A stretch of 64,000 nt of DNA, from contig JBAZUL010000004.1 of NCBI GenBank assembly GCA_041661405.1, positions 15,309-79,308 of the forward strand. The letters are read 5' to 3'. Below the pieces are notes generated by a model that was not told the DNA's origin, ran no database searches, and saw only the letters and a program-made list of their open reading frames with translations. The stretch is from Patescibacteria group bacterium. Its GTDB lineage: Bacteria > Patescibacteriota > Patescibacteriia > Patescibacteriales > JBAZCA01. Position numbers and translations under genes: made by a program. Below are positions 1 to 64,000 of this stretch, piece after piece (positions within the stretch are counted from its first letter, which is position 1; each line of letters starts with the position of its first letter).

Positions 1-2
1 CC

Positions 3-3000
3 TTGACATGCACAGGCTTTTTTATGCTGAGAGGAATTGGCTACGGCACCTTTGCCGCTCTAGAGCGGGGAAAAGGCGAGTGGGATAAATATTCCAGATC
101 AGCTTTTAAAGCCAGAAAAGACGAAGGCGAGCAGGCCGGCGACTGGAAAAGCGCGTATAACGAAGTTTCAGCGGAAAAAATGAAAGCTGTGTTAAGAGGA
201 ACAACCGTTAACGCCGCCCGGGAAACCTACAATGAAATAATACACGGAAGAAAAGAGGGAAAGCTAGGCGCGGAAGAAATGAAAAAAAAGCTTGAATTTG
301 AAAAAGCGGAAATGGAAAGGCTGGAAAAAGATGGAGCAGGCCATTTTGGCAAAGCCTGGCATAAAATTAAAATGCGCTCGCCTGAATATCTGGCGAGATT
401 GCGGGGACTGGGAACCGTCGCCCGGGCTTTTGGCATTGGAGGTGTGTCTTACATGGCTTACGCTACCGAAGGCGCTTCTTTAGTCCAGCCATACAATCAG
501 CTCATAGACAGTATAGAACAACATAGAGTCTTAGATACGGCTGGACAAAACATTGTTGGCGGAGTTGACCGGACTATAAAATTATTTGATCTGGAGGAAT
601 GGCAAAAGCGGGTCGATTTGGTTAGCCAGAGAGCCAGCGGCCATACGCTGAGTGAAAATTTCGCCAAGCTGAGGAATTCCTGGCAGGAAATGGGAGTGGC
701 TTATGCCGGAGAAAAGCCGGAAGCATTAGCGAGAGCTGAGGAGGAATATTTTAGATGCGAAGACAATATTAAGCGCCTGGAAGAATCATATAACAATTTT
801 AAAAAAGATCTCTCAGTAAGCGAAAAGGATTATCTTGACGCAACAAAAAAATTAGCGGGCACCGACCCGTCCAGCCCTGAATACGCCAAAGCCAAGGCGG
901 ATGCTGACGCGAAAGAAGAAAAATTTGATGCTTTAAAGGAGCAGGAAGAAGGGACTGAAAAAATTTATGAAGGAAAAAAACCGTTTTACGAAAAGTTGTT
1001 AAAATCGTCTAAATCCGAGTTGGAAGCTGAAAGTAAGAAAGTTACGGGCGGCGAACCGGTTTCTCCCGGCGCGCCGGAAGCCGAGACTCCTGAAATTCCA
1101 GTTTCTGCCGCCCCGTCCAACGCGGAAACCATTCCGCCTCCTGATACTTCGGCTCAAGTCTCCGCTAATAAAGCTCCTGCGGAAGCAACGTCCGCTCCTG
1201 CTTCTAAAGAGGAAGTTTTGCCGGTTCCGCCGGATTCTTCAGCGCCGCAAAAAGAAATTTTAGAAAAATACGGGTTGGATTTAAAAGAACAGCCGTCTCC
1301 GGAAAAAGTTAAAGAATTTGAGCAAATTTACAAAGCGCTCTCTGAAGAGAGAAAATTAACGGCCAGTCAGTCAAAAGAGGTTATGGCTTTGTATTATGGC
1401 GGTGACGCAAATACATTTTCAGGCGAACACTTATTAAAAGTATCGGAACTCGCCAAAGGCAGTAAGGGACTGGACGCGGAGTCATTAGGAAGGATCGCCA
1501 ATGTTTTAGACGAGGAAACGGTCAACCAGCTGGAATATATGCTTGACGAAAAAAACAGGATAACCGGCGCGGGCAATCAAAAAAAACTAAGGGCGGCAAT
1601 ATTGGAAAATTTTTTAAAGACAGGAAATATTAATGATTCACTCGCTACTGTTTACGATGGCGAGGGGGTTGAACATGGGTTAAGAAGATTGATTGAGGCA
1701 AGCCCCAATGAATACGGTTTTAAAAAAGATTTGGTGAACGATTTTGGCGGAAATAAAGGTAAATTTTTAAAAGCTTTGCGGGATTATTCGGGCAAGGAAG
1801 CGCACCGGCTGGCCATTAACGGCGGATTGGCTGAAATCCAGGGTAAAGGCAAAATGAAAGAATTAAGAATTAAAGAAGCTAATAAATATTCAATCAGCGC
1901 TTATGCCGATTATAATAATGAGGGTGAACCGGAAAATGTTAAAGTACGAGTATTGGAACTGGAGAAAGCGGGCGATTACCGGAATTATAAAACAATAGCG
2001 GTAGCGAGAAATGGCGAGATTTACGACGGTAACGAGGAAGTGATGAAAAAGTATGATAAAAAAAGCCTGGTTGAGGCTTTAAAAGGCGAAAAGATAGTTA
2101 ACGAGCCCAGGTCGGAACAGACGAAAAAATCAGCAATATTGGGAGAAAAAAAACCGGAGAAAAGCCAAACTGCCTCCGAGGCTGATAAACCGGTCGTGCT
2201 GGAAGAAGCCGGCAAAAAAGAAGTAGAAGCGAAACAGCGGGCCGCTATTAAAGAAGAATTGAAAAAAGCGGAAGATCAGGAGAGAGCCGAAGCCCGGAAA
2301 ATATTGCCGGAAGAGAAAAAAATAATAAGGGCAGGATCAAGACAAGCCGAAATCCAAAAAGATATACAGGAGGCGGCGGAAGAATTAGGGATTACGGACA
2401 GGGCAAAGGAAATTAATGCCCGGATTAGAATGAGGGAAGCGGAGGCGGCCGGGCAGGCTGGATTAAAAGAACCCGCGGCGCTTAAAGAAGAAACCATAAG
2501 TCCGGCGGATGCGATAAGGGCGGACGATTATTATTATGATGACCATCACGAAGCTATCGCAGATCAGAACGAAGCGTTGCCTGAGGCGAAAGTTGAACCC
2601 GGGCACGGGCATGAAACCGCGAAAACGAGCGAGACGGAAATAAAGGATAATAACGAGCGCGATGTTTTAAGGCATTTTAATATTAATTCGGGGCATTACG
2701 AAAAAATTAAAGACATGACCGCGGCCGAATTCGCCGAACTCATAAGACAGCGGGACGCCGGAGAAAAAGTAAAAGTCCTCTATAAAAGCGGATTCTGGCC
2801 CTGGAACGCGAAGGAAAGGAAAGCTGAGATGCTGGAACAGACGCACCTTAAAGATTTCATATTTTTCCATAAAGCCGAAACGAGCGGGATGACGGTTGAA
2901 GAAGTTTTAAGGAATTACGGGGTAAGCCGGGGCGGAAGGATTGCTTCGGCAGGATTGGGAAGCTCAGGAGCTAGAACTAGAGCGGGGATTGAAGACTTAA

Positions 3001-3545
3001 CACAAGGAAGGGATAGTTGGAAAATTCAAGAATCCGGAGGCCAGCCGGTTGCTCCTCAGCCGAAAAATTTGGATGGCGGCCAGTCAATAAAGCCTGGCGT
3101 TGAAATAATAGAACTTGACGCTCTATCTCCTGAGACTGGAAAGGAAATCCCGGATATCTCGAGACTTTTTTACAGCCCGGAAGGAAAACCGCTTGACCGA
3201 CCCGAAATTATTGCCAGGGCGGTTAAGGAAAGGGAAGCGACGATTGATGATGTTTTTAGCTATTACTCGAAAGAGACCGGATTAAAAGCCGGATCAAAAT
3301 CATATATAAGAGCCAAAACAGATTTTGTTAATTATATAAACATAAAAGGTTCTGAAAACGCAGAATTAAACGGCAACCGGGCGATTAACGCCTATAAAAG
3401 AATGGGAAAATATCTTGAAAAACTTCCGGAAGCGACGGGCTCAAGCAATATTGATTATGTTGATTTAGATAAATTAGGCGTTGATACGCGAGGCAAGACC
3501 CGGGCCTTAAATCCGTCGCCGGATCTTCCATTACCGAGATATTAG
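3..3545 (+). CDS. Large Lys/Glu/Ala/Pro-rich hypothetical protein (low-complexity, coiled-coil-like); 5' end may lie outside the window
   Basis: Open frame from the window edge to TAG at 3543-3545 (1180 codons in the ORF track). There is no upstream in-frame stop, and the first ATG is at 24. A hairpin plus T-run terminator follows. No family recognised. Confidence 0.6.
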   Translation: MTCTGFFMLRGIGYGTFAALERGKGEWDKYSRSAFKARKDEGEQAGDWKSAYNEVSAEKMKAVLRGTTVNAARETYNEIIHGRKEGKLGAEEMKKKLEFEKAEMERLEKDGAGHFGKAWHKIKMRSPEYLARLRGLGTVARAFGIGGVSYMAYATEGASLVQPYNQLIDSIEQHRVLDTAGQNIVGGVDRTIKLFDLEEWQKRVDLVSQRASGHTLSENFAKLRNSWQEMGVAYAGEKPEALARAEEEYFRCEDNIKRLEESYNNFKKDLSVSEKDYLDATKKLAGTDPSSPEYAKAKADADAKEEKFDALKEQEEGTEKIYEGKKPFYEKLLKSSKSELEAESKKVTGGEPVSPGAPEAETPEIPVSAAPSNAETIPPPDTSAQVSANKAPAEATSAPASKEEVLPVPPDSSAPQKEILEKYGLDLKEQPSPEKVKEFEQIYKALSEERKLTASQSKEVMALYYGGDANTFSGEHLLKVSELAKGSKGLDAESLGRIANVLDEETVNQLEYMLDEKNRITGAGNQKKLRAAILENFLKTGNINDSLATVYDGEGVEHGLRRLIEASPNEYGFKKDLVNDFGGNKGKFLKALRDYSGKEAHRLAINGGLAEIQGKGKMKELRIKEANKYSISAYADYNNEGEPENVKVRVLELEKAGDYRNYKTIAVARNGEIYDGNEEVMKKYDKKSLVEALKGEKIVNEPRSEQTKKSAILGEKKPEKSQTASEADKPVVLEEAGKKEVEAKQRAAIKEELKKAEDQERAEARKILPEEKKIIRAGSRQAEIQKDIQEAAEELGITDRAKEINARIRMREAEAAGQAGLKEPAALKEETISPADAIRADDYYYDDHHEAIADQNEALPEAKVEPGHGHETAKTSETEIKDNNERDVLRHFNINSGHYEKIKDMTAAEFAELIRQRDAGEKVKVLYKSGFWPWNAKERKAEMLEQTHLKDFIFFHKAETSGMTVEEVLRNYGVSRGGRIASAGLGSSGARTRAGIEDLTQGRDSWKIQESGGQPVAPQPKNLDGGQSIKPGVEIIELDALSPETGKEIPDISRLFYSPEGKPLDRPEIIARAVKEREATIDDVFSYYSKETGLKAGSKSYIRAKTDFVNYINIKGSENAELNGNRAINAYKRMGKYLEKLPEATGSSNIDYVDLDKLGVDTRGKTRALNPSPDLPLPRY

Positions 3546-3568
3546 CTATTTTTATCAAAAAGAAAAAA

Positions 3569-3602
3569 CCCCGAGCGGTGAATTGCTTGGGGTTTTGTTT
3601 TT
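3569..3602 (+). terminator. Rho-independent terminator
   Basis: CCCCGAGC (3569-3576) pairs with GCTTGGGG (3585-3592, one G-U pair), followed by TTTTGTTTTT and preceded by an A-run. Confidence 0.7.
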
Positions 3603-3694
3603 CGGCAGGACGCCCGAGGATGGGCGTTGGATGGATTGGAAAGAACGGGGGAGTGGTCCCGTTGGGAAACGGGACGCGAGGTTGGGCGGGGGGG

Positions 3695-4423
3695 CTACCA
3701 CGTCCCGGTAACACCGGCGATGTTGCTAAGTGCCGGTATGCCAGGACGGCCCTTATAGGATACTTCAACTTCAACTCCTTTCTCCTTGAAGTAATCCTTC
3801 AGGGCACTGGCCCGTTTTTCTGCCTCAGCGTCGGCTTCCGCCTTTGGTTTTTGTGGGTCACTATAGACCGCGATCTCCTCCGGCGTAATTTCTTTCTTTT
3901 CGGCATAGGTAAGCAGGGCATCAGCCTGCTTTTTTTGCCGATCCGAAAGAGAAGTTACTCCCGCCTCGAAAGGCGAGAGAAGCCAACACTTTTTGCCCGG
4001 TTTGGCCAGTTCAAGGCGGGTGGCCGTTGAGCACCCGCCTTTGGCGCATTTTTTGCGGGCAACCGCCCTTTTGGCCTTGCTGGCTGCGAGATCCTTTCCT
4101 ATCGCTGCCACCAACGACTCAAGAGAGTCAAGACGAGAGTCCACCGTGGGCCGCCAGGTTTCCAGGGCGGTTACCCGGGCCTCCAGGTCGGAGGTGGGGG
4201 CGACGAGGGCGGGAGGCGGGGGTGGGGCGAGGGTACCTTCGGCACATTTGCCGTCGGCGCACTCGGCCGGGGCTGGGAGAGCCCCGGTCAAGTAGGGGGA
4301 GGGGGGGACCTCAGAGAGGGGGTGCGCGGGGGCGGCCGGTCCTGAACGCGTTCCAGCGCATCCGGAGAAAATGTTTACTGCAAAAAAAACAAAAAAAACT
4401 GCCAACAGGCTTTTCGTCTTCAT
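3695..4423 (-). CDS. Putative lipoprotein with Pro-rich linker, coiled-coil and weak OmpA-C-like tail (GC-rich islet 1)
   Basis: The ORF track gives 3695-4525. The internal ATG at 4423 has an AGGAG 5 nt upstream and yields MKTKSLLAVFFVFFAVNIFSGCAG (signal peptide plus lipobox Cys). The tail AEKRASALKDYFKEKGVEVEVSYKG resembles the OmpA C-terminal motif only loosely. Confidence 0.6.
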   Translation of the reverse strand: MKTKSLLAVFFVFFAVNIFSGCAGTRSGPAAPAHPLSEVPPSPYLTGALPAPAECADGKCAEGTLAPPPPPALVAPTSDLEARVTALETWRPTVDSRLDSLESLVAAIGKDLAASKAKRAVARKKCAKGGCSTATRLELAKPGKKCWLLSPFEAGVTSLSDRQKKQADALLTYAEKKEITPEEIAVYSDPQKPKAEADAEAEKRASALKDYFKEKGVEVEVSYKGRPGIPALSNIAGVTGTW

Positions 4424-4648
4424 AATATCTCCTTTCTTGAGAATTGAAGACAGATTTTTGTTTGCGAGGGCGCTACCGCTGGCCGAAAAAACAGGCGGGC
4501 CGTCCTCATGAACGAAAAAACACACTATCCCTCAATCAAGAAATAATATTTCGCTAATATTGCTTAATTTACTCTTAATGAAGAGTTAATATTATTAGCC
4601 TGATCAAGAGATAGTGGGTATATGCCAATTTTAAAGAGCGAACTGGCT

Positions 4649-4708
4649 ACTTTAGCAGATATTGATGAGAATGTCAAGGTTGACAAAAATATGAAAAATT
4701 GTTAAAGT
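4649..4708. promoter_or_regulatory. Back-to-back divergent sigma70-like promoters
   Basis: Plus strand: TTGACA (4680-4685), 17-nt spacer, TAAAGT (4703-4708). Minus strand: TTGACA (4677-4672), 17-nt spacer, TAAAGT (4654-4649). The two -35 boxes form TGTCAAGGTTGACA. This lies in the only AT-rich stretch of the islet. Confidence 0.5.
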
Positions 4709-4906
4709 CGTGTGTTAATTGAGGGTAAATTTTCTCTCTAAATTAGATTCATATTTATAATTATTATGAATATGGGCATGCGTTAGGGAGGAAAAATTCG
4801 TTCTTTGAAAATGAATTCCTTAGACAATTTTGCGGGGAATTTTTTGTCCATAAAATTGTCTAAGGAATTCGAAATATCAACCCATCCACCCCTTTTGGAG
4901 GAAGCC

Positions 4907-6097
4907 ATGTTTAAGAATTTTTGTCGGCAATTGACAGTCGCGTTCGCCGTGTTTTTTTGCGGTTTGAGCGTGACAGTGGCCGCCCTTGCGGCCGATCCGT
5001 CAACCTCAGCCCCCGGCCAGTTTGGCTGGGGCGCGGCCATAATGCTCGTGTACACCGTAGTTGTTTTAATCCCTCTGGTCGGTTGCATTTTGTACCGGCT
5101 CTGGAGGGATTGGCCTCGGGGCGCGCCTGCCCCGAAGGCCGAAACGGCTAAAGAGAAGCCAGCCTGCACCTTTCGGGCGTGGGCCATGGCTTTGGCGGCG
5201 CTGTTCCTATCGACCGCCTGTGCAGGGAACCCCTACCGGATGCCTGTCCGGGAGTGGGCATACGCCCCTCCGTCGCAGGAAGTGGCATCCGCCCCGAAGT
5301 CGTCCCAGCAGGCGGCCAGTAGCAAACCGAAAGGCTACTATTTGGTCGTTTTTGACCGCTGGGACTCGCCTTGGCCCGAAGCGGGGGTGTTTTGGTATAT
5401 TCACTTCGGGCCGAGTCTGTGGCAGGAAAACTACGGCATCATTGCAATGGATGCCGACGGGGACGGACGCTTGGAAGCGCTTGTGCCCGAACAATTCTTT
5501 TGTTACAGATTCGTCTTGGTCTCTCATGCCGGCACGTTTTATTCGCCGGCCGGAGAGATTAAAGCACCCGTTGGTTCAGACGGGTGCCGCAGGGACCTCA
5601 AAATCCCTGAAGATCTGAACCAGCTGGCGCCGTTGGTGTCACCTACGTCTTGTCGGTTCATCTCTTTTGGGAGCGAACTGGACAAGCAGGTGCAACAGCG
5701 GTGGGTCGCGGCGCTTCAGAGATTGGGGTTGTGCAAGCAACTCACCCCGTCTCAAATTGAGGCACTGCGGCGGACGGATCCGGAAATGGCCCACCGGATC
5801 CTGAACGTGGCCGGGAACTTGAGCGCCATTGCGGGGCTCTGGTTCCCGGCTCTTTGGGCCATGGATCCGTTTAGAGCCCTTCGGACTCTAATTGAGTTAA
5901 ATTACGCGGCTCAAAGCGTGCCTAAAAAGCACGTTGACAAGTCCATGTATTTTGACTCAACGGTGTCGCGGTTTGATTACCGCGACCTGCGCCGGAAGGA
6001 GATCTTTCTCCAGAAGGCTCAGGAGTCCGAAGACAGCGGACACCTCGGGTTTTTTTACCGGGTGTTCACCGGCGGAAACGGGTCCGCACCGAAGTAG
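4907..6097 (+). CDS. Hypothetical membrane/secreted protein (GC-rich islet 1)
   Basis: The ORF track gives 4805-6097. The ATG at 4907 is preceded by GGAGG (4897-4901) and gives the signal-like MFKNFCRQLTVAFAVFFCGLSVTVAALAA. A TM segment follows, then a second lipobox-like segment ALFLSTACAG. No family recognised. Confidence 0.55.
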   Translation: MFKNFCRQLTVAFAVFFCGLSVTVAALAADPSTSAPGQFGWGAAIMLVYTVVVLIPLVGCILYRLWRDWPRGAPAPKAETAKEKPACTFRAWAMALAALFLSTACAGNPYRMPVREWAYAPPSQEVASAPKSSQQAASSKPKGYYLVVFDRWDSPWPEAGVFWYIHFGPSLWQENYGIIAMDADGDGRLEALVPEQFFCYRFVLVSHAGTFYSPAGEIKAPVGSDGCRRDLKIPEDLNQLAPLVSPTSCRFISFGSELDKQVQQRWVAALQRLGLCKQLTPSQIEALRRTDPEMAHRILNVAGNLSAIAGLWFPALWAMDPFRALRTLIELNYAAQSVPKKHVDKSMYFDSTVSRFDYRDLRRKEIFLQKAQESEDSGHLGFFYRVFTGGNGSAPK

Positions 6098-6236
6098 AGG
6101 AGAAGTGGGGTGGGTCGGCCGACCAGTAGGCAAGACCGCATAGTGCATGACGCCAGAGACATCGGCGCCTGCCCCGAGCAACACGAACCGCCCGATGCCG
6201 CGAGAGGCACGGGCAAGTCACAAAAAGGAGTCAGAA

Positions 6237-6731
6237 ATGAAAAGGTTGTTGGTAGTTCTGGTGGCCATCTTGGCCGCCGTGGCAATGGCACCCGCCGATC
6301 TTTTGGCGGGGAATTCGGTAACCTGTGCCGGTGGAAAGGTTTCGTATACCGTGGAGTTGCAGTTCATTAGCAACACCCCGGGAAAACGGAACATGGATCC
6401 GGCAACCTGGGAAGGAAAAACCGTTTCATCATTCTCCGCGTCGTTTGACGATCCGGTTGCAACCGGAACAGTCAAGAGTGGGCGCGTCTCCTTCACGGAG
6501 AACGCCACCAACGACCGCGAACGTCGGTTTTTCCGGATTCAGGGCATCCCGGGCTTTGAATGGGCTATCCCAGCCGACGACGGCTGGATGGTGGCTCGGC
6601 AGAGCCAGGGGCGAGTTGATAGTTCCGCGCCTATCAACTGGAGGAAAATCGGGCTGGAATGGATGCCCGGTTGCAAGGAGGTGCCTGACGGCGCGGAATG
6701 GAACCCCTGGGACAACGGGGCTGTGAAATAG
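6237..6731 (+). CDS. Hypothetical secreted protein (GC-rich islet 1)
   Basis: The ORF track gives 6147-6731. The ATG at 6237 is preceded by AAGGAG and gives the signal peptide MKRLLVVLVAILAAVAMAPADLLA. No family recognised. Confidence 0.55.
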   Translation: MKRLLVVLVAILAAVAMAPADLLAGNSVTCAGGKVSYTVELQFISNTPGKRNMDPATWEGKTVSSFSASFDDPVATGTVKSGRVSFTENATNDRERRFFRIQGIPGFEWAIPADDGWMVARQSQGRVDSSAPINWRKIGLEWMPGCKEVPDGAEWNPWDNGAVK

Positions 6732-6840
6732 CCCTCCGATCCAGGTCTTTTGGAGTAAACCTTTTGGGCGGCGGCGCGTATGAGTATGTTTGGATAACTA
6801 CTCTCGCGCCCCGCCCTCATCAATTTTCAATTGTCTAAAC

Positions 6841-6897
6841 CACTGACCTGCCTGCCGGTAGGCAGGTTATCACTGAAGACACTGATTTCACTGATTC
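6841..6897. repeat. Word-plus-palindrome module (CACTGA words around core ACCTGCCTGCCGGTAGGCAGGTT)
   Basis: The 23-mer core at 6846-6868 is identical to 59329-59351. CACTGA words occur at 6841, 6871, 6881 and 6891. Confidence 0.85.
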
Positions 6898-6963
6898 TTA
6901 TTAGCGTTAATTTTTAAAATTTTAGTTTAATACAAAAAATCAAAAAAATAGCGTTTCTGTTTT

Positions 6964-8550
6964 ATGAAAACTTTGACTTTAGAAAAAAATCAAATTTTAT
7001 ATATACTTTTGGCTTTGGCTATGTGTTTTTTATTGCTTTTAGCTTTAGCGCCGGCGGGGATCAGCGTTTCGGTTGCGGCTTTTTTAATACTTGGAATGCT
7101 GGCTTTCAAAAACACGGAAATATTTTTATTTTTTCTTACTATCTATATTCCGCTGGAGCCGTTTCTTTTAAAATTCACGAGCGATGAGATTTATCCTTAT
7201 TTAAGATTATTGAGCGAGGGATTGGTTTTAATTTTGTTTTTAACCGCGATTTTAAAGCATATTAATACTAACGGCTTTAAATATATCCGGACGCCGATTG
7301 ATTTGCCGCTCGCCGTTTTTATCGTTATTACAGCCATATCCGCTCTGGTGAATTTTGAAAATCCGTCATTCTGGGTTATAGGGCTAAGGCAGATTTTCCG
7401 TTATGCGCTTTTATATTACGCCATAATCTATTCCGGCATTTCCCGGGCTGCCGCGAAAAAACTGGTTACGGTTTTAGCGGCGCTTCTCGCCCTGGAAACG
7501 ATAATCGGTTTAAGTCAGGCGATAATCGGGTCAACGGCCGACGCTTTACTCTTGCCCGGCGAACGCCGGGAATTCGGCAACTTAGTCACTCCGGATTATG
7601 TCCGCCAATTCTTATTTTCCGGCGAGAGGATTTTTGCCACCATGGGCCGCTACGACCGGCTGGGGACTTTCCTTAGCTTTGGGCTGATTTTAATCGCCGG
7701 ACTCGCCTATGAATTAAAGAATGAAAGATTAAAAAGAATTTTAAAAACGATTTTTCTTTATTCGCTCTCGGCCTTGGTTTTGACTTATTCGCGGATGTCC
7801 TGGCTCGGACTGGCTTTGGGAATCGGCATAATCGGAATTTTGATAAAAAAAGATAAAAAACTTATATTCGGATTGACCTTGGCTTCAGTCGCTGTCGCCG
7901 GTTATCTTGGCTTGTATTTATTTTTAAACGGCGGAAACGTAAATAATATTTCCAATAAGGCTGACATGCCTCTGGCCGAACGGGCGCTCGCGCTTTTTTC
8001 CGCGAGAGAACTCCGCGACAGCTATTATGGCTATGGCCGGTTATATTTTATAGCCAATACCCCTAAAAAAATCGTCAAAAATAACCCGTTATTCGGGGTG
8101 GGGCTAGGGCAATACGGCGGCGGAGTGGCCGCGGCTCTGGGAAATAACATTGAATACAGGAAGGCCGGACTGCCTTTCGGCATCGGCGGAGAAGCCGGCC
8201 AGATTGATAATAACTGGTTTTCTATTTGGGGGGAATCGGGAACGCTCGGAGTTTTAGCTTTTGGCTGGATTATTGTAAGTTTGTTTATCTTTAGCTATAG
8301 GACGTATAAAAGCGAAAATAACGATTCGTTTAAGAGGGGGCTGTCCTTGGCTATGCTGGGGATTATTCCGGTCATAAGTTTCCAATCATTTTTGGGTCCT
8401 TATTTTGAGGTACGGCCGCTTTCTTATAATTTTTGGCTTTTGGCCGGATTGATGGCCGGATTGGCGTTAAACGAAAGGAACAGAAATATTGAAGAATTAA
8501 CTGTCAACCGATTAACAATGGCTGATAAATTCGCTCATGACAAACAATAA
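6964..8550 (+). CDS. O-antigen ligase / O-antigen polymerase family polytopic membrane protein
   Basis: 528 aa with many TM segments. The TYSRMSWLGLALGIGIIG region is typical of the Wzy_C/O-antigen ligase domain, and the C-terminal loop is glycine-rich. Confidence 0.7.
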   Translation: MKTLTLEKNQILYILLALAMCFLLLLALAPAGISVSVAAFLILGMLAFKNTEIFLFFLTIYIPLEPFLLKFTSDEIYPYLRLLSEGLVLILFLTAILKHINTNGFKYIRTPIDLPLAVFIVITAISALVNFENPSFWVIGLRQIFRYALLYYAIIYSGISRAAAKKLVTVLAALLALETIIGLSQAIIGSTADALLLPGERREFGNLVTPDYVRQFLFSGERIFATMGRYDRLGTFLSFGLILIAGLAYELKNERLKRILKTIFLYSLSALVLTYSRMSWLGLALGIGIIGILIKKDKKLIFGLTLASVAVAGYLGLYLFLNGGNVNNISNKADMPLAERALALFSARELRDSYYGYGRLYFIANTPKKIVKNNPLFGVGLGQYGGGVAAALGNNIEYRKAGLPFGIGGEAGQIDNNWFSIWGESGTLGVLAFGWIIVSLFIFSYRTYKSENNDSFKRGLSLAMLGIIPVISFQSFLGPYFEVRPLSYNFWLLAGLMAGLALNERNRNIEELTVNRLTMADKFAHDKQ

Positions 8551-9514
8551 AGTAAACAAAATAAAAGAAGCAATAATCGCCGTTACTTATCGGTGCAATT
8601 CGCGATGCCGGATGTGTAATATCTGGCAAAGTAAAGAATGGAATGAAATTTCCCCGGAATTGCTCGCGAATTTGCCGAAAAATATTAAAGACGTGAATCT
8701 AACCGGCGGGGAGCCATTTTTGTATTCTGATCTTCCAGGAGCGGTTCGCGCTATTTCCGGCCGCCTGCCAAAGGCGAGGATTATTATTTCCACTAACGGA
8801 TTCTTAACCGGCCGGATTACCGAGGCGATGAAAAAAATTATTAAGATTAAGCCCGATATCGGCGCAGCAGTCTCTCTTGACGGCATTGGCCGGGCTCATG
8901 ACGAAATCCGGGGAATTCCTGGAGGATTTGAAATGGCGTTGACCACCATAAAGGAATTAAAAAAAATCGGGGTTAAACATTTAAAAATCGGATTTACTAT
9001 CGGCGATTATAATTATAAAGAACTGCCGAAAGTGTACGCGCTTTCCAAAGAACTGGGAACCGAATTTACTATCGCTTTGGTTCATTCAAGTGAAAGCTAT
9101 TTTCAAAAAGAAAACGCAACCCATAAAAAGAATGAAATCAGGGAAATACTAGAATGGCTGAAGCATGAAGAACTGAGAAGCTGGTACCCAAAGCGCTGGG
9201 CTCGGGCGTATTTTACTCACGGGTTAATTGAGTTTTTGGATTATGAAAAAAGAATCTTGCCCGATTATTCCGGCCAGCTGAATATTTTCATTGATCCGGC
9301 GGGAAAAATTTTTCCTTGCGATGTTTCCGGCGAAGATTTGGGAAGCCTGGCTGATAATCCCTTAAAATGGCGGTCCATCGGCGTCTGCACGGCCGGAGAA
9401 AAGAGCTGGATGATCTGCACGGCCCGGCAGTCTATGAAAAAACACTGGGTTAAGGCCGGGAGTTGGATAATTTTTAATAAATTCAGGAGTTTAACGGGCG
9501 TGAATCCGGTTTAA
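8537..9514 (+). CDS. Radical SAM protein (unknown substrate) in glycan cluster
   Basis: CNSRCRMC is a CX3CX2C motif near the N-terminus, with TGGEPF nearby and additional C-terminal cysteines. The start overlaps the upstream gene by 14 nt. Confidence 0.75.
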   Translation: MTNNKVNKIKEAIIAVTYRCNSRCRMCNIWQSKEWNEISPELLANLPKNIKDVNLTGGEPFLYSDLPGAVRAISGRLPKARIIISTNGFLTGRITEAMKKIIKIKPDIGAAVSLDGIGRAHDEIRGIPGGFEMALTTIKELKKIGVKHLKIGFTIGDYNYKELPKVYALSKELGTEFTIALVHSSESYFQKENATHKKNEIREILEWLKHEELRSWYPKRWARAYFTHGLIEFLDYEKRILPDYSGQLNIFIDPAGKIFPCDVSGEDLGSLADNPLKWRSIGVCTAGEKSWMICTARQSMKKHWVKAGSWIIFNKFRSLTGVNPV

Positions 9515-9553
9515 TAAATTTTTAATGATTACGAAATAAGCTGAACAATTAAA

Positions 9554-10855
9554 ATGAAAATACTGCAAGTAAATAAATTCCATTATTTAAAAGGCGGGGC
9601 CGAGCGCTACTATCTTGAACTTGCCCGGATGTTGCGCCGGAACGCACACCAAGTCTCGGAATTTTCCATGGAAGATCCGGCCAATTTGACGAGCGCTTAT
9701 TCTAGGTATTTTGTTTCCAATTTAAGCAAAGAGCCAGGATTAAAAAATTGGTTTTTTTATCCCTTTAGGGTTATCTACGGTATTGAGGCAAAAAAGAAAT
9801 TTGAAAAGCTGATAATAGAATTCCGTCCGGATGTGATCCATATCCATAATATTTATCATCAGATTTCGCCGTCAATACTTGGGGCGGCCAAGAAGCACGG
9901 AGTTCCGGTTATAATGCATTTGCACGACTACAAGCTGGTCTGTCCGAACGCCAAGATGTTTTGTAAAGGAAAAGTATGTGAAAAGTGTAAAGGCGGGAAA
10001 TTTTATAACTGTTTTTTAAACCGCTGCATTGATAATTCAGCGGCTAAAAGCCTTATCGCGACCATAGAGATGTATTTTCACCGCTTGGCCGGTTTGTATG
10101 AGAAAAATGTTAATTTATATATCGCTCCTTCAAATTTTTTAAGAGATAAAATAATTGAGTGGGGAATTGATGCCGAAAAAATCATTTATTTTCCGTATTT
10201 CGTTGACGAGATTGAGTCTGGCGATAATGAGAAAGGAAATAATAAAAATAAAGGAAATGATTATTTTTTGTACTATGGAAGATTGAGCGAGGAAAAAGGA
10301 GTTGGCGTAATAATTGACGCGCTGGCCTTGATGGACAAAAAACCAAAACTGCTGATAGTAGGAACCGGACCGATGGAATCTCTATTAAGAGATAAAACGA
10401 AGGAGCTTGATCTTCGGGATCATGTGGAATTTACAGGCTACAAAAGCGGACAGGAACTCGGTGAAATTATCAAGAAAGCGAAAGCCGTTATTATTCCTTC
10501 GGTCTGGTATGAAAATATGCCCTTTACCGTTACTGAAGCCATGCTGGCCGGAAAAATCGTAATCGCCTCCGATATCGGCGGCATAAGCGAGTTGGTTCAG
10601 GGCGGAAAATCAGGTAAGTTATTTAAGCCCGGGTCGGCCGGTGATTTGGCCGGAAAAATTTCAGCGGTTTATAATAATGAAGATGCCGCCGAAAAAACAG
10701 GTTTTTTCGGATCAGATTATATAAAAAACAGCTTTAACGGGGCTGATCATCTTGCGAGAATAGAAAAAATTTACGCTGAAATTGTTGATATAAAAAACCG
10801 AACGGTCGGGAGACGGCCGGGAGAAGGGTTGACAAAACCGCTAAAAATCAGCTAA
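9554..10855 (+). CDS. Glycosyltransferase family 4 (GT-B) with Cys-rich insert
   Basis: The N-terminus MKILQVNKFHYLKGGAERY and the C-terminal TEAMLAGKIVIASDIGGISELV (EX7E-type region) fit GT4. There is a Cys cluster, CPNAKMFCKGKVCEKCKGGKFYNC. Confidence 0.8.
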   Translation: MKILQVNKFHYLKGGAERYYLELARMLRRNAHQVSEFSMEDPANLTSAYSRYFVSNLSKEPGLKNWFFYPFRVIYGIEAKKKFEKLIIEFRPDVIHIHNIYHQISPSILGAAKKHGVPVIMHLHDYKLVCPNAKMFCKGKVCEKCKGGKFYNCFLNRCIDNSAAKSLIATIEMYFHRLAGLYEKNVNLYIAPSNFLRDKIIEWGIDAEKIIYFPYFVDEIESGDNEKGNNKNKGNDYFLYYGRLSEEKGVGVIIDALALMDKKPKLLIVGTGPMESLLRDKTKELDLRDHVEFTGYKSGQELGEIIKKAKAVIIPSVWYENMPFTVTEAMLAGKIVIASDIGGISELVQGGKSGKLFKPGSAGDLAGKISAVYNNEDAAEKTGFFGSDYIKNSFNGADHLARIEKIYAEIVDIKNRTVGRRPGEGLTKPLKIS

Positions 10856-10891
10856 GATAATAAGCCTTTAAGTAATTAAAACATCTCGTTT

Positions 10892-12187
10892 ATGAAAAGA
10901 TTCAAACAATGGAGTCAATGGAGTTCAGCCCTTATTTTCGCGTCCTTAATGGGAGTTTTTCTGGTTGCTCCCGCGCCAGCGGCTCTGGCTAAAATTAAGC
11001 CTTATTATTCGGGCAAAGCCGCGAGTTATAACGGTAATCTTATAATCGGAACCGCCGATATGGGAGAAATTGAGATTTTCAGGCTGGACAGCGGCGAACT
11101 TGTAAAAACCGCGACCATCCAGCCGGAATGGGATCGCTATTCGCGAACCGCGATTTTGTATGATTTGGCATTTTCCGAGGAAAACGGAAAATTGTATCTT
11201 TACGCGGTAACCGGAAACGAGCTTTTAAAATACGATATTACCGAAGTCCGCCTGCCGATTTTGACTAAACGTTCGGCCAATACTTCCTGGGACTGGTTTA
11301 CCGGCGTTGGAACGTTAGGGGATAAAATATATACCGTGGGAAAATTCGGAATAAAAATTTGGACTCCGGACATGGTTGTTATCAATAGCTATGCCATAAA
11401 CAATCCTGCTCCAGCCAATCTATCCTTTGATCAAGGCGGCAATTACATTTTTAGCATCTTGAATAAAGAAGGAAAAATTGACATTTATGATACCAATACC
11501 CGGCAGGTGGTTTCTTCCATCCCTTTCCGAGCCGATAACATTTATAACCGCGGATTATACACCAGCGGCGGTTATGTATATTTTATTGACGACTCGGCCG
11601 TTAAAAAAACCGATTTTTCCGGAAAGTCCGGCGCCAATTTCGTTTTTAAAAGTAAGAATGGCTATGATGTCCGGCCTTCGGCTGATCCGGCTTATTTCTA
11701 CTTTACCGACGGTGTCGGAGTGGTAAAAGCGAGAACGAGCGACCTTGAGCCGGTTAAATGGGCCTGGACTACGAATATCGGTCAAAACTGCTGGGCGATG
11801 GGATTGAGAATTGTGAAAGCCGGCGCGAGCGAGTACGCGGTTGTATTTAATAACAGCAATATTCTTGTCTTAGACGGCGATCTTAAGCTGGTTACTTCAT
11901 ACGAAAGCCAGGAAGACTTGATGCAGTTGGGCGAATCTTTAGCGCTTTCGGTAGATAAAGCTCGGGCGCCGTCCGGAGCAATGATCTCTCTTCACGGCCA
12001 GGGGTACGGATTTAACGAACCTCTGGATATTTTTTGGGCTGACACAAAATACGAAATCAGGGCGGATGACCAGGGAAGATTCCGGGTATTTTTGGAAGTA
12101 CCGAAGGCTAAGCCCGGGGGGCGCGATATCACCGTGACCGGAAAATTCACCGGAGCTAAATACAGTCTGGGCTTTCAGGTTGAATAA
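10892..12187 (+). CDS. Secreted repeat protein (beta-propeller-like) with C-terminal Ig-like domain
   Basis: A signal peptide ends in APAALA. Repeated motifs of the type GxxIYxxxxxGIxIxD recur. No enzymatic motif recognised. Confidence 0.5.
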   Translation: MKRFKQWSQWSSALIFASLMGVFLVAPAPAALAKIKPYYSGKAASYNGNLIIGTADMGEIEIFRLDSGELVKTATIQPEWDRYSRTAILYDLAFSEENGKLYLYAVTGNELLKYDITEVRLPILTKRSANTSWDWFTGVGTLGDKIYTVGKFGIKIWTPDMVVINSYAINNPAPANLSFDQGGNYIFSILNKEGKIDIYDTNTRQVVSSIPFRADNIYNRGLYTSGGYVYFIDDSAVKKTDFSGKSGANFVFKSKNGYDVRPSADPAYFYFTDGVGVVKARTSDLEPVKWAWTTNIGQNCWAMGLRIVKAGASEYAVVFNNSNILVLDGDLKLVTSYESQEDLMQLGESLALSVDKARAPSGAMISLHGQGYGFNEPLDIFWADTKYEIRADDQGRFRVFLEVPKAKPGGRDITVTGKFTGAKYSLGFQVE

Positions 12188-12238
12188 TCGGGTTTAGATA
12201 TTCTTGTCGGCGAGGCATAGACAGACCTAGTCAAAAAT

Positions 12239-13420
12239 ATGAAAATAGTTTTTATCGGGCAAAAAGGAATACCGGCCGTTTCCGGAGGAGTGGAAAAGCA
12301 TGTGGAAGAATTATCCGTCCGCTTGGTTAAGCTTGGCCATGAAGTTTCGGTTTACGTCCGGCCGAATTATACCGATCCTGGTATAAAGGATTTTAAAGGG
12401 GTAAATCTTATCTCACTGCCGAGCGTTCCGACCAAACGTCTGGACGCGATTACCCATACTTTTTTTTCCTGCCTGCACTTGATTTTTTTCAAGCGGAGAA
12501 CCGATATTGTCCATTTCCATTCTATCGGCCCGTCGTCGCTCATTGGCCTTGTAAAAATTTTTCTGCCCAGGACAAAGGTGATTACTACATTTCATACCCA
12601 GTGCTATTTCCATAAAAAATGGAGCCGGCTTGACGGCGCTTACCTTAAATTCGGCGAATGGGCCTGCCATAAATTCGCTGACGAGGTTATTGTTGTGTCA
12701 AAAAATCTGAAAAATTATTCTGAAAAAAAATACGGCCGAAAAGTAACCTATATACCCAACGGAGCTGAAATAAAAGAGAATTCGCCGGTCACGGAAATTA
12801 CTAGCCTCGGCCTCCAAAAAGAAGGTTATATCCTTGCGGTTTCCCGTCTTATCCGTCATAAAGGAGTTCATCATCTGATCAGAGCCTATGGCCGAATCAG
12901 CACGGACGTGAAGTTGGTGATTGTCGGCGATGGATTTTATACTGATAATTATGTGAGCGAACTGAAAAAACAGGCCGCCGGAAACCCGAATATTATTTTC
13001 ACCGGCCGGCAATCAGGCGCGGTTTTAGATGAACTTTTCTCTAATGCCTTGTTTTTTGTCCAGCCATCCGAGTCCGAGGGTCTTTCAATCGCTCTTTTGG
13101 AAGCCATGTCTTTCGGCTTGCCGGTTCTTACTTCGGACATTGCCGAGAACCTGGAGGCGGCTGAAGGAGCGGGTTATGCCTTTAAAAATAGAGATGCCGA
13201 AGATTTAGAAAAAAAACTTGAGTTTTTACTGAACCCGGCTAACCGGAAAGCCATGAAAGCGCGCGGAGAAAAAAATCGGGAAAGAATAAGGGATCATTAC
13301 AGTTGGGATAAAATCGCCGAGACTACTGATGAATTATACGCGACTACCGGAGGGCGCAGGGAATTAAAGAATTTTTTTCCGTTGAGGATCGCGAGAAAGC
13401 TATTGTTTTTTTACCGGTAG
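12239..13420 (+). CDS. Glycosyltransferase family 4
   Basis: MKIVFIGQKGIPAVSGGVEKHVEEL at the N-terminus and SESEGLSIALLEAMSFGLPVLTSDI in the C-terminal half. Confidence 0.8.
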   Translation: MKIVFIGQKGIPAVSGGVEKHVEELSVRLVKLGHEVSVYVRPNYTDPGIKDFKGVNLISLPSVPTKRLDAITHTFFSCLHLIFFKRRTDIVHFHSIGPSSLIGLVKIFLPRTKVITTFHTQCYFHKKWSRLDGAYLKFGEWACHKFADEVIVVSKNLKNYSEKKYGRKVTYIPNGAEIKENSPVTEITSLGLQKEGYILAVSRLIRHKGVHHLIRAYGRISTDVKLVIVGDGFYTDNYVSELKKQAAGNPNIIFTGRQSGAVLDELFSNALFFVQPSESEGLSIALLEAMSFGLPVLTSDIAENLEAAEGAGYAFKNRDAEDLEKKLEFLLNPANRKAMKARGEKNRERIRDHYSWDKIAETTDELYATTGGRRELKNFFPLRIARKLLFFYR

Positions 13421-13587
13421 TAGCTGTTCTTTTTAAATAACTTGAATATCGGGTTGCGGCCGTAAAATTTATGGCCATGGCCCGGTGTTCAAGGTTTTTT
13501 GCATAGGTACCGGAAAGGTCGGTTGCCAGCCAACGAGTTGGTTTGGCGAGGCACCCGAGATGTCAATCGTTTAAAGGAGGTTCTTAG

Positions 13588-14217
13588 ATGTTACGGAAAG
13601 TGTTTTTTGCTTTTTTGGCAATCGTTGGCCTGAGCGTTCTTTGCTCGGTCTATGTTGGCTCGGTAATTTTGGAGACGGCATGGGCCGACGAGCGGCCCAT
13701 AAAGATCGAGCCAGTTGACACAACCGGCGCCGATGTTTATCTTTTGGTTGGTCAAATGTGCAAATACGGGGATGGCCTGTGGTATAAGCAGGTCATATTG
13801 CTAAATGGGACACCTGCCCCGCCGGTAAACCACCCGATATATGCATACTTGGCCACACTGACCCTGCCGGCGGACGGGCAGGGAACAATCGGGGAGATCC
13901 GCTCCCCGAAAACGTTCGCTTTCACAAAAAACCAAACTGCTCTCATTCCCCGGTGCCAGATCATCGGCACCGAAGCCCGGGTCAATTTCGCTCAACAGTG
14001 GTTCCAAGGGAGGAAACTTCCTCTGAAAATCACGACCCGGGCAACGGAAGTGAAAGGGCGAGGAACGGTGGGTATCCTGGTCTACCCGCCGCATTCGTTT
14101 GACTACGCTTTTGTTCCAATTTCTGACCAGGAAATTGAGGCGAACGACTTTCGAATGTTTGACAACATCTGGAACTTGATCGCCTCTGAGCACCTCAAGG
14201 CCGCGACTGGTAACTAG
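13588..14217 (+). CDS. Hypothetical secreted protein (GC-rich islet 2)
   Basis: AAAGGAGG lies upstream of the ATG. The N-terminal signal is MLRKVFFAFLAIVGLSVLCSV. The gene is GC-rich relative to its neighbours. No family recognised. Confidence 0.55.
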   Translation: MLRKVFFAFLAIVGLSVLCSVYVGSVILETAWADERPIKIEPVDTTGADVYLLVGQMCKYGDGLWYKQVILLNGTPAPPVNHPIYAYLATLTLPADGQGTIGEIRSPKTFAFTKNQTALIPRCQIIGTEARVNFAQQWFQGRKLPLKITTRATEVKGRGTVGILVYPPHSFDYAFVPISDQEIEANDFRMFDNIWNLIASEHLKAATGN

Positions 14218-14545
14218 GTCAAGGCTTTGAGGCTGCCCCGTCGGCAAGCGCATCTGTTTGCCACGCTGACGCCCGGCTCACCCGGCCGCGGCTCAACCCG
14301 ACTTTGCCGTCGGGGCGGAAATGTTTTTTCAAAGTCAATTAGTTGCCCTCGTCCGTTTTGGCGGCCGTGGCGTCCAGCGAGGACGTCCTACAGCCAAGCC
14401 CCAGCCGAAGCGGACAGGGCTTACCAAACCCTCCTTTAGCCAGTCAGCGAATCTCGGAGCCCCGGATTCAAAGACAATTTTTACGGCTTTTAGGAGGGTG
14501 TTTTATTTTTGGGAGGTTTTATGAGGTTGTTTTTTCTCTTAAATA

Positions 14546-14554
14546 TGCTATAAT
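14546..14554 (+). promoter_or_regulatory. Extended -10 element (TGcTATAAT) 7 nt before the ATG at 14561
   Basis: TGCTATAAT at 14546-14554. No SD-like sequence precedes the ATG, so a leaderless transcript is possible. Confidence 0.35.
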
Positions 14555-14560
14555 TTTATT

Positions 14561-14764
14561 ATGTATAATTGGTCAGTTAATACAACTGAATTAAAAAAAG
14601 ACAAGAAAAAATATGCTGTTTGGCGCTTGGAGCAAATGGTTAATTTTGGTTTGGGCGGAAAGAAAATCAACCGGGAAGAAATAAAAAAATATTGGAAGAT
14701 ACTTAAAATGGACCATAATAAAAAGCGGTATTTAAAGATGATTTTATGGCCCAAACAATCCTGA
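14561..14764 (+). CDS. Small conserved-looking protein upstream of and overlapping the AbiEii-type gene (candidate antitoxin partner)
   Basis: 67 codons. It overlaps the downstream start by 19 nt. Composition is basic and Trp-rich (WRLEQMVNFGLGGKKI). It lacks the length expected of a canonical AbiEi. Confidence 0.45.
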   Translation: MYNWSVNTTELKKDKKKYAVWRLEQMVNFGLGGKKINREEIKKYWKILKMDHNKKRYLKMILWPKQS

Positions 14765-15405
14765 GCGCTAATCAAGTTAAAGTTTTGGAGGCAATCAGCA
14801 AAGACGCGGAAATTTGCCGAATTTTTTATTTGACCGGCGGAACGGCTTTGGCGGAGTATTATCTGCAACATCGCTTATCCGAAGACCTGGATTTTTTTTC
14901 GGAAAAAGAATTCGATATTATGGCGATAAATGTTTTTTTTGCGAAGAATAGAAAAGCATTGGGAATAAAAAAGATTGATTTTCAAAAAAGCTTTAACCGC
15001 AATTTGATTTTTCTGCATTTAAAAGATGAGATAATTAAAACTGAGTTTACCTATTTTCCTTTTCCGAGGATTGAAAAAAAAGCTAAGATGAATAAGCTGT
15101 TTGTGGACAGCCTCGGAGATATTGCTGTGAATAAATTGTTTACCATATATCAAAAACCGCGTTCCCGGGATTTTATTGATTTATATTTGATAATAAAGAA
15201 AACCGGCTGGAAGATGAATGACTTGATTAAAAAAACAAAAATTAAGTTTGACTGGCATATTGATTATTTGCAATTAGGCAGCCAATTTATATTGGCTAAA
15301 GAAGTTAAAGATTATCCGCGGATGATCTTTAAACTTGAAAATAAAAAGTGGCAAAATTTTTTTATTAATGAAGCTAAAGTTTTCAGCGGAAAGATTATTG
15401 ATTAG
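14746..15405 (+). CDS. Nucleotidyltransferase, AbiEii/AbiGii toxin family (DUF1814-like)
   Basis: FYLTGGTALAEYYLQHRLSEDLDFF matches the family's N-terminal NTase motif (GG...DLDF). 219 aa. Confidence 0.7.
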   Translation: MAQTILSANQVKVLEAISKDAEICRIFYLTGGTALAEYYLQHRLSEDLDFFSEKEFDIMAINVFFAKNRKALGIKKIDFQKSFNRNLIFLHLKDEIIKTEFTYFPFPRIEKKAKMNKLFVDSLGDIAVNKLFTIYQKPRSRDFIDLYLIIKKTGWKMNDLIKKTKIKFDWHIDYLQLGSQFILAKEVKDYPRMIFKLENKKWQNFFINEAKVFSGKIID

Positions 15406-15550
15406 ATTATTCCAGTCAACCAGCTCCCTCGCGGGCGTTTTTTTGCGTTTTATTTTCGGGAGTTTTTTAAAATTGAGGACTGACATGATGTAGTTATGTC
15501 AGATTTTGGTTAAAAATAACTAAAAAAAGAAATAAACAGAAGTTAAAAGC

Positions 15551-16102
15551 ATGATCCTCCGTATTAATACAATAAAAAACAATTCCACCGAAATTGAAAT
15601 CGGATTGCGCGACAAGGCGGGGAAGTGGATTGTAAAAAAATATGTTAAGGCGGACCGCAAACAGGCGGAGAAGCTCCTGCCCTTGATTGAGAAGGTTGTG
15701 GCTGGCGCAGGCGGAAAGAAGGGCAAGACGGATCTAAAACAGAAGTTTAAAGTTAAAAGTATCCCGTCTCAATCTCGGCGAGCCGAGGCGGAAAAGTTAA
15801 AAGTTTTTGATTTTATTGAATCCATTGAAGTCGTGAATCAGGGCGGGACATTCACCTCTCTGCGCATCGGCGTAGCGACCGCGAACGCGCTGGGGTATGC
15901 GCTAAATGTTCCAGTTGTTGGAGTTAGTGAATTTGAAAAAGTGGGTATAAAGTCCAGGCCGGATGATGCGCATTGTGAAAAGTTCAAAGTTACCTTGCCT
16001 GCCGACAGGCAGGAAAGTCCAAAGTCCAAAGTTAATTTTGATATCGTCGCGCCGGAATACGACAAAGAACCGAATATTACGCTCAAAGTTCATAACCCGT
16101 AA
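15551..16102 (+). CDS. tsaB: TsaB-like (t6A biosynthesis, YeaZ family) mini-protein carrying two repeat-derived inserts
   Basis: NQGGTFTSLRIGVATANALGYALNVPVVGV matches the TsaB GPGSFTGLRIG...P..GV core. The N-terminus MILRINT resembles the family start. Confidence 0.55.
   Translation: MILRINTIKNNSTEIEIGLRDKAGKWIVKKYVKADRKQAEKLLPLIEKVVAGAGGKKGKTDLKQKFKVKSIPSQSRRAEAEKLKVFDFIESIEVVNQGGTFTSLRIGVATANALGYALNVPVVGVSEFEKVGIKSRPDDAHCEKFKVTLPADRQESPKSKVNFDIVAPEYDKEPNITLKVHNP
15737..15808 (+). repeat. In-frame repeat module A inside tsaB-like CDS
   Basis: The palindromic core ATCCCGTCTCAATCTCGGCGAGCCGAGGCGGA (15761-15792) is flanked by a perfect 12-nt direct repeat AAAGTTAAAAGT (15749-15760 and 15793-15804). 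The core recurs at 21719-21754. Confidence 0.85.
15977..16034 (+). repeat. In-frame repeat module B inside tsaB-like CDS
   Basis: The core TGCCTGCCGACAGGCA (about 15996-16013) is a variant of the 6846/59329 core. It is flanked by AAAGTTCAAAGTT / AAAGTCCAAAGTCCAAAGTT words, and the direct repeat CAAAGTTA occurs at 15985 and 16027. Confidence 0.8.
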
Positions 16103-16163
16103 CTCGTAATTTGAGCTTGTGTGAATTAAAGGGTGATAATTAAGATTTGAGATACGAGTTACG
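16098..16163 (+). repeat. Hairpin whose left arm contains the tsaB-like stop codon
   Basis: CGTAACTCGTA (16098-16108, including TAA at 16100-16102) pairs perfectly with TACGAGTTACG (16153-16163). TTTGAG words lie inside. Confidence 0.75.
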
Positions 16164-16240
16164 CGGTTCTGTGCATTACCTGTTGATAACTCTGTGGATA
16201 AACTCGTCTGTTAACTGAAAAAAATAAAATAAGTTATTTA

Positions 16241-16273
16241 TTCCTTCTGTGGAAAACGCGGAAGGATTTTTTT
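16241..16273 (+). terminator. Rho-independent terminator
   Basis: TTCCTTC (16241-16247) pairs with GAAGGA (16261-16266), followed by TTTTTTT. Confidence 0.6.
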
Positions 16274-16335
16274 ATTGGTCATGATTTGTTTAATATTAGT
16301 AAAAATATTTGCGTAAAAATCGTGGCAGGAAATAA

Positions 16336-16364
16336 TTGACCGGAGGCATTTAATGGTGTATAGT
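16336..16364 (+). promoter_or_regulatory. Candidate dcw (Pmra-like) promoter
   Basis: TTGACC (16336-16341), 17-nt spacer, TATAGT (16359-16364), about 40 nt upstream of mraZ. Confidence 0.55.
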
Positions 16365-16370
16365 AAAATC

Positions 16371-16400
16371 ATGTTGGTGAAAAGTGGGGAAGTGTGGAGA
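16371..16400 (+). promoter_or_regulatory. Three 10-nt-phased GTGG-type direct repeats (candidate MraZ boxes)
   Basis: ATGTTGGTGA / AAAGTGGGGA / AGTGTGGAGA at 16371, 16381 and 16391 share A..(T/G)TGG.GA. They lie between the -10 element and the mraZ ATG. Confidence 0.45.
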
Positions 16401-16405
16401 ATTAT

Positions 16406-16837
16406 ATGTTCATAGGTGAATACAGCCACAACATAGACGAAAAAGGCCGGATGGCTATCCCGGCTAAGTTCAGGGCGCTTTTAAAAAAAGGCGCGGTCGT
16501 TACCCGGGGGTTGGATAATTCGCTTTCCCTTTATCCGAAAGAAGCCTGGGCCGAGCTCGCGAAAAAATTGGCGGCTCTCCCGATCGGGCAGGCCAAAGCC
16601 CGGGCTTTCGCGCGCCTCATGCTCGCCGGCGCCATGGATGTTGATTTTGATTCGCAGGGCCGGATCGTCCTGCCGGAATATTTAAGGAAATACGCGAGCC
16701 TCAGAAAGAAAGCCGTAGTGGCCGGATTATACGACCGGCTGGAAATCTGGGACGAAGAGTCTTGGGAGAAGTTTAAAAAGGGAACTGAAGCAGCCTCAAA
16801 TGATATAGCAGAGGCGATGGGAGAACTGGGAGTTTAG
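16406..16837 (+). CDS. mraZ: Transcriptional regulator MraZ
   Basis: MFIGEYSHNIDEKGRMAIPAKFR and a second SpoVT/AbrB-like half (GRIVLPEYLRKYA). The ATG at 16406 is preferred over the GTG at 16394. Confidence 0.9.
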   Translation: MFIGEYSHNIDEKGRMAIPAKFRALLKKGAVVTRGLDNSLSLYPKEAWAELAKKLAALPIGQAKARAFARLMLAGAMDVDFDSQGRIVLPEYLRKYASLRKKAVVAGLYDRLEIWDEESWEKFKKGTEAASNDIAEAMGELGV

Positions 16838-16869
16838 AACAATTTTCAATTATAAATTTATCCCCAATA

Positions 16870-17868
16870 ATGGAATATAATCACATACCGGTAATGCTCA
16901 ACGAGGCTTTGGAATATCTAAACCCGAAGCCCGGCGGTTACTATATTGACTGCACTTTGGGAGGAGGAGGATATACCCGGGCGATAGCTGAACGAATCGG
17001 TGAAGCGGGAAAAGTATTAGCCATTGATGCCGATGAGCTGGCGATAGAAAATTCAAAGTTAAAAGTTCAAAGTTTAAAGTTAGAGAATATTATTTTATCC
17101 CATGCGAATTTCAGGAATTTATCAACAATTATCAAGGAAAATTTCCCTGAGCCAGGCGTTAAGTTTGACGGCGTTGTATTTGATCTTGGTCTATCAAGCG
17201 CTCAGCTCTCGCGTGAAACCGGAGGTTTTTCTTTTAAAATGGCTGAAGCTGGATTAGACATGGCTTTTGGAATGCCGAATGGCGGATGCCGAATGGCGGA
17301 TGATGGAAGCCGGAGGCCGGAAAACGGTTGCCGAAGCACGGAAGAAATTGTTAATTCGTGGCCGAAAGATGATCTGGCTGGGATATTTATGGAATTCGGC
17401 GAAGAAAGGTTTGCCTGGCGGATTGCCGAAAAGATTGCCGAAAAAAGGAAAAAGAAAAAAATAAAAACCGTCGGTGAGCTGGTTGAGATAATAAACATGG
17501 CGGTGCCGGCCTTTTACAAGAGAGGAAAAATTCATCCGGCGACGAAAGTTTTTCAGGCGTTAAGAATTGCCACTAATGACGAACTCGGGGCTTTAAGCGA
17601 AGTCCTGCCGCGGGCGGCGGATTCCTTAAAAGAAGGAGGCAGGCTGGTTATTGTTTCTTACCACAGTCTTGAGGACCGGATAGTAAAAAAGTTTTTTAAA
17701 GATAACTCGCTGAAAAACGTAAAACAATCAAAATACGGCGAAAAAGAGGATAGCAGAAAAGCCGATTTAAAAATTTTAACGAAAAAAGTCATTATCCCCT
17801 CCTACGAAGAAATAAAAAATAATCCGCGGTCGCGAAGCGCGAAGCTAAGAGCGGCGGAGAAATTATAA
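16870..17868 (+). CDS. rsmH: 16S rRNA (cytosine1402-N4)-methyltransferase RsmH, with low-complexity inserts
   Basis: HIPVMLNEALEYL, DCTLGGGGYT, FDLGLSSAQL, VSYHSLEDRIVK and NPRSRSAKLR motifs are all present. Confidence 0.9.
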   Translation: MEYNHIPVMLNEALEYLNPKPGGYYIDCTLGGGGYTRAIAERIGEAGKVLAIDADELAIENSKLKVQSLKLENIILSHANFRNLSTIIKENFPEPGVKFDGVVFDLGLSSAQLSRETGGFSFKMAEAGLDMAFGMPNGGCRMADDGSRRPENGCRSTEEIVNSWPKDDLAGIFMEFGEERFAWRIAEKIAEKRKKKKIKTVGELVEIINMAVPAFYKRGKIHPATKVFQALRIATNDELGALSEVLPRAADSLKEGGRLVIVSYHSLEDRIVKKFFKDNSLKNVKQSKYGEKEDSRKADLKILTKKVIIPSYEEIKNNPRSRSAKLRAAEKL

Positions 17869-17955
17869 TTTTCAATGATTTAATAATCTTCATGCAGAAA
17901 TTAATTCATTAAAGATTGGAAGTTGTTTAAAAATTAAAAATTTGAAATTATTGTT

Positions 17956-18285
17956 ATGTCCTCATTCAAAGAAAAAAAAGACCTGCTCATAAAAATGAAA
18001 GAAGGTTTGAGCCTGAGAATTATAAACCGGATTATTTTTTCCATTATTTTTATGGCTTTCGGCGTGTTTCTTTTTGGCGCGAATTCGCTTTCAGTCAAAG
18101 GTTTTGAGCTCGGGGAAATAAACAAGAAAATTAATGACCTTAACGCCGAGAACACTGAGCTGGAATTAAAGATCATGAAGCTTCAATCGTATTCAAAAAT
18201 TAATGAGGAAGTAAAAAAACTGGGATTAGTTAAAGCTGATGCGATTGATTACATTACCCCGTCAATGGGAGTGGCGAAAAGATAG
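17956..18285 (+). CDS. FtsL-like small bitopic cell-division protein
   Basis: It sits between rsmH and ftsI. It has a single TM segment followed by a coiled coil (ELGEINKKINDLNAENTELELKIMKLQ). Confidence 0.55.
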   Translation: MSSFKEKKDLLIKMKEGLSLRIINRIIFSIIFMAFGVFLFGANSLSVKGFELGEINKKINDLNAENTELELKIMKLQSYSKINEEVKKLGLVKADAIDYITPSMGVAKR

Positions 18286-18327
18286 TTGCTTGTCGTGCTA
18301 ACATAAAAGCTAAAACAAAATGAGAAC

Positions 18328-20391
18328 ATGAAACCCTGGAAGAAAAATAAAAATTCACGAATGAACCGGCCGGGTAAGAGCGGAAGGGCGGAAAAAAATA
18401 ATCGCGCGAATTTTCTTCTGGCGATTATTTTTTTATTGGCCGCCGGCCTTTTGTACAAGCTTTTTTATCTTCAGGTAATAAGGAAAGATTATTATTCGGC
18501 GCTGGCGGCCGGCCAACATGAAGTTTTCCGCGAACTGGAACCCGACCGGGGAAGGATTTTTATTGAAGATACCGGAGAAAACGACGGCAAAGAACTCTAT
18601 CCGGTCGCGACTAATAAGGAATTCGCCCTTTTTTACGCCAAACCGGCGGAAATACCGTCCAACAAAACGGAAGACGACGCCAGAATAATATATGATTATT
18701 TTGACCGGGCTAAAAATGAAAAAGAGACTGACAAAGAAATAGAAAGGCTCAGGAAGGAATTTTTCCTGCTTCATGAGAAAGAAACCGAAGACAAGGCGGC
18801 GCTTGACGAAAAAATAAGGATGAATGAAGATTTTTTAAGAATCAAGCGGGATCTTCTGCTTGAAGAGCGCGAGCAGGCGGGAATCGCCGGTTACGTGAAA
18901 ATCCTCGGGAAAGAAAATGACCCCTATGAACCGATTAAAACCAAGGTGGACGAAGAGGATTTAAAAAATATTTATCTCGCTTTGGCAAAAAGCGAAGGGC
19001 TCGCGATCGGGCGGGATGGAATCAAAATAAAAGGCAATAAAATCTATTTCGCCGGCGACAGCAAGGAGCTGGAATTTGCGTTGCCGGGATTCGGCCACGC
19101 CATGGAAACTTTCCGCTATTACCCTGAAGGAAATATGGGCGCGAATATTCTCGGTTTTGTCGGTTATGAGGGAGAAAAAAAGGAAGGCCGCTACGGCCTG
19201 GAAGAATATTTTAACGAAGAGCTGGCCGGAAAGCCTGGGTCGCTAAAGACCGAGAGGGACGCGACCGGCGACTTAATTATCATCAATGACCGGCAGTTTA
19301 CCCGTCCGGAACCGGGCGCGGACATGGTTTTAACTATTGACCGCAATATCCAGTTCGCCGCTTGCCAGAAATTGAACGCCGCCGTTTCCCGCCACGGCGC
19401 CGACGGAGGCTCGGTGATAATCTTAGAGCCGGAAAGCGGGCGAGTAATCGCCATGTGTTCCTCGCCGGATTTTGATCCGAATAATTACAAGGAAATTAGC
19501 AACATAAAATATTACAACAATTCGGGTATTTTCGGCCTTTACGAGCCGGGATCAATTTTTAAAGTAATTACCATGGCCGCCGGCCTGGACCAGGAAAAAA
19601 TAACTCCAGAAACGACTTATACCGATTCGGGAGTGGTAAAAATCGCCAACTATGAGATAAAAAATTCGGATTTAAAGGCCCATGGGGAATGCACCATGAA
19701 TAAAGTACTTGAACAATCCCTGAATACCGGCGTAATATATGTTATGAGGAAAACCGGGCCGGAGGTTTTCGCGGATTACGTTAGAAATTTTGGTTTTGGC
19801 GAGCGGACCGGCATTGAACTATCGGCTGAAGGAAAAGGCGATATTGGCAATCTGTCCTTAAAGGAAAATGAAGAGCTTTACGCGGCGACGGCCTCTTTCG
19901 GCCAGGGCATTAGCGCTACGCCCCTTCAAATGGTAACGGCCTACGCCGCTATTGCCAACGGCGGCATATTAATGAAGCCTTATATAGTAAAGGAAATAAT
20001 CCGGCCGAACGGGGAAAAAATAACGGCTGGCGCGAAAGAGATCCGCCGGGTCATTTCCGAACGGGCGGCGGCCCTTCTCGGGGGGATGATGGTGAATGTC
20101 GTGGAAAACGGACATGGGAAAATGGCCGGAGTCAAAGGCTACTTTGTAGCCGGAAAAACCGGAACCGCCCAGGTTCCCCGAAGCGACGGGCGGGGATATG
20201 AAACTAATTCGCATGTCGGCTCTTTCGCCGGATTCGCCCCGGCTGATGAACCGAAGTTCGTCATGATCGTGAAAATTGATCATCCCCGCGACGTGGAATG
20301 GGCGGAGTCGTCGGCCGCGCCGCTGTTTGGGGAAATCGCCGATTATGTTTTGCATTATTATAAAGTGCCGGCGGAGAGGGAAGTGAAGTGA
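18328..20391 (+). CDS. ftsI: Penicillin-binding protein 2 / FtsI-type transpeptidase
   Basis: N-terminal TM segment, SxxK (GSIFKV), KTGTA (GKTGTAQV) and dcw-cluster context. Confidence 0.85.
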   Translation: MKPWKKNKNSRMNRPGKSGRAEKNNRANFLLAIIFLLAAGLLYKLFYLQVIRKDYYSALAAGQHEVFRELEPDRGRIFIEDTGENDGKELYPVATNKEFALFYAKPAEIPSNKTEDDARIIYDYFDRAKNEKETDKEIERLRKEFFLLHEKETEDKAALDEKIRMNEDFLRIKRDLLLEEREQAGIAGYVKILGKENDPYEPIKTKVDEEDLKNIYLALAKSEGLAIGRDGIKIKGNKIYFAGDSKELEFALPGFGHAMETFRYYPEGNMGANILGFVGYEGEKKEGRYGLEEYFNEELAGKPGSLKTERDATGDLIIINDRQFTRPEPGADMVLTIDRNIQFAACQKLNAAVSRHGADGGSVIILEPESGRVIAMCSSPDFDPNNYKEISNIKYYNNSGIFGLYEPGSIFKVITMAAGLDQEKITPETTYTDSGVVKIANYEIKNSDLKAHGECTMNKVLEQSLNTGVIYVMRKTGPEVFADYVRNFGFGERTGIELSAEGKGDIGNLSLKENEELYAATASFGQGISATPLQMVTAYAAIANGGILMKPYIVKEIIRPNGEKITAGAKEIRRVISERAAALLGGMMVNVVENGHGKMAGVKGYFVAGKTGTAQVPRSDGRGYETNSHVGSFAGFAPADEPKFVMIVKIDHPRDVEWAESSAAPLFGEIADYVLHYYKVPAEREVK

Positions 20392-20402
20392 TAAAAAGAT
20401 AA

Positions 20403-21695
20403 ATGCAGCATTTTATGAAATTAATTATTCAATACATATTAAAAATCATTGCCAGACGGATATATCGGAAATATAATCCCGAGGTAATTGGCATTACCGG
20501 AAGCGTAGGGAAAACGAGCGCTCGAGAAGCGGTTTACGCGATCCTGAAAGGAAAATATGACGTCCGGCGAAGCAGGAAAAATTACAACAACGAAATCGGC
20601 CTGCCCCTAACCTTGATCGGAGAAGAGGCAAGGGGCAAGGATTTATTCGGCTGGATAGAAGTATTTTTAAAAGGCCTTAGGCTCATTTTTAAACATGACC
20701 CGAACTATCCGAAGATTCTTATTCTGGAAATGGGCGCCGACAAGCCGGGCGACATCGCGTATCTTTTGGGGATTGTTGACTGCAAGATCGGGATCATCAC
20801 CAGGATCGGTGAAGCGCATCTCGCGGCTTTTAAAACGGTTGAAAAGATTAAAAAAGAAAAAGCCCTGCTGATAAAAGGTCTTTCCGAATCCGGCTGGGCG
20901 ATCATGAATTTTGACGACGAGCGGATAAGAGAGACGGCAAAAGATTTAAAAATAAACTATATTTCTTACGGCTTGGAACATGGCGGAACAAAAGCCGATC
21001 TTGAAGCGTCGGATGCCGGGATCGTTAAGATGGATGGCGGCTGGGGCATGAGCTTTAAGATGCGCTATAAAGGCGCGGCGGTTCCGGTAACGCTTCCCGG
21101 AGCAATAAGCCTGTCTTCGGTTTACGCCAGCCTCGCCGGAGCGGCAGTCGGGATTATTTACGGAATGAACCTGATTGAAATTTCTGGCGCCCTAAAATTA
21201 TTTAAAAACCAGAGAGGCAGGCTGAATTTTATTGCCGGAGTCAAAGGGACTTTAATTATTGATGACACTTACAATTCATCGCCGCAGGCTTGCCTTATCG
21301 CGCTGGATGTACTAAAAAGTCTTGAGCAGGAGAGCGGGAAAAAGTGGGCGGTTTTCGGCGACATGCTTGAGCTCGGGAGCTATACTTCGGCCGGACACAG
21401 GGAGGTAGGCGCGCGAGCGGCGGAGATCGGAATTGACTATCTTGTAACGGTCGGCGAAAGGGCGCGGGATATCGCCCGCGGCGCTAAAGAGGGGGGTATG
21501 GACGAAGGCCGGATTTATTATTTTGACGAAAACCCGGTCGCGGGAAAATTCATTGAAGACCGGATAAAAAAAGGGGACATGATCCTAATCAAAGGCTCGC
21601 AGGGCGCAAGGATGGAAAAGGTGGTTAAGGAAATTATGGCCGAACCGCTCCGGGCGGGAGAACTGCTCGTCAGACAGGGAGAGGAGTGGGAATAA
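20403..21695 (+). CDS. murF: UDP-MurNAc-tripeptide--D-alanyl-D-alanine ligase MurF
   Basis: GITGSVGKTS P-loop, Mur ligase middle and C-terminal regions (DDTYNSSP), and dcw context. Confidence 0.85.
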   Translation: MQHFMKLIIQYILKIIARRIYRKYNPEVIGITGSVGKTSAREAVYAILKGKYDVRRSRKNYNNEIGLPLTLIGEEARGKDLFGWIEVFLKGLRLIFKHDPNYPKILILEMGADKPGDIAYLLGIVDCKIGIITRIGEAHLAAFKTVEKIKKEKALLIKGLSESGWAIMNFDDERIRETAKDLKINYISYGLEHGGTKADLEASDAGIVKMDGGWGMSFKMRYKGAAVPVTLPGAISLSSVYASLAGAAVGIIYGMNLIEISGALKLFKNQRGRLNFIAGVKGTLIIDDTYNSSPQACLIALDVLKSLEQESGKKWAVFGDMLELGSYTSAGHREVGARAAEIGIDYLVTVGERARDIARGAKEGGMDEGRIYYFDENPVAGKFIEDRIKKGDMILIKGSQGARMEKVVKEIMAEPLRAGELLVRQGEEWE

Positions 21696-21718
21696 ACAAA
21701 TTGAACGAAAAATAAAAA

Positions 21719-21754
21719 ATCCCCGTCTCGCTCTCGGCGAGCCGAGGCGGAAAA
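21719..21754 (+). repeat. Intergenic copy of tsaB module-A palindromic core
   Basis: ATCCCCGTCTCGCTCTCGGCGAGCCGAGGCGGAAAA compared with 15761-15796 shows 2 substitutions and 1 indel. Its 3' end (GAGGCGG) supplies the SD for mnmA. Confidence 0.85.
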
Positions 21755-22927
21755 ATGGAGAATGACAGAGATAAAATGAAAAATAAAAAATCAAAAATTA
21801 TCGTCGCCATGTCGGGAGGAGTGGATTCATCGGTTTCCGCTCTTCTTTTAAAAAAGGCCGGTTTTAACGTGGAGGGGCTTTATATGAAACTGCCGGGCGC
21901 TGATTCGGGTTCGCTCCGGGCGGCCAAAGAAGTGGCGAAAAAACTGGGCATAAAATTCCATGCCATTAGCATGGAAAAAAAATTCAGGAGAGAAATCATC
22001 GGATATTTTCTTAAAAGCTATAAGCGCGGCATTACCCCAAACCCGTGCGTCCGATGCAACCAGCGGATTAAATTCGGCGAACTGTTAAAAACCGCGGAAA
22101 AATTGGGTGGTGATTATCTCGCGACCGGACACTATATTCAATTGGCAATTAATGAATCAAAAGTTCGGCTAAAGAAGCCGATTAAGCTGTTAAAAGCGAA
22201 AGATGTTTTAAAGGATCAAAGTTATTTTTTGTATACATTGACCCAGAAGAGACTGAACAGGGTTATGTTTCCTTTGGGCGGGATGTTAAAAGAAGACGTA
22301 AAAAAAATCGCTGAAAAAGCCGGCTTGCCGAATATAAAAAAAGAAAGCCAGGATATTTGTTTTTTACATTGCGACGGCAAGGCGGTCCAGCATAACGAGT
22401 TTTTAAGAAAAAACCTGAAACTAAAACCCGGGTCAATCATGCTTTTGGAAAAGGAGATTAACGAAAAAACAGGAGAACGGAAATCTGTCCGGCTCACGTC
22501 CGGTAAAAATCCTGTGGAGCATCAGGGTCTGCCGCTCTATACTATCGGTCAGCGCCGGGAAATAAGAATCGGCGGAACCGGGCCTTACTACGCCGCCCGG
22601 TTTGACGTAAAGAAAAATATTTTATACGTTGTGAAAAATTTTGACGACCCGGTTTTGTACCAAGATGGATTAAATGCCAAAGGCGTAAGCTGGGTCGCCG
22701 GCATCGCGCCGAAAATGCCGCTTAAATGCGAAGCTGTAATCCGCTACCGCCACGCGCCTATAAAATGCGAAGTTGTGAAAAAAGGCAGCTCATACATGGT
22801 AAAATTTAAAAAACCCCAGCGCGCCGTAACTCCCGGACAAAGCGTAGTGTTTTACCAAGGTCGGGAGGTTTTGGGCGGGGGCGAGATAACCTTGTCAAAA
22901 CAGAAAATCTTCGCTACAATTAAGTAA
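21755..22927 (+). CDS. mnmA: tRNA 2-thiouridine(34) synthase MnmA
   Basis: IVAMSGGVDSSVSA PP-loop, NPCVRCN, KDQSYFL and YTIGQR motifs. An alternative start lies at 21776. Confidence 0.9.
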   Translation: MENDRDKMKNKKSKIIVAMSGGVDSSVSALLLKKAGFNVEGLYMKLPGADSGSLRAAKEVAKKLGIKFHAISMEKKFRREIIGYFLKSYKRGITPNPCVRCNQRIKFGELLKTAEKLGGDYLATGHYIQLAINESKVRLKKPIKLLKAKDVLKDQSYFLYTLTQKRLNRVMFPLGGMLKEDVKKIAEKAGLPNIKKESQDICFLHCDGKAVQHNEFLRKNLKLKPGSIMLLEKEINEKTGERKSVRLTSGKNPVEHQGLPLYTIGQRREIRIGGTGPYYAARFDVKKNILYVVKNFDDPVLYQDGLNAKGVSWVAGIAPKMPLKCEAVIRYRHAPIKCEVVKKGSSYMVKFKKPQRAVTPGQSVVFYQGREVLGGGEITLSKQKIFATIK

Positions 22928-22952
22928 ATTTAAAACAAAATAATTACTTAAT

Positions 22953-24851
22953 ATGACCTCAAAAGAAATACGCCAAAAATACCTGGATTTTTTTAAAGCC
23001 CGGGAGCATGCCATAATTCCTTCGGCTTCCATTATGCCGGATAATGATCCGACAACGCTTTTCACGAGCTCGGGCATGCAGCCTCTTGTGCCATACCTTC
23101 TCGGCGAAAAGCACCCGGAAGGCAAAAGGCTCGCCAACTCGCAAAAATCATTCCGGGCCGAAGATATTGAAGAGGTCGGCGACAACCGGCATACGACTTT
23201 TTTTGAAATGCTCGGCAACTGGTCTTTGGGCGACTATTTTAAAAAAGAGCAGTTAAGATGGTATTTTACTTTTATTACGGAGGAACTCGGGATTGACCCT
23301 AGCCGCCTTTACTCAACCGTATTCCGCGGCAATAAGGAAATCGGCATTGATAAGGACAGCGAAGCGGTCGGAATCTGGAAAGAACTTTTTAAAGAAAAAG
23401 GCATTGACGCTAAAGACGTTGATTTTGCCGAGCGGGACGGGATGCGAGCGGGGAGGATTTTTTATTATGACGAGCGGAAAAACTGGTGGTCAAGATCGGG
23501 AATCCCGGCCAACATGCCGGTCGGCGAACCGGGCGGGCCGGACTCAGAACTGTTTTACGACCTTGGCGCGGATTTAGGCCGCCACGAAAATTCCCAATGG
23601 AAAGATGAACCTTGCCACGTAAATTGCGATTGCGGCCGGTTTATTGAAATCGGCAACAGCGTGTTTATGGAATTCAAAAGGACTGAGAACGGCTTTGAAA
23701 AACTCGCCCAGCAGAACGTTGATTTCGGCGGCGGGCTGGAGCGGACGACCATGGTTGTCCAGAATCTTGACAATATTTTTGAAACTGACCTTTTTAGTAA
23801 TATCCTTAATAAAATCAGCGAGCTCTCAGGCGGAAAAAAATATCGGGAGCATATGAAAGAATTTGAAGTGATTGCCGAGCATCTGCGAGCCGCTACCTTT
23901 ATTATCGGCGACGACAAAGGCGTTGGCCCGGGGAATACCGGCCAGGGTTATATCGTTAGGAGGCTTATAAGAAGAGCGATTCGCTACGGCCGGCTCTTAG
24001 GCATTAGCGAAGAATCATGGACCAAAGAAATCGCCAAGATTGTCGCCCATGATTATGGCGAAGCTTACCCGGAACTCCGACGGAACATTGATTTTGTTAT
24101 TGGCCAGTTAAAGGAAGAAGAAGATAAGTTTAGCAGGACCCTTGAGAAAGGATTAAAAATTTTTGAAGAAAGATTTAGAGAAATAGGGGAATATGAAACC
24201 CCTCCGGCAAATAACATGATTAGCGGTGAAGAGGCGTTTAATTTGTATCAGACTTATGGCTTTCCGATTGAGATGACCCGGGAGCTGGCGGCGGAACACG
24301 GCCTGAAAATTGACGAGCAAGGCTATAAGAAGGAAGCGGAAAAACACCAGGCTCTTTCCCGCACCGCTTCAGCCGGAATGTTTAAAGGCGGTTTGGCTGA
24401 CGCAAGCGAGGAAACAAAAAAACTCCATACAGCAGCTCATCTCCTTCTCGCGGCCCTGCGAAAAGTCTTAGGCGATCATGTTACGCAAAAGGGCAGTAAT
24501 ATAACGAGCGAAAGGATGCGCTTTGATTTTTCCCATCCGGAAAAGATGACTAAAGAGCAAATTAACGAAGTGGAAAAATTAGTAAACAGCGCTATTGAAA
24601 AAAAGCTTCCGGTGGCTTCTGAAGAAATTCCTCTTGAAGATGCAAAGAAAAAAGGCGCCATGGGTGTTTTTGAATCAAAGTACGGGGAAAAGGTAAAAGT
24701 TTACAAGGTTGGCGAAGGAAATAACGTTTTTTCTTATGAAATCTGCGGCGGTCCGCACGCGGAAAATACCGGCGAACTCGGGCATTTTAAGATAACCAAA
24801 GAAGAAAGCTCCAGCTCCGGTGTTCGGAGAATTAAAGCGGTTTTGGAGTAA
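22953..24851 (+). CDS. alaS: Alanine--tRNA ligase, short form ending after the editing domain
   Basis: MTSKEIRQKYLDFFKAREH...DPTTLFTSSGMQ, then HTAAHLL and CGGPH editing-domain motifs. At 632 aa there is no C-Ala/DHHA1-like tail. Confidence 0.9.
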   Translation: MTSKEIRQKYLDFFKAREHAIIPSASIMPDNDPTTLFTSSGMQPLVPYLLGEKHPEGKRLANSQKSFRAEDIEEVGDNRHTTFFEMLGNWSLGDYFKKEQLRWYFTFITEELGIDPSRLYSTVFRGNKEIGIDKDSEAVGIWKELFKEKGIDAKDVDFAERDGMRAGRIFYYDERKNWWSRSGIPANMPVGEPGGPDSELFYDLGADLGRHENSQWKDEPCHVNCDCGRFIEIGNSVFMEFKRTENGFEKLAQQNVDFGGGLERTTMVVQNLDNIFETDLFSNILNKISELSGGKKYREHMKEFEVIAEHLRAATFIIGDDKGVGPGNTGQGYIVRRLIRRAIRYGRLLGISEESWTKEIAKIVAHDYGEAYPELRRNIDFVIGQLKEEEDKFSRTLEKGLKIFEERFREIGEYETPPANNMISGEEAFNLYQTYGFPIEMTRELAAEHGLKIDEQGYKKEAEKHQALSRTASAGMFKGGLADASEETKKLHTAAHLLLAALRKVLGDHVTQKGSNITSERMRFDFSHPEKMTKEQINEVEKLVNSAIEKKLPVASEEIPLEDAKKKGAMGVFESKYGEKVKVYKVGEGNNVFSYEICGGPHAENTGELGHFKITKEESSSSGVRRIKAVLE

Positions 24852-24864
24852 TAGAGGAAAGGTG

Positions 24865-24893
24865 TTGACAGGTTCTAAGTTTTTCTATATAAT
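24865..24893 (+). promoter_or_regulatory. Consensus sigma70-type promoter upstream of infA operon
   Basis: TTGACA (24865-24870), 17-nt spacer, TATAAT (24888-24893). Confidence 0.65.
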
Positions 24894-24931
24894 TATCGTG
24901 CAATCAAAAAACGTAATTTAAACTGAATTTT

Positions 24932-24964
24932 GTCCCGAGCTCTCGGGACTGAGTTTTTGCGTTT
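24932..24964 (+). terminator. Terminator-like hairpin plus U-run, located between the promoter and infA
   Basis: GTCCCGAG CT CTCGGGAC (24932-24949), followed by TGAGTTTTTGCGTTT. Confidence 0.6.
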
Positions 24965-24975
24965 CCCCAGCATTA

Positions 24976-25212
24976 ATGTCTGACGAAAACAAACCATTGG
25001 ATTCAAAGGAATTTATAGAGATGAGAGGTGAAGTGGTCGAGGCCATGCCTTCGGCCACTTTTAAAGTTATATTGGAAAACGGCCATGAAATAATGGCTTA
25101 CCTGTCCGGCAGGATGAGAATGCATAAAATCAGGCTTCTTCCTGGCGACCGGGTTAAGGTTCAGATCAGTCCTTATGACCTTACCAAAGGAAGAATCACT
25201 TACCGGCTCTGA
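24976..25212 (+). CDS. infA: Translation initiation factor IF-1
   Basis: 78 aa with an S1-like fold sequence ([47 protein letters not shown]). Confidence 0.95.
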
Positions 25213-25306
25213 TGAGCATTAGATCGGAAATAGTTTTATAAAATTCATTAGTAAAACATTTAAAGAAATCCGTGACATTGTCTTGTTAAAAGCGGAATTA
25301 AAATAT

Positions 25307-25420
25307 ATGAAAGTGAGGTCTTCGGTAAAAATTGTATGCAAAGATTGCAAGATTGTCCGGCGCAAAGGCCGGCTTTGGGTAACCTGCAAAAATCCGAAGC
25401 ATAAGCAGAGGCAGGGATAG
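25307..25420 (+). CDS. rpmJ: Ribosomal protein L36 (absent from the ORF track)
   Basis: Manual translation gives [37 protein letters not shown] followed by TAG. It lies between infA and rpsM as in the canonical operon. Confidence 0.9.
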
Positions 25421-25506
25421 TGATTAGTTAATTAGGAAATTAGTTAATTAGTTAATTAGGAAATTTATCTATTCCCAAATTAACCGATTAACTAATCAAC
25501 CAATCC
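25421..25506 (+). repeat. TTAGTTAATTAGG word hairpin directly after the rpmJ stop
   Basis: GATTAGTTAATTAGGAAATTAGTTAATTAGTTAATTAGG opposes AATTAACCGATTAACTAATCAACC. Same word family as 28163 and 43991. Confidence 0.8.
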
Positions 25507-25899
25507 ATGGCATTAAGAATAGCGGGGGTTACGCTCCCTAACGAAAAAAGAATAGAAATCGCTTTGACCTATATTTTTGGCATTGGGAAAAAAAAATCCA
25601 ATGATATTTTAACGGCGGCCAAAGTAAATCCTGACACGAGGGTTAAAGATATAAACGAAGAAGACGCCAATCGGGTTCGTGAAATTGTTGAAAAGAATAA
25701 CAAGGTTGAAGGGGAGTTAAAACGGGACATCATAAGCAATATTAAAAGGCTTAAAGAAATAGGCAGTTACCGGGGTAGCCGCCATATCAAAGGACTGCCC
25801 TCAAGAGGGCAACACACCAAAACCAATACCCGGACCGTCCGCGGCAACATAAGAAAAACCATGGGATCGGGAAGAAAGCCGGCCGGACAAAAAACATAA
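25507..25899 (+). CDS. rpsM: Ribosomal protein S13
   Basis: [11 protein letters not shown]...[20 protein letters not shown]. Confidence 0.95.
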
Positions 25900-26018
25900 A
25901 TCAATCTTCAATTTTTAAATCTTCAATCTGCAACTATTGAATTTGTGATTCACTTGACTGATTAAAAATACTGAATTTTAGATAATTGAAGATTGAAGAT
26001 TGAAAAATTGAATAAATT
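25900..26018 (+). repeat. TCTTCAAT / ATTGAAGA word hairpin directly after the rpsM stop
   Basis: It begins TAAATCAATCTTCAATTT, nearly the same as TAAATCAATCTACAATTT at 45287. The right arm is AATTGAAGATTGAAGATTGA. Confidence 0.8.
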
Positions 26019-26609
26019 ATGACTGAAGAAAAAAATATAAAAACCGAAGATAAAAACGCAGGAGAAGCGGCTGAAGAGTTAACTTCCGCGGTCGCTAATG
26101 ATTCCGCGCCTTTGTCTGATCCGGAAGAAGAAAAAGAAAGCCGCCGGCCCATGAGCGGCCTTGTTGAACTGCCTGACAGCGTGAAAGAGAAGCTGGAAAA
26201 AAGAAAAGAGAAGGGGCCGAGCCGGTCAAAGAAAAAGAAAGGCAAGAAAAAAGACCGGAGGGTTCCGGCGGGCAAAGCTTTTATCAAATCCAGCTATAAC
26301 AATACGATTGTAACTTTGACCGATTTGGGAGGTAATGTAATTTCCTGGGCTTCGGCTGGAATTGCCGGATTCAAGGGACCGAAAAAAGCCACCCCTTACG
26401 CCGCGCAGATTATTACCCGCATTGCCTGCACGAAAGCGAAAGAGGATTACGGTTTGAAAGAAGTGAGCGTGTTTGTCCGGGGAGTGGGCATCGGCCGCGA
26501 CGCCGCGGTTCGGGCTTTGAACGCCAACGGACTGTTAATAACTTCCATTAAGGATATTACGCCCATCCCGCATAACGGATGCAGGCCGAAGAAGCCAAGA
26601 AGAGTGTAA
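26019..26609 (+). CDS. rpsK: Ribosomal protein S11 with about 65-aa acidic/basic N-terminal extension
   Basis: The conserved core starts at [30 protein letters not shown]. An internal ATG at 26151 is an alternative start. Confidence 0.85.
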
Positions 26610-26615
26610 AAAATG

Positions 26616-26682
26616 AGTTAAAAGTTCAAAGTGTAATGTTAAAAGTTGCGATTCCTTAACTTTCAACTTTGAACTTTTAACT
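26616..26682 (+). repeat. Perfect 17-bp AAAGTTCAAAGT word hairpin between rpsK and rpsD
   Basis: AGTTAAAAGTTCAAAGT (26616-26632) is the exact reverse complement of ACTTTGAACTTTTAACT (26666-26682). The same words occur in rsmH and tsaB. Confidence 0.9.
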
Positions 26683-26696
26683 TGAGCGAAGCGATT

Positions 26697-27329
26697 ATGG
26701 CCAGAAATTTAGATCCAAAATGTAAACAGTGCCGGAGGGCCGGCGAAAAATTGTTTTTAAAAGGCGAACGTTGCGGTACGCCGCGTTGCGGTATCGTAAA
26801 GAGGAATTTTCCTCCCGGACCCCATAGCGCCAAAGGCCGTCCGCCGCGGGTGAGTGAATACGGAATTCAGCTTAAAGAGAAACAGAAAGCCAGAAAAACG
26901 TACCATCTCTTAGAAAAGCAGTTTGTCTTAACTTTTGAAAAAGCCGGAAAAGAAAAGGGCGACAAAGGAAAAAATTTCATAAAATTGCTTGAGACCCGGA
27001 TGGATAACGCGGTTTACCGGATGGGATTCGCCCCTTCAAGGGATTTGTCCCGCCAGCTTGTAAACCATGGCCACTTTACCGTTAACGGCAAGAAAGTTAA
27101 CATTGCTTCATTTAATCTTAAATCCGGCGATACGGTTAAGGTAAAAGAGTCATCCAGACGCCAAAAGTATTTTCGCGAGCTTCAGGAAAAGAAAGCCGAT
27201 GGGAATCTCCCGAGCTGGCTTAATGTTGACCGGAAAACGCTGGAAGCCAAAGTCGTTTCCGTGCCGTCAGACGATGATATTCCGGGAAACATTAACACGG
27301 CCATGATCGTGGAATTTTATTCAAGATAG
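26697..27329 (+). CDS. rpsD: Ribosomal protein S4
   Basis: MARNLDPKCKQCRRAGEKLFLKGERC. The ATG at 26697 is preferred over the TTG at 26682, which lies inside the hairpin. Confidence 0.9.
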   Translation: MARNLDPKCKQCRRAGEKLFLKGERCGTPRCGIVKRNFPPGPHSAKGRPPRVSEYGIQLKEKQKARKTYHLLEKQFVLTFEKAGKEKGDKGKNFIKLLETRMDNAVYRMGFAPSRDLSRQLVNHGHFTVNGKKVNIASFNLKSGDTVKVKESSRRQKYFRELQEKKADGNLPSWLNVDRKTLEAKVVSVPSDDDIPGNINTAMIVEFYSR

Positions 27330-27346
27330 TAATTCTAAATAACACT

Positions 27347-28162
27347 ATGGAAACCATAGCTTTACCCCAGAACGTGGAATTTAACAAAGGCGCCGGACCC
27401 CATGAATCTCTGGCGTCCATTTATCCCTGCTACCCAGGCTACGGAATTACTCTCGGCAATTCGCTTCGCCGGGTGCTTCTTTCCAGTCTGCCGGGAGCGG
27501 CTGTAATCGGTGTAAAAATAAAAGGAGCGGACCATGAATTCATGTCGCTTCCGCACGTCAAAGAAGATGTTCTGGAAATAATTTTGAATTTAAAAAAATT
27601 GAGACTGAAAGTTTTTTCCGACGAACCAATAATACTTAAACTTAGCGCTCATGGCGAGAAAAAAGTAAAAGCCGGGGATATCGCCAAATCCAGCCAGATT
27701 GAGATAATTAACCCGGAGCTTGTTATCGCCGGAATCACCGACATGGCCGGCAATCTGGAGATGGAAATTCACGTCGCCCAGGGCAAAGGCTATGAGCCGG
27801 TTGAAGCCAGGGAAAAGAAAAATTCTGAAATCGGCTATATTGAGATAGATTCCATTTTTACGCCGGTGCTCAAGGTCGGAATTGACATTGAAAACATCCG
27901 CGTCGGCAAGATGACTAACTGGGAAAAGCTTAAACTGGACATAAAAACCGACGGGACCATGGAACCCGAAGAAGCTTTTGAAAAAGCGGCTAAAATATTG
28001 ATTGAACAGTTTAAAGCTTTAGTCGGAAAAGAAAAAGCGACGGACGAAGCCGGGGAAGCGAAAGAAGTTTTGGAAAGCGAGGCCGGCGACGGCGACGCGT
28101 CCGAGGCTGAAGAAGGAGTTAAAGAATCCGGAAAGAAGCGGGGAAGGCCGAAGAAAGGATAA
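27347..28162 (+). CDS. rpoA: RNA polymerase alpha subunit, N-terminal domain only, with acidic tail and terminal AT-hook-like KKRGRPKKG
   Basis: Alpha-NTD motifs are present (GYGITLGNSLRRVLLSSLPGAAV). The protein is 271 aa. No helix-hairpin-helix alpha-CTD sequence follows about residue 225. Confidence 0.85.
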   Translation: METIALPQNVEFNKGAGPHESLASIYPCYPGYGITLGNSLRRVLLSSLPGAAVIGVKIKGADHEFMSLPHVKEDVLEIILNLKKLRLKVFSDEPIILKLSAHGEKKVKAGDIAKSSQIEIINPELVIAGITDMAGNLEMEIHVAQGKGYEPVEAREKKNSEIGYIEIDSIFTPVLKVGIDIENIRVGKMTNWEKLKLDIKTDGTMEPEEAFEKAAKILIEQFKALVGKEKATDEAGEAKEVLESEAGDGDASEAEEGVKESGKKRGRPKKG

Positions 28163-28218
28163 TTAGTTGATTAGTTAATTGGTTAATTAGGATTGCGTTA
28201 ATAACTAATTAACCAAGG
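28163..28218 (+). repeat. TTAGTTGATTAG word hairpin directly after the rpoA stop
   Basis: TTAGTTGATTAGTTAATTGGTTAATTAGGA differs at 1 of 30 nt from 43991-44020. The right arm is CTAATTAACCAA. Confidence 0.85.
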
Positions 28219-28246
28219 AGCCAGTCCGCAATTTAAATAAATACGT

Positions 28247-28597
28247 ATGAGACACAGGAACAAAAATAAAATACTGGACAGAAAAAAAGCGCCACGGGAG
28301 CTCATGCTCCGCAATCTGGCTTCAAGTATTTTGATTTACGAAAAAGTAAAAACCACCAAAGCCAAGGCCCAGGCAGTAAGGCCGCTTCTTGAGCGGGTGA
28401 TTACTTACGCCAGAAAAAATGACCTGGCTTCTAAAAAAAGGATTATGTCAATTCTGCCGCAAAAAATGGCGGCTAAAAAGGTCATTGAGGTTATCGGCGG
28501 CCGCTATAAGGACCAAAATGGCGGCTACTGCCGGATCGTGAAGCTCGGAGAGAGACAGGGAGACGGCGCCGAAGTGGTGCAGATTGAATTGGTATAA
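28247..28597 (+). CDS. rplQ: Ribosomal protein L17
   Basis: MRHRNKNKILDRKKAPRELMLRNLA, 116 aa, in the canonical position after rpoA. Confidence 0.9.
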   Translation: MRHRNKNKILDRKKAPRELMLRNLASSILIYEKVKTTKAKAQAVRPLLERVITYARKNDLASKKRIMSILPQKMAAKKVIEVIGGRYKDQNGGYCRIVKLGERQGDGAEVVQIELV

Positions 28598-28637
28598 CCG
28601 GAAACCTGGAATAAGAAATATAAAAATAAGAAATATT

Positions 28638-28997
28638 ATGTCGGTTAAAATAGAAAGAAAACATTATAAAATTGACGCGGAAGGCAAGTCTGTCGGCCGG
28701 CTGGCGACCCAAATCGCCCTGGTTTTGCGCGGAAAAAATAAGCCGGAATACACCCCGAACATTGACGCCGGGGATATTGTTGAAGTGGGCAACATCGCCA
28801 GATTGAAGTTTACCGGCAAGAAACTGGAGCAAAAAAAATATTTCCGCTATTCAGGCTACCCGGGCGGCTTAAAAACCGTAAAAATGAGGGACGTAATGCA
28901 AAATAAACCGGCTGAAATTTTAGTCCGGGCGGTGCGGGAAATGCTTCCTCCTAACCGGCTCCGGAACGGCATGATGAAGAGACTGATAATCAGATAA
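28638..28997 (+). CDS. rplM: Ribosomal protein L13
   Basis: The ATG at 28638 gives MSVKIERKHYKIDAEGKSVGRLATQIALVLRGKNKPEYTP. The ORF-track start at 28584 overlaps rplQ and the 16-nt tandem AATAAGAAATAT words. Confidence 0.9.
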   Translation: MSVKIERKHYKIDAEGKSVGRLATQIALVLRGKNKPEYTPNIDAGDIVEVGNIARLKFTGKKLEQKKYFRYSGYPGGLKTVKMRDVMQNKPAEILVRAVREMLPPNRLRNGMMKRLIIR

Positions 28998-29000
28998 GCG

Positions 29001-29060
29001 TTTAGGGTTTAGCGTATAGAGTACAAGAACTAAACTCTGTACGCTGAACCCTATACCCTA
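29001..29060 (+). repeat. 18-bp hairpin between rplM and rpsI with plus-strand-specific G-U pairs
   Basis: GGGTTTAGCGTATAGAGT (29005-29022) pairs with ACTCTGTACGCTGAACCC (29034-29051). The two non-Watson-Crick positions are U-G on the plus-strand RNA and would be A-C on the other strand. Confidence 0.85.
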
Positions 29061-29069
29061 TAAAACATT

Positions 29070-29525
29070 ATGGCAGAAACAAAAAATACAACTAAAAGCG
29101 CCGTAGCGGAAGAAAAAGCTAAAAACGACATTTTTAAAGGCCGCTATATCGCGGCGATCGGCCGGCGAAAAAGAGCCATCGCCCAGACCCGGCTCTACGA
29201 AAAAGGCAAGGGCGTTATCATTATAAACGGAATGAAAGCGACCGATTATTTTCCAGCCGGACTCATGATGACCGTCAACCAGGCCATAAAATTAACCGGC
29301 CGCAACAAAGATTTTGATTTTTCAATCATGGTTTCCGGCGGAGGCAAATCCGGTCAGTCCGAAGCGGTCCGCCTCGGAATTTCCCGGGCTCTCATAAAAT
29401 TTGATCCGGAGCTTCGCCCGGCTTTAAAAGCCAAGGGCTATCTGACCCGCGACTCCAGGGAAGTGGAACGGAAAAAACCGGGTTTGAAAAAAGCCAGAAG
29501 GGCTCCCCAGTGGTCAAAGAGATAG
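29070..29525 (+). CDS. rpsI: Ribosomal protein S9
   Basis: The C-terminus is RDSREVERKKPGLKKARRAPQWSKR, with GGGKSGQSEAVRLGISRAL in the core. Confidence 0.95.
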   Translation: MAETKNTTKSAVAEEKAKNDIFKGRYIAAIGRRKRAIAQTRLYEKGKGVIIINGMKATDYFPAGLMMTVNQAIKLTGRNKDFDFSIMVSGGGKSGQSEAVRLGISRALIKFDPELRPALKAKGYLTRDSREVERKKPGLKKARRAPQWSKR

Positions 29526-29562
29526 TCTCTTTGCGCTATTCTTCATATATCTTTGAGATATC

Positions 29563-29595
29563 AAAAATCCCGCCTCTTCGGGGTTTTTGCTTTTT
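29563..29595 (+). terminator. Weak rho-independent terminator after rpsI
   Basis: An A-run, then CCCG (29569-29572) pairing with CGGG (29579-29582), then TTTTTGCTTTTT. Confidence 0.45.
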
Positions 29596-29651
29596 GGCGG
29601 CTTGTAGTATAATGTATTAAGGCTTTGCCAGCCTTTTATTTTTTTATTATT

Positions 29652-31118
29652 ATGCCGGGAAAAGTCGCCAATATCGCCAAAAACACCTCTTACTTTACTG
29701 TCGCCCTTATCTTGCAGAAGGTGATATCTTTCAGTTATTTCATAATCCTGGCGCGCTACCTGGGGCCGGAAGACCTTGGGAAATATTATTTTGCCATTTC
29801 TTTTACCACGATTTTTTCCATAATCATTGACCTTGGTTTTGCCGGGGTTTTAATCCGGGAGGTGGCCAAAGACAACGCTAAAGCGGAAAAATTTTTAGGA
29901 AGCATTCTGGCCATGAAAATCCCTTTGACAGCCGTATCTTTCGCGGCGGCGGCGATTTTGATAAACGCGCTCGGCTATCCGGACATAACTAAATACCTCG
30001 TTTACCTGTCAATGCTTTGCATGGCCATGGACTCGTTCACTTTATCATTTTTTTCCACCATCCGCGGATTCCATAACCTCGCGTACGAAAGCGCCGGGTC
30101 AGTTATTTTTCAGTTGATCGTAATCGGCGCTGGAGCGGCACTCGTTAAAGCCGGCGCCGGATTAAAATGGATGTTTCTGCCGTTAATCGCCGCGAGCGCC
30201 TTTAACTTTTTTTATTCCATGTATCTTGTCGCGATAAAGTGGAAGATAAAAATCAGGCCGGACTGGGATTTTTCGCGCATAAAATATATCGTCGGCATTT
30301 CCATTGCCTTTACTTTGTACGGCGTCTTAAACCGGGTTTATACTTTTCTTGATTCAGTGCTTTTATCGCTTTTGTCGGGCGACCGGGCGGTAGGAATTTA
30401 TCAGGTGGCCTTTAAGATGATTATCGCCCTGCAGTTTCTGCCAATGGCTTTCGCCGCTTCTCTTTACCCGGCGCTTTCTCTTTATTGGATAAAAAATAAA
30501 TCGCAGTTATCCGTCACTTTTGAGCGGGCGATGAATTATTTAATAATCATTTCCGTACCGATAAGCGCGGGCATTATCATGATTGCCGATAAGATTGTTT
30601 TGATTTTTAAATCCGGTTATTCGGAAGCCATATTGCCTTTGCAAATTACTATCGCCCAACTGCTCTTTACTTTCGTAAACTTTCCGATCGGTTCTTTGCT
30701 GAATGCCTGCGACCGGCAAAAGCAAAATACCTATATTATGGGAGTTGTCGCCTTGACGAGCGCTGTTTTAAACCTGATTTTAATTCCCCGAATCGGGGTA
30801 ATCGGCGCGAGTATCGCCTCGTCGGTTTCGGGGGTCATTCAAGTTTCGCTGGGAATGATCATGGTAAAAAAAATTATAGATTACCGGCTCAGGAAGAATC
30901 TAATAATTCTCGCTAAGTCGCTTTTCTCGGCCGGAATGATGGCCTTGGCAGTATATTATTTTAAGGTCGACCTGAATATATTTATCGTTTCAGCGCTGGG
31001 CGCGGCGGTTTATTTCGCCGTTCTCTTCCTGCTCGGCGGATTAAAGAAAGAAGATGTTATGAGCATACTGGAGTCGTTTAGAAAAAAAGCGGAGATTGAA
31101 AGTGAAAATCATTTATAA
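29652..31118 (+). CDS. Polysaccharide/oligosaccharide flippase (MOP/Wzx family)
   Basis: About 14 TM segments. The N-terminus KNTSYFTVALILQKVISFSYFIILARYLGPEDLGKY is typical of polysaccharide biosynthesis (PST) proteins. The ATG at 29652 is preferred over the TTG at 29625. Confidence 0.7.
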   Translation: MPGKVANIAKNTSYFTVALILQKVISFSYFIILARYLGPEDLGKYYFAISFTTIFSIIIDLGFAGVLIREVAKDNAKAEKFLGSILAMKIPLTAVSFAAAAILINALGYPDITKYLVYLSMLCMAMDSFTLSFFSTIRGFHNLAYESAGSVIFQLIVIGAGAALVKAGAGLKWMFLPLIAASAFNFFYSMYLVAIKWKIKIRPDWDFSRIKYIVGISIAFTLYGVLNRVYTFLDSVLLSLLSGDRAVGIYQVAFKMIIALQFLPMAFAASLYPALSLYWIKNKSQLSVTFERAMNYLIIISVPISAGIIMIADKIVLIFKSGYSEAILPLQITIAQLLFTFVNFPIGSLLNACDRQKQNTYIMGVVALTSAVLNLILIPRIGVIGASIASSVSGVIQVSLGMIMVKKIIDYRLRKNLIILAKSLFSAGMMALAVYYFKVDLNIFIVSALGAAVYFAVLFLLGGLKKEDVMSILESFRKKAEIESENHL

Positions 31119-31128
31119 AATTTAATTT

Positions 31129-32232
31129 ATGCGTTTTCTTTTATTTACCCTTGAATACCCGCCATTCAAAGGCGGGGTAGCTGATTATTACGAAAAAATC
31201 GCTGAACACTGGCCGGAAAAGGAAAATATTTTTGTTCTCAATAATAACAAAGGCCGGCTTATTTCGCGGGCTCTGCCTTTTTTTAAATGGCTTCCATCGC
31301 TCTGGCGGCTGGCGATTTTCTGCAAGGCGAAAAAAATCAACCACGTGCTGGTCGGGAACATCCTGCCGCTCGGCATACCGGCTTATGTCCTCCATAAAAT
31401 ATTTTCCCTTAAATATTCGGTTATTCTTCACGGTCTAGATTACAATTTCGCTTTTAAGACCGAGCGGAAATCTTTTATCACCCGGAGGATTCTTGCCTCA
31501 GCGGAAAAAATAATCTGCGCCAACAGCTATGTGGCCGGCCTGGTATTGGAAGAAAACGGCGGACCGCTTAAAGAAAAAATTATAGTGTCTAACCCGGGAA
31601 TAATCGTTACCGGCTTTAACCCGCTAGAAATCGGTCCGGATCCGGCGGAAAAAATTCGCGAAGAATATAATCTCAAAGGAAAAACCGTTATGCTTTCGCT
31701 TGGACGGCTGGTAAAAAGAAAAGGGGTGGACTATGTATTAAAAATTTTTCCCAAAGCCCTTGAGGCGGCGCCGGATCTGGTTTATATTATAGCGGGCGTC
31801 GGTCCTGACGAGAGTTATTTAAAAGATAAATGGCTGGCTTTGCCGGATAAAGTGAGAGACAGGATTGTATTCGCGGGCAAACTATCGAATGAAGAAAAAT
31901 TGACCTGGCTCTCCCTCTGCGATTTTTTTATCATGCCTTCAAGAAAAATAAACGGCGATGTTGAAGGTTTTGGCATAGTTTATCTTGAAGCGAGCCTGGC
32001 GGGTAAGCCGGTTATCGCCGGCGATTCGGGAGGAGTGCGGGACGCAGTGGCTGACGGTGTGAGCGGACTGCTCGTTAACCCGGATGAAAAAAGGGAAATT
32101 TTGGCGGCGGTAATTAAGCTGGCAAAAGACGGCGAATTCCGGAAAGAACTTGGCGAGGCCGGAAAAAGGCGGGTGCTGGACGAATTTGACGCCAGGAAGC
32201 TGGTTTATAAGCTTTACGAGGCGTTAAAGTGA
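31129..32232 (+). CDS. Glycosyltransferase family 4
   Basis: VEGFGIVYLEASLAGKPVIAGDSGGVRDAV is an EX7E region. Confidence 0.8.
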   Translation: MRFLLFTLEYPPFKGGVADYYEKIAEHWPEKENIFVLNNNKGRLISRALPFFKWLPSLWRLAIFCKAKKINHVLVGNILPLGIPAYVLHKIFSLKYSVILHGLDYNFAFKTERKSFITRRILASAEKIICANSYVAGLVLEENGGPLKEKIIVSNPGIIVTGFNPLEIGPDPAEKIREEYNLKGKTVMLSLGRLVKRKGVDYVLKIFPKALEAAPDLVYIIAGVGPDESYLKDKWLALPDKVRDRIVFAGKLSNEEKLTWLSLCDFFIMPSRKINGDVEGFGIVYLEASLAGKPVIAGDSGGVRDAVADGVSGLLVNPDEKREILAAVIKLAKDGEFRKELGEAGKRRVLDEFDARKLVYKLYEALK

Positions 32233-32418
32233 GAAAATAAAAGGCGGGCTTGGCCGTGGTAATAATCGCTCCGGATGGCTTTGACGGAGATATTTCACTG
32301 TGTTATCATAATTGTATAAGTAAAATTTATCCAATAAAGTTTATTGCGCCGGTAAACGCGTTATTGACAAAAATTAGCGTTTCCGGCTTGTATTTTTAAT
32401 TTGAAATTAAATAGCCAT

Positions 32419-33735
32419 ATGATATCTGAAAACGCGCCAAAGAGGAAAATTTGGAAAAAAATAAGCATTGGCTTTATTATACTGATTCTTTTAGCCGCTT
32501 CTTTCGGGGCGGGCGGTTATTTTTCACAGAAGAATGAAGTTATAAAAGAACTGGCTAAAAAGGAAGTGGTTTATCTTGGCAAGCTTACCGGAAAGTATTC
32601 GGCCGCCGAATCGGGAAAACTATCCCAGGACGTTGATTTCAGCCTCTATTGGAAAGTTTGGGATCTTCTTCATGAACAGTACGTTGATCGCGATAAGCTG
32701 AATGAGAAAGAACTTTTTTATGGATCATTAAAAGGACTCGTGGCCGCCGCCGGGGATCCTTATACGGTTTTCATGGATCCCAAAATTTCTGAGGATTTTT
32801 CCAATGATTTGGCCGGAACTTTTGAAGGTATTGGAGCGGAAATCGGCATGAAGGACGAAATAATAACCATTGTCGCGCCGCTTCCGGAGATGCCGGCCGA
32901 AAAAGCCGGACTTAAGGCCGGGGACAAGATTTACGCCATTGACGGGAAAACCACATCCGGCATGTCGGTTGACGAGGCGGTTTCAAAAATTCGCGGCCCC
33001 AAGGGAGCTGAAGTGACTTTGACTATTTTTCGCGAAGGGTTTTCCGAAACTAAGGATTTTAAATTAAAGAGGGATAAAATTGTCGTAAAAAGCGTAAGGA
33101 CGGAAACGCGCGAAAACGGAGTTTTTGTGATAAAAGTAACTAATTTTAATGACGACACCAAGGAACTGTTTGATAAAGCCGCGGCAGAAGCCGTAAAAAA
33201 TAACCCCAAGGGCATTATTCTTGATTTAAGAAATAATCCGGGCGGTTATCTTGAAACGGCCATAGAAATGGCGAGCGAATGGATTGAGGAAGGCGTGGTC
33301 GTGACCGAAAAATTTTCCGAAGATAAGAAGAATGAATATCTTTCCCGGGGGCGCGCCAGATTAAATAATTTTTCCACGGTTGTGCTTGTTAACCAGGGAA
33401 GCGCCTCGGCTTCGGAAATCGTTTCCGGCGCCCTGCAGGATACGGGCGAAGCGGCGATTATCGGCCAGCAAACATTTGGCAAGGGATCGGTGCAGGCGAT
33501 GGAAGACCTGCCGGACGGATCATCGGTAAAAATTACGGTTGCTAAATGGCTTACGCCCAAGGGTAATAATATAACCGAAAAGGGCGTTACTCCGGATGTT
33601 TTAGTTGATTTGACGCCGGAGGATTTTGATAAGGGTAAAGACCCGCAGATGGACATGGCGGTGAACATTTTAACGGGTAAAACTACTGTGGACGCGGAAA
33701 AAGCCAAACAAAAGGAAGCGGAGCCTAAGAAGTAG
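32419..33735 (+). CDS. ctpA: S41 family C-terminal processing peptidase
   Basis: N-terminal TM segment, PDZ region (PAEKAGLKAGDKIYAIDGK), LDLRNNPGGYL, NQGSASASEI and FGKGSVQ motifs. Confidence 0.9.
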   Translation: MISENAPKRKIWKKISIGFIILILLAASFGAGGYFSQKNEVIKELAKKEVVYLGKLTGKYSAAESGKLSQDVDFSLYWKVWDLLHEQYVDRDKLNEKELFYGSLKGLVAAAGDPYTVFMDPKISEDFSNDLAGTFEGIGAEIGMKDEIITIVAPLPEMPAEKAGLKAGDKIYAIDGKTTSGMSVDEAVSKIRGPKGAEVTLTIFREGFSETKDFKLKRDKIVVKSVRTETRENGVFVIKVTNFNDDTKELFDKAAAEAVKNNPKGIILDLRNNPGGYLETAIEMASEWIEEGVVVTEKFSEDKKNEYLSRGRARLNNFSTVVLVNQGSASASEIVSGALQDTGEAAIIGQQTFGKGSVQAMEDLPDGSSVKITVAKWLTPKGNNITEKGVTPDVLVDLTPEDFDKGKDPQMDMAVNILTGKTTVDAEKAKQKEAEPKK

Positions 33736-33772
33736 CTTGCTTTTAGCGCGAAAATAAAATAAAATTACAGAT

Positions 33773-35443
33773 ATGGCCAACCCAAAAGCAAAAAAGAAAA
33801 TTTCCACCAAATACATCTTCGTCGTCGGCGGAGTAATGAGCGGCGTAGGAAAAGGCATTACCTGCGCTTCGGTCGGCCGGGTTTTAGAAGGCAAAGGATA
33901 TGACGTGAGCGCCATTAAAATTGACCCCTACATTAACGTTGACGCGGGAACCATGAATCCGGTTGAACACGGCGAAGTTTTCGTTACTGAAGACGGCGAC
34001 GAAACCGATCAGGACGTGGGTAATTATGAAAGATTTTTAAACAAGAATATTTACCGGGAAAACTATATGACCACCGGCCGGGTGTATATGTCGGTGATTC
34101 AAAGGGAAAGAAACCTTGAATACGCGGGCAAATGCGTTGAAGTCGTGCCGCATATTCCAATGGAAGTTCTCCGAAGAATCAATGAGGCGGTGAAAAAAAG
34201 CCAGTGCGAAATAATGATCATAGAAATCGGCGGTACGGTCGGCGAATACCAGAACCTGCTGTTTTTGGAAGCCGCCCGGATGCTGAAGCTCCAAAAACCC
34301 AAAGACGTTTTGTTCGTCATGGTGAGCTACCTGCCGATTCCGGACAAGGTAGGTGAAATGAAAACCAAACCGACCCAGTACGCGATAAGAACCCTGAACG
34401 CCGCCGGCATCCAGCCGGATTACGTGGTCGGCCGTTCCAGCCATCCGGTGGATGAGCCGCGCCGTAAAAAAATCGCGGTAATCGGCAACATTTCCTCGGA
34501 CGACATAATTTCCGCGCCTGACGTGGATTCGGTTTATGATGTGCCTCTTAATTTTGAAAAAGACAGGCTGGGAGAAAATATTTTAAAAAAATTCGGCCTG
34601 AAGCCGCGAAGAAAAGACCTGGCTGACTGGAGAAAAATGGTGGATAGTTATAAAAATGCCGGCCGTGAAGTAAATATCGGCATTGTTGGCAAATATTTTA
34701 CCACCGGCGATTTTTGTCTTGGCGATTCCTATATTTCGGTGATAGAAGCGATAAAGCACGGCTGTATGGCTAATAAATGCCGGCCGAAAATTCACTGGGT
34801 CAATACCGATGAAATAGAAAAAAACGGTATTAGCGAACTGAAAAAGTACGACGGCATTATAGTTCCGCAAGGCTGGGGTTCGCGCGGCTCGGAAGGAAAG
34901 ATTAAAACTATTGAGTATTGCCGAAAAAATAAAGTTCCGTATTTCGGCCTTTGCTACGGCATGCAAATGGCGGTGATTGAGTTCGCGAGGAACGTTTTAG
35001 GCTATAAAGACGCCAACTCGGAAGAAGTCAACCCGAGAACAACGCATCCGGTTATCCATATCATGCCGGAGCAGAAAGAACTGATCGCGAAAAAACAGTA
35101 CGGCGGAACAATCCGCTTAGGTGGCTGGCCGTGTAAAATTATTTCCGGTACGCATTTAGAAAAGGCTTACCGCCGATCCGGAGTGAAAGATGATATTATT
35201 TCCGAACGACACCGCCATCGCTATGAATTTAATAACGCTTTTCGCGAGGAAATGGAAAAAGCCGGGCTAAAAATCGCCGGCACCTCGCCGGACGGGTTGA
35301 TCGTTGAAGCGGTGGAAATAAAAGATCATCCGTTCTTCATCGGCACCCAGTTCCATCCCGAATATATTTCCCGGCCGCTTAATCCGCATCCTTTGTTCGT
35401 TGAATTTGTCCGGGCGTGCTTGGTAACAGTTAAGAAAAATTAG
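33773..35443 (+). CDS. pyrG: CTP synthase
   Basis: KYIFVVGGVMSGVGKGI at the N-terminus and the GATase region GLCYGMQ...HRHRYEFN. Confidence 0.95.
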   Translation: MANPKAKKKISTKYIFVVGGVMSGVGKGITCASVGRVLEGKGYDVSAIKIDPYINVDAGTMNPVEHGEVFVTEDGDETDQDVGNYERFLNKNIYRENYMTTGRVYMSVIQRERNLEYAGKCVEVVPHIPMEVLRRINEAVKKSQCEIMIIEIGGTVGEYQNLLFLEAARMLKLQKPKDVLFVMVSYLPIPDKVGEMKTKPTQYAIRTLNAAGIQPDYVVGRSSHPVDEPRRKKIAVIGNISSDDIISAPDVDSVYDVPLNFEKDRLGENILKKFGLKPRRKDLADWRKMVDSYKNAGREVNIGIVGKYFTTGDFCLGDSYISVIEAIKHGCMANKCRPKIHWVNTDEIEKNGISELKKYDGIIVPQGWGSRGSEGKIKTIEYCRKNKVPYFGLCYGMQMAVIEFARNVLGYKDANSEEVNPRTTHPVIHIMPEQKELIAKKQYGGTIRLGGWPCKIISGTHLEKAYRRSGVKDDIISERHRHRYEFNNAFREEMEKAGLKIAGTSPDGLIVEAVEIKDHPFFIGTQFHPEYISRPLNPHPLFVEFVRACLVTVKKN

Positions 35444-35462
35444 TGTTTAATTCATGGAACAG

Positions 35463-35501
35463 AAAAACATCCCGCCGAATTGGCGGGGTGTTTTGGCTTT
35501 T
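35463..35501. terminator. Bidirectional terminator between convergent pyrG and the 659-aa membrane protein gene
   Basis: AAAAA, then ATCCCGCC GAATT GGCGGGGT, then TTTTGGCTTTT. Confidence 0.7.
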
Positions 35502-35515
35502 AAATGATTTCAGCT

Positions 35516-37495
35516 CTATTTTACCCCATACTTAAACACGTAATCCTGTCCGTTGCAAAAGGCCTTAAAAGAATCAGCCGAGAGTTTAGCCTCGTCTAAA
35601 ACTTTGGGAAATTCAAACCAGTATTTGTTTAAGACAAAATAGCCGGTTTTAACGTCCGCCAGGTTCATGGCCTTATTTATCCTTACGGCCGTCGGCTTAT
35701 CGTAAACCATGGCTAAATAATACTGGTAAAGCGCGCCGCCGGTCGGAATCGGGTAATTAAAAATTTCTTCGCCGGTTTTCGTTTTTACGTAATTAGTAAA
35801 GCCGAATTCGTAAAGAGCCCCGGCCGAAACCTGCTGGTTGGCAAGGACAATATATTTTTCTCCGGCCGCGTCCGCGTTAATCCACTTTATCGCTTCTAAA
35901 TCACAGGCTCCGGTTGAATAGCCCCGGGAATTAAAATAAGCGTCATAGCGCGGGTAAGAAATATAGAGCGAGGCAATGATAAGAACCGCGAAAAATATCA
36001 GGTTGGAATAAAGGACAAGTCCCGCGGAAGTGGTGATTTTTTTGACATACCAGCCAAAGATTAGAAAAATGAACGGTAGGAGAAACATGAAAGAAAGAAA
36101 TAAAATCCGGTCCGAATAAGCTGAGCGTTCGTAATTTATAAGAAAGCTGAAAGAAAGGGCTTCGGTCAAAAGATAGGAAAAAAAGAGCGAGATTGCCATG
36201 AAAAAATATGCCTGGTATTTTTTAAATCGCTTTTGGTAAATCGCGAAACCGATCCCGGTTAGCGCGATAAGCAGAAAAATTTTTGCTCCGTTTTGGGTGA
36301 TCAAATAGGCAAAATTAAGAAAAATGTTCTCGCGGTTGGGAAAGCTTAAAAAAAGATTAGCCGCGATTGAAGTAAAAATTTCCGAAAGACCGGCAAGGGG
36401 GGTTTCGCGCGGCCCGGCGGTCTGCTTTTCAAAAATATAAAAAGCGGCCGGGAGCGACAAAGCGGACGAGGAGTAAATTAAGAGATAGATATATTTTCTA
36501 AACAACGGCATTAAAATTTTTAATTTTTGCCCGTCTTTCGCGAGATACGCGTGAAGCAGACCAGCCAATGAAAAAAATATGAGCGGCAGACCGGCCAGCG
36601 GATGGATTATAAAGGCGGCCAGCGATAAAAGAAGGAGAAGGAAAAAATCCGCCGGTTTTTTCGCCCGAAGCCCGAGGAGAATGACGATGAGGGCAATAAG
36701 GAAAGCCAGGTTCTGCGGCGTGGTTTGGATTAAAAAAGAAAAGGGAAAGATCAGAAGCAGAGCCGCGGAAAAAACCGGGTTTTCATGGCCTTCGGAGCGG
36801 AAAGTTTTTACGGCCAGGGCGGGTAAGACAAGGGCGGCGAGCGCCGGAACCAGGAAAGTATTTATCCAGCCAAGCGGAATGAAAAATAGTTTATGGAGAA
36901 TTATGGCCAGTCCGTAATAGCCTGAGTAGTAGATGGTTTTCGGCGCGATAAAGCCGGCCGCGCCAATCACTTTCAGGGCGGCGGCGTGGATGAAAGGATC
37001 AAACCCGTAGCCTATTTTGTAAATTATGACGGCGACAGCGAATGAAAGGAAAAAGTGAAAGAAAATAAGTATTATGTATTTTGTATTATGTATTTTGTAT
37101 TTGAAAAATTGAGAAGTCAAGTATATAAGTAATAACGAGGCGAGAAAATAAAATACGAAAAAGTAAGCCGGTATAACCTGCCAGGGCGAGATTATGGCCT
37201 GATTCGTGCGGCTAATAAATAAAGAATAGAAAGCCATTCCCGAAAAGATTAAATAGAGGCTGGCCGGTAAAATGGCTGTGAGCCAGTTTTTCAGGCTGAT
37301 TTTTTTTTCAGCCGGTTCATACAAAGCCGCGAGTTTTTCTTCCCCGAGGACAAAATAGGGAAGAAACTTCCAGCCAAAAGCAATAGTAATGGCGGCGCTA
37401 AGAAAGATTCCGATAGAATCAAGCCGGTAAAAATAATAAACCAGTCCGCTGGAAAGCGATAAAATTGAGACAAAAGCCAGGACTATGTTTAGCAT
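35516..37495 (-). CDS. Polytopic membrane protein with C-terminal soluble domain (possible GT-C-like, unassigned)
   Basis: 659 aa with more than 12 hydrophobic segments. No motif recognised. It contains an exact 14-nt tandem duplication at 37070-37097. Confidence 0.6.
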   Translation of the reverse strand: MLNIVLAFVSILSLSSGLVYYFYRLDSIGIFLSAAITIAFGWKFLPYFVLGEEKLAALYEPAEKKISLKNWLTAILPASLYLIFSGMAFYSLFISRTNQAIISPWQVIPAYFFVFYFLASLLLIYLTSQFFKYKIHNTKYIILIFFHFFLSFAVAVIIYKIGYGFDPFIHAAALKVIGAAGFIAPKTIYYSGYYGLAIILHKLFFIPLGWINTFLVPALAALVLPALAVKTFRSEGHENPVFSAALLLIFPFSFLIQTTPQNLAFLIALIVILLGLRAKKPADFFLLLLLSLAAFIIHPLAGLPLIFFSLAGLLHAYLAKDGQKLKILMPLFRKYIYLLIYSSSALSLPAAFYIFEKQTAGPRETPLAGLSEIFTSIAANLFLSFPNRENIFLNFAYLITQNGAKIFLLIALTGIGFAIYQKRFKKYQAYFFMAISLFFSYLLTEALSFSFLINYERSAYSDRILFLSFMFLLPFIFLIFGWYVKKITTSAGLVLYSNLIFFAVLIIASLYISYPRYDAYFNSRGYSTGACDLEAIKWINADAAGEKYIVLANQQVSAGALYEFGFTNYVKTKTGEEIFNYPIPTGGALYQYYLAMVYDKPTAVRINKAMNLADVKTGYFVLNKYWFEFPKVLDEAKLSADSFKAFCNGQDYVFKYGVK

Positions 37496-37597
37496 AAAGA
37501 TTTGCTAAAATTAGTATAAAATGATAAAATAGTTTTGTCCGCGAGCTGGCGGACAATATTGGAATTTTATCAGTAAAGTTGGTGATTTTTAAGGGTT

Positions 37598-39511
37598 ATG
37601 AAATATAAGCTAGGGAACGGAATAATACTTCTTGCTTTGGCCGTCGGTTTTTTTATTTCCACTGGCGCCTACATCCATCTCTCTCAAAAAGGGGGCTTTT
37701 TAAAATGGGGGTCGCCGGATGAAACCGCCAATTATTATTTTTCCCGCCTTTACGCCCGGGAAGGGAAGTTGTCGGTTTTTGAAAAATATAACCCAAGAGC
37801 CGGGGAAATAATTCATCCCCGGAGTTTCCGGAGCGATTCAGGCGAGCTAAAACCGGTGAGCTTCCTCGGCCTGCCTTTAGTTTACGGCATAATCGGCTCC
37901 TTTACAACCGAAAAAATCATCGGCTATCTTACCCCGTTTTTCGCGGCAATCGGGATAATTTATTATTACTTTTTTTTAAAAATATTTTTTTCCTGCCGCG
38001 TTGCCCTGCTTTCAGCCTCTATTCTTTCGGTTTTTCCGGTGTATTTTTATTACAGCGCCCGGAGCATGTTCCATAATGTTTTATTCATGGTGTTTTTAAT
38101 TGTCGGCTCATATTACGCCGTAATTTCCGTTATTTCGAAAAATACGAAAGGCGCGAAAGAAAACGAAAGGCGCGAAGAGACCAGGGAGGAAAAAAATAAA
38201 ACCGGCAATGGCGCTGAAAAAAATGAAAGGCGCGAAGCGGAAAAGGCGGAAATCGCCGATAACGCTAATAGCGAAGAGCCGAAAATCAAGAAAGGGATTT
38301 GGCCTCTGGTTAAAGGATTGATTTTTGCCGCTTTGGGCGGGCTTTTTATCGGCCTGGCAATTGCCGTCCGGTCTTCGGAACTTTTATGGCTCGGTCCGGC
38401 GCTGTTTATCGCCTGGGCGTTAAACTTTTGGCGTTTCGGATTGGCGCGGCTGGTTATTTTTATATCATTTTTCGCTTTGGCTCTGCTCCCGGTATTTTAC
38501 TGGAACAATATTCTTTACGGTTCGCCGACGAGCGGCGGCTATCCGGCCATGAATGAATCAATCGTCGCTGTAGCCGGGGGCGGCAAAGATTTCGTTAAAT
38601 CAATTCCTGGCCTGGCGAGCGGGGGAACAGGACGAGTCAGAGAGCTCGCCATGACAATTGAAAAAGCTATTTTCAGCTTTGGAATTAATGTTCCCCGGTC
38701 AATAAAAATTTTCCAGCTTTATTTCATAAAAATGTTTTACTGGATTTTTTGGCCAGCGCTCGCGGGCTTACTGCTTTTTGTTCTCAATTTTAAGAAATTT
38801 AAGAAAAAGCATTTTATCTATATCCTTACTTGGATTTTTTTCTCGGCAATATTGGTTTTATATTACGGAAGCTGGGAATTTTACGATAATCCGGATAAAA
38901 ACGCCGCGACCATCGGCAATTCCTACACCCGCTACTGGCTGCCGGTTTATCTCGGCGCCATTCCGTTCGCTTCATACCTGATTTTTAAAATTATTGATTT
39001 ACCAGCGCTGTTAACAGGCCTTTTGGGGAGAATCCATATTTTTAAATCATTAATAGAAGATACCCGGCGGCTCCAAAAAATTTTTCAGGGCTTCCTTTTG
39101 GGACTCGTGATTCTGTCGCTCTTTTACGTGAGCGCTAATTTCACATTGTTCGGCTCGGAAGAGGGTCTCGCGTTCTCTTATTACAAGGGAGTTGCCGCCA
39201 GGCTGGAATACGAAAAAGTCCTCGGACTTACGGAAGCTAACGCGGTAATTCTTACCCGCTACCACGACAAGATATTTTTTCCCGAAAGAAAGGTAATAGT
39301 CGGACTGTTTGACGACCCAAACATGATCGCCGCTTACGCCCGCGTCGCTGAAAATCTTCCCCTGTATTATTATAATTTTACTTACCCGGAGTCCACTGTT
39401 AATTACCTTAATAGCGGCCCTTTGGGAAAAGTGAATTTGAAAATGGAAAAAGTAGAAATGATCACTGATGATTTTACTTTATACAGGTTCAAGCTTACAA
39501 ATCAGAAATAA
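37598..39511 (+). CDS. Polytopic membrane protein, GT39/ArnT-like glycosyltransferase candidate
   Basis: The N-terminal loop GSPDETANYYFSRLYAREGKL...HPRSF...FLGLPLVYG resembles PMT_2/ArnT-family first loops. Multiple TM segments. A charged repeat insert lies at 38143-38240. Confidence 0.5.
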   Translation: MKYKLGNGIILLALAVGFFISTGAYIHLSQKGGFLKWGSPDETANYYFSRLYAREGKLSVFEKYNPRAGEIIHPRSFRSDSGELKPVSFLGLPLVYGIIGSFTTEKIIGYLTPFFAAIGIIYYYFFLKIFFSCRVALLSASILSVFPVYFYYSARSMFHNVLFMVFLIVGSYYAVISVISKNTKGAKENERREETREEKNKTGNGAEKNERREAEKAEIADNANSEEPKIKKGIWPLVKGLIFAALGGLFIGLAIAVRSSELLWLGPALFIAWALNFWRFGLARLVIFISFFALALLPVFYWNNILYGSPTSGGYPAMNESIVAVAGGGKDFVKSIPGLASGGTGRVRELAMTIEKAIFSFGINVPRSIKIFQLYFIKMFYWIFWPALAGLLLFVLNFKKFKKKHFIYILTWIFFSAILVLYYGSWEFYDNPDKNAATIGNSYTRYWLPVYLGAIPFASYLIFKIIDLPALLTGLLGRIHIFKSLIEDTRRLQKIFQGFLLGLVILSLFYVSANFTLFGSEEGLAFSYYKGVAARLEYEKVLGLTEANAVILTRYHDKIFFPERKVIVGLFDDPNMIAAYARVAENLPLYYYNFTYPESTVNYLNSGPLGKVNLKMEKVEMITDDFTLYRFKLTNQK

Positions 39512-39527
39512 TATTCCAGAACATACT

Positions 39528-40475
39528 ATGCGAAGAATATTTTTAAAAATAAAAGAAAAGTTGGGCGCGGCTTTTTATTTAAAGCCGCAAGAATACGCGG
39601 TTAGCTATAGCGTTCGGCTGAATAATCTGTCCGCCGAGTCAAATATGATTACTTTGGTTTTACCGGTGCCGGAAAATTTAAGCAATCAGAAAATTTTAAA
39701 AGCTCCGGAATTCGATATCAAGCCGGACGATTTTGGAATTGAAAAGGAGTACGGCAATAATTACGCGGCCTGGAAGTTCGCGATGCAAGCCGGTGAAGAA
39801 AAAGAAATCAAGATGGATTTTTCCGTTAATGTCAAACCGCTTACATCTGAGCCGAAAAAAAAGTTTGGCATTAACGATTATGCCGGAGATGAAATTTATA
39901 AGCTTTATACCCGGCCGAACAGCCTGATCCATCCGGAGGACGAAAAAATAAAAAGCCTGGCTAAAAAAATAAGAGGGACTCAGGATGATGTAAAAGAAAT
40001 TTTGGCGGCCATAAACGCGTACGTTGTATTCAACCTGAAATATGGCGCTCCGATTAAGGGGCTTTATTCGGATATTGACGCTTTGGAAAAGGATGAAGTG
40101 GATTGCGGCGGTTTTGCCGCGCTTTACTCGTCATTGGCGATAGCCTCCGGCGTCCCATCGCGCGTAGTATCCGGTTTTTGGGCCGGTTATGAAAATAATA
40201 CCATGCACGCCTGGGCAGAGTCGCTTATGCCTGATAAAACCTGGCTTTCGGCTGATCCGGCTACCGAACAGCTTCGTAGAAATGGCCGGACGAAAAAATT
40301 CGGTCGGCTGGGTAAAACCGGAAGCGACCGGATTATTTTATCCAAAGGCTGTGATTTGGAATTGGTTGTCGGTGATGATATGATAAAAACAGAGATTCTG
40401 CAGAATCCGATCGTGATTGCGGAAAAGGGGAGAGAATCAATAGAGTGTTTATGGGAATTTAAAACATTATCATGA
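39528..40475 (+). CDS. Transglutaminase-like (Cys-His-Asp) domain protein
   Basis: DCGGFAALYSSLAIASGVPSRVVSGFW...MHAWAE...WLSADP. The ATG at 39528 is preferred, since the ORF-track start at 39468 overlaps the upstream gene. Confidence 0.7.
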   Translation: MRRIFLKIKEKLGAAFYLKPQEYAVSYSVRLNNLSAESNMITLVLPVPENLSNQKILKAPEFDIKPDDFGIEKEYGNNYAAWKFAMQAGEEKEIKMDFSVNVKPLTSEPKKKFGINDYAGDEIYKLYTRPNSLIHPEDEKIKSLAKKIRGTQDDVKEILAAINAYVVFNLKYGAPIKGLYSDIDALEKDEVDCGGFAALYSSLAIASGVPSRVVSGFWAGYENNTMHAWAESLMPDKTWLSADPATEQLRRNGRTKKFGRLGKTGSDRIILSKGCDLELVVGDDMIKTEILQNPIVIAEKGRESIECLWEFKTLS

Positions 40476-40482
40476 TAAATTT

Positions 40483-41292
40483 ATGCGGGAGGGAAACAAT
40501 CAAATCATAATCTACAATAGTGAAGACGGAGAAACTAAGATTGAGGTCAAGATGGAGAATGAGACAGTTTGGCTTAGCCAGAAACAGATGGCCGAGCTTT
40601 TTGATAAAGATGTCAAAACTGTCAATGAGCACATAAAAAATGTGTTTTTTGAGGGAGAATTAGCGGAAAATTCAGTTATCCGGAAATTCCGGATAACTGC
40701 TTCGGACGGGAAAAGTTATGAAACGATGTTTTATAATCTTGACGTTATTATATCTGTCGGTTACCGCGTTAAATCGCATCGCGGCACGCAATTCCGCATC
40801 TGGGCGACGCAAAAATTGCGGGAGTATATAATTAAAGGGTTTGCTATGGACGACGAGCGATTAGCCGGTGGCGGAATAAAGAAGACTTATTTTAATGAAT
40901 GGGAAGAACGGATCAGGAAAATCCGTACTTCGGAAGCTAATTTTTACCAGAAAGTCAGGGACGTATTCGCGACCAGCGTTGACTATAATCCGAAGCTAGA
41001 TTACGCCAGGCGATTCTTCGCGACAGTGCAGAATAAATTCCATTACGCGATTACTGGTTTGACGGCGGCCGAAATTGTCAGCAATCGGATTGATAGCCAA
41101 AAAGAAAATATGGGATTAACGAACTGGAAAGGGGAAATTATTGTCCGCGAGCAGGCGGAAATCGCCAAGAATTACCTTAAAGAGCTGGAACTGAAAAGAC
41201 TGAATTTATTGGTTGAGCAATTTTTATCTTTTGCTGAATTGCAAAGCGTGGAGCAGAGAGTGATGTATATGAAAGACTGGAAAATAAAATAG
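40483..41292 (+). CDS. RhuM-family protein, apparently C-terminally truncated
   Basis: WLSQKQMAELFDKDVKTVNEHIKNVF...YNLDVIISVGYRVKSHRGTQFRIWAT is typical of RhuM. The ORF stops right after MYMKDWKIK, where family members (from memory) continue for roughly 50-60 more residues. Confidence 0.65.
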   Translation: MREGNNQIIIYNSEDGETKIEVKMENETVWLSQKQMAELFDKDVKTVNEHIKNVFFEGELAENSVIRKFRITASDGKSYETMFYNLDVIISVGYRVKSHRGTQFRIWATQKLREYIIKGFAMDDERLAGGGIKKTYFNEWEERIRKIRTSEANFYQKVRDVFATSVDYNPKLDYARRFFATVQNKFHYAITGLTAAEIVSNRIDSQKENMGLTNWKGEIIVREQAEIAKNYLKELELKRLNLLVEQFLSFAELQSVEQRVMYMKDWKIK

Positions 41293-41314
41293 TCCAACTC
41301 TAACAGATAATTTT

Positions 41315-41650
41315 ATGCAATTTTTAGTTATTGGTAAAGACGGAAAAGATAAAAATGCCATGAAGAGAAGAATGTCTTCAAGAGAAGCGCATATTAAATT
41401 CGGGGACGAAATGGAAGCTTTAGGTAATAGATGGTATGGTTGTGTAATGCTGGATGACAATAGTAAAATGATTGGATCTATGGCGGTAATGGATTTTCCC
41501 ACGGAGAGAGAGTTTAAAAAATGGTTAAAAAAAGAGCCGTATGTTACTGGTAAGGCATGGAAAAAGATTGAAGTTTTTAAGTGTAATGTTAAAAGGCCTT
41601 GGAAATTCAATAGGCCTGAATCATTTTTTGAAAATAGAAATAAAGTATGA
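41315..41650 (+). CDS. YciI-like protein
   Basis: MQFLVIGKDGKD...RREAHIKFGDEM...GSMAVMDFPTEREFKKWLKKEPYV matches the YCII fold pattern. The stop overlaps the next start (ATGA). Confidence 0.65.
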   Translation: MQFLVIGKDGKDKNAMKRRMSSREAHIKFGDEMEALGNRWYGCVMLDDNSKMIGSMAVMDFPTEREFKKWLKKEPYVTGKAWKKIEVFKCNVKRPWKFNRPESFFENRNKV

Positions 41651-42891
41651 TCTTTACCGGATTTTCGCCAAATTTAACAGGAAGGGACGCGCTTAAAGCT
41701 TTGGGCTGGCTTTTTTTGCCATGGAACTGGAAAAAGCTGGCCAAAGGCGGAAACGTGGAAAAAGCGGAAAGAGAATTGGAAAAATATTTTGGCGTAAAAA
41801 ATGCCCTGGCTTTTGACAGCGGGCGGACAGCCTTGTATTTTGCTTTGAAGGCGCTGGATGTGAAACAAGGCGACGAAGTCTTGGTTCAGGCGTTTACCTG
41901 TGTGGTCGTGGCGAACGCCATAAGATGGACGAGAGCCAAACCGGTGTATGTTGACGCAAGGGATGACTTTAATATGGATCCGGAAGATCTCCAAAAGAAA
42001 ATTTCACCTAAAGCCAAAGTTATAATTATTCAACACACTTTTGGTTTGCCGGCGGACATGGAAAAAATTATGGCTTTGGCGGATAAATATGGCTTGCGCG
42101 TGGTTGAAGACTGCGCTCATAGCTTTGGGGCAAGACATGGCGGGCGGTTAACCGGAACCATCGGCGATATCGGCATGTTTTCTTTCGGTAGCGACAAAAT
42201 TTTATCCTGCGGCCGGGGTGGGGCGCTCATAACCGACAACGCGGAACTTTATCAAAAGCTAAAACAATATCAGTCCGGACTGGAACCGCTCACAGGGAAA
42301 GACATAACCCGGCATCTTTTGCATTTTCCGGTTTTTTATATCGGCAAACCTTTATATGGGTTATTTATCGGCAAAGCTGTATTGTGGCTTGCGAAAAAAA
42401 TGTATTTCGTGAACCGGATTATCACACAGAAGGAAAAAACTGGCGAAAAAGATGAATTATTCGGTCGGCTTTTGCCGAACGCATTGGCCGGCATATTGCT
42501 CGGCCAGCTTAAAGATGTTGACAGTATGAATAAACAAAGAAGAAAGACCGCCGCTTTGTATGACACTGAAATTTCGGAAAAGATTGAAAGACCGCTCGTT
42601 AAAGCCGCGAATAAGGATGAATGCGTTTATCTGCGTTATCCGATTTTAACTGACCGGCCGAAAGAATTGATGAAGGACGCGAAAAGGCATAAAATAATTC
42701 TAGGGGACTGGTATGATTCGGTTATCGCGCCGCGGGATTTAAGAATGGATAAGACCGGATATGAAAAGGGTAGCTGTCCAAGAGCCGAATTACTGTCAGA
42801 GCGAATCGTAAATTTACCTACTGACAGGAATGTGAACGAGAAAAAAGCGCGGAGAGTGGCGGAAGTTGTTAATAGATGGGTTAATGGGTGA
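41647..42891 (+). CDS. DegT/DnrJ/EryC1/StrS-family PLP aminotransferase
   Basis: FDSGRTALYFALKAL, VVEDCAHSFGA and FSFGSDKILSCGRGGALIT (PLP lysine). Confidence 0.8.
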   Translation: MIFTGFSPNLTGRDALKALGWLFLPWNWKKLAKGGNVEKAERELEKYFGVKNALAFDSGRTALYFALKALDVKQGDEVLVQAFTCVVVANAIRWTRAKPVYVDARDDFNMDPEDLQKKISPKAKVIIIQHTFGLPADMEKIMALADKYGLRVVEDCAHSFGARHGGRLTGTIGDIGMFSFGSDKILSCGRGGALITDNAELYQKLKQYQSGLEPLTGKDITRHLLHFPVFYIGKPLYGLFIGKAVLWLAKKMYFVNRIITQKEKTGEKDELFGRLLPNALAGILLGQLKDVDSMNKQRRKTAALYDTEISEKIERPLVKAANKDECVYLRYPILTDRPKELMKDAKRHKIILGDWYDSVIAPRDLRMDKTGYEKGSCPRAELLSERIVNLPTDRNVNEKKARRVAEVVNRWVNG

Positions 42892-42926
42892 GTATTTTGG
42901 TATTCGTTTTTACATTAATTGAATTC

Positions 42927-43994
42927 ATGCCTATAAAAATAAAACCAATCACTGACGAAAAATCCTGGCAAGATTTTGAGAAGATTCGCGCGCCGCATAC
43001 TTTTCTGCAAACCTGGGAATGGGGAGCCGCGCAGGAGCTTCTTGGCAATAAAATTTTTCGGCTGGGGATTTACGGCAACGGCAAAATTCAGGGAACCGCT
43101 TTTGCTTATAAAATCAGCGCCCGGCGGGGATCGTTTTTGTTCTGTCCGCACGGCCCGTCAATTGACTGGAAATGCTCTGAATTTCCGCAAAATACGAAAA
43201 AAACAAAATACGAAAATTTTGATAATTTTCGGGCGCTGGCCGGTTATTTGCGCGAACTGGGAAAAAGCGAGAGAGTGGGATTCGTTCGGATTAGTTCGCT
43301 GGCTCCGGATAATGATGACATGAAAAAACTTTTTCGGGATTCCGGTTTTATTTCGGCGCCGGTTCATATGATGCATCCGGAAAACGCCTGGATCCTTGAT
43401 ATTGACCGGCCGGAAGAAGAAATAATCGGCGCCATGAAAAAAAGAACCCGCTATTCAATCCGCAAAGCGGAAAAAGACGGCATAAAAATTACGACATCAG
43501 CCAATCCGGCCGACGTGAGGCTATTTTATGAAATGTATCTTGAAACCGCCAGACGGCAGAAATTCGTCCCGTTTTCGGAGAGCTATATCCGGCGCGAATT
43601 TGAAATATTCCGGAAAAATAATAAAGCCCTGATGTTTTTTGCTTATTTTAAAGGGAAACTCATTTCCGCGGCTGTAATTATTTTTTCTTCTAAAATGGCT
43701 TTTTATCATCACGGCGCTTCAATCCGGTCGGATAATTCCGGCCTCACGGCCTCGGAATTACTGCAATGGAACGTCATCCTTGAAGCCCGGCACCGGGGAC
43801 TCGCTAGCTATAATTTTTGGGGCATCGCGCCGGAGAATTGCCCGAAACATCCTTGGCACGGTTTGACAACTTTTAAAAAAGGTTTTGGAGGACATCCGGA
43901 AAATTATCTGCACGCCCAAGACCTTGTAATTTCGCCGAAATATTGGTTAAATTACATAGTGGAAACGGTAAGACGGTGGAAGAGGGGATATTAG
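42927..43994 (+). CDS. FemAB/FemX-family aminoacyl-tRNA-dependent peptidyl/aminoacyl transferase
   Basis: FLQTWEWGAAQE, MKKRTRYSIRKAEKDGI, YHHGAS, LQWNVILEARHRG..YNFWGI and TTFKKGFGG motifs. The ATG at 42927 is preferred over the GTG at 42888. Confidence 0.8.
   Translation: MPIKIKPITDEKSWQDFEKIRAPHTFLQTWEWGAAQELLGNKIFRLGIYGNGKIQGTAFAYKISARRGSFLFCPHGPSIDWKCSEFPQNTKKTKYENFDNFRALAGYLRELGKSERVGFVRISSLAPDNDDMKKLFRDSGFISAPVHMMHPENAWILDIDRPEEEIIGAMKKRTRYSIRKAEKDGIKITTSANPADVRLFYEMYLETARRQKFVPFSESYIRREFEIFRKNNKALMFFAYFKGKLISAAVIIFSSKMAFYHHGASIRSDNSGLTASELLQWNVILEARHRGLASYNFWGIAPENCPKHPWHGLTTFKKGFGGHPENYLHAQDLVISPKYWLNYIVETVRRWKRGY
43188..43218 (+). repeat. 16-nt-period AAAATACGAAAA word repeat translated inside femX-like CDS
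   Basis: CAAAATACGAAAAAAACAAAATACGAAAATT differs at 1 of 31 nt from the intergenic 51560-51590. Here it encodes QNTKKTKYENF. Confidence 0.9.
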
Positions 43995-44074
43995 TTGATT
44001 AGTTGATTGGTTAATTAGGAAAAATATATTAACCAACCAACTAATTAACTAATCAACCAATTAACCAATTAACT
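43991..44074 (+). repeat. TTAGTTGATTAG word hairpin spanning the femX-like stop to the next ATG
   Basis: The left arm TTAGTTGATTAGTTGATTGGTTAATTAGG contains the TAG stop (43992-43994). The right arm is TTAACCAACCAACTAATTAACTAATCAACC. Confidence 0.85.
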
Positions 44075-45289
44075 ATGTTTGAGCGAACAAAAGATCTAAA
44101 ACTCTCGGTAATCAAGCAGATGGAATTAAAGGCGGCGAAAATCCCCGACGTGATATCACTCGCTCAGGGCGTGCCGAGCTTTGACACTCCGCAGTTCATA
44201 AAAAGGCGGGTGGAAAAAGAATTGAAAAATCAGGTAATTTCAAAATATTCGCTCTCGCCCGGGATGATGGAACTGCGGGAGCTTTTTGAGGCGCATCTGG
44301 CTAAGGAAAACATGCATTACGACTGGGAAACGGAGATTCTTGTTACGGTCGGAGCGATTGAAGCGCTAACCGCGACTATCCTGGCGCTTACCATGCCCGG
44401 CGATGAAATTCTCGTTCCTGAGCCGGCTTATACTTCCTATCGCGAAGTGATTACCCTTGCCGGATGCAATCCGGTTTACGCGCCGTTAAACGAAGAAAAA
44501 GACTGGGGGCTTGAGATGGCTGAAATTGAAAATGCCATCACCCCGAAAACCAAAGCCATAATCTATTCCAACCCTTCCAATCCGACCGGGACGATTTTCT
44601 CCAAATCTCAACTTTTAGAACTCGTGGAATTCGTAAAAAAACACGATATTTTCCTTATTACCGACGAGCTTTACAAGGATTTTGTTTTTGATCCTTCCTA
44701 CCTTGAAAACGGCCGGCTCTTTTCGGTCGCCGAGATTCCTGAGATCCGGGAAAAGGTAATCCGAATTTTTAGCCTCTCAAAATTATTCGCCATGACTGGC
44801 TGGCGGGTCGGCTTTCTCCATAGCGACGCCAAAAACGTCAAGGAGATTTTAAAAGTCCATGACTGCCTTGTTACTTGCGCGCCGGTAATTTCCCAGGTCG
44901 CGGCTATGGGCGCACTTGAGGGTTGCGAGGAAAATATTACTAATTTTAACGTTGAATTCCAGAAACGTCGGGATCTGATCTGCGCGCGACTTGATAAGCT
45001 CGCCAAATATTTCAGTTACGCCAAGCCTCAGGGAGCCTATTATATTTTCCCGAAAATTAAACCTGAGGCTTTTCCAAAAATGAAAAAGGCCGTAAATTCA
45101 AAAGGCGCGGAAGTGATTGATTCATGGGAATTTTGCGTTGATCTCCTGGAAAAAGCCAAAGTCGGCACTGTTCCCGGGTTTGCTTTTGGGCCATCAGGCG
45201 AAGGGCATTTCCGAATGAATTTTGCCAAGAGCGAGGAAAACATCAATGACGCTTTTGACCGGATAGAAAAATACTGTGAGAATCAATAA
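44075..45289 (+). CDS. Class I/II PLP aminotransferase (aspartate/aromatic-type)
   Basis: LAQGVPSFDTP, NPSNPTG, and SLSKLFAMTGWRVGF (SxSK lysine). Confidence 0.8.
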   Translation: MFERTKDLKLSVIKQMELKAAKIPDVISLAQGVPSFDTPQFIKRRVEKELKNQVISKYSLSPGMMELRELFEAHLAKENMHYDWETEILVTVGAIEALTATILALTMPGDEILVPEPAYTSYREVITLAGCNPVYAPLNEEKDWGLEMAEIENAITPKTKAIIYSNPSNPTGTIFSKSQLLELVEFVKKHDIFLITDELYKDFVFDPSYLENGRLFSVAEIPEIREKVIRIFSLSKLFAMTGWRVGFLHSDAKNVKEILKVHDCLVTCAPVISQVAAMGALEGCEENITNFNVEFQKRRDLICARLDKLAKYFSYAKPQGAYYIFPKIKPEAFPKMKKAVNSKGAEVIDSWEFCVDLLEKAKVGTVPGFAFGPSGEGHFRMNFAKSEENINDAFDRIEKYCENQ

Positions 45290-45350
45290 ATCAATCTACA
45301 ATTTGCAACGGCTTATTAATTGATAATTGTAGATTGAAGATTGACTTATT
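45290..45350 (+). repeat. TCAATCTACAATT word hairpin directly after the stop
   Basis: TCAATCTACAATT pairs perfectly with AATTGTAGATTGA. The right side continues AGATTGA as in 25990-26010. Confidence 0.85.
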
Positions 45351-45356
45351 GATCCA

Positions 45357-45431
45357 AGGGCTTGTAGTACAGTGGTAGTACGCCGCATTCGCATTGCGGA
45401 GACGGGAGTCCGATTCTCCCCAAGTCCACCA
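45357..45431 (+). tRNA. tRNA-Ala(CGC)-like gene with encoded CCA and non-canonical features
   Basis: Hand-folded cloverleaf: D stem GTAC/GTAC with GG in the loop; anticodon arm CCGCA-TTCGCAT-TGCGG (anticodon CGC); T arm GGGAG-TCCGATT-CTCCC; 3' end CAAGTCC-A-CCA. The acceptor 5' strand reads GGGCCTTG. That gives either a C3-U70 mismatch, or G3-U70 with a bulged C. The T loop has C at position 55. Confidence 0.7.
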
Positions 45432-45445
45432 TTTATAAGAATCTT

Positions 45446-47077
45446 CTAAATATCGCAAACCAGGTTGCCGAGCTCTTCGGAAAAAACTTCAAAATTTAAA
45501 GAGTAGTCAACCGGAACGTCAATCACGGTTAATTTGTTTGACAAAAGCGCTTCGCGGAGCAGTCCGTCAAATTCTCCGGCTTTGGTTACTTTCATGCCGA
45601 CGGCGCCGTAGCTTTCGGCGTATTTTTTAAAATCAGGGTTGCCGAGATCCATGCCGAAATCCGCGAGTTTCATATTTTTTTGCTTCCATTTTATAAAGCC
45701 GTAAGCGTCGTCGCGGATTATGACAACCACGACCGAAATCTTATTGCGCAGGGCGGTTTCCAGTTCCTGCGAATTCATCATAAACCCGCCGTCGCCGACC
45801 ACGGCGACGACTTTTTTTTCAGGATAAACCAATTTGGCGGCAATGGCGGCGGGCAGTCCGGCGCCCATGGTCGCGAGCGCGTTATCAAGAATCAGGGTGT
45901 TCCGCCCGTAAGTTTTATACATCCGGGAAAACCAAAGTTTATAAATCCCGTTATCAAGCGTAACAATATCTTCCTTTCTAAGGGCGTTTCGCGCGGATTG
46001 GACGATCTCGGGAGGAGTGAGCGGGAATTTTTTTTCCGCTAAGGCCATAGTTTTTTCTTCAATGAGCGCGCGGGTTTTTCTAAAACGGGGAAAATCCCTT
46101 TTGGGGATAAGGGATGAAAGTTCATGGAGCGCGCCCGAAACATCGCCGATAATTTCAACATCCGGGTTGAAATATTTATCCGGTTCAGCCGGGGAAAAAT
46201 CAATATTGATTATTTTTTTTTGAAGTTCCCGGTTCCAGACAAAAGGCGGATATTCCACTATGTTGTAGCCGATAGTGATGATGAGATCAGCCGCGTCAAT
46301 GCCGCAATTAACATAATCCCGGCGGTGCATGCCGGTGGAAAACAGACTAAAAGGAGAATCATCGGAAAGGACGCCTTTGCCCATCTGGGTATGCACGGCG
46401 TAGATGCCGGTTTTTTCCGTAAAAGATGATAAATTCGGCGTGATATTTTTCCGGTTGGCGCCGGAGGAGAGGATGATGAGGGGATTTTTCGCCCAATTAA
46501 TCATTTCCGCCGCCTGCCGGAGCGCCTCCGTGTCCGGAGCTGGTTGCCTTGGCTCATGCCTTGTCTGGATCAGCGCGCCGGTTTCTTCTTCAGCGACATC
46601 TTCAGGCAGTTCAATGTGGACGGCGCCGGGCCGTTCGTCTTCGGCCAGTTTAAAAGCGGTCCGCAGTCCGGTCGGTATGGCGCCGGGATCAATGATGGAA
46701 AAAGATTTTTTGGTTATCGGCCGCATCAGCGAAACAACGTCAACCATCTGGAATTTTGCCTGCCAGTTTTCTTTTATCGCTTTTTGGCCGGAAATCGTTA
46801 TAAGCGGCGCGCCGGTAAGCTGGGCGTGGGCTACCCCGGTTACGAGATTCGCGGCGCCCGGCCCGAGAGTGGAAAGCGCTACTCCGGCCCGGCCGGTAAG
46901 CCGGCCGTAAGTCGCGGCCATGAAAGCGGCGGCCTGTTCATGCCGGGTAACAATGAACTTAATTTTTGAATTCCTTATGGCTTCCATGAGCGCCAGGTTT
47001 TCTTCGCCCGGCAGACCGAAAATATATTCCACCCCTTCTTCTTCCAGTTGTTTTACGAATAATTCTGAAGCCTTCAT
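45446..47077 (-). CDS. Thiamine-diphosphate enzyme, acetolactate-synthase-like
   Basis: The N-terminal TPP-pyrimidine domain is GLPGEENLALMEAI...RHEQAAAFMAATYGRLTGRAGVALSTLGPGAANL. The C-terminal TPP motif is VVGDGGFMMNSQELET. Confidence 0.8.
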   Translation of the reverse strand: MKASELFVKQLEEEGVEYIFGLPGEENLALMEAIRNSKIKFIVTRHEQAAAFMAATYGRLTGRAGVALSTLGPGAANLVTGVAHAQLTGAPLITISGQKAIKENWQAKFQMVDVVSLMRPITKKSFSIIDPGAIPTGLRTAFKLAEDERPGAVHIELPEDVAEEETGALIQTRHEPRQPAPDTEALRQAAEMINWAKNPLIILSSGANRKNITPNLSSFTEKTGIYAVHTQMGKGVLSDDSPFSLFSTGMHRRDYVNCGIDAADLIITIGYNIVEYPPFVWNRELQKKIINIDFSPAEPDKYFNPDVEIIGDVSGALHELSSLIPKRDFPRFRKTRALIEEKTMALAEKKFPLTPPEIVQSARNALRKEDIVTLDNGIYKLWFSRMYKTYGRNTLILDNALATMGAGLPAAIAAKLVYPEKKVVAVVGDGGFMMNSQELETALRNKISVVVVIIRDDAYGFIKWKQKNMKLADFGMDLGNPDFKKYAESYGAVGMKVTKAGEFDGLLREALLSNKLTVIDVPVDYSLNFEVFSEELGNLVCDI

Positions 47078-47096
47078 GAGTTAATTTTTTACATTT

Positions 47097-48464
47097 TTAA
47101 TTATTCACAACAATTGTTTTAACATTAACGAATTCCTTTAATCCGTAATGGGACAGTTCCCGTCCGACGCCGGAATTTTTTACTCCGCCAAAAGGCAGGC
47201 GCGGGTCGGATTTTACCATATCATTAATAGAGATGAATCCGGCATCAATTTTAGCGGCGATTCTTTCCGCTTTCTCAATATTTTCGCTCCAGACTGAAGC
47301 CCCGAGACCGTATTCAGTCGCATTGGCGATCTGTATGGCTTCTACTTCGGTTTTTACGATTATAACCGGAGCGATTGGCCCGAAAACCTCTTCGTTCATT
47401 ATTCTCATCCGGCTGTCGGCGCCGGCGACAATGACCGGGCGAAAAAAGAAACCCTTGGCAGATTTTATTTCCGGACCCCAAAAAGCCTTTCCGCCCAAAG
47501 CGAGCGAATCGTTAAGCTGCCTCTCTAAAAGTTCAACAAAGCGCTCTTGGGCGAGCGGCCCGATGTCGGTCGCCGGATCCATGGGGTCGCCGGTGTTCAA
47601 TTTCAAAAGATTTTCCCTGAATTTTTCCAGGAAGCCGACCGCCGCTTTTTCCATGACAATAAATCTTTTAGCGGCGATACAGCTTTGCCCGGCGTTAACA
47701 AATCTTGATTTAACAGCGAATTTGGCGGCGCGGGAAATGTCCGCGTCTTCCAAAACCAGAAAGGGGTCTGACCCGCCGAGTTCAAGCACGGCTTTAATTA
47801 TTTTCTTACCGGCCAGCGCGCCGATTTGGGAGCCGGCGCGGTTTGATCCGGTGAGCGACACGCCGTCAACTTTATTGTCTTCAATAAGCTTCATGGCCGC
47901 GGCTTCGTCTATAAGCAGGGCGCGGAAAGCATGTTCCGGGAGTCCGGCTTCTCTCATAAGTTTTTCAATGGCCAGGGCGGAGATTGGAACGCTTGGGGCG
48001 TGTTTTAATAAAACCGTATTGCCGACGGCTAAAGCGGGTATTGCAAAACGGAAAACCTGCCAGAAAGGGAAGTTCCAGGGCATGATAGCGAGTATTACTC
48101 CAAGAGGCTCAAAGGAAGCGTAAGATTTTTTCGCTTCGGTCGGAATTATTTCCGGCTGGAGGAATTTTTCCGCGTTGTCACCGTAATAATCGCAGACCAG
48201 CGCGCATTTTTCTATTTCCGCGGCAGACTCTTTTATCGGTTTTCCCATTTCCTTCGTGATTAGGGCGGAAAAATGATTTTTGTTTTTTATTAGCAGGCGG
48301 CCGATATTTTTAATAATCGCAACCCTTTGACCCTGGGTTGTTAATTTCCAGCGGACGAATTCTTTTCTTGATTCAGTGACAATAGTCTCAATTTCCCGGC
48401 CAGAGTAATTTTCAAACTCAGCGTTAATTTCTTCGGTAAAAGGATTAATAGAAGTCATTTTCAT
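47097..48464 (-). CDS. NAD(P)-dependent aldehyde dehydrogenase (succinate-semialdehyde dehydrogenase-like)
   Basis: LELGGSDP, NAGQSCIAAKR (catalytic Cys) and EEVFGP motifs. Confidence 0.85.
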   Translation of the reverse strand: MKMTSINPFTEEINAEFENYSGREIETIVTESRKEFVRWKLTTQGQRVAIIKNIGRLLIKNKNHFSALITKEMGKPIKESAAEIEKCALVCDYYGDNAEKFLQPEIIPTEAKKSYASFEPLGVILAIMPWNFPFWQVFRFAIPALAVGNTVLLKHAPSVPISALAIEKLMREAGLPEHAFRALLIDEAAAMKLIEDNKVDGVSLTGSNRAGSQIGALAGKKIIKAVLELGGSDPFLVLEDADISRAAKFAVKSRFVNAGQSCIAAKRFIVMEKAAVGFLEKFRENLLKLNTGDPMDPATDIGPLAQERFVELLERQLNDSLALGGKAFWGPEIKSAKGFFFRPVIVAGADSRMRIMNEEVFGPIAPVIIVKTEVEAIQIANATEYGLGASVWSENIEKAERIAAKIDAGFISINDMVKSDPRLPFGGVKNSGVGRELSHYGLKEFVNVKTIVVNN

Positions 48465-48542
48465 AATAGAAGTGAGTGAACCCCGCGTTATGCGGGACGA
48501 GCGAGCATAGTATTGGATTAAAATTGCGCGAAAAAATAAACA

Positions 48543-48570
48543 TTTATAAAGATTATTTAAAGTATGTCAA
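48543..48570 (-). promoter_or_regulatory. Candidate promoter of the ALDH/TPP operon
   Basis: On the minus strand: TTGACA (48570-48565), 16-nt spacer, TATAAA (48548-48543). Confidence 0.4.
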
Positions 48571-48689
48571 AGCGCGATTAAGCAATGATTAAGGAGCTTT
48601 GCCGGATTGCTGATAATAGCGCGTATCTGCTATTTACCGGCAGAAGAGGGAAAAAATAGAGTAAAACGGCTACCAAACATAGCTCATGA

Positions 48690-48718
48690 TTGACAAAATC
48701 ATGCATTTATGCTAGAAT
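48690..48718 (+). promoter_or_regulatory. Candidate promoter of the 933-aa protein gene
   Basis: TTGACA (48690-48695), 17-nt spacer, TAGAAT (48713-48718), 30 nt before the ATG. Confidence 0.6.
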
Positions 48719-48748
48719 GATTAGTCTAGTGCTAAAAATATCAATTTT

Positions 48749-51550
48749 ATGCAAAATTATTTAAAGTTAGCCAAAAAATATTCACGAAAAAGAAGCGCCA
48801 GTTTGCTTGAATGGCACAGTAATGCGCTTGCGGTCATTTTTAAGCTAGCTTTCTTCGCTTTAACCCTGGGGTTGTCATTTAATGCTTTTTCTTTTGACGT
48901 TTCAGCCTCAAGCGGACTTAGCGCTGATATAAAGCAGGTAAAAACCGCAAATAGCGCGACTGTTTATTATCTTGACCACGCGCGCGCCCTGAAAAAAGCT
49001 TATGTTTCAGCTGAGTCATATTTGTCCTACGGAAACCGTTGGTCAGATATTAAGATTATATCCCCAGAAAAATTGGCTTTATGGAAGGACGCCGAATTAA
49101 TTAAAGCCGCGGGCAATGCCGGAGTTTATTACATCCGCGACGGAAAAAAAGCGCTTATCAGGTCTGAGAAAGAATTTATCGGACTGGGCTTTAACTGGAA
49201 TGATATTATTACGCTTTCCGCGATTGATTTCAATTCTTATAAAGAAACCGGCTTGAGCGAGCTTTACACTTCTTCCGTCAACAAAATTTCGGCTGAGGAA
49301 TCTCGGACGGATTATTCCGGACTTGGAGTTTATCTTGATTCAATGAGTCCTAAAGAAGGCTATGCCGTGATTAACACCAGGGATAACCTGGCGGCGGTTT
49401 TTGATCTAATTTCCCGTTCAGAAAAAACCATAACAATAAAAAGTTTTTCTTTTGACCTCAAAGGCGTGTATTCGGACGACCTCGTAAAAGATATTTACCT
49501 TGCCAATGACGCTGGCGTAAAATACGAAAATTTCATCGCCAACCGGATTGGGCACAAAGTAACATTCAGTTTTAGGAACCCCGGCTTGGCGCTTGCTCCC
49601 GGAGAAGTAAAAAAAATATCCGTCTATATTGACCTCGGCGGTTCAAAAACCAACGAAGGCCAGGCTTACCAGGTTGCCATGGAAAATACCGGCTATGTTT
49701 TTGCTGATTGTCCGGTAGCCGGAGGATTTCCCCTTGTCTCAGCGCGCCAAAAAATTCTTATCGGCGATGGTGTATTGGGAAAACTTCGGGCTGACGAAGA
49801 AAGCCTCAGCGGCTATAACAAGCGGGCGGTTATCGGGTCAACCGACCAGCCGATAATTAAGTTCAGCCTGAAAGAACTGACTAAAAATGAAGATCTGGCC
49901 GTAAAAAAAATAACTTTCACCAGCTTCGGTTCAACCGGGCCGGACATGATAAAGAATTTTAAGCTGAAAAACAGTTCTGGCAAAATTATCGCGCAGACCG
50001 CGGCGCTTAATGAGGATAATAAGCTATATTTCAACGTCAGCGATTACATAATCAGCAAAGACTCAAAAGAAACGTTTTTGGTGACGGCCGATATTGTTGA
50101 CGGCGAAGAAAAAACTTTTGATTTTAATATCCTTGAAGTTAAAGTCTCAGACAGAAATACCGGCCTCGGTCTTTCGGCCGATATTTATAATATTGACGAG
50201 AGCCAGACCATAAAAAGAGAATATATCGGAGTAATCGCCAAGGATTTAAAAACCAATACCAAGGTTTTTTCAAAACAAAAAGGCGTGATTGTCGGCAATT
50301 TTGAGATAAGGAATAATAATAAAAAAATCACCCTGCAGAGCCTTGAATTTGAACTGCAAAAAAATTCATCTGCTCCGCGGATTGAGGCCACGGTTTACCT
50401 CGTTAATTACGCCACGGGCGAAATTTACGGACACGCCGAAGGGATAGAGCTTAGCGCCGGACCGGCTGTCATAAACATGGTTCCGGTCAAGATGGAAGCG
50501 AAAAAAAGCCTAACCGTAACGCTAATTACTGATATTCCAAAGGATACATCGGCCGGAGATTATTACCTGGCCATTCTGAACAAAATAAATTACGAATCAG
50601 AAAACGGCGCTCATTACAGCGATTCGGTGAAGGCGCCGGGCGCAAAATTGAATGTAACGAGTTCCGGGCTGTATGTTTACCCGAACCACGAACTGGAAGG
50701 GCTTACTTATATTAAGGGCGAAGGCGGAGTAACTGTCGCGAATTTTATTCTTGAAGCCTCGTCCGGCGAGGATATTGTCATTAACGGGATTACTGTCGCG
50801 CAGGGCGAGACTTCGGGAGCGATAACTTACGATAACGGTTTTTCAGGACTCCGGGCGTATATCAACGGAAAACGGGCAGGCCAGGTTATTTACGAGCCGA
50901 CCGGAGCCACTTTCGCTTTAAGCGGTTTCAACTATGTCCTTAAAAACGGCAGCCGGGTTAAGCTCATTATCGTCGCTGACACGACGCGCGACTTAAGGGT
51001 ATCGGAAACCCAAATGGCTTTAAGCGAACTGATCGCCGTTGGCTATAAGTCGGGAATTCCGACCAGCGCCGCGGGGCTTCCCAGCCAAAGCTATCCGGTA
51101 TTCTTTGACATCACCGCGCTGGATGTTGCTGCGGTGAATGGCGGAGCCGCTATACTGGATTCGGACAATAACCTTGTCGCCAGCTTCAGCGTTGCTAACT
51201 TAGGGATTGAAGATATCAGGTTAAGACAAATTGAAATAACCACCTCTGACGCCGGATTCACCTCAAGTTTAGGGTTTTATAACTTGAGAATCGCTGAAAA
51301 AGCGTCCGGCCGCAAGCTGGGAAGCGTTAGCCGTCCGGTCGCCGGAGCCAACGTGGTTTCCATGGGAAATATCACCGTTAAAGCCGGAGAAAAATTATAC
51401 TTTGACGTTTATGTTGATACTGACGGCCGGGTTTTAGCCGGAAGTTTCCAAGTGTATTTTAACGTCCTCAGGGCTGAGGGCGCGGTATCGCGGCTATCGC
51501 CCGACATAACCGGCGACCCGACCGATCCGGTCACGGTAACGGTGAATTAA
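48749..51550 (+). CDS. Large membrane-anchored extracellular repeat protein (Ig-like beta-sandwich repeats), unknown function
   Basis: 933 aa. There is an N-terminal TM anchor (LAFFALTLGLSFNAF), then two VYY(L/I)xD...W.DI motifs, then repeated units of about 90-100 aa. No family recognised. Confidence 0.65.
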   Translation: MQNYLKLAKKYSRKRSASLLEWHSNALAVIFKLAFFALTLGLSFNAFSFDVSASSGLSADIKQVKTANSATVYYLDHARALKKAYVSAESYLSYGNRWSDIKIISPEKLALWKDAELIKAAGNAGVYYIRDGKKALIRSEKEFIGLGFNWNDIITLSAIDFNSYKETGLSELYTSSVNKISAEESRTDYSGLGVYLDSMSPKEGYAVINTRDNLAAVFDLISRSEKTITIKSFSFDLKGVYSDDLVKDIYLANDAGVKYENFIANRIGHKVTFSFRNPGLALAPGEVKKISVYIDLGGSKTNEGQAYQVAMENTGYVFADCPVAGGFPLVSARQKILIGDGVLGKLRADEESLSGYNKRAVIGSTDQPIIKFSLKELTKNEDLAVKKITFTSFGSTGPDMIKNFKLKNSSGKIIAQTAALNEDNKLYFNVSDYIISKDSKETFLVTADIVDGEEKTFDFNILEVKVSDRNTGLGLSADIYNIDESQTIKREYIGVIAKDLKTNTKVFSKQKGVIVGNFEIRNNNKKITLQSLEFELQKNSSAPRIEATVYLVNYATGEIYGHAEGIELSAGPAVINMVPVKMEAKKSLTVTLITDIPKDTSAGDYYLAILNKINYESENGAHYSDSVKAPGAKLNVTSSGLYVYPNHELEGLTYIKGEGGVTVANFILEASSGEDIVINGITVAQGETSGAITYDNGFSGLRAYINGKRAGQVIYEPTGATFALSGFNYVLKNGSRVKLIIVADTTRDLRVSETQMALSELIAVGYKSGIPTSAAGLPSQSYPVFFDITALDVAAVNGGAAILDSDNNLVASFSVANLGIEDIRLRQIEITTSDAGFTSSLGFYNLRIAEKASGRKLGSVSRPVAGANVVSMGNITVKAGEKLYFDVYVDTDGRVLAGSFQVYFNVLRAEGAVSRLSPDITGDPTDPVTVTVN

Positions 51551-51559
51551 AACACTCTA

Positions 51560-51590
51560 CAAAATACGAAAAGAACAAAATACGAAAATT
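51560..51590 (+). repeat. Intergenic copy of the AAAATACGAAAA 16-nt-period repeat
   Basis: 30 of 31 nt identical to 43188-43218. Confidence 0.9.
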
Positions 51591-51594
51591 AATT

Positions 51595-51626
51595 AAAACG
51601 TCCCGTAAGTACGGGACGTTTTAATT
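51595..51626. terminator. Bidirectional terminator between the 933-aa gene and clpB
   Basis: AAAACGTCCCGTAAGTACGGGACGTTTT is a perfect palindrome flanked by an A-run and a T-run. Confidence 0.8.
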
Positions 51627-51671
51627 TTAGTAGTTGGTTCCGAGAACTCGGGATTTGTATTTTGTGGATTT

Positions 51672-54299
51672 CTATTTAACATTCACAAGCACTTCGTTTT
51701 TGGCGCCAAGATCAATCGTCACTTTGTCGCCTTCTTTTATTTTACCTTCAATGATTCGCATAGCCAGCTCATCCAGAATCTGGTTTTGGATAACCCGTTT
51801 AAGCGGCCGGGCGCCGAAGGTAATATCATAGCCTTTGTCAGCAAGCATCTTCTTTACCTTACCGCCGACTTTAACGGTTATGAGCTTATTCTTCAGGCGC
51901 TTTTCCACCTTAGCCAGTTCCAGATCAACGATTTTCATAAGATCCGTTTTGTTAAGGCTCTTGAAGATGACAATTTCATCAATCCGGTTTAAGAATTCCA
52001 GCTTGAAATTTTCCCGGAGAATGCCGTCAATTTTTTCTTTCATTTCATTTTCCCGGACATCCTTTACATTTTCCCGGTCAGACTCGTCGATAAAACCGAT
52101 GGTGTATTCCTTAATAACCTCGTTACCTAAGTTGGAAGTCATTATAATGATGGTATTTTTAAAATTAACTACCCGGCCTTTGGCGTCGGTAAGACGGCCG
52201 TCTTCAAGAACCTGTAAAAGGATATTAAAGACTTCCGGGTGGGCTTTTTCAATCTCGTCAAACAATATTACGCTGTAGGGCCGTCGCCTGATTTTTTCCG
52301 TGAGTTGTCCGCCTTCTTCGTAGCCGACATAGCCCGGAGGCGATCCGATGAATTTAGCGACCGAGTGCTTTTCCATGAATTCGCTCATGTCCACTCGTAT
52401 TAAAGAGTTTTCATCATTGAACATGAATTCGGCCAAAGCCTTGGCCAGCTCGGTTTTCCCGACTCCGGTCGGTCCGACAAAAAGGAAAGAGCCGATTGGC
52501 CGTTTTTCTTCGGAAATCCCGGCTCGTGAACGCCGGAGGGCGTTGGCGATTACGGTTATGGCTTCGTTCTGGCCGATAACCCGGGATTCCAGCGCTCCTT
52601 CGGTTTTAACGAGTTTTTCTTTTTCGCTTTCAAGCATTTTTATTGCCGGGATTCCGGTCCAGCGGGAAATGATTTTAGCGATATCTTCGTCGTCTATTTC
52701 CTCCTTTAAAAGCCGGCGTCCGCTTTTCTGCATTTCCACCAGGTCGCTTTCCAGCTTTTTAAGATCATTTTCTTTGGCCGGAATTTCCGCGTAACGAATT
52801 TCCGCCACCCGGGCGAGATTATCGCCCCGGCGCTCGGTTATTTCCGCCTGCGACCGGAGGCTTTCAATGTCTTTTTTTACGGAACGCATATTAGAAATTA
52901 TTTCCTTTTCATTTTTCCAAGCCAGCTCAAGATGATTAGCGCGCTCCCTTAGTTCCTGGAGCTGGCGGTTAATCTCCTTTATTTTCTGTCCGGCCCGTTT
53001 TTCGCGCGAAAGTCCGGCTTTTTCAATTTCCAGCCTTCTTATTTCCCGGTGGAGATTGTCCAATTCGGCCGGCGAAGAATCAATTTCCATCCTTAACGCC
53101 GAAGCGGCCTCGTCTATTAAGTCAACCGCCTTATCCGGGAGGAATCGGTCGCTGATGTAACGGGAGGAAAGCGATGCCGCTGATATGATAGCGTCGTCGG
53201 TTATTTTTACGCCGTGATGGATCTCATATTTTTCCTTGATTCCGCGCAGGATGGCAATCGTATCTTCAACGCTCGGTTCAGTTATGTAAATCGGCTGAAA
53301 CCTTCTTTCCAGGGCCGCATCGCGCTCTATGTATTTTTGGTATTCTTTTGTAGTCGTGGCGCCGACAGTCCTTATTTCGCCTCTCGCTAACGCCGGTTTA
53401 AGCATGTTTGATGCGTCCATGGCTCCTTCGGAAGCGCCGGCGCCGACAAGGGTATGGAGCTCGTCGATAAACAAGACAACTTTTCCGTCCTGGGATTTTA
53501 CTTCTTTTAAAACTGCTTTTAACCGTTCCTCAAATTCGCCCCGGAATTTTGAACCGGCCAAAAGCGAGCCGAGATCCAGGCTTAAAATTTCTTTATTTTT
53601 TATGGTTTCCGGAACGTCGCCTTCAACAATCCGCTGGGCCAGACCTTCAACAATGGCGGTTTTTCCGGTACCGGCTTCGCCGATCAAGACCGGATTGTTT
53701 TTTGTCCGGCGCGAAAGAACTTGCATAATCCGCCTTATTTCGTTATCCCGGCCGATTACCGGATCAAGTTTTTTTTCGCGGGCGAGCTTTGTAAGATTGT
53801 TGGTGTATTTTTCCAGTACCTGGTATTTTGATTCCGGTTCCGGATCGCTTATGCGCTGGGAACCGCGCAGTTCGGATAATACTTTAAGCACTTTCGCGTA
53901 TTCAATTCCATGCCGAAGAAGAACTTCCTGGGCGGATGATTTTACGCCGATTAACGAAAGAAAGAGATGTTCGGTGGATATGTATTCGTCTTTAATCTGG
54001 TCAGCCTCCTTTTTCGCCCGGTCAAGGACAGCCGCCACTTCCGAGGTGCCCTGCACCATGCCGATTTTTCCGGCCACGCGGGTTTTTGGCAGGCGGAGAA
54101 GCTCCCGATTGACGTCTTCGACCGCGTCTTTAACCGAAACCTGAAGTTTTTCAAGAATCGGAATTATAATGCTGTCAGTCTGCTCCAACAGGGCGTCCAA
54201 AAGATGGATGGCCTCAATATACTGCTGGCCGTTTTCCTGGGCGATGGTTTGGGCGTTTACGATCGCCTCCTGGGATTTATGGGTGAATTTATCAAACAT
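51672..54299 (-). CDS. clpB: ATP-dependent chaperone ClpB
   Basis: 875 aa. Two AAA+ modules ([15 protein letters not shown]; [15 protein letters not shown]), a long coiled-coil middle domain and a Clp N-domain. Confidence 0.95.
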
Positions 54300-54302
54300 A
54301 AA

Positions 54303-54388
54303 TAAGTTATAAAGTTATAAAGTAAAAAGTTTAAAGTATTATATTTATACTTTTAGCCTTATACTTTATAACTTTAAACTTTATAACT
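54303..54388. repeat. GTTATAAAG / CTTTATAAC word hairpin in the clpB leader
   Basis: AGTTATAAAGTTATAAAGTAAAAAGTTTAAAGTAT opposes ATACTTTATAACTTTAAACTTTATAACT. Confidence 0.8.
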
Positions 54389-54401
54389 ATAAAAACATTA
54401 T

Positions 54402-54428
54402 TTAGCACTCTAATACTTTGACTGCTAA
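54402..54428. promoter_or_regulatory. CIRCE (HrcA operator) upstream of clpB
   Basis: TTAGCACTC-TAATACTTT-GACTGCTAA compared with the consensus TTAGCACTC-N9-GAGTGCTAA shows 1 mismatch. It lies immediately downstream of the -10 element. Confidence 0.7.
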
Positions 54429-54430
54429 TT

Positions 54431-54459
54431 ACTATATAGCCTGTTGTTTTTATTGTCAA
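54431..54459 (-). promoter_or_regulatory. clpB promoter
   Basis: On the minus strand: TTGACA (54459-54454), 17-nt spacer, TATAGT (54436-54431). Confidence 0.6.
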
Positions 54460-54528
54460 GACTTGCGATATATATGACGCATCGCCTGTTTATAATTTAC
54501 CAGAAAAAAAGGGAAAAGGGAAGGTAAA

Positions 54529-54557
54529 TTGCAATATTCATGATATTAAACTACAAT
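54529..54557 (+). promoter_or_regulatory. Candidate promoter for wecG/tagA-like gene
   Basis: TTGCAA (54529-54534), 17-nt spacer, TACAAT (54552-54557). The leader is about 95 nt. Confidence 0.45.
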
Positions 54558-54659
54558 TTATTCAGGTGAATTCGGCATCTGGGACAGTAAGGGGGCGATA
54601 ATCATCCGGCGCAGTCCAGGCGCTTAGCGAAGATGCATTAATTAAGTGTGATCAATCGT

Positions 54660-55379
54660 ATGGAAAAGATTAACATTCTTGGAGTAGGGCTGGCAAAGGC
54701 CGGAAAAAAGGCAATCTTAAGGATCATTGAGGGGTTTTTAGCTGACGGAAAAAAGCATATCCTTGCCACGCCTAATCCGGAAATACTCCTCGCCGCGTTA
54801 AAAGATGAGGAATTTTTTCGAATTTTAAACAAAGCGGACATGGCCATTCCCGACGGGACGGGCCTTAAATTCGCGGCTCTGGCCATGGGGCAAAGCCTGA
54901 AAATCATTGCCGGCTCGGATTTAATCGGCGATATTTTGGAGCTTTCCCGGAAGAAAAAAATGAAAGTCGCGATCATGAACTGGGAAAAATCCCTTTCGCG
55001 AAAAGAAGACATTGCCCGGGCGCTTAATAAGAAATATCCGGGATTGTGTTTTGAAGTGCTGGCAGTCCGGCGGTCCGCCGAGGACGCGCCCGCTACGAAC
55101 GCCGAAATAATTTTTGCCAATCAGGGAGCGCCTTTTCAGGAAAAATTCATTTATTACGGCCTCGCTGGCTGGCCGAACGCGAAACTGGCGATCGGGGTGG
55201 GCGGCTCGTTTGATTTTTTAACTGGAAAAATTAAGCGGGCACCCCGGTTTATGCGCGCTTTAGGACTGGAATGGCTCTGGCGCTTTATTCTTGAGCCGAA
55301 ACGCTATAAGAGGATAATTAACGCGGTGATTGTGTTTCCGGCGAAATTTATCGCCTGGAGATTTTTTAAAGTAAAATAA
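54660..55379 (+). CDS. WecG/TagA/CpsF-family glycosyltransferase
   Basis: INILGV, ATPNPEILL, PDGTGLKFAA and GVGGSFDFLTGKIKRAPRFMRALGLEWLWR motifs. The ATG at 54660 is preferred over the GTG at 54648. Confidence 0.85.
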   Translation: MEKINILGVGLAKAGKKAILRIIEGFLADGKKHILATPNPEILLAALKDEEFFRILNKADMAIPDGTGLKFAALAMGQSLKIIAGSDLIGDILELSRKKKMKVAIMNWEKSLSRKEDIARALNKKYPGLCFEVLAVRRSAEDAPATNAEIIFANQGAPFQEKFIYYGLAGWPNAKLAIGVGGSFDFLTGKIKRAPRFMRALGLEWLWRFILEPKRYKRIINAVIVFPAKFIAWRFFKVK

Positions 55380-55390
55380 TTAATGTGAAG

Positions 55391-55461
55391 AAATTAATGC
55401 GCGCGAAGAGATCCCGCCCCGCAAGCGGAGCGGGATAATTTGCTCGCACGCAAATTAATTT
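55391..55461 (+). repeat. Nested imperfect hairpin filling the wecG-GT4 spacer
   Basis: The outer arms are AAATTAATGCGCGCGA and TCGCACGCAAATTAATTT. The inner stem is ATCCCGC...GCGGGAT. Confidence 0.7.
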
Positions 55462-56625
55462 ATGCGAATCGGCGTTGACATCAGGACTTTAATGGACGCA
55501 AAATATAGCGGCGTATCACTCCACAATTTTAACCTGATAACGGCCATGACCAAGCTGGATAATGATAACCATTACCGGCTTTACTATAATTCTTTTAAGG
55601 GGAGAGGATTAAATCTTCCTGATTTAAGAAAGAATAATATAGAGATAATCCGGAGTAAGTATCCCAACCGACTCCTTAATTACGTCCTGTTTAAAATTTT
55701 TAAGCGCCCGTGGATTGACGAAACACTCAAGGCGGACATTTATCTTATGCCGCACATTAATTTTATCGCTCTTTCCGGCCGGGCGAAAAGCATCCTCATT
55801 GTTCATGACCTTTCATTTCTCCGCCATAAGGATTTTTTTTCTTTTAGGAAAAATATCTGGCATAAATTCGTAAACGCCAGGAAGCTGGTAAAAAATTTTG
55901 ACCGCATTGTCGCGGTGAGCGAGAGCACGAAAAACGATATTGCCGAGCTTTGCGGGATTCATGAAACTAAAATAAAAGTTATTTATCCCGGCGTAGGGCG
56001 GGAATATCGGCCTTTGGAAAAAAATCACCCCCGGTTGAAGCGTATCAGGGAGAAATACGGCCTGCCGGAAAAATTTATTTTGTCGCTCGGAACCCTAGAA
56101 CCGAGAAAGAACATTCCCGGACTGATCCGCGCTTTTGACCTCTTAAAAAAGATCGCCTCCGCGGCCGGGCCGGCGACGGACTGCGAATTGGTAATCGCCG
56201 GAGGGAAAGGCTGGAAAGCCGGCAAAATTCTCGAAGAATTCAGTCGGGCCGCGCATAAACGAAGTATCCGTTTTCTCGGCTATGTTCCGGAAAATGAAAA
56301 AGTTTATCTTTATAACCTTGCCTCGGTTTTCGCCTTTCCTTCATTTTACGAAGGCTTTGGCTTTCCGCCGCTTGAAGCTATGGCTTCCGGGGTTCCGGTA
56401 GTGGCCGGGTTTTCTTCCAGCCTGCCGGAAATAACCGGCGGCGCGGCTTTAATGGTTGACCCTTATGATGTTAATGATATAAAAAACGGCCTAAGGGAAG
56501 CGCTTTCGAACACCGGTTTAAGGGAAAAACTGATTGTCCGGGGGCTTATTAGGGCGAAATTTTTCAGCTGGGAAAAGTGCGCGCGGGAATATCTTGGGCT
56601 ATTTGAGGATGATTATCGGACATGA
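55462..56625 (+). CDS. Glycosyltransferase family 4
   Basis: YEGFGFPPLEAMASGVPVVAG is an EX7E region. Confidence 0.8.
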   Translation: MRIGVDIRTLMDAKYSGVSLHNFNLITAMTKLDNDNHYRLYYNSFKGRGLNLPDLRKNNIEIIRSKYPNRLLNYVLFKIFKRPWIDETLKADIYLMPHINFIALSGRAKSILIVHDLSFLRHKDFFSFRKNIWHKFVNARKLVKNFDRIVAVSESTKNDIAELCGIHETKIKVIYPGVGREYRPLEKNHPRLKRIREKYGLPEKFILSLGTLEPRKNIPGLIRAFDLLKKIASAAGPATDCELVIAGGKGWKAGKILEEFSRAAHKRSIRFLGYVPENEKVYLYNLASVFAFPSFYEGFGFPPLEAMASGVPVVAGFSSSLPEITGGAALMVDPYDVNDIKNGLREALSNTGLREKLIVRGLIRAKFFSWEKCAREYLGLFEDDYRT

Positions 56626-56769
56626 CAAAATGTGGTATAATAAATAACGGAAAGCAATTTTTTTAACAACCCGCTCTCCGCTGTCTAAGTTATAACCCAC
56701 CCCGCCCCGCAAATGCGGGGCGCTCATCCTGAGAGGGGAATTCCTTACTTTCTGTTATCTGTTTTTATT

Positions 56770-57273
56770 ATGCTTGAAAGAGTAAATTTGAATTATTTTA
56801 ACCTGCAGAAGATGATGGTGATAGTTATGATGATCTGCCTGACGGTCATTTTGTTTTCTTATTTTTCCGATTACCGCTCAAAAGCGAGGGACGTAAAAAG
56901 GAAGGCCGACCTTCAAATCCTCATGCAGGCCCTGGATATTTATCACGACAGACACGGAGTTTACCCTCAATCGGACGATGATTACAAAGGCTGGGATTTA
57001 AGCTACGTCGGCGGTAAAGAAAGAGTTTTTCTGCCAGCGTTGGAAAAGGAAGGCATTATTGACCGAGGAGTTTTAGATCCCCTAAATAACGATAAGACTT
57101 TTTATCGCTACCAGAAATTCACCAAAGGAGGTTATGGTTGTTCCAAGCCATTTTATATTCTTCAGATAATGAGTTTTGAGACACTTACTTCGGACAAAGG
57201 CATGGGTAAATGCAAGGATTTTGACTGGACAAAACTGGCGCCGTACGGCTATACCTTGCAGGGATATGATTGA
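56770..57273 (+). CDS. Type IV pilin / GspG-like domain protein with degenerate N-terminus
   Basis: ARDVKRKADLQILMQALDIYHDRHGVYP matches the pseudopilin core helix, but no G-F-T-L-I-E prepilin cleavage motif is present. The ORF-track start at 56713 lies inside a hairpin (CGCCCCGC AAAT GCGGGGCG). Confidence 0.45.
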   Translation: MLERVNLNYFNLQKMMVIVMMICLTVILFSYFSDYRSKARDVKRKADLQILMQALDIYHDRHGVYPQSDDDYKGWDLSYVGGKERVFLPALEKEGIIDRGVLDPLNNDKTFYRYQKFTKGGYGCSKPFYILQIMSFETLTSDKGMGKCKDFDWTKLAPYGYTLQGYD

Positions 57274-57281
57274 ATCAATTA

Positions 57282-58235
57282 TCAATTTTCAATTAATGTT
57301 TTTTCAGATAGATGTAAGATTAGTAATCTGTTATGACCCTTGAGGTCTTTTTTTATTTCCAGCCGCGCGTCCGGCAGATATTTTTTTATTATTTTTTTTA
57401 ATATTATGGTCTGCCGGGGGTCAAACTCAAAAAAGCAGGTAATGTTTTTTTTGTAGCTTGATGCAAGAACAGTAATTTGTTTTAACAACTTTTCGTAAAG
57501 TTGTAAGCCGTTTTTTCCAGTGTAAAGGGCGACAGGAGGCTCAAATTTTAAACCGATAGAGTCCTGGGAGCAGTTATTTTTCCAGGCCTTCCAGCCGTAG
57601 GGAAGATTGGCAGTGATTATTATTTTTGATTTTAGATTTAAGATTTTAGATTTAAGAATCGGTTCCAGCAGGTTGCCGCGAAAGAATTTAATTTTTTTTT
57701 CAACGCCGTGAAGTTTGGCGTTTTTTTTGGCGACAGAAAGGGCGGGTCTGGAAATGTCAGTGGCGAGGAAAGTGAATACTGAATGATGATTGATGAATAG
57801 AGGGTGATCAGCGGAAGACAAAAAAGAGTTGTGATTTATCAGCTTAGCTAGTGTTATTGCAATACAGCCTGAGCCTGTTCCGACATCAATAATTATGGTG
57901 TTATTATTAGTTTTAGGTTTTTGATTGCGAGTTATGGGTTGCGAGTTATGAATCGTGAGATTTAGAACTTCATCCACCATTAATTCTGTTTCCGGGCGGG
58001 GAACCAGGACATTATTATTGACTATGATATCCAACCCGTAAAATTCTTTGTGGCCGAGAATGTAGGCCAGAGGTTCGCCTTTTAATCTTCGCTCAATAAA
58101 ACTATCCAGCTTTCTTTGCCTGGCAGGCGATAATTTTATTTTTGGATAAGTCAAAACCCACTCCCTTGATTTATTGAGAATATGGGCTAATATAAGGTCT
58201 TTTTCAAGGGGAGAAATTTTATTCTTTACCCGCAT
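57282..58235 (-). CDS. prmC: Release-factor glutamine N5-methyltransferase PrmC with three repeat-derived inserts and NLPY in place of NPPY
   Basis: PLAYILGHKEFYGLDI, PRPETE, DVGTGSGCIAI and FEPPVAL motifs. It lies immediately downstream of prfA. Confidence 0.8.
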   Translation of the reverse strand: MRVKNKISPLEKDLILAHILNKSREWVLTYPKIKLSPARQRKLDSFIERRLKGEPLAYILGHKEFYGLDIIVNNNVLVPRPETELMVDEVLNLTIHNSQPITRNQKPKTNNNTIIIDVGTGSGCIAITLAKLINHNSFLSSADHPLFINHHSVFTFLATDISRPALSVAKKNAKLHGVEKKIKFFRGNLLEPILKSKILNLKSKIIITANLPYGWKAWKNNCSQDSIGLKFEPPVALYTGKNGLQLYEKLLKQITVLASSYKKNITCFFEFDPRQTIILKKIIKKYLPDARLEIKKDLKGHNRLLILHLSEKTLIEN

Positions 58236-58244
58236 TTGAATGTC

Positions 58245-59276
58245 TTAATTCAATCCTTTTTTTAGCTCTCCGATCATCTCGTCTAAATCGCCGTCCATCA
58301 TCCGGGAGATTGAATGCCAGGATATTTTTACGCGATGGTCGGTTACCCGGTCTTGCGGGAAATTGTAGGTGCGGATTTTTTCCGAACGGTCGCCCGAGCC
58401 GATCTGGCCTTTTCTTTCGGCGGCTTCGCGGGCGTGCCGGTCTTCTTCCATTTTCTGCAAAATCCTTGAGCGCAGAACCAGCATAGCCTTGTCTCTATTC
58501 TGCCTTTGGGATTTTTGATCCTGGCATTGCACAACGACGCCGGTCGGGAGATGAGTAATCCTGACGGCTGAATTAGTCGTATTGACTTTCTGGCCGCCCG
58601 GACCGGATGCCGCGTAGGTGTCAATCCTTAAGTCTTCCGCTTTAATTTGGACGTCAATTTCATCAGCTTCGGCGAGGACGGCGACTGTCGCGGCCGAGGT
58701 ATGGATGCGGCCGGCTTTTTCGGTCTCCGGCACGCGCTGGACTCTATGAGTTCCGGCTTCGTATTTTAAACTGCTGTAAACATTTTTTCCTTCAATGGAA
58801 AAAGTTATATCTTTAAATCCGCCGAGTCCGATTTGCGAAGAGTCAAGGATGTTTATTTTCCAGCCTTTTCTTTCGGCAAAGCGCGAATACATTCGGAATA
58901 AATCAGCGGCGAACAACGCCGACTCGTCGCCGCCTGTTCCGGCCCGGATTTCCATAATGATGTTTTTTTTATCAAAAGGATGAGCCGGAGTCAGTTCGGA
59001 TTTAATAAGTTCTTCCAGCTCGGATTTTCGCGTTTCCAGTTCGGTGAGTTCGGCCTGGGCCATTTCGGCCAGCTCTCCGGTCTCGGTTTTTATGATTTCA
59101 TCATTTTCTATTATTCGTCCGGCTATGGCTTTAAATTCCATGATAAACCCGGCCGCGGTTTTTAAGTCGGAATGTTCCTTTGAAACGGCTTTTAATTTTT
59201 CCGGGTTGGATATTACGGCCGGATTGGAAAGTTCGGTTTCAAGGTTTTTGAATTTTTGGAGTATGTCGTCGTACAT
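58245..59276 (-). CDS. prfA: Peptide chain release factor 1
   Basis: GGQKVNTTNSAVRITHLPTG (GGQ) and the PET tripeptide (RVQRVPETE) in the codon-recognition region. Confidence 0.9.
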   Translation of the reverse strand: MYDDILQKFKNLETELSNPAVISNPEKLKAVSKEHSDLKTAAGFIMEFKAIAGRIIENDEIIKTETGELAEMAQAELTELETRKSELEELIKSELTPAHPFDKKNIIMEIRAGTGGDESALFAADLFRMYSRFAERKGWKINILDSSQIGLGGFKDITFSIEGKNVYSSLKYEAGTHRVQRVPETEKAGRIHTSAATVAVLAEADEIDVQIKAEDLRIDTYAASGPGGQKVNTTNSAVRITHLPTGVVVQCQDQKSQRQNRDKAMLVLRSRILQKMEEDRHAREAAERKGQIGSGDRSEKIRTYNFPQDRVTDHRVKISWHSISRMMDGDLDEMIGELKKGLN

Positions 59277-59286
59277 ATTTAGAAAA

Positions 59287-59375
59287 ATGAATTATGATTT
59301 ATGAATTATACAAATTTTTAAACTCATTACCTGCCTGCCGGTAGGCAGGTTCATAATTCGCAATTCATTATTCAA
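59287..59375. repeat. ATGAATTAT word hairpin around core ACCTGCCTGCCGGTAGGCAGGTT
   Basis: The core at 59329-59351 is identical to 6846-6868. The left words have a 14-nt period (ATGAATTATGATTT ATGAATTAT). The right words are complementary (CATAATTCGCAATTCAT). Confidence 0.85.
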
Positions 59376-59383
59376 GTAAAAAC

Positions 59384-59440
59384 AAAAGACTATCTTCCCT
59401 TTATATTTTAACAAATATAAAACATGGAAGATAGTCTTTT
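59384..59440 (-). terminator. Long hairpin after rpmE
   Basis: AAAAGACTATCTTCC (59384-59398) is the perfect reverse complement of GGAAGATAGTCTTTT (59426-59440). A-runs and T-runs lie at the ends, and the hairpin is 8 nt downstream of the rpmE stop. Confidence 0.7.
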
Positions 59441-59448
59441 GAGAGTAG

Positions 59449-59808
59449 CTACTTTTCGGATTTTTTTTCTGTTGGTTTAACAGCGGTTTTGGCTGTTTTG
59501 ACGGCTGCGGTTTTTCCAGCCGATACTTTGGCTGAGGCCGGTTTTTTAGCGGCCGATCTCGCGGCGCGCTTTACTCTTTTTCCTTTTTTTCCGGCTGAGG
59601 CGGTTCCTTTGGCCGCTACCCGGGCGCGGAATTTTTCTACCCGGCGGGCGGTATCAACGATTTTCTGCTTGCCGGTATAAAAAGGATGGCAGGCCGAACA
59701 AACCTCGGTTTTAATTTCAGAGGCGGTTGAGCCGGTCGTAAAAGTGTTGCCGCAAGAACAGGAGACTTTTACGTTGTCGTTGTATTTCGGATGGATTTTG
59801 TCTTTCAT
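59449..59808 (-). CDS. rpmE: Ribosomal protein L31 with about 50-aa Ala/Lys-rich C-terminal tail
   Basis: [28 protein letters not shown]...[13 protein letters not shown], followed by an [30 protein letters not shown]... tail. Confidence 0.9.
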
Positions 59809-60063
59809 AATTCTGCTAATTTACGAATCAGCTACGAATTTACGAATCCCGAATTCCCGGGATGTGTTTATATTTATAGCGATCGATGATTTTTTTGTTT
59901 ATTAAGATAAACAAAATTTAGCATATATTCCGGGAAAATGCAAGAATAAGCCGTAAAAACAATACACCCGTTTTTCGGGTGTATTGTTTGGAATAGAATT
60001 TTTTGGTGTTTTTACCTTTTTGCCCTTAAGTAATCTATCACTCTAACAATATCCTCCTACTTC

Positions 60064-60124
60064 GTCCCGCCTCTCACGAGAGGCGGGACTGCGCAGAACA
60101 ACCTGCCTGTCGGCTGTGGCAGGG
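60064..60124 (-). terminator. Two GC-rich hairpins downstream of the giant surface-protein gene
   Basis: GTCCCGCCTCTC AC GAGAGGCGGGAC (60064-60089) and ACCTGCCTGTCGGCTGTGGCAGGG (60101-60124). Neither has a clear U-run. Confidence 0.4.
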
Positions 60125-60128
60125 CAAG

Positions 60129-63100
60129 CTAGCGTTTAGCGCCGCTATAGGCTATAGCGCGAACCACATCCCAAGCGGTAGCGGATTCCGGCGCGTAGCC
60201 GTAAATCGCTTTGAATGATTTTATGGCCGCGGCTTCGCTCGCTACGTTTCTTTGAGCCGGCCTTAATCCGTAAGCGATAACGGTTACGGCCGCGTCGTCA
60301 TTGGGGTTAGTCCGATCAGCCGCTCGCCGGTAAATTTTCCGGAAAGCCAGACTGGCGTTTGCTTCGGTGGTTTTATTAATTTCGGAAGGCCAGCGGCCGT
60401 TGGCGATTTTTATCGCGTCGCTCCATTCCGATTCCTTTGCCGGCAGTTTGCCAAAAGCGGATTTATAGGAATTAAGCACTCCAGCCCGTTCGCCGGCGCC
60501 GAGTTTTATTGTTGTTTCGGTTCCGTAAGAAATAAAGTTGGTTATTGCGGACTGGTCTTTCGCGGCCACTTTAAGATTCTTTATGAGCATTTTGGTAAAC
60601 TTATTGGCGATTTTTTGCTCCTCAGTCACGCTGCGTTTTATTCCGAGTTTTTCCAGGAGCGTGGAAACCGAAGCTTTTATGATTTCCGCGGCGTCAGAAG
60701 CGATAGTAGCGATCTTATCAGCGTAAGCTTTGGCGGTTTCTTCGGTTTTGGCTTTAACTTCGGCTACTGTTTCTTTGGCTTCACTGACAATTTCCTCGGC
60801 TTTTTCCGCTATCGGTGATTCTTCGGCTAAAGACGGGCAGGAACGTTTTCTTTCCGCTTCCTGGCTCGCGCTTAGGGAGCAGCCGGAAGGGGAAAAACTC
60901 TTGATGTTCCGGTATTGATAACCGTCGGCGGCGCAGGATGCCTGCCATTCATCAAATACGACCGAGGAGCAATGAGTAGTGTTCCCGGAAGCGGCGGCGG
61001 GTCCGCCGGCCGCGTTACAGCTATTGCCGCTTCTCGTATAGTTCGTATTGCAGGAAATGGAGCAATCAGCGGCGACCAGCCCGTTAGAAACAGAATTGGT
61101 TGAGCAAACCTGAAGCGCCGAGGAATAAGCTGATTCATTGCCGCCGTCATCAGCCGCGGTAATTTTGTAGTAATAGCTCGTGAAAGCCGCGGTTGTTGAA
61201 TCAGTGTAAGCGATGCCGGAAACGTCGGAAGCGTTAACCTGAGTATAAGTTGTCCCGTCGGTTGAACGATAAACTTCATATCCCAAAAGATCAGTTATGC
61301 CGGACGCGTCAGCGTTGGTTGAAACAGCGGTCCAGCCGAGGACAACTGATGAACCTCCGCCCGAAGTTTGCGCCAGACTGGCCGGAGCGGCCGGAGCGAC
61401 AGCGTCCGGCGGGTTAATAGCCGAGAATACGGTTAAGTGATTGGTCTTTCCGATAAATACCAGCTTAAAATCATAGTAGCCGCCCGTCCCGTTAGCCGCT
61501 AAATCGTCAATAAACTCTTCATAACCGGTTTGGGTCGCGCTGTCGGATTTCATTGTCCATTCGGTCGCGTTGGCGGCCAGCTTGTAATAAGCCTTTCTCG
61601 TGGTATTCAAGTTTACCCAGTTATTAGCGGTATTATCCCAATAGCCGAGAGTCTGGGTTTTTAATTTTGAATAATCCACCAGGTTCATGGCCGCGATATC
61701 GGCTTTGTAATATACAATTTCAATATCAACGTAATCGCTTAAGTTCGTTATAGCCTGGCCGGAATTATCGGTCGCGGTAACAACTTTTCCGATCCCGCCC
61801 AAAGGCTCAAAACTGGTAGTCTCGGTGACGGCTGATGTTTCCTGAATGCCAAGATTGCCGGAGGATTGGCTGGATCCGAGAGCGTTCGGCGGGGCGGTGA
61901 TCTTTACGCCAGTAGCCGAGGCGGCCGTATCATCAACTGTACCGCCGGAAGACGGGGTAATGGATTTTGATTTGGTTTTCATGGTCCAGCTCGCGTTGGC
62001 TTCCAGGATAATATTAATACTGCCGGCCGGAGTCTGAGTAGCGCCGGAGACAGTTACATTGGTCTTGGTATTGCCCGCTTTATAATTACCGTCCTTATAA
62101 CCGTCAGCGCCGGCCATTATCGCCCAAGCGCCGTTGGTAACTGGCAGGGAATAGTAGCCATTCGCGTCGGCCGGGGTATGGGCCATATTGCCGGTAGTCG
62201 CTTCCTTGGCCCAGACATAAGCGTTCGGAATATTGGTACCGCTCTCATTCTTTACATAACCGGTGATGTTCCGGGCGGCCGCGCCTAAAGCCACAGTGTT
62301 GTCCTCGCTATTAGTCGTAGCGGAAACTGAAGCCGGAGCAGAAGACATATAGCCGGACTTGTCAGCGCCTAAATTGTAATTGCCGCTTTCTAGCTTGGGC
62401 ACGGTAATAGAGAAAGTTCCGTTTGAACCGGTTTCCGCGCCAGTATGATAACCGGTATTCGGGCTGCCAATCCAAACCCAGGCGTTAGCGAGACCAGCGG
62501 AACCGTCGGTAACGGTGCCGCTAACCGTAATCATTCCAGTGGAAGCGTTTGGCAGGGTAAAGTAAACCGCCCGAGCCGCGTCAGTAACTTTTATACAGTC
62601 CTTGTCGTTAGAAAGCGCTTGGCGGCTGGCAGTATCCGGAGAGAAAAAGCCATATCCAGGGACATCCAGTCCGAAGAAATAGTATTTGCCTGCTGAAGCG
62701 CCTTTAATTTTAATCGTAGAGGTAGCGTTAAGGCCGTCAATTTTCGTTGAAAAATGATAGCCGGTCGGTTTCGGGTTGGCTCCGTCAAAGGTTACTTCAT
62801 CAACGTTTAAGAAGCCGGTTTGGGCGGCCGCGCCGTTGTTAAACTGCAGTGAAATGGTCTCTAATTCCGCGGCGGAAACCAGGATATTAGCGGTAGTCGT
62901 CGCGGCATTGACGTTAATATTGGCTGAGGAATTAGCGACCTGGTCATAAACCAGCTCCACTTCGCCGTAATTTTGGGTCCAGGTGTCAATCCGGTAATAG
63001 CCGGCCGGCAGAGACAGGCTGTAAGTTCCGTTTGAATCCGTGGAAGCGCCGTAGTCGCGTCCCTGGTAATTGCCGTTCGCGTCATAAAGCACGGCTCGGA

Positions 63101-64000
63101 GGGGGATATAGCTTTGAGCCGAACCGTCAATAGTAATACTGCCGGAAACCGTGTAATAGGTGGCGGTTCCCGAGGGTCTTAAATTAATATTGGACTGGGA
63201 GGCGGTTGAAACGGCAACGTCCGGAGAATATTGCATCCAGCCGACGTTCGGAGCGTCAGCTTCAATCCGCCAGGTTCCTGCATCAACGTATAATATGTAA
63301 TTGCCGGATGAGTCGGTCATGGTGTCGGAATGCCCGGAGCCGGTCGGCTGATACGCCCAGACCGGCGCGTAAGGGACCGCCTGGCCGCCGGAATTTAAGA
63401 CCTTGCCGGAAATGGTGAATTCGGGCCGTTTTAGTTTTAGCCTTAAGGGGTTGGTTCCGGCATTATTATTGCTCGCGTCGGATATGATCGCGCCGTCAAG
63501 ATAAATATCAGCCGTTGTATTTCCGTCAGTGCCGACTGAATTATCTTTTACTTCAACGGATTTTTCTTTGGAGCTCGGCATACCCGGCTTAAACGCGCCA
63601 ATGGTCCAGACTCCGGTAGTGCCGATTTTTAAGGTGAACTTTCCGGCAGTATCAGCCGTGGTATGGGCGCCGCCGAATCCTTGGGGCTGGTAAGCGTACA
63701 CTTCGGCATTGCCAAGACCGGAGCCGGAAGCGTCCAGCACAAAACCTTTTATTTCCTTAGTTACCTGAGATGAAATACTGAAATGGACTTTTTTGTCATT
63801 CGGCCCGGCGGAAGATTCGCGGACAGATGTAATAGTATCATTTATTGCCGGCAGAGTCGTCCAGTTGCCTTGCGGAGTCACAGTAATTGAAGTGTTCACC
63901 GCGAGCGAAGTTATCGTGCTGGTAGCCGCGGCCGCGCCGGTAGCGAAAGTTACAACATCGCCGACTTTAAAGAAATTGGTGCTCGCGACGCTTAGTGTTG
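60129..64000 (-). CDS. Giant surface protein (CarboxypepD_reg-like repeats, FN3-like domain, Cys-rich region, conserved-looking C-terminal triple repeat); 5' end outside the window
   Basis: The ORF track starts at the GTG at 63899, but the frame stays open to position 64000. At least five units are of the type (I/V)SGxV.D..G..(L/V).NA.V(W/Y)A....G.....TD..G.(F/Y).L....G.(W/Y). An FN3-like segment reads LGYEVYRSTDGTTYTQV...YYYKITAADDGGNES. Confidence 0.75.
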   Translation of the reverse strand, partial: TLSVASTNFFKVGDVVTFATGAAAATSTITSLAVNTSITVTPQGNWTTLPAINDTITSVRESSAGPNDKKVHFSISSQVTKEIKGFVLDASGSGLGNAEVYAYQPQGFGGAHTTADTAGKFTLKIGTTGVWTIGAFKPGMPSSKEKSVEVKDNSVGTDGNTTADIYLDGAIISDASNNNAGTNPLRLKLKRPEFTISGKVLNSGGQAVPYAPVWAYQPTGSGHSDTMTDSSGNYILYVDAGTWRIEADAPNVGWMQYSPDVAVSTASQSNINLRPSGTATYYTVSGSITIDGSAQSYIPLRAVLYDANGNYQGRDYGASTDSNGTYSLSLPAGYYRIDTWTQNYGEVELVYDQVANSSANINVNAATTTANILVSAAELETISLQFNNGAAAQTGFLNVDEVTFDGANPKPTGYHFSTKIDGLNATSTIKIKGASAGKYYFFGLDVPGYGFFSPDTASRQALSNDKDCIKVTDAARAVYFTLPNASTGMITVSGTVTDGSAGLANAWVWIGSPNTGYHTGAETGSNGTFSITVPKLESGNYNLGADKSGYMSSAPASVSATTNSEDNTVALGAAARNITGYVKNESGTNIPNAYVWAKEATTGNMAHTPADANGYYSLPVTNGAWAIMAGADGYKDGNYKAGNTKTNVTVSGATQTPAGSINIILEANASWTMKTKSKSITPSSGGTVDDTAASATGVKITAPPNALGSSQSSGNLGIQETSAVTETTSFEPLGGIGKVVTATDNSGQAITNLSDYVDIEIVYYKADIAAMNLVDYSKLKTQTLGYWDNTANNWVNLNTTRKAYYKLAANATEWTMKSDSATQTGYEEFIDDLAANGTGGYYDFKLVFIGKTNHLTVFSAINPPDAVAPAAPASLAQTSGGGSSVVLGWTAVSTNADASGITDLLGYEVYRSTDGTTYTQVNASDVSGIAYTDSTTAAFTSYYYKITAADDGGNESAYSSALQVCSTNSVSNGLVAADCSISCNTNYTRSGNSCNAAGGPAAASGNTTHCSSVVFDEWQASCAADGYQYRNIKSFSPSGCSLSASQEAERKRSCPSLAEESPIAEKAEEIVSEAKETVAEVKAKTEETAKAYADKIATIASDAAEIIKASVSTLLEKLGIKRSVTEEQKIANKFTKMLIKNLKVAAKDQSAITNFISYGTETTIKLGAGERAGVLNSYKSAFGKLPAKESEWSDAIKIANGRWPSEINKTTEANASLAFRKIYRRAADRTNPNDDAAVTVIAYGLRPAQRNVASEAAAIKSFKAIYGYAPESATAWDVVRAIAYSGAKR

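Follow-up and report, generated by a model that had tools for sequence, protein, structure and literature searches.

The question raised by this locus is whether the long A+T-rich hairpins that fill the spacers between its ribosomal-protein (r-protein) genes are conserved RNA regulators or products of processes acting on the DNA itself. A sequence-only reading of the window (the whole 64,000-nt stretch of Patescibacteria DNA analyzed here) had described a different, stop-codon-anchored hairpin in each spacer and had argued for a function at the RNA level. Comparison of the window with 95 related Patescibacteria loci inclines us, with modest confidence, to the view that these hairpins behave as DNA-level repeat elements and not as conserved RNA regulators.

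Folding bears out that long A+T-rich hairpins, with arms made of short tandem words, predominate in the spacers. RNA folding energies for the five r-protein spacers are, in genomic order, -19.1, -27.0, -24.0, -21.1 and -33.7 kcal/mol (z-scores -4.5, -4.0, -4.4, -4.1 and -8.9), and in no case did any of 200 dinucleotide shuffles fold as well. Stems measure 12-31 bp, and the perfect 17-bp stem (26616-26632 with 26666-26682) and the 18-bp stem (29005-29022 with 29034-29051) reported previously are both present. Hairpins occupy five of the eight junctions in the highly expressed r-protein operon versus four of 42 elsewhere in the window (p=0.003); the rpsD-rpoA spacer measures only 17 nt and the rplQ-rplM spacer yields no hairpin. 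Regarding gene boundaries, a TTG at 26682 was rejected as the rpsD start in favor of the ATG at 26697, and rplM starts with the ATG at 28638. The promoter and terminator sequences flanking the five hairpins (Table 1) likely mark the start and the end, respectively, of an infA-to-rpsI transcription unit, so that the hairpins would be transcribed within one polycistronic mRNA.

Table 1. Coordinates of sequence features in the window, with fold z-scores for spacers.
Feature	Position	Strand	Hairpin arms	Fold z	Sequence characteristics
Consensus promoter upstream of infA	24865..24893	+			TTGACA-17-TATAAT, 12/12 consensus positions
rpmJ-rpsM spacer	25421..25506	+	25439-25464 + 25471-25496	-4.54	8-nt word array TAGTTAAT / TAGGAAAT, in register with TAG stop
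rpsM-rpsK spacer	25900..26018	+	25907-25937 + 25982-26012 (31 nt, complementarity 90%)	-4.03	TCAATCT-type 7-nt words
rpsK-rpsD spacer	26610..26696	+	26616-26642 + 26656-26682 (contain the 17-bp stem)	-4.38	AAAGTT-type 7-nt words
rpoA-rplQ spacer	28163..28246	+	28179-28190 + 28205-28216 (perfect 12-bp stem)	-4.08	family-A 28-mer TTAGTTGATTAGTTAATTGGTTAATTAG (8-nt words) at 28163-28190
rplQ-rplM spacer	28598..28637	+		-1.36	direct word repeats, AATAAGAAATAT x2
rplM-rpsI spacer	28998..29069	+	28997-29022 + 29034-29059 (two T-G pairs)	-8.86	7-nt words TTTAGGG, TTTAGCG, TATAGAG
Canonical intrinsic terminator after rpsI	29562..29589	+			G+C stem, then T-run
FemAB-aminotransferase spacer	43995..44074	+	43990-44015 + 44028-44053	-6.98	family-A copy, 1 mismatch vs 28163 copy; TAG stop of upstream gene within first word
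Aminotransferase / tRNA-Ala spacer	45290..45357	+	45282-45308 + 45327-45353	-4.06	TCAATCT-family words
tRNA-Ala	45358-45431
clpB leader hairpin	54300..54400	-	54302-54339 + 54347-54384	-3.85	AAAGTTAT-family
CIRCE operator	54402-54428				far side of clpB-leader hairpin from clpB start
rpmE-prfA spacer	59277..59380	-	59282-59305 + 59350-59373	-5.93	GAATTATGA-type words; arms flank G+C-rich palindrome CCTGCCTGCCGGTAGGCAGG (59330-59349)

The spacers holding hairpins are repetitive and 22-39% G+C, and such low-complexity sequence could in principle generate hairpins by chance or through misassembly. The shuffles effectively refute this explanation, to which we assign practically no credence: besides the 0/200 result in the window, hairpins exceed shuffled expectation by ~30-fold to 200-fold over 699 spacers. 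The same architecture also recurs in dozens of assemblies produced independently by different studies, and an independent record of the same region is identical over 6.7 kb.

The layout had also been extended to four other genes, and the gene names involved (TsaD-family, FemAB, aminotransferase and WecG, together with the r-proteins) are backed by Pfam or by translation. It holds at 43995 and 45290; the hairpin at 16103, after the tsaB-like gene, is no better than chance (z -0.28, 68/200 shuffles), and that at 55380 has a G+C-rich core and belongs to a different type. Spacers at 54300 and 59277 fold, like those at 43995 and 45290, far better than shuffles. The first of these lies between the CIRCE operator and the clpB start codon, hence in a 5' leader and not after a stop: the hairpin (54302-54394) lies 2 nt from the minus-strand clpB start.

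This start-adjoining hairpin is one of several observations that run counter to stop-codon anchoring. In co-directional spacers of at most 160 nt, the median distance of hairpins is 6 nt from the preceding stop and 14 nt from the following start, an asymmetry that is not significant (p=0.13), and they cover ~66% of the spacer, and so fill it. The stop codon itself constitutes the first word in only 26 of 136 arrays.

Across the 95 loci, hairpins scoring at least 14 occur at 0.71 per kb of intergenic versus 0.02 per kb of genic sequence (~35x), and 70 spacer hairpins with scores of 14-18 were observed against 2.2 in dinucleotide shuffles. The word period is 7 nt in 17 of their arms and 8 nt in 10, loops have a median length of 21 nt, and the intergenic DNA is dominated by TRF arrays with period 7, 8 or 14-16. 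An inverted partner lies within 130 nt of 102 of the 182 arrays, whereas a composition-matched control gave 48. Solitary arrays, which form no hairpin, likewise occupy entire spacers. Most hairpins are unique in sequence, and the notion that each is a different element gives way to a few word families common to several loci and several genomes. Within the 64 kb each family has 2-3 copies. The previously noted 29/30-nt match between 28163-28192 and 43991-44020 holds, the 28163 28-mer recurring at 43991 with a single mismatch, as does the occurrence of TAAATCAATCT.CAATTT at both 25897 and 45287; the 3' arm of the rpmJ-rpsM hairpin (25476-25503, minus strand) is a further family-A copy with three mismatches.

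Selection on RNA provides an alternative account, in which any stable intercistronic hairpin suffices and its sequence drifts neutrally under selection for structure. Such elements could protect the upstream 3' end, serve as RNase III processing sites or couple translation, with the terminating ribosome melting the stem base and freeing the next start region without any need for Shine-Dalgarno sites. This account, which we consider rather unlikely, draws on the long stems, their closeness to stop and start, and the enrichment of hairpins in an operon bounded by a consensus promoter and a terminator; on the scarcity of Shine-Dalgarno-like motifs (4/48 genes); and on the rpmJ-rpsM and FemAB-aminotransferase junctions, at each of which three related genomes have hairpins built from unrelated words (the latter, for instance, in relatives L140 and L143). 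The rpmJ-rpsM junction is occupied in 34% of cases across the clade versus 7-18% at other junctions, and hairpin presence per junction is weakly correlated among relatives (odds ratio 4.2, p=0.026), a correlation confounded by true terminators and tRNA. A few compensatory changes exist between relatives (e.g. G-C to A-T between L060 and L061), and in four of five orthologous sets the rate of change is lower in stems than in loops and tails (e.g. 0.03 vs 0.21). The slower stems, the correlated presence, the concentration in the r-protein operon and at rpmJ-rpsM, and the polarity of the arms described below would all fit selection on hairpins as well.

The wobble pairs point the other way. The two mismatches in the rplM-rpsI stem are indeed T-G on the plus strand, as had been argued in favor of an RNA-level function, but the argument does not generalize: on the sense strand, the 101 A+T-rich hairpins taken from the 95 loci have G-T and A-C mismatches at 45:45, more than half of all mismatches in these stems are non-wobble, and the ratio is 22:16 (p=0.42) in orthologous stems when these are defined symmetrically with respect to strand. 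The expected bias does appear in the G+C-richer stems of these loci (21:8; internal 11:2, p=0.02).

Turnover of the spacers likewise counts against selection for an RNA structure. Hairpins are gained and lost between close relatives: the same junctions may hold spacers of just 3-30 nt, some relatives have no hairpins at all in the r-protein operon, and junction content is swapped outright between genomes with ~85-94% identical flanking genes. The rplM-rpsI junction measures 72 nt in the window versus 3 nt in relative L060, and the rpoA-rplQ spacers of the two are orthologous and alignable. Whole-word changes affect the arms independently, strains L076 and L077 differing by 21 nt (three heptamers) confined to one arm and a 19-nt loss in L040 being likewise restricted to one arm; periodic arms shifted by one word still pair at 71%. 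Solitary arrays filling spacers equally well, and a hairpin adjoining the clpB start in a 5' leader, are also at odds with intercistronic RNA elements. Together, these changes show that it is at the DNA level that the spacer repeats arise and are reshaped, and we do not think that each hairpin has a conserved RNA function of its own.

Copying between loci could alternatively reflect non-autonomous mobile elements (MITE/REP-like) that travel as hairpin DNA, mobilized by a dedicated transposase (IS200/IS605-type or RAYT, for instance) whose gene lies elsewhere in the genome; the words would then be secondary. The exact 28-mer at 28163 is also found at a non-orthologous site, the clpB leader of relative L140 (where the window has words of another family); word families populate non-orthologous spacers of many genomes, the L012 operon holds another palindromic element in both orientations, and a family-A array is found on an IMG/VR contig. 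Yet comparisons of filled with empty junctions, where possible, reveal neither target-site duplications nor defined termini, copies have one arm in common while the remaining spacer differs, most hairpins are unique, and indels in units of whole words indicate in situ slippage. With a transposase-family match in 0/49 window ORFs, we judge such mobility improbable.

A third possibility, that of unusual intrinsic terminators or attenuators lacking a U-tract and setting the stoichiometry of operon products, strikes us as very improbable. The stems are stable, and an A-rich 5' arm with a T-rich 3' arm is favored 67 to 30 (26 to 7 in G+C-richer stems). Nonetheless, a T-run follows none of the five r-protein hairpins and only 11-12% of A+T-rich hairpins across relatives, which upholds the earlier view that they are not classical terminators; loops are longer than those of terminators; and the spacers, which are devoid of promoter-like sites, precede essential genes such as rpoA and rpsD. 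The canonical terminator after rpsI shows classical terminators to be in use in this organism.

We thus lean, somewhat more than not, towards lineage-specific and fast-evolving intergenic repeats that are prone to slippage, copied, and tolerated or mildly useful. Each is a tandem array of A+T-rich 7- or 8-nt words. An inverted copy near about half of the arrays lets the spacer fold into a long hairpin, and the gain and loss of whole words arm by arm reflects replication slippage; whole arrays are also copied between unrelated loci, perhaps through recombination between arrays or some transposition activity. In the mRNA, stems of -19 to -34 kcal/mol would bring the stop codon spatially near the next start, and a self-folding insert is probably the least harmful way of lengthening a spacer in a compact operon without Shine-Dalgarno sites. 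Generic benefits may include 3'-end protection and insulation of the next start region, and it is because they fold on themselves that the repeats would be tolerated or mildly useful.

The closest known cases are REP elements and heptamer repeat arrays (TAACTGA, STRR). Proteobacterial REP, BIME and REPIN elements are G+C-rich, ~35 nt long and highly conserved within a genome, with a GTAG-type head and a cognate RAYT transposase, and REP stem-loops shield upstream mRNA from 3' exonucleases. The analogy to REP elements drawn previously is reasonable, in that both are extragenic, imperfectly palindromic, dispersed in several copies, frequently in inverted pairs and often transcribed within operons. 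The window hairpins differ in being A+T-rich, periodic at 7-8 nt, largely unique and lacking a conserved head, and no RAYT was found within the 64-kb window. In phage T7, RNase III sites have conserved sequence and structure, a characteristic internal loop and demonstrated cleavage. They too are long, non-terminating stem-loops that separate successive cistrons of a single transcript, so by analogy the window hairpins might work in a similar way; unlike the T7 sites, these have nothing conserved. The STRR arrays and the GGGAATC heptamer arrays of Xanthomonas were reportedly described by Mazel (1990) and Mrazek (2007).

Although the earlier reading knew of no description of this architecture, intergenic heptamer arrays have been published for other phyla (PMC4679880, PMC4692102). 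Nostoc and Calothrix carry long simple-sequence repeats and STRR heptamer arrays (Rehm 2015, PMC4692102). As in the window, heptamer units of the STRR/GGGAATC kind are over-represented in intergenic DNA, vary widely in length and sequence at the same junction between close relatives, and have been proposed to originate by polymerase slippage; in contrast, they are G-rich (quadruplex-prone) or limited to few fixed heptamers, form stem-loops through only occasional inverted pairs, where about half of our arrays are paired, and are not described as making up the bulk of spacers within operons (PMC4692102). TAACTGA direct repeats are intergenic in Beggiatoaceae, Cyanobacteria and Bacteroidetes, with one indirect set among 170 (MacGregor 2015, PMC4679880). 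Like the window arrays, they are tandem, A+T-rich 7-nt words containing stop codons, often a few nt from a start codon and inside ribosomal-protein operons, in spacers without a canonical ribosome-binding site (PMC4679880); the start-proximal family-A arms TAACTAAT and TAACCAAT resemble TAACTGA in the same orientation. That system relies on one heptamer, nearly always direct, in phyla other than the Patescibacteria host, whereas here many 7- or 8-nt words form inverted pairs in about half of the cases. We found no description in the literature for Patescibacteria or for the inverted layout of word arrays.

The window derives from a Falkowbacteria-like genome of the Patescibacteria, whose closest public relatives share 82-85% identity in RpoA. 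The sole other record found, ENA contig ERZ27249449 k141_527375 (L139), is identical to the window over the 6.7 kb compared and so revealed no variation at the strain level. The hairpins under study lie in the gene cluster infA-rpmJ-rpsM-rpsK-rpsD-rpoA-rplQ-rplM-rpsI. Because a perfect consensus promoter and a classical terminator bracket this cluster, and no promoter-like sites were found within the hairpin spacers or loops, its five hairpins are very probably internal to a single polycistronic transcript. Classical terminators are present elsewhere in the window, and a terminator-like hairpin downstream of the consensus promoter could act as a leader attenuator. Scanning the window with Rfam 15 at the gathering threshold returned a tRNA-Ala as the sole match and no curated family for the hairpins; at E<=1, the interval 24800-29700 yielded just a spurious microRNA match and a weak rimP-leader-like match that overlaps the terminator after rpsI. 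Shine-Dalgarno-like motifs are found at positions -20 to -4 in only 4 of 48 window genes, below the 13% background, gene starts are preceded by A+T-rich sequence, and initiation in this organism, judging from its start regions, is not of the Shine-Dalgarno type. Coordinates of these and other features are compiled in the table.

Features located in the window and in related loci (L-numbered records)
Feature	Record	Positions	Remarks
Consensus promoter	window	24865-24893	perfect
Terminator-like hairpin	window	24932-24949	between consensus promoter and infA
Classical terminator	window	29562-29589	after rpsI
rimP-leader-like Rfam match	window	29534-29641	34.9 bits (gathering score 47)
28-mer TTAGTTGATTAGTTAATTGGTTAATTAG (family A)	window	28163-28190	
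28-mer copy	window	43991	one mismatch
28-mer copy	window	25476-25503	3' arm; three mismatches
clpB-leader hairpin	window	54302-54394	
CIRCE-type operator TTAGCACTC-N9-GACTGCTAA	window, minus strand	54402-54428	upstream of clpB
Family-A array TTAGTTAATTAGTTAATTAGTTAATTGGTTAATTAG	L145 (IMG/VR UViG_3300047562_002592)	6750-6800	viral-classified contig
G+C-rich palindrome CCTGCCTGCCGG(Y)AGGCAGG	window	6847-6866; 59330-59349	20 nt, perfect palindrome
Copy of the G+C-rich palindrome	window	15994-16013	3 mismatches
Last ~40 codons of the TsaD-family ORF	window	15970-16102	
Compositionally distinct segment	window	3546-6146	
AbiEii-family toxin gene	window	14746-15405	
RhuM-family gene	window	40483-41292	
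Palindromic element ATTAAGTAAAAATTTAATAGC...GCCATTAAATTTTTACTTAAT	L012	4012-4066; 4716-4774	
Same element	L097	8999-9055	
Same element	L013, L019, L023, L064, L086, L096, L102		
infA-upstream hairpin ACCAAAAATTTTGGTAAAG...CTTTGCCAAAATTTTTTGT	L076	440-487	
Matches to infA-upstream hairpin	L005, L006, L022, L056, L066, L077, L117, L118, others		

The sequence-only reading had described long stems in five spacers of the cluster (rpmJ-rpsM, rpsM-rpsK, rpsK-rpsD, rpoA-rplQ and rplM-rpsI), and the stems and matches it quoted are all present in the sequence. Folded as RNA, these spacers reach -19 to -34 kcal/mol (z -4.0 to -8.9), and not one of 200 dinucleotide shuffles matches them. The same is true of four more spacers, at 43995 and 45290 and, on the minus strand, at 54300 and 59277. 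Two further loci assigned to the same layout did not conform to it: the hairpin at 16103, after the tsaB-like gene, is not significant (z -0.28), and that at 55380 is of a different type, with a G+C-rich core. Within the cluster, the rplQ-rplM spacer contains direct words only and the rpsD-rpoA spacer measures 17 nt. The hairpins, set between the cistrons of this promoter-terminator-bracketed unit, have arms of 12-38 nt with 82-100% complementarity. In a census of 95 non-redundant related loci totaling 950 kb, hairpins scoring at least 14 have a density of 0.71 per kb in intergenic DNA and 0.02 per kb in genes, a difference of about 35-fold, and spacer hairpins number 70 at scores of 14-18 (2.2 in dinucleotide shuffles) and 31 in the strongest class (0.15 in shuffles).

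Intrinsic (Rho-independent) terminators combine a short G+C-rich stem and a small loop with a subsequent U-tract. The earlier view that the hairpins are not classical terminators is borne out by their low stem G+C (0.13-0.42), their median loop of 21 nt and the occurrence of a T-run after none of the five in the window operon. A terminator role is unlikely, given the T-runs after only 11-12% of hairpins across the clade, the long loops and the essential genes downstream.

The basic unit of these spacers is a tandem array of 7-8-nt words, and the hairpin is a frequent but non-obligatory arrangement of that array. This follows from the periodicity of the arms, which among those of at least 20 nt is of 7 (n=17) or 8 (n=10), and of intergenic TRF arrays, among which periods 7, 8 and 14-16 predominate; from the presence of an inverted partner at most 130 nt away for 102 of 182 arrays, against 48 in a composition-matched control; and from solitary arrays, which likewise occupy entire spacers. 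For period-7 arrays the density is about 1 per kb in intergenic DNA and 0.1 per kb in genes. Consensus units are diverse, with 163 different ones among the 182 arrays and at least five word families in the window. Three-frame stop codons were rejected as the cause of periods 7 and 8: all three frames are closed within the initial 30 nt of 16% of spacers and 14% of shuffles, and the spacing of stop trinucleotides in spacers shows no peak at offsets 7, 8, 14 or 16. Seeding of arrays by the gene's own terminal heptamer was also set aside, as it holds for a minority only; the terminal 7-mer is found again downstream at a rate of 28% (22.5% in controls), and the stop codon forms the first word in 26 of 136 arrays, as in 'acaTAAcg' followed by five copies of CATAACG.

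The specific anchoring at the stop codon that had been proposed for the hairpins was not recovered. In spacers of up to 160 nt, the stem occupies about two thirds of the spacer; its median distance is 6 nt from the preceding stop and 14 nt from the following start, an asymmetry that does not reach significance. One hairpin sits in the 5' leader of clpB, between a CIRCE operator and the start codon. This heat-shock operator is conserved upstream of clpB in two related loci (L140 and L143), and the stretch from CIRCE to the clpB start has been exchanged for other sequence in every genome.

Turnover is much more rapid in the hairpins than in the neighboring genes. Between the window and a relative with 85-100% identical ribosomal proteins (L060), rpoA-rplQ is the sole alignable spacer; the rplM-rpsI spacer measures 72 nt in the former and 3 nt in the latter, and a hairpin is present at rpmJ-rpsM in the window, L060 and a further locus, L061, each with its own unrelated word set. 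In L140, where flanking genes are 84-94% nucleotide-identical, the FemAB-aminotransferase, aminotransferase-tRNA and clpB-leader spacers have all been replaced. In a set of about 60 genomes, the number of operon junctions with a hairpin ranges from 0 to 6 out of 8, rpmJ-rpsM being occupied most often (34%). Arms vary by whole words, each arm independently: L076 and L077 are distinguished by a 21-nt insertion of three heptamers in a single arm, L040 by a 19-nt deletion in a single arm, and L060 and L061 by one word. Because periodic arms offset by one word are still 71% paired, such word indels leave the hairpin intact.

Arrays are also copied or homogenized between loci, given that the order of word variants in the family-A 28-mer is preserved at distant, non-orthologous sites and is the same at every occurrence. 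The chance expectation for matches to this 28-mer is 0; besides the window copies, an exact match lies in the clpB leader of L140, at which the window has another family, and the orthologous L060 copy carries two base differences. Within the 64 kb, copies per family number 2-3 and are partial, with one arm in common, and most hairpins are unique. No common GTAG-like head motif was found among the hairpins, no target-site duplication or common termini at the filled and empty versions of rplM-rpsI (72 vs 3 nt), rpsK-rpsD and rpsD-rpoA, and no match to transposase families in the 49 ORFs of the window (64 kb of genome). A family-A array was also observed in a viral-classified contig, adjoining a minus-strand start codon.

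REP/BIME elements are extragenic, occur in many near-identical copies and are characterized by a GTAG-like head and a cognate RAYT or IS200-IS605-type transposase. The earlier proposal of REP elements as an analogue stands as regards function and extragenic location (0.71 vs 0.02 per kb), but the window hairpins have no head motif and are mostly unique. MITEs are recognized by defined terminal inverted repeats and a target-site duplication against empty sites, and these hallmarks are absent at the filled-versus-empty junctions of the window. TIGR or CRISPR-like arrays, raised by literature matches, were rejected on account of a spacer-repeat architecture unlike that of the window arrays. Among published phenomena, intergenic arrays of heptamers come closest. 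Direct TAACTGA repeats are found between genes in Beggiatoaceae, Cyanobacteria and Bacteroidetes, some inside ribosomal-protein operons and some in spacers poor in ribosome-binding sites (PMC4679880), and the heptameric repeats of Nostoc and Xanthomonas show occasional inverted pairs and extensive variation between close relatives (PMC4692102). Long simple-sequence repeats of the STRR, TAACTGA and GGGAATC types share with the present arrays intergenic tandem units of about 7 nt and whole-unit changes in copy number, but use one or few fixed direct-repeat units, whereas here 163 units make up 182 arrays, 102 of them inverted-paired. The earlier statement that no description was known therefore applies to Patescibacteria, for which the literature searches turned up no account of word-repeat hairpin spacers, but not to intergenic heptamer arrays as such (PMC4679880, PMC4692102). 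What is new here is the use of many different 7-8-nt words, half of the arrays forming inverted pairs, that dominate intra-operon spacers in a reduced genome.

Mismatches that are U-G only on the sense RNA had been put forward as an argument for RNA-level function, and this is correct for the rplM-rpsI stem but does not generalize. With a hairpin finder that gives every type of mismatch equal weight, 101 A+T-rich stems from co-directional spacers were seen to contain 45 G-T, 45 A-C and 123 other mismatches on the sense strand, with isolated internal mismatches at 23 G-T and 14 A-C (p=0.19); stems of at least 35% G+C from the same loci, used as a positive control, gave G-T:A-C ratios of 21:8 overall and 11:2 internally (p=0.02). 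RNAalifold pair counts on five orthologous sets (16 G-U-preserving changes vs 6 breaks) were dropped as circular, because the structure came from those same sequences with G-U allowed, and a strand-symmetric, Watson-Crick-only recount was therefore adopted. In this recount the suggested comparison of orthologous stems for compensatory change yielded 22 G-T, 16 A-C (p=0.42) and five compensatory pairs, and the bias vanishes. Sense and antisense folding energies show no significant difference. In four of five orthologous hairpin sets the stems evolve more slowly than the loops, the strongest sign that pairing has some importance.

This slower change is in line with the main rival explanation, in which selection keeps a hairpin, whatever its sequence, because it protects mRNA, is processed by RNase III or couples translation. 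Also in its favor are the enrichment of hairpins in the ribosomal-protein operon (p=0.003), the preference for placing the A-rich arm first (67:30) and a weak, confounded junction-presence correlation between relatives (z-score version, odds ratio 4.2, p=0.026; p=0.37 via ungapped hairpin calls, which are too insensitive). RNase III or mRNA-stabilizing intercistronic stem-loops likewise have stems of about 20 bp or longer between cistrons of what is here probably one transcript. They are further recognized by cleavage or transcript ends at the stem and by pairing conserved in the sense RNA; as to pairing, the present stems show no wobble bias (45:45 and 22:16) but are slower to change than loops. 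We consider such selection less probable than the DNA-level reading.

Several other elements were observed. The 20-nt G+C-rich palindrome is dispersed in this A+T-rich genome, at times within a word-hairpin loop, and recurs in six related loci and 47 IMG/VR contigs, some multi-copy and some with G+C-rich surroundings. A REP-like element is one candidate identity, and a widespread motif for protein binding or termination is another. In the TsaD-family ORF, the last ~40 codons consist of AAAGTT/AAAGTC words around a copy of this palindrome and Pfam covers residues 89-130 only, so a repeat element may be the source of its C-terminal tail, or the ORF may have been called too long. Another genus carries a distinct, well-conserved palindromic element (80-97% identity between genomes) in both orientations inside one operon, an arrangement typical of a dispersed mobile palindrome. 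The hairpin upstream of infA, unlike the word hairpins, retains 84-100% identity across many genomes and is a candidate for a true terminator or a leader structure. The segment with about 54% G+C (44% for the window) is compositionally unlike its surroundings, with ORFs lacking Pfam matches and G-rich, strongly structured spacers. AbiEii- and RhuM-family genes, both present in the window, are typically accessory or tied to mobile elements.

The word arrays thus combine slippage in word units, inter-locus copying and rapid replacement with no sense-strand wobble signature. Probably transcribed within the operon, they would fold and draw each stop near the next start in space, and they may be tolerated, or bring a slight benefit, since an insert that folds on itself disturbs a compact operon least. 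A more speculative proposal, to which we attach little probability, is that word hairpins constitute a renewable structure-only device in a Shine-Dalgarno-lacking Patescibacteria sub-lineage, or that a putative enzyme copies 7-8-nt word arrays between loci. As a device, slippage and copying would keep making hairpins, of which selection would retain those bridging a stop to the next start, and the hairpin would stand in for sequence-specific ribosome-binding sites, coupling or insulating cistrons.

Patescibacteria genomes are very small and tightly packed, and repeats of 70-120 nt inside an essential ribosomal-protein operon are therefore unexpected. If the hairpins are mostly DNA-level by-products, they represent a clear case of slippage and copying outrunning genome streamlining, provide useful strain-level markers and advise caution before any stable hairpin between genes is interpreted as a regulator. 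If selection maintains them, they show operon organization in bacteria without Shine-Dalgarno-based initiation. Either way, they tie Patescibacteria to the poorly understood heptamer-repeat phenomenon of cyanobacteria, Beggiatoaceae, Bacteroidetes and Xanthomonas.

Follow-up and report, generated by a model that had tools for sequence, protein, structure and literature searches.

We analyzed the genes encoded at one locus of a 64,000-nt stretch of DNA (hereafter the window, meaning that whole stretch), together with related FemX loci across the candidate phyla radiation (CPR). The locus includes a DegT-like aminotransferase gene, a FemX-like transferase gene, a class I aminotransferase gene and a tRNA-Ala(CGC) gene, along with the other features listed in Table 1. 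All genes described for this locus in the initial annotation were recovered. That annotation had read yciI, degT, femX and the aminotransferase as one tightly coupled four-gene cluster, with a possible dedicated tRNA next to it. Several details of this layout are correct, including the overlap of the yciI-like stop and degT start codons (TGA within ATGA at 41647-41650), the hairpin between femX and the class I aminotransferase, and the tRNA, which is genuine. The reported abutment of degT and femX applies to the mechanically called ORF, which has an alternative GTG start at 42888 (368 aa; GTGA overlap), but not to the likely start, the ATG at 42927 indicated by alignment with 24 homologues, which lies 35 nt past the DegT stop. 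The order of the aminotransferase and tRNA genes is also as described, with a spacing of 68 nt rather than 67.

Table 1. Features of the DegT-FemX locus, with positions in the window.
Feature	Position	Strand	Support	Place in the locus
Transglutaminase-core protein, 335 aa, Cys-His-Asp motifs	39468..40475	+	PF01841 E=1.8e-16	Frequent third member ("type B")
RhuM-family gene	40483..41292	+	PF13310 E=3e-87	In strain-specific insertion
YciI-like gene	41315..41650	+	PF03795 E=1.8e-7	In same strain-specific insertion as RhuM
DegT/DnrJ/EryC1-type PLP-dependent aminotransferase-like gene, 414 aa	41647..42891	+	PF01041 E=1.6e-72	Pair member 1
FemX-type (FemABX family, double-GNAT) aminoacyl-tRNA-dependent transferase-like gene, 355 aa	42927..43994	+	PF02388 E=7.7e-28	Pair member 2
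AT-rich "word" hairpin, ~25 bp	43990..44053	+	dG -26.7 kcal/mol	Between FemX and class I aminotransferase
Class I/II (AspC/PatA-like) aminotransferase	44075..45289	+	PF00155 E=1.9e-62	Lineage-specific neighbour
tRNA-Ala(CGC)	45358..45431	+	ARAGORN; Rfam tRNA 65.9 bits	Outside module

First, the YciI-like and RhuM-family genes were rejected as members of the module, since they lie in a low-GC insertion that is missing in the closest relative, L009. The segment 40463-41649 has no counterpart in that locus, where 28 bp separate the transglutaminase-like gene from DegT; the YciI-like gene has a GC content of 33.6%, against ~45% for the adjoining genes, and YciI was not found at any other FemX locus surveyed. 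Second, the class I aminotransferase, whose best NCBIfam matches are generic and under cut-off, was rejected because it accompanies the pair only in its nearest relatives and because a strong hairpin intervenes. It was found 3' of FemX only in L001/2, L003, L004/5 and L009, and it lies beside the pair together with the tRNA-Ala gene in five loci, four of them distinct. Its amino acid identity to the L001 and L009 proteins is 97-98%, and that of FemX is 78% and 93%, respectively. The hairpin (z = -6.8 vs shuffles) belongs to a family also present at gene-cluster boundaries at 25439-25504 and 28160-28235, and it probably marks an operon boundary. Local history thus placed YciI, RhuM, the class I aminotransferase and tRNA-Ala(CGC) beside the pair; they are not components, and the four-gene cluster is not supported.

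The tRNA-Ala(CGC) gene was analyzed as a potential dedicated, non-proteogenic donor for FemX, akin to the tRNA-Gly species of staphylococcal cell-wall synthesis, a role that we regard as most improbable. The tRNA has the usual identity elements; its gene encodes G3:U70, a GG in the D-loop (G18-G19 intact), the CCA end, and the G1-C72 and G2-C71 pairs that FemX of Weissella viridescens, FemX(Wv), needs in its tRNA (PMC2175331). Its one oddity is the T-loop TCCGATT, in which C55 means that there is no pseudouridine 55; TCC is found in the tRNA-Ala of the window and of L001, vs TTC in all 13 other CPR tRNAs examined, and staphylococcal cell-wall tRNA-Gly genes likewise carry TGC or TGT where TTC is usual (PMC7826273). 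The persistence of the gene 3' of the module among the nearest relatives would also fit a dedicated role. However, the orthologous tRNA-Ala genes of L009 and L004 have a normal TTC, and no tRNA-Ala was found near FemX in ~75 other loci. In addition, tight EF-Tu binding is predicted from the GC/GC/GC pairs of the T-stem (-0.4 kcal/mol, vs +0.6 kcal/mol for the staphylococcal cell-wall tRNAs in Table 2 of PMC3239215), GCG, the codon that this tRNA reads, accounts for 32% of Ala codons and GCA for only 4%, and one unrelated gene and two hairpins part the tRNA from femX. With an intact G18-G19, an EF-Tu-type T-stem, a major codon to decode and an adjacency confined to the nearest relatives, this tRNA serves ordinary decoding and is unusual only in its C55.

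DegT and FemX are the only real unit among the genes described. The loci surveyed span 41-93% FemX identity. Of the 64 non-redundant FemX loci with sufficient sequence 5' of FemX, 50 have DegT as the gene immediately upstream and another 7 have it at a different place in the locus. Co-localization with FemX therefore goes beyond chance for DegT, whereas that of YciI, the class I aminotransferase and the tRNA does not, and the tight coupling claimed initially for the whole cluster holds for this pair only. Across the FemX tree the flanking gene alternates repeatedly between a transglutaminase-like gene and a MurF-like ligase gene, while the DegT-FemX pair is unbroken. Moreover, single ORFs with both PF01041 and PF02388 occur at L047 (739 aa) and L042 (735 aa), and a search with the L047 fusion gave, among its 120 best 90%-identity clusters, 65 that are DegT-FemX fusions of 684-779 aa, from Kaiserbacteria/Parcubacteria-type lineages. 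The pair is a two-enzyme cassette co-inherited across the CPR, sometimes as one polypeptide, and these sequence patterns support a tight functional coupling of both enzymes.

It could be argued that the adjacency reflects shared regulation or inherited gene order between enzymes of unrelated pathways, as compact CPR genomes keep housekeeping blocks in order, such as the GreA, class II aminoacyl-tRNA synthetase and SerRS genes found in fixed order upstream of the module. This is very unlikely given the fusion into one polypeptide in many lineages, the endurance of the pair while flanking genes change, and the stop and start codons of DegT and FemX, which frequently overlap among relatives. A minority of FemX genes have no adjacent DegT, as in L082, where the order is α/β-hydrolase, MurF, FemX and FtsQ with overlapping codons; these FemX proteins retain all 59 family-conserved residues, suggesting that DegT may be dispensable for the FemX acceptor or encoded elsewhere in the genome.

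The DegT-like protein retains the PLP lysine and aspartate, with K184, D155 and S179 invariant in an alignment of 25 homologues, and its AF2 model (pLDDT 93.6) has a TM of ~0.75 to GDP-perosamine synthase, WbpE, ArnB, QdtB and PseC. It scores far under the cut-offs of all NCBIfam sugar-aminotransferase equivalogs. The FemX-like profile matches S. aureus FemX (6snr, E=9e-28) and W. viridescens FemX (E=4e-15) in PDB, and its AF2 model (pLDDT 89.9) has Foldseek TM values of 0.77-0.79 to 6snr, 1ne9 and 4ii9. The invariant residues F316-K317 correspond in the alignment to F304-K305, the catalytic residues of FemX(Wv).

The pair sits among cell-wall and cell-division genes. The gene directly upstream of DegT in the non-redundant loci is transglutaminase-like in 21, a MurF-like ligase in 14 and an α/β-hydrolase in 5. 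Among the recurrent neighbours, a MurF-like ligase gene accompanied by an α/β-hydrolase gene alternates with a transglutaminase-like gene, the latter being the state of the window. Counting all positions, an FtsQ-like protein (POTRA + FtsQ_C) is encoded in 36 FemX loci, a MurF-like ligase (TIGR01143, 247-268 bits) in 27, a transglutaminase-like protein in 24 (in the window with the motifs VDCGGFAAL, MHAWAE and SADPA, read from the translation) and an α/β-hydrolase in 22; aminoacyl-tRNA synthetases also recur near the pair, and two near-complete genomes have a second stand-alone FemAB gene 3' of the DegT-FemX fusion. A conserved, sometimes fused pair beside cell-wall genes points to an uncharacterised modification of a wall precursor.

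We propose, with a probability of about 0.45, that the pair acts on a cell-wall precursor linked to a nucleotide, where DegT makes an amine and FemX then aminoacylates it from an ordinary aminoacyl-tRNA. The DegT-like enzyme would perform a PLP-dependent conversion of a keto group to an amine on this envelope precursor, and the FemX-like enzyme would transfer an amino acid, probably Ala or Ser, from the charged tRNA to that amine through its Phe-Lys motif, yielding a product that would enter the assembly of peptidoglycan or of a peptidoglycan-linked polymer. What we infer here is which reaction comes first, what serves as acceptor, which amino acid is transferred and where the product goes. 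Precedents are provided by Orf11 and Sbb17/Sba18, which acylate amino sugars. On the other hand, this reading is weakened by the FemX genes without an adjacent DegT, by a FemX sequence nearer to peptidoglycan enzymes than to the amino-sugar enzyme Sbb17 (E=9e-28 vs 1e-10), and by the surroundings of the pair, as no keto-sugar-forming enzyme (4,6-dehydratase or 3-dehydrogenase) recurs within ±7 kb across loci or is present in the 64-kb window.

Alternatively, although we consider it rather unlikely, FemX could be a conventional peptidoglycan brancher that takes Ala, Ser or Gly from aminoacyl-tRNA and attaches it to UDP-MurNAc-pentapeptide or lipid II, at the ε-amine of the diamino acid in position 3. 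In that case DegT would work on the same precursor at another step, with no amino sugar, and might, for example, create the diamino acid's distal amine in situ or act on the free α-amine of the residue that FemX adds. Among characterised proteins, the nearest relatives are indeed peptidoglycan Fem enzymes, and residues equivalent to Y215 and Y254 of FemX(Wv) are conserved. Many loci have a MurF-like ligase gene immediately upstream and an FtsQ-like gene immediately downstream, and L082 shows this arrangement around FemX without DegT. Furthermore, the tandem second FemAB gene suggests a bridge built stepwise, and patescibacterial femX is routinely tallied among peptidoglycan genes (PMC12992704). 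However, the UDP-phosphate-binding R211 of FemX(Wv) is not conserved in the alignment, and the characterised DegT members in the PDB match list all use nucleotide-sugars or inososes and no peptides. To our knowledge, the characterised FemX, FmhB and MurM enzymes require no PLP partner.

The pair might also serve a glycan other than peptidoglycan (a secondary wall polymer, an S-layer glycan or a protein glycan), in which an aminoacylated amino sugar on a nucleotide or polyprenyl carrier would be transferred by a GT-C (PMT_2/ArnT-like) enzyme. ArnB, of the DegT family, and the GT-C enzyme ArnT are established partners in lipid A modification; a PMT_2-type GT-C gene adjoins the module in the clade of the window (37598-39511) and in 8 other loci, and the window holds Wzy_C, a Wzx-like flippase, four GT4 genes and WecG/TagA. 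Nevertheless, GT-C genes neighbour the pair in only ~12 of ~83 loci, MurF-like and FtsQ-like neighbours being far commoner, and the lack of a nearby keto-sugar-forming enzyme weighs against this explanation as well, which makes it improbable.

Regarding known systems, the DegT-like protein shares the fold-type I PLP architecture, the SxxxxK lysine and the ED(C/A)AH aspartate with the DegT/DnrJ/EryC1/StrS nucleotide-sugar aminotransferases (ArnB, PseC, PglE, WbpE, Per and QdtB). It has ~24% identity to any solved member. An additional helical insert of ~70 residues (~residues 217-290) sets it apart, as do the divergence of its C-terminal domain, an FTGFxPN motif that is invariant at the N-terminus, and a DSGR in place of SGT, the usual phosphate-binding motif.

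The FemX-like protein shares with W. viridescens FemX and S. aureus FemX/FmhB the double-GNAT fold and the catalytic features described above and, like FemX(Wv), it has no coiled-coil insert. Genes of its type adjoin a MurF-like ligase, and UDP-MurNAc-pentapeptide, the MurF product, is the acceptor of FemX(Wv) (PMC2175331). Nonetheless, its identity to characterised FemX/FmhB is only 15-18%, it scores 36.6 bits against an NCBIfam FemX equivalog cut-off of 500, and it has invariant His/Trp motifs of its own (PHTFLxSWxWG, CPHGP, FYHHGAS and HPWxGL). Members of its family nearly always occur with a DegT-type PLP enzyme, as a coupled gene or in a fusion, which is not known of the characterised Fem enzymes.

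Outside peptidoglycan synthesis, Orf11 and Sbb17/Sba18 have a FemABX-like fold and use aminoacyl-tRNA to acylate an amino-sugar amine, as in the transfer of Gly from Gly-tRNA onto streptothrisamine by Orf11 (PMC12945691). Acylation of an amino-sugar amine from a charged tRNA is the chemistry that the initial annotation had proposed. Structural matches of Sbb17/Sba18 to the FemX-like model have TM values of 0.63-0.67 (query length) and 0.76-0.81 (target length). These Streptomyces secondary-metabolite enzymes are more distant in sequence, and no DegT fusion or pairing is described in the review that covers them. Finally, DhpH of dehydrophos biosynthesis belongs to secondary metabolism and takes a phosphonate amino acid as its substrate, whereas a role in wall-precursor modification is proposed for the CPR proteins. 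Its N-terminal domain is reportedly PLP-dependent, in 2012 work attributed to Bougioukou et al., and DhpH would then be a natural fusion of a PLP enzyme with a Fem-like domain, like the CPR proteins. The C-terminal FemX-like domain of DhpH acylates an amine from Leu-tRNA and has an essential Lys equivalent to K305 of FemX(Wv) (PMC12945691).

For the comparative survey, the proteins of the window were mapped onto 94 related loci taken from contigs of genomes and metagenomes, of which 84 count as non-redundant FemX loci. Since a scan of a genome collection for FemX relatives returned one locus only, the survey was based on metagenome contigs and contig look-ups. Adjacency was counted in those non-redundant loci, 64 in all, whose contigs reach 1.3 kb or more upstream of FemX; among them FemX identity falls from 93% to 41%. 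The DegT-like gene lies immediately 5' of FemX in 50 of these loci, elsewhere in the locus in seven, and is absent from seven. Throughout the FemX tree the flanking architectures swap repeatedly and the DegT-FemX unit is unbroken. A few lineages have a MurF-FemX-FtsQ arrangement without DegT; the idea that their FemX is a separate subfamily with an altered pocket was rejected, as 59 of 59 conserved positions are retained.

De novo ORF clustering placed DegT and FemX in one cluster, because two independent contigs (L047 and L042) carry both enzymes as a single ORF. In both fusion proteins the PLP lysine is retained, as is the FKKGFGG motif. With the L047 fusion as database query, 65 of the best 120 clusters were DegT::FemX fusions of 684-779 aa, with identity down to 31%, the named ones being assigned to Kaiserbacteria or Parcubacteria. 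The gene order in two near-complete circular contigs of the candidate phyla radiation (CPR; L092 and L093) is Mur ligase, α/β-hydrolase, DegT::FemX, stand-alone FemAB and LeuRS, and the presence of a second FemAB after the fusion suggests that a multi-residue branch is built stepwise. Taken together, fusion and conserved adjacency argue strongly for a shared pathway of the two enzymes, in line with the tight DegT-FemX coupling proposed in the initial annotation, and make it very unlikely that they are neighbors without biochemical coupling. Within a limited searchable collection of the literature, no description of this pairing or fusion was found, and databases name the two proteins separately (FemA/FemB family and DegT family). 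On comparative genomics, the pair appears to be a new version of familiar enzyme types.

The DegT-like protein (41647-42891; PF01041, E=1.6e-72) is a fold-type I PLP enzyme. Its K184 falls on the lysine of 7b0m, and K184, D155 and S179 are invariant. Its AF2 model (pLDDT 93.6) matches many sugar-aminotransferase members at TM ~0.75 and ~24% identity. For the FemX-like gene, an alignment with 24 homologues places the family start at ATG 42927 and not at GTG 42888; the ORF itself abuts the degT stop, as stated in the initial annotation. The FemX-like model (pLDDT 89.9) has two tandem GNAT-like domains in the FemX fold, and Foldseek returned 6snr (E=2.4e-23, TM 0.79) and 1ne9/4ii9 (TM 0.77-0.78); S. 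aureus FemX, Weissella viridescens FemX (FemX(Wv)) and FemA are matched at TM 0.77-0.79, followed by the streptothrisamine-acylating enzymes Sbb17/Sba18. The protein matches both PF02388 and PF13480. It has the catalytic aromatic-Lys pair, with F316-K317 aligning with F304-K305 of FemX(Wv) in a profile alignment, and this pair is invariant in 25 homologues and 75 loci. Scores lie far from the curated equivalog cut-offs, at 36.6 vs 500 bits for the FemX alanyltransferase model NF047883 and 37.8 vs 260 for pepcterm_femAB TIGR03019. Judged by these scores and by invariant motifs of its own, the FemX-like protein is a distinct subfamily. An aminoacyl-tRNA is its putative donor and a peptidoglycan precursor a possible acceptor, for which the MurF-like/FtsQ-like gene context is suggestive only.

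The gene 5' of DegT encodes a transglutaminase-core protein in 21 loci, as in the window, a MurF-like Mur ligase in 14 (matching TIGR01143 at 247-268 bits), and an α/β-hydrolase in five. A shared-domain test detected no similarity of the transglutaminase-like protein to the extension that the MurF-like ligase carries at its N terminus. When all neighboring ORFs in 83 loci were clustered de novo, the recurrent partners were those listed in the table. Of the 37 loci whose upstream sequence is long enough, 15 have SerRS at the head of the module and on its strand, in transglutaminase-type and MurF-type architectures alike, and further loci are flanked by class II LysRS/AspRS-like, LeuRS or GluRS-type synthetases. 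SerRS was rejected as a pointer to the donor amino acid, as the varied synthetases indicate no single one; they could reflect either aminoacyl-tRNA supply or mere conserved gene order. The window also carries a block at 16394-24851 encoding MraZ, RsmH, an FtsI-type PBP, MurF (430 aa), MnmA and a short-form AlaRS (632 aa), which places the organism's own MurF next to AlaRS and 18 kb before the FemX module. An AbiEii-type toxin gene (type IV toxin-antitoxin nucleotidyltransferase) is located at 14746-15405, between a glycosyltransferase cluster and the dcw genes.

The most economical reading of the pair, to which we assign a probability of roughly 0.45, is that the PLP enzyme would aminate a nucleotide-linked precursor of the envelope and the Fem enzyme would then acylate the new amine from aminoacyl-tRNA. 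A peptidoglycan target is indicated by the MurF-like and FtsQ-like neighbors and the second Fem gene, and the occasional GT-C neighbor and the glycan-rich window leave a wall glycan open; given the former, a glycan other than peptidoglycan is an unlikely target. No keto-sugar-forming dehydratase or dehydrogenase is recurrent in the 83 neighborhoods or present in the annotated 64-kb window, although the gene for such an enzyme may lie in another part of the genome. A strict scheme in which an amino sugar is made first is weakened both by this and by the MurF-FemX-FtsQ lineages, whose FemX keeps the conserved residues without DegT. The same lineages favor a somewhat doubtful alternative, in which FemX would branch the stem peptide in the conventional way and a PLP step would be associated with it. 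Under amination followed by aminoacylation, it is tentatively possible that these enzymes, paired or bifunctional, define an undescribed and widespread CPR pathway of primary metabolism that aminates and then aminoacylates a nucleotide-linked wall precursor. The site of the amine could be a keto-sugar, or else a stem-peptide residue that bears a keto group and is turned into the diamino acid in situ; the resulting peptidoglycan or wall polymer would be of a chemotype not known from cultivated bacteria.

All the elements listed in the initial annotation were recovered by the ORF map, Pfam/NCBIfam scans and ARAGORN, including the stop of the YciI-like ORF (41315-41650) overlapping the DegT start as ATGA. 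The window is from a Patescibacteria (CPR) genome, and proteins identical to its own are on record from a Patescibacteria MAG. Across the CPR neighborhoods of FemX, DegT is co-localized; YciI is not, nor, beyond the nearest relatives, are the class I aminotransferase and the tRNA. YciI lies beside DegT-FemX in the window and in none of the surveyed relatives, and its GC content is 33.6% vs ~45% for its neighbors. In the closest relative, L009, the RhuM and YciI segment (40463-41649, 1.19 kb) is absent, and 28 bp separate the transglutaminase-like gene from DegT. Comparison of window 40463-42970 with L009 5667-6960 revealed a mosaic, with 67-79% nucleotide identity in DegT, 93-98% in FemX and the class I aminotransferase, and a break at ~42850-42970. 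DegT would therefore have arrived, or been replaced, together with the insertion; the mosaic suggests that the DegT allele was replaced by recombination, the breakpoint lying close to the DegT/FemX junction. Three large ORFs of the window, at 35516-37495 (-, 659 aa), 48749-51550 (+, 933 aa) and 3-3545 (+, 1180 aa), have no Pfam/NCBIfam match, and the position of the first two is conserved in the nearest relatives.

Outside the window, it is in the nearest relatives alone (L001/2, L004/5 and L009) that FemX is followed by both the class I aminotransferase and the tRNA, and the short contig L003 has the aminotransferase alone after FemX. The aminotransferase of the window is 97-98% identical to those of L001 and L009 in amino acids and 87-92% in nucleotides, indicating unusually strong purifying selection; neighboring genes are 59-93% identical. 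An AT-rich hairpin separates the aminotransferase and the tRNA from FemX and belongs to a family of intergenic hairpins built of short repeated words (TTAGTTGA/TTAGTTAA and others) at gene-cluster boundaries. In this genome they probably act as terminators or represent REP-like elements. The hairpin was rejected as a known RNA, since its Rfam matches are all sub-threshold microRNA models that fit a long AT-rich stem by chance.

The tRNA-Ala(CGC) is a bona fide tRNA with G3:U70, G1-C72, G2-C71, GG in the D-loop and an encoded CCA, and compensatory changes that keep all stems in its orthologues indicate a functional gene. EF-Tu binding was estimated by the Schrader-Uhlenbeck rules (Table 2 of PMC3239215). 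Pairs 49-65, 50-64 and 51-63 are G-C/G-C/G-C, summing to -0.4 kcal/mol, which predicts tight binding; the staphylococcal cell-wall tRNA-Gly T-stem is A-U/U-A/A-U (PMC7826273), which sums to +0.6 kcal/mol by the same table. Among the Ala codons of 31 window genes, 32% are GCG and only 4% GCA, and the tight T-stem and GCG usage argue for ordinary decoding. No tRNA-Ala was found near FemX in surveyed loci outside the closest relatives, so the gene is not fem-linked across the lineage; given the GCG usage, it is probably not redundant for decoding. Its T-loop (45411-45417, TCCGATT) has C55 in place of the near-universal U55, as does the L001 orthologue (10391-10463); the L009 and L004 orthologues (TTCGATT) and 13 other CPR tRNAs retain TTC. 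Staphylococcal cell-wall tRNAs likewise lack U55 (PMC7826273); as C55 is missing in L009, it was not counted as support for a dedicated tRNA. Against the T-stem, the codon usage and the locus survey, a dedicated tRNA-Ala(CGC) is highly improbable.

Features of the window and of related loci, with recurrent partners of the DegT-FemX module
Feature	Locus	Coordinates	Details
AT-rich hairpin between FemX and class I aminotransferase	window	43990-44053 (43990-44061 as a hairpin-family site)	~25 bp; dG -26.7 kcal/mol; z = -6.8
Other hairpin-family sites	window	25439-25504, 26616-26682, 28160-28235, 45291-45337, 54302-54384	
Class I/II aminotransferase	window	44075-45289	
tRNA-Ala(CGC)	window	45358-45431	Rfam 65.9 bits; ARAGORN; 68 nt past aminotransferase
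DegT::FemX fusion ORF	L047	4429-6648	739 aa; PF01041 + PF02388
DegT::FemX fusion ORF	L042	2644-4851	735 aa; PF01041 + PF02388
Second stand-alone FemAB, 3' of fusion	L092	10243-11289	
Second stand-alone FemAB, 3' of fusion	L093	10170-11192	
FtsQ-like protein (POTRA + FtsQ_C domains)	36 loci		recurrent partner
MurF-like ligase	27 loci		recurrent partner
Transglutaminase-like protein	24 loci		recurrent partner
α/β-hydrolase	22 loci		recurrent partner
SerRS	17 loci	L089 6538-7812, L091 5076-6353 (among others)	recurrent partner
Class II synthetase other than SerRS	11 loci		recurrent partner
GreA	8 loci		recurrent partner
PMT_2 GT-C glycosyltransferase	8 loci, + 4 in the window's clade		recurrent partner

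Fem-type transferases are a classic link between translation, through aminoacyl-tRNA, and cell-wall synthesis, and are antibiotic targets. To our knowledge, the envelope chemistry of the CPR/Patescibacteria, which make up a large share of bacterial diversity, is essentially unknown. The almost constant coupling, and frequent fusion, of this FemX subfamily to a PLP aminotransferase of the sugar type suggests that a wall precursor of these bacteria bears an additional aminoacylated amine. The natural fusions are handy single-polypeptide expression targets that make the question testable in vitro without cultivation. Genome surveys tally patescibacterial femX as a peptidoglycan gene (PMC12992704).

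Compared with known systems, the DegT-like protein shares the generic fold of the DegT/DnrJ/EryC1/StrS sugar aminotransferases but has an additional helical insert, and its C-terminal domain is divergent. The equivalents of Y215 and Y254 of FemX(Wv) are conserved in the FemX-like protein, whereas that of R211 is not. DhpH, which reportedly carries a PLP domain alongside a Fem-like domain, is a chemical precedent from secondary metabolism for the combination of the two activities. Orf11 and Sbb17 provide a precedent for amino-sugar acylation, also in secondary metabolism, and the Fem-like domain of DhpH has been described (PMC12945691).

Follow-up and report, generated by a model that had tools for sequence, protein, structure and literature searches.

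Rickettsia palindromic elements (RPEs) are reportedly the subject of a study by Ogata et al. in 2000, ‘Selfish DNA in protein-coding genes of Rickettsia’. RPEs are palindromic sequences of 100-150 bp and are present in tens of copies per genome. The repeat described here lies in a 64-kb stretch of DNA (the window, to which all positions refer). It resembles an RPE in that one short repeat is both intergenic and in frame within a housekeeping gene, where it codes for a tolerated extra surface peptide. It differs in that the shared tract is 31 nt long, is not itself palindromic and has two known copies, and in that the coding site appears to have been overwritten as opposed to newly inserted. 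Given this length and copy number, and an RNA fold in the coding copy that is not significant (z = -1.7), it is not classed as an RPE-like element.

REP/BIME sequences, other extragenic palindromes and terminator-bearing MITEs (e.g., Correia elements) are short hairpin modules located between genes. The spacers of the window share with them palindromic modules, hairpins and possible terminators, and some of the modules have near-identical dispersed copies. Unlike REP/BIME sequences and MITEs, the modules are mostly locus-specific tandem words that span the spacer all the way from stop to start codon and are wholly replaced between close relatives. There is also no evident consensus family, and there are no evident terminal inverted repeats or transposase here.

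Templated mutagenesis (quasi-palindrome or direct-repeat correction and microhomology-mediated insertion) and ectopic conversion are known mainly from the mutation spectra of model organisms. The locus has several features in common with template-switch mutagenesis: clustered substitutions without a change in length make a perfect repeat, a short duplicated microhomology flanks an insertion, and donor and recipient have nothing but the copied tract in common. Unlike the known cases, the events here are read from comparative sequence alone.

The tandem repeats of Borgs are A-rich, fast-evolving and recent, and occur both in intergenic regions and in ORFs, where they form disordered segments, often of membrane or extracellular proteins (PMC9879509). 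They are perfect head-to-tail repeats of many units, with a total of at least 50 nt and, in ORFs, a unit length divisible by 3; partial repeats are viewed as seeds and the mechanism is unknown (PMC9879509). The arrays of the window differ in having two to six imperfect units with lengths of 7-16 nt not divisible by 3, in being palindromic in spacers, and in the presence of one array at two distant loci. The 31-mer, with a unit of 16 nt, 1.9 units and 13 of 16 positions the same between units, is not a Borg-type repeat.

Further types of system were considered and rejected. The TIGR architecture is an array of regularly spaced repeat or stem-loop units, separated by variable spacers, next to tas genes (PMC12045711). 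The window instead has a single palindrome per spacer between housekeeping genes, with no multi-unit array of the CRISPR or TIGR kind, and the annotated ORFs of the window include no reverse transcriptase, transposase, integrase or Nop-domain/Cas protein. A search of the whole window with Rfam 15 at the gathering score gives a tRNA at 45358-45428 as the sole match. A diversity-generating retroelement (DGR) is rejected on the lack of a reverse transcriptase among these ORFs and on the length of the tract, 31 nt as opposed to TR/VR regions of about 100 nt or more. The differences are also not adenine-specific: the single difference between the copies is a G in the non-coding copy and an A in the coding one; one of six differences of FemX from its relatives falls at a G, and the A-rich tract explains the rest. 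The attL/attR sites of an integrated island are rejected because the FemX gene runs in frame and orthologously across its copy of the repeat.

The repeat and its host gene

The coding copy resides in a gene for a FemAB-family (FemX-like) peptidoglycan bridge-forming transferase, 42888..43994 (+), the true start of which is likely the ATG at 42927. Membership of the family was assigned on a match to PF02388 (FemAB) or PF13480 above the gathering score, together with homology to FemX or lipid II:glycine glycyltransferase structures. The ORF matches PF02388 at 7.7e-28 (97.9 bits against a cut-off of 24), and in the PDB it matches 6snr at 2.6e-11 and the FemX structures 1ne9/4ii9 at about 1e-4. 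The protein has 2084 homologues, and their source names place the organism in the Patescibacteria (CPR); an exact look-up of the 368-aa gene call returned no record.

Copy 1 of the 31-mer, CAAAATACGAAAAAAACAAAATACGAAAATT, is located at 43188..43218 (+) and copy 2 at 51560..51590 (+), on the same strand and 8 kb away. The original prediction of a 30/31 match between a femX-like gene and a distant spacer holds: the copies differ only at position 14, which is A in copy 1 and G in copy 2. The predicted 16-nt period is also present, with units starting at 43188 and 43204 that read CAAAATACGAAAA+AAA and then CAAAATACGAAAA+TT. Within the FemAB-family gene the array is translated in frame as QNTKKTKYENF, as had been proposed. 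The flanks of the two copies have no similarity and the boundaries are sharp.

The pair represents real and recent copying of a two-unit ‘word’ array to an ectopic site. The earlier claim of recent copying, as opposed to convergent low complexity, is supported by two background models. Among 100 dinucleotide shuffles of the window, none has any match to the 31-mer at three or fewer mismatches. In 60 simulations with Markov chains of orders 3 and 5, scored by the best 31-nt segment of each dispersed repeat pair, the highest value is 26/31, compared with 30/31 in the real window. The real window holds 11 dispersed pairs at 26/31 or better against 0.1-0.2 expected, with the 31-mer pair tied for the top. 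The objection that the 31-mer is frequent through extreme AT-rich low complexity fails against the Markov background, and such low complexity does not apply to the window as its GC content is 41-54% (about 45%). An origin by chance would draw on A-rich sequence and K/Y/E/N codon usage. In its favor, AAAATACGAAA is the commonest 11-mer of the window (eight copies, all on the + strand, built by AAA-TAC-GAA codons), and (GAAAATAC)n microsatellites occur widely in public sequence data. The shuffles and simulations, the sharp boundaries between unrelated flanks, and the in-frame position of the coding insertion all speak against chance. An assembly artefact is excluded by the independent ENA assembly L176, which matches the window at 99.97% identity over 22.8 kb and in which both copies are unaltered. 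Chance and artefact together are thus scarcely credible.

Copy 1 lies within an insertion of 42 nt, 43182..43223 (+), which adds 14 amino acids to FemX (F99-D112, peptide FPQNTKKTKYENFD). The insertion is missing in 20 of 20 aligned homologues, and the syntenic relative L001, with 81% nucleotide identity in FemX, has a clean 42-nt gap at the site. In the AlphaFold model (mean pLDDT 88.5), pLDDT falls below 50 at residues 97-103, just ahead of a helix at 104-127, and the insertion is predicted to lie in the only low-confidence surface loop besides the N-terminus. The loop is dispensable and the insertion is private to a small clade; copy 1 is most probably carried neutrally by FemX. All frames of the 31-mer are free of stop codons, which may be why it is able to persist within a gene; most of the other spacer words checked have one to three stop codons per frame.

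The insertion in related genomes

The 90% protein cluster of FemX contains two closer relatives. The comparison covers all 64 kb of the window and some 20 kb of sequence per relative. In L177-L180, with 92-94% nucleotide identity in FemX, the insertion is present at a length equal to that of the window. Unit 2, CAAAATACGAAAATT, and the sequence downstream of it are identical to the window. Unit 1 is CGAGATTCAAAAGAAG, with six of 16 positions different from the window and no indel, giving the peptide FPRDSKEAKYENFD. These genomes carry unit 2 of FemX, but neither the complete 31-mer nor copy 2. As the insertion with an identical unit 2 is present in L177-L180, the insertion and half of the 31-mer predate the 31-mer identity. 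An alignment of FemX orthologues, proposed as a check alongside the original prediction, thus upholds the segment as an insertion; it goes partly against the prediction in that half of the 31-mer is kept in L177-L180 without a spacer copy.

The relative-type FemX, as opposed to the 31-mer of the window, reads CGAGATTC...

Five of the six changes in unit 1 between the window and L177-L180 are nonsynonymous, while the FemX genes of the window and L177 have a pS of 0.161 and a pN of 0.036. Six changes in 16 nt are a modest excess over the neutral expectation (P about 0.05), and clusters of this kind are found once more in FemX and 99 times across 17 kb of alignment. With L177 and L180 as sister lineages and an outgroup that has no insertion, unit 1 cannot be polarized by parsimony. 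A search for closer lineages through the 933-aa protein encoded next to copy 2 found only the L177 type. Between L176 and the window, FemX has three clustered synonymous SNPs, of which at least two are L177-like alleles. Short-patch recombination is active in FemX.

The two copies of the 31-mer differ at one of 31 positions. On the pS of FemX, neutral divergence since the split from L177 would predict about five differences, which dates the transfer to after that split.

The terminator copy and the route of copying

Copy 2 is non-coding and A-rich, and is located in the 121-nt spacer module between the 933-aa gene and the gene for ClpB (51551..51671). The 933-aa ORF ends at 51550 and copy 2 starts 9 nt past its stop codon. 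The 933-aa protein contains no Pfam domain, and M23 peptidase is the source annotation of some of its remoter homologues. ClpB is convergent with the 933-aa gene and ends at 51672. Directly after copy 2 is a perfect hairpin of 16-17 bp at 51591..51626, AATTAAAACGTCCCGTA-ag-TACGGGACGTTTTAATT, which has the sequence features of an intrinsic terminator, with T-rich tails on both strands between convergent genes, and is predicted to be bidirectional. The earlier description of copy 2 as non-coding sequence ahead of a bidirectional terminator is therefore correct, and its placement lies between the stop codon of the 933-aa ORF and the hairpin. A second, smaller terminator-like hairpin, GGTTCCGAGAACTCGGGATT, resides at 51636..51655 (+) and is followed by a T-rich tail.

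The spacer as a whole has a predicted fold of -44.9 kcal/mol (z = -7.6), in which the first word of copy 2 pairs with 51654-51667. This right arm, TTTGTATTTTGTGG at 51654..51667 (+), is the inverted CAAAATAC word and pairs with 51556-51569 in the predicted fold. Copy 2 would act as the A-rich upstream arm of the terminator for the 933-aa transcript, and its complement, on the other strand, as the U-rich tail of the ClpB-side terminator.

It could be postulated that the 31-mer is maintained by selection as a shared protein or small-RNA site that couples two cell-wall genes, or that read-through from ClpB yields an antisense RNA complementary to the FemX mRNA at 30 of 31 positions. The two copies are in the sense orientation relative to transcripts related to the cell wall (FemX makes peptidoglycan bridges, and the M23 annotation applies to some homologues of the 933-aa protein), and a third, single-unit match of 15 nt, AAAATACGAAAATTT (K-Y-E-N-F), lies inside the 933-aa gene at 49519..49533 (+), where relatives read KYEDF (AAAATATGAAGACTT). 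The complement of copy 2 is located directly downstream of the ClpB terminator hairpin; against an antisense RNA, that sequence lies past a strong predicted terminator. TACGAAA arrays also recur in the palindromes of CPR genomes, though those loci were chosen for having that word. A shared site is at odds with the lack of conservation of either copy, even where FemX is 92-94% identical in nucleotides, and with the absence of significant RNA structure in the FemX copy (z = -1.7). Selection for either role is a very unlikely explanation of the pair.

The flanks of copy 2 bear the trace of an insertion. A 9-nt direct repeat, AATTAAAAC, is present at 51545..51553 (+), where it includes the TAA stop codon of the 933-aa gene, and again at 51591..51599 (+), where it doubles as the left half of the stem of the terminator. 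The chance of such a repeat flanking copy 2 is about 0.003. Copy 2 and its filler (51554-51590), taken with the second repeat, mark out 46 nt that look like an insertion into an existing terminator. Excision of the 46 nt gives a hairpin that starts at the stop codon, as in L001. The filler ahead of copy 2 is 6 nt (6-9 nt), and no source for a filler of 6-9 nt is present in the window. The orthologous spacers of the relatives have no similarity to that of the window: L001 has a simple palindrome of 32 nt that runs from within one stop codon into the other, and L177 has 152 nt with GAAGTNA words flanking a different hairpin; copy 2 is present in neither.

A tiny non-autonomous mobile element of the MITE kind, inserted at both sites, would also explain the 9-nt direct repeat around copy 2, as well as the empty state of both sites in L001 and the dispersal of other spacer modules at 27-30/31. 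The ends of the 31-mer (CAAAATAC... and ...GAAAATT) are not inverted repeats, however, and copy 1 has no flanking duplication, its site having already held an insertion of the same length in relatives. Only two full copies are present in 64 kb, the annotated ORFs of the window include no transposase, and the 31-mer has no match in viral contigs and no locus within three mismatches in 185,579 species-representative genomes, a result that also led to the rejection of a widespread element. A mobile element is thus a very improbable source of the two copies.

The explanation that is marginally favored is ectopic templated copying within a general process of word turnover, in which FemX would first have been overwritten and the resulting array then inserted into the terminator. 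The mechanism is most likely template switching or short-patch conversion, and the direction is probably from FemX to the spacer. In the first step, a templated copy of the 13-nt word would have overwritten the 16 nt ahead of the old unit 2 of FemX in the lineage of the window, leaving the length unchanged. In the second, the 31-mer and 6 nt of filler would have been copied into the terminator of the 933-aa gene, either by a switch of template during replication or by templated insertion primed by microhomology. The 9 nt of AATTAAAAC would have been duplicated in this step.

The reversed direction has also to be weighed. Here unit 1 of FemX would have been overwritten from the spacer array, through ectopic gene conversion of a short patch anchored on the pre-existing 15-nt unit 2. 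Spacers normally consist of tandem word arrays, and unit 1 of FemX changed at six of 16 positions at a constant length, as a conversion predicts; a single conversion tract would account for all six differences, including that at position 16. Against this, unit 2 is old in FemX and the spacer copy is present in the window lineage only, so FemX, or a third copy not seen here, must first have supplied the word to the spacer. Copy 2 also bears the insertion signature, in the form of the 9-nt flanking duplication, and the homology on the left side of the tract would be only a few bases. A spacer donor is therefore a distinctly less probable course of events, albeit one to be taken seriously.

Under the favored copying from FemX, the events at the two loci would be instances of a process that runs throughout the genome. 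Tandem words of 7-16 nt would arise, be copied among loci and be replaced quickly, with length and hairpin architecture preserved. The sites of this process would be the short spacers and the tolerant loops of coding regions.

Word-palindrome spacers and other word arrays

Copy 2 makes up one arm of a terminator module that is a palindrome of repeated words, which the original prediction had missed; spacers of this type are common in the window. Most short spacers in the window are palindromes, the arms of which are tandem words of 7-8 nt, with each spacer having its own word or small family of words. Word-palindrome spacers are located at 25415-25506, 25900-26018, 26610-26683, 28160-28246, 28998-29069, 43990-44074, 45290-45356, 54300-54400 and 59277-59380. 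The eight that were folded have z-scores from -3.7 to -7.6. Some modules are near-identical and dispersed: those at 28162 and 43990 match at 30/31, those at 25981 and 45322 at 27/31, and those at 6836 and 59319 at 27/31.

The words of these spacers are wholly replaced between strains with flanking genes that are 94-96% identical, while the architecture is kept. The spacer between FemX and the aminotransferase gene is a palindrome in all four available genomes, built from four unrelated words, and the words differ even between L177 and L180, in which FemX is 96.5% identical. Promoter-bearing spacers are conserved, unlike the word-palindrome spacers. No variation in the copy number of the arrays was seen among near-identical strains.

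Similar spacers are apparently present beyond this lineage, with hairpins of short tandem words in several other CPR classes. A complete scan of the 185,579 species-representative genomes with a loose tandem-word pattern gave 55 loci; the pattern otherwise recovers generic (GAAAATAC)n microsatellites. TACGAAA arrays and TTTCGTA repeats form the left and right arms, respectively, of a palindrome at five of nine CPR loci and at none of 46 non-CPR loci (Fisher P = 3.6e-5), the pattern having selected for the word and not for the palindromic right arm. The CPR loci with this palindromic context belong to Moranbacteria, Saccharibacteria, Parcubacteria and others. Among the matches listed from the metagenome scan, the loose pattern recovers only generic (GAAAATAC)n microsatellites. 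Full-text literature searches returned no description of word-palindrome spacers in CPR, which is not proof of absence.

It could tentatively be proposed, as a minority possibility, that CPR genomes run a hitherto undescribed templated ‘word-array’ process, comprising palindromic spacers of 7-16-nt words, their wholesale replacement between strains with length and hairpin architecture kept, copying between loci and the overwriting of loops. If true, the process would overwrite the loops of FemX and of a 659-aa membrane protein, and possibly of RsmH, with the 31-mer shared by FemX and the terminator as a case caught in the act. It would represent a lineage-specific source of terminator turnover and of rapid diversification of surface loops. 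If general, it would bear on transcript termination and processing in reduced CPR genomes, the rate at which non-coding DNA evolves, the gain of disordered segments by membrane and surface proteins, and the handling of such regions by metagenome assemblers and aligners. CPR word arrays would also provide a natural system for the study of template-switch mutagenesis. The 31-mer by itself is a modest curiosity, a small evolutionary footprint that leaves a harmless extra loop in an enzyme; the spacer architecture that it exposes is the more interesting lead.

Word arrays are also found in other coding regions of the window. The related words noted earlier at 37070 and 38143 are present as described, but they are not copies of the 31-mer. 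The first is a 14-nt array of 2.4 units with 100% matches, 37069..37101 (-), sense CAAAATACATAATA, within a loop of the 659-aa membrane protein. The same loop has other word arrays in L177 and L001, so that the window, L177 and L001 all differ. The second is GAAAGGCGCGAA in three copies from 38145, in the GT39-like gene. These arrays have in common with the 31-mer at most a core of 8-9 nt (CAAAATAC) or just ACGAAA. They are two distinct tandem arrays, each specific to the lineage and located in a variable loop of a different membrane protein. A 637-aa protein has a tandem expansion of 22 aa.

A second coding/spacer pair is only suggestive. The RsmH gene at 17056-17088 matches the spacer between rpsK and rpsD in inverted orientation at 28/31 (30/33 aligned by eye). 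In relatives the site is also a word array, built from another word, and the helix is ancestral.

Word palindromes in the intergenic spacers

The majority of the short intergenic spacers in the window are hairpin palindromes, the arms of which are built from tandem words of 7-8 nt (25415-25506, 25900-26018, 26610-26683, 28160-28246, 28998-29069, 43990-44074, 45290-45356, 54300-54400 and 59277-59380). The internal spacers of the rpsM-rpsK-rpsD-rpoA-rplQ operon are among them. The palindrome often spans the whole gap, running from the stop codon until it directly abuts the next start codon, and no obvious Shine–Dalgarno sequence is found in the spacers that reach the next start codon. The eight word-palindrome spacers that were folded as RNA gave z values of -3.7 to -7.6.

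Near-identical spacer modules are found at separate loci within the window, with 27-30 of 31 nt shared per pair: 28162-28249 and 43990-44077, 25981 and 45322, 25474 and 28162 (inverted), 6836 and 59319, and 15763 and 21722. Two entire spacers, measured from stop to start codon, are 70% alike. In one of the pairs, at 29/31, the partner of the spacer at 21696-21754 is a GC-rich hairpin within the TsaD-domain ORF (15551-16102). A palindrome with TACGAAA-type tandem words as the left arm and TTTCGTA repeats as the right arm occurs in other CPR classes, at five of nine CPR loci versus none of 46 non-CPR loci. Palindromes of this type are seen at L121, L137, L150, L158 and L168, loci matched in other genomes by a loose tandem-word pattern, and also at L131 and the metagenome locus L013.

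Turnover of words between relatives

Four genomes were compared at the spacer between FemX and the aminotransferase gene, and each has a word palindrome there, with its own unrelated word: the window (43995-44074), the close relatives L177 (11063-11168) and L180 (1144-1233), and the more distant syntenic relative L001 (11021-11136). The FemX genes of L177 and L180 are 96.5% identical, yet their words in this spacer are unrelated. By contrast, conservation is seen in the spacers that bear promoters, at 37496-37597 and in the 3′ portion of 48465-48748.

Word arrays also lie inside genes. The RsmH gene carries an internal 7-nt array, ENSKLKVQSLKLEN (17045-17090), that matches an arm of the rpsK–rpsD spacer (26610-26683) in inverted orientation at 28/31, or 30/33 when aligned by eye; at the same codons, RsmH of the relatives has another word, AAAAATT, four times. 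In the 659-aa membrane protein, three lineages each have their own 7/14-nt word array in one coding loop (37060-37110 on the minus strand of the window, ~5230-5290 in L177 and ~5200-5260 in L001), and the turnover behaviour of this loop is that of the spacers. Relative to L177 and L001, a charged loop of the 637-aa gene (38136-38260) contains a 22-aa tandem expansion, AKENERREE...AEKNERREA, underlain by three copies of GAAAGGCGCGAA.

FemX itself differs between the window and the independent assembly L176 (99.97% identical) by three clustered synonymous SNPs at 43706-43712, TATCATCAC versus TACCACCAT, which make up half of all differences between the two assemblies. As at least two of the three are L177-like alleles, the cluster suggests a short allelic conversion patch.

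Spacers and gene content around FemX

The DegT–FemX spacer contains GTATTTTGGTATTCGTTTTT (42892-42911), composed of inverted CAAAATAC / ACGAATAC words, ~290 nt upstream of the 31-mer in FemX (43188-43218). L177 and L001 have inverted GAAGTTA-family words in its place. In L177 this family also fills the spacer between the 933-aa gene and ClpB, so the word families of the two spacers may co-vary. In L001 (19077-19126), GTGAATTAA forms the end of both the 933-aa gene and ClpB, the 32-nt spacer and both stop codons being a single perfect palindrome. The second copy of the 31-mer (within 51551-51592) stands in the same frame relative to its upstream ORF as the first copy does within FemX, a coincidence expected by chance one time in three. 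The peptide predicted past the TAA and through this copy is N-T-L-Q-N-T-K-R-T-K-Y-E-N-stop.

The transglutaminase-like gene and DegT are separated by one RhuM-family and one YCII-family gene (40483-41650). Since both are missing from the syntenic L177 and L001, the segment resembles a small insertion specific to this lineage, 1.2 kb upstream of FemX. The window (45446-48464) and L177 have a TPP-enzyme gene and an aldehyde dehydrogenase gene between the aminotransferase/tRNA and the 933-aa gene; the equivalent interval of L001 (12619-15842) holds two unrelated genes, one of 609 aa and a glycoside hydrolase-like one of 467 aa. Elsewhere, a stretch among cell-envelope and division genes (14218-15405) is poor in genes apart from an AbiEii-family toxin ORF (14746-15405).
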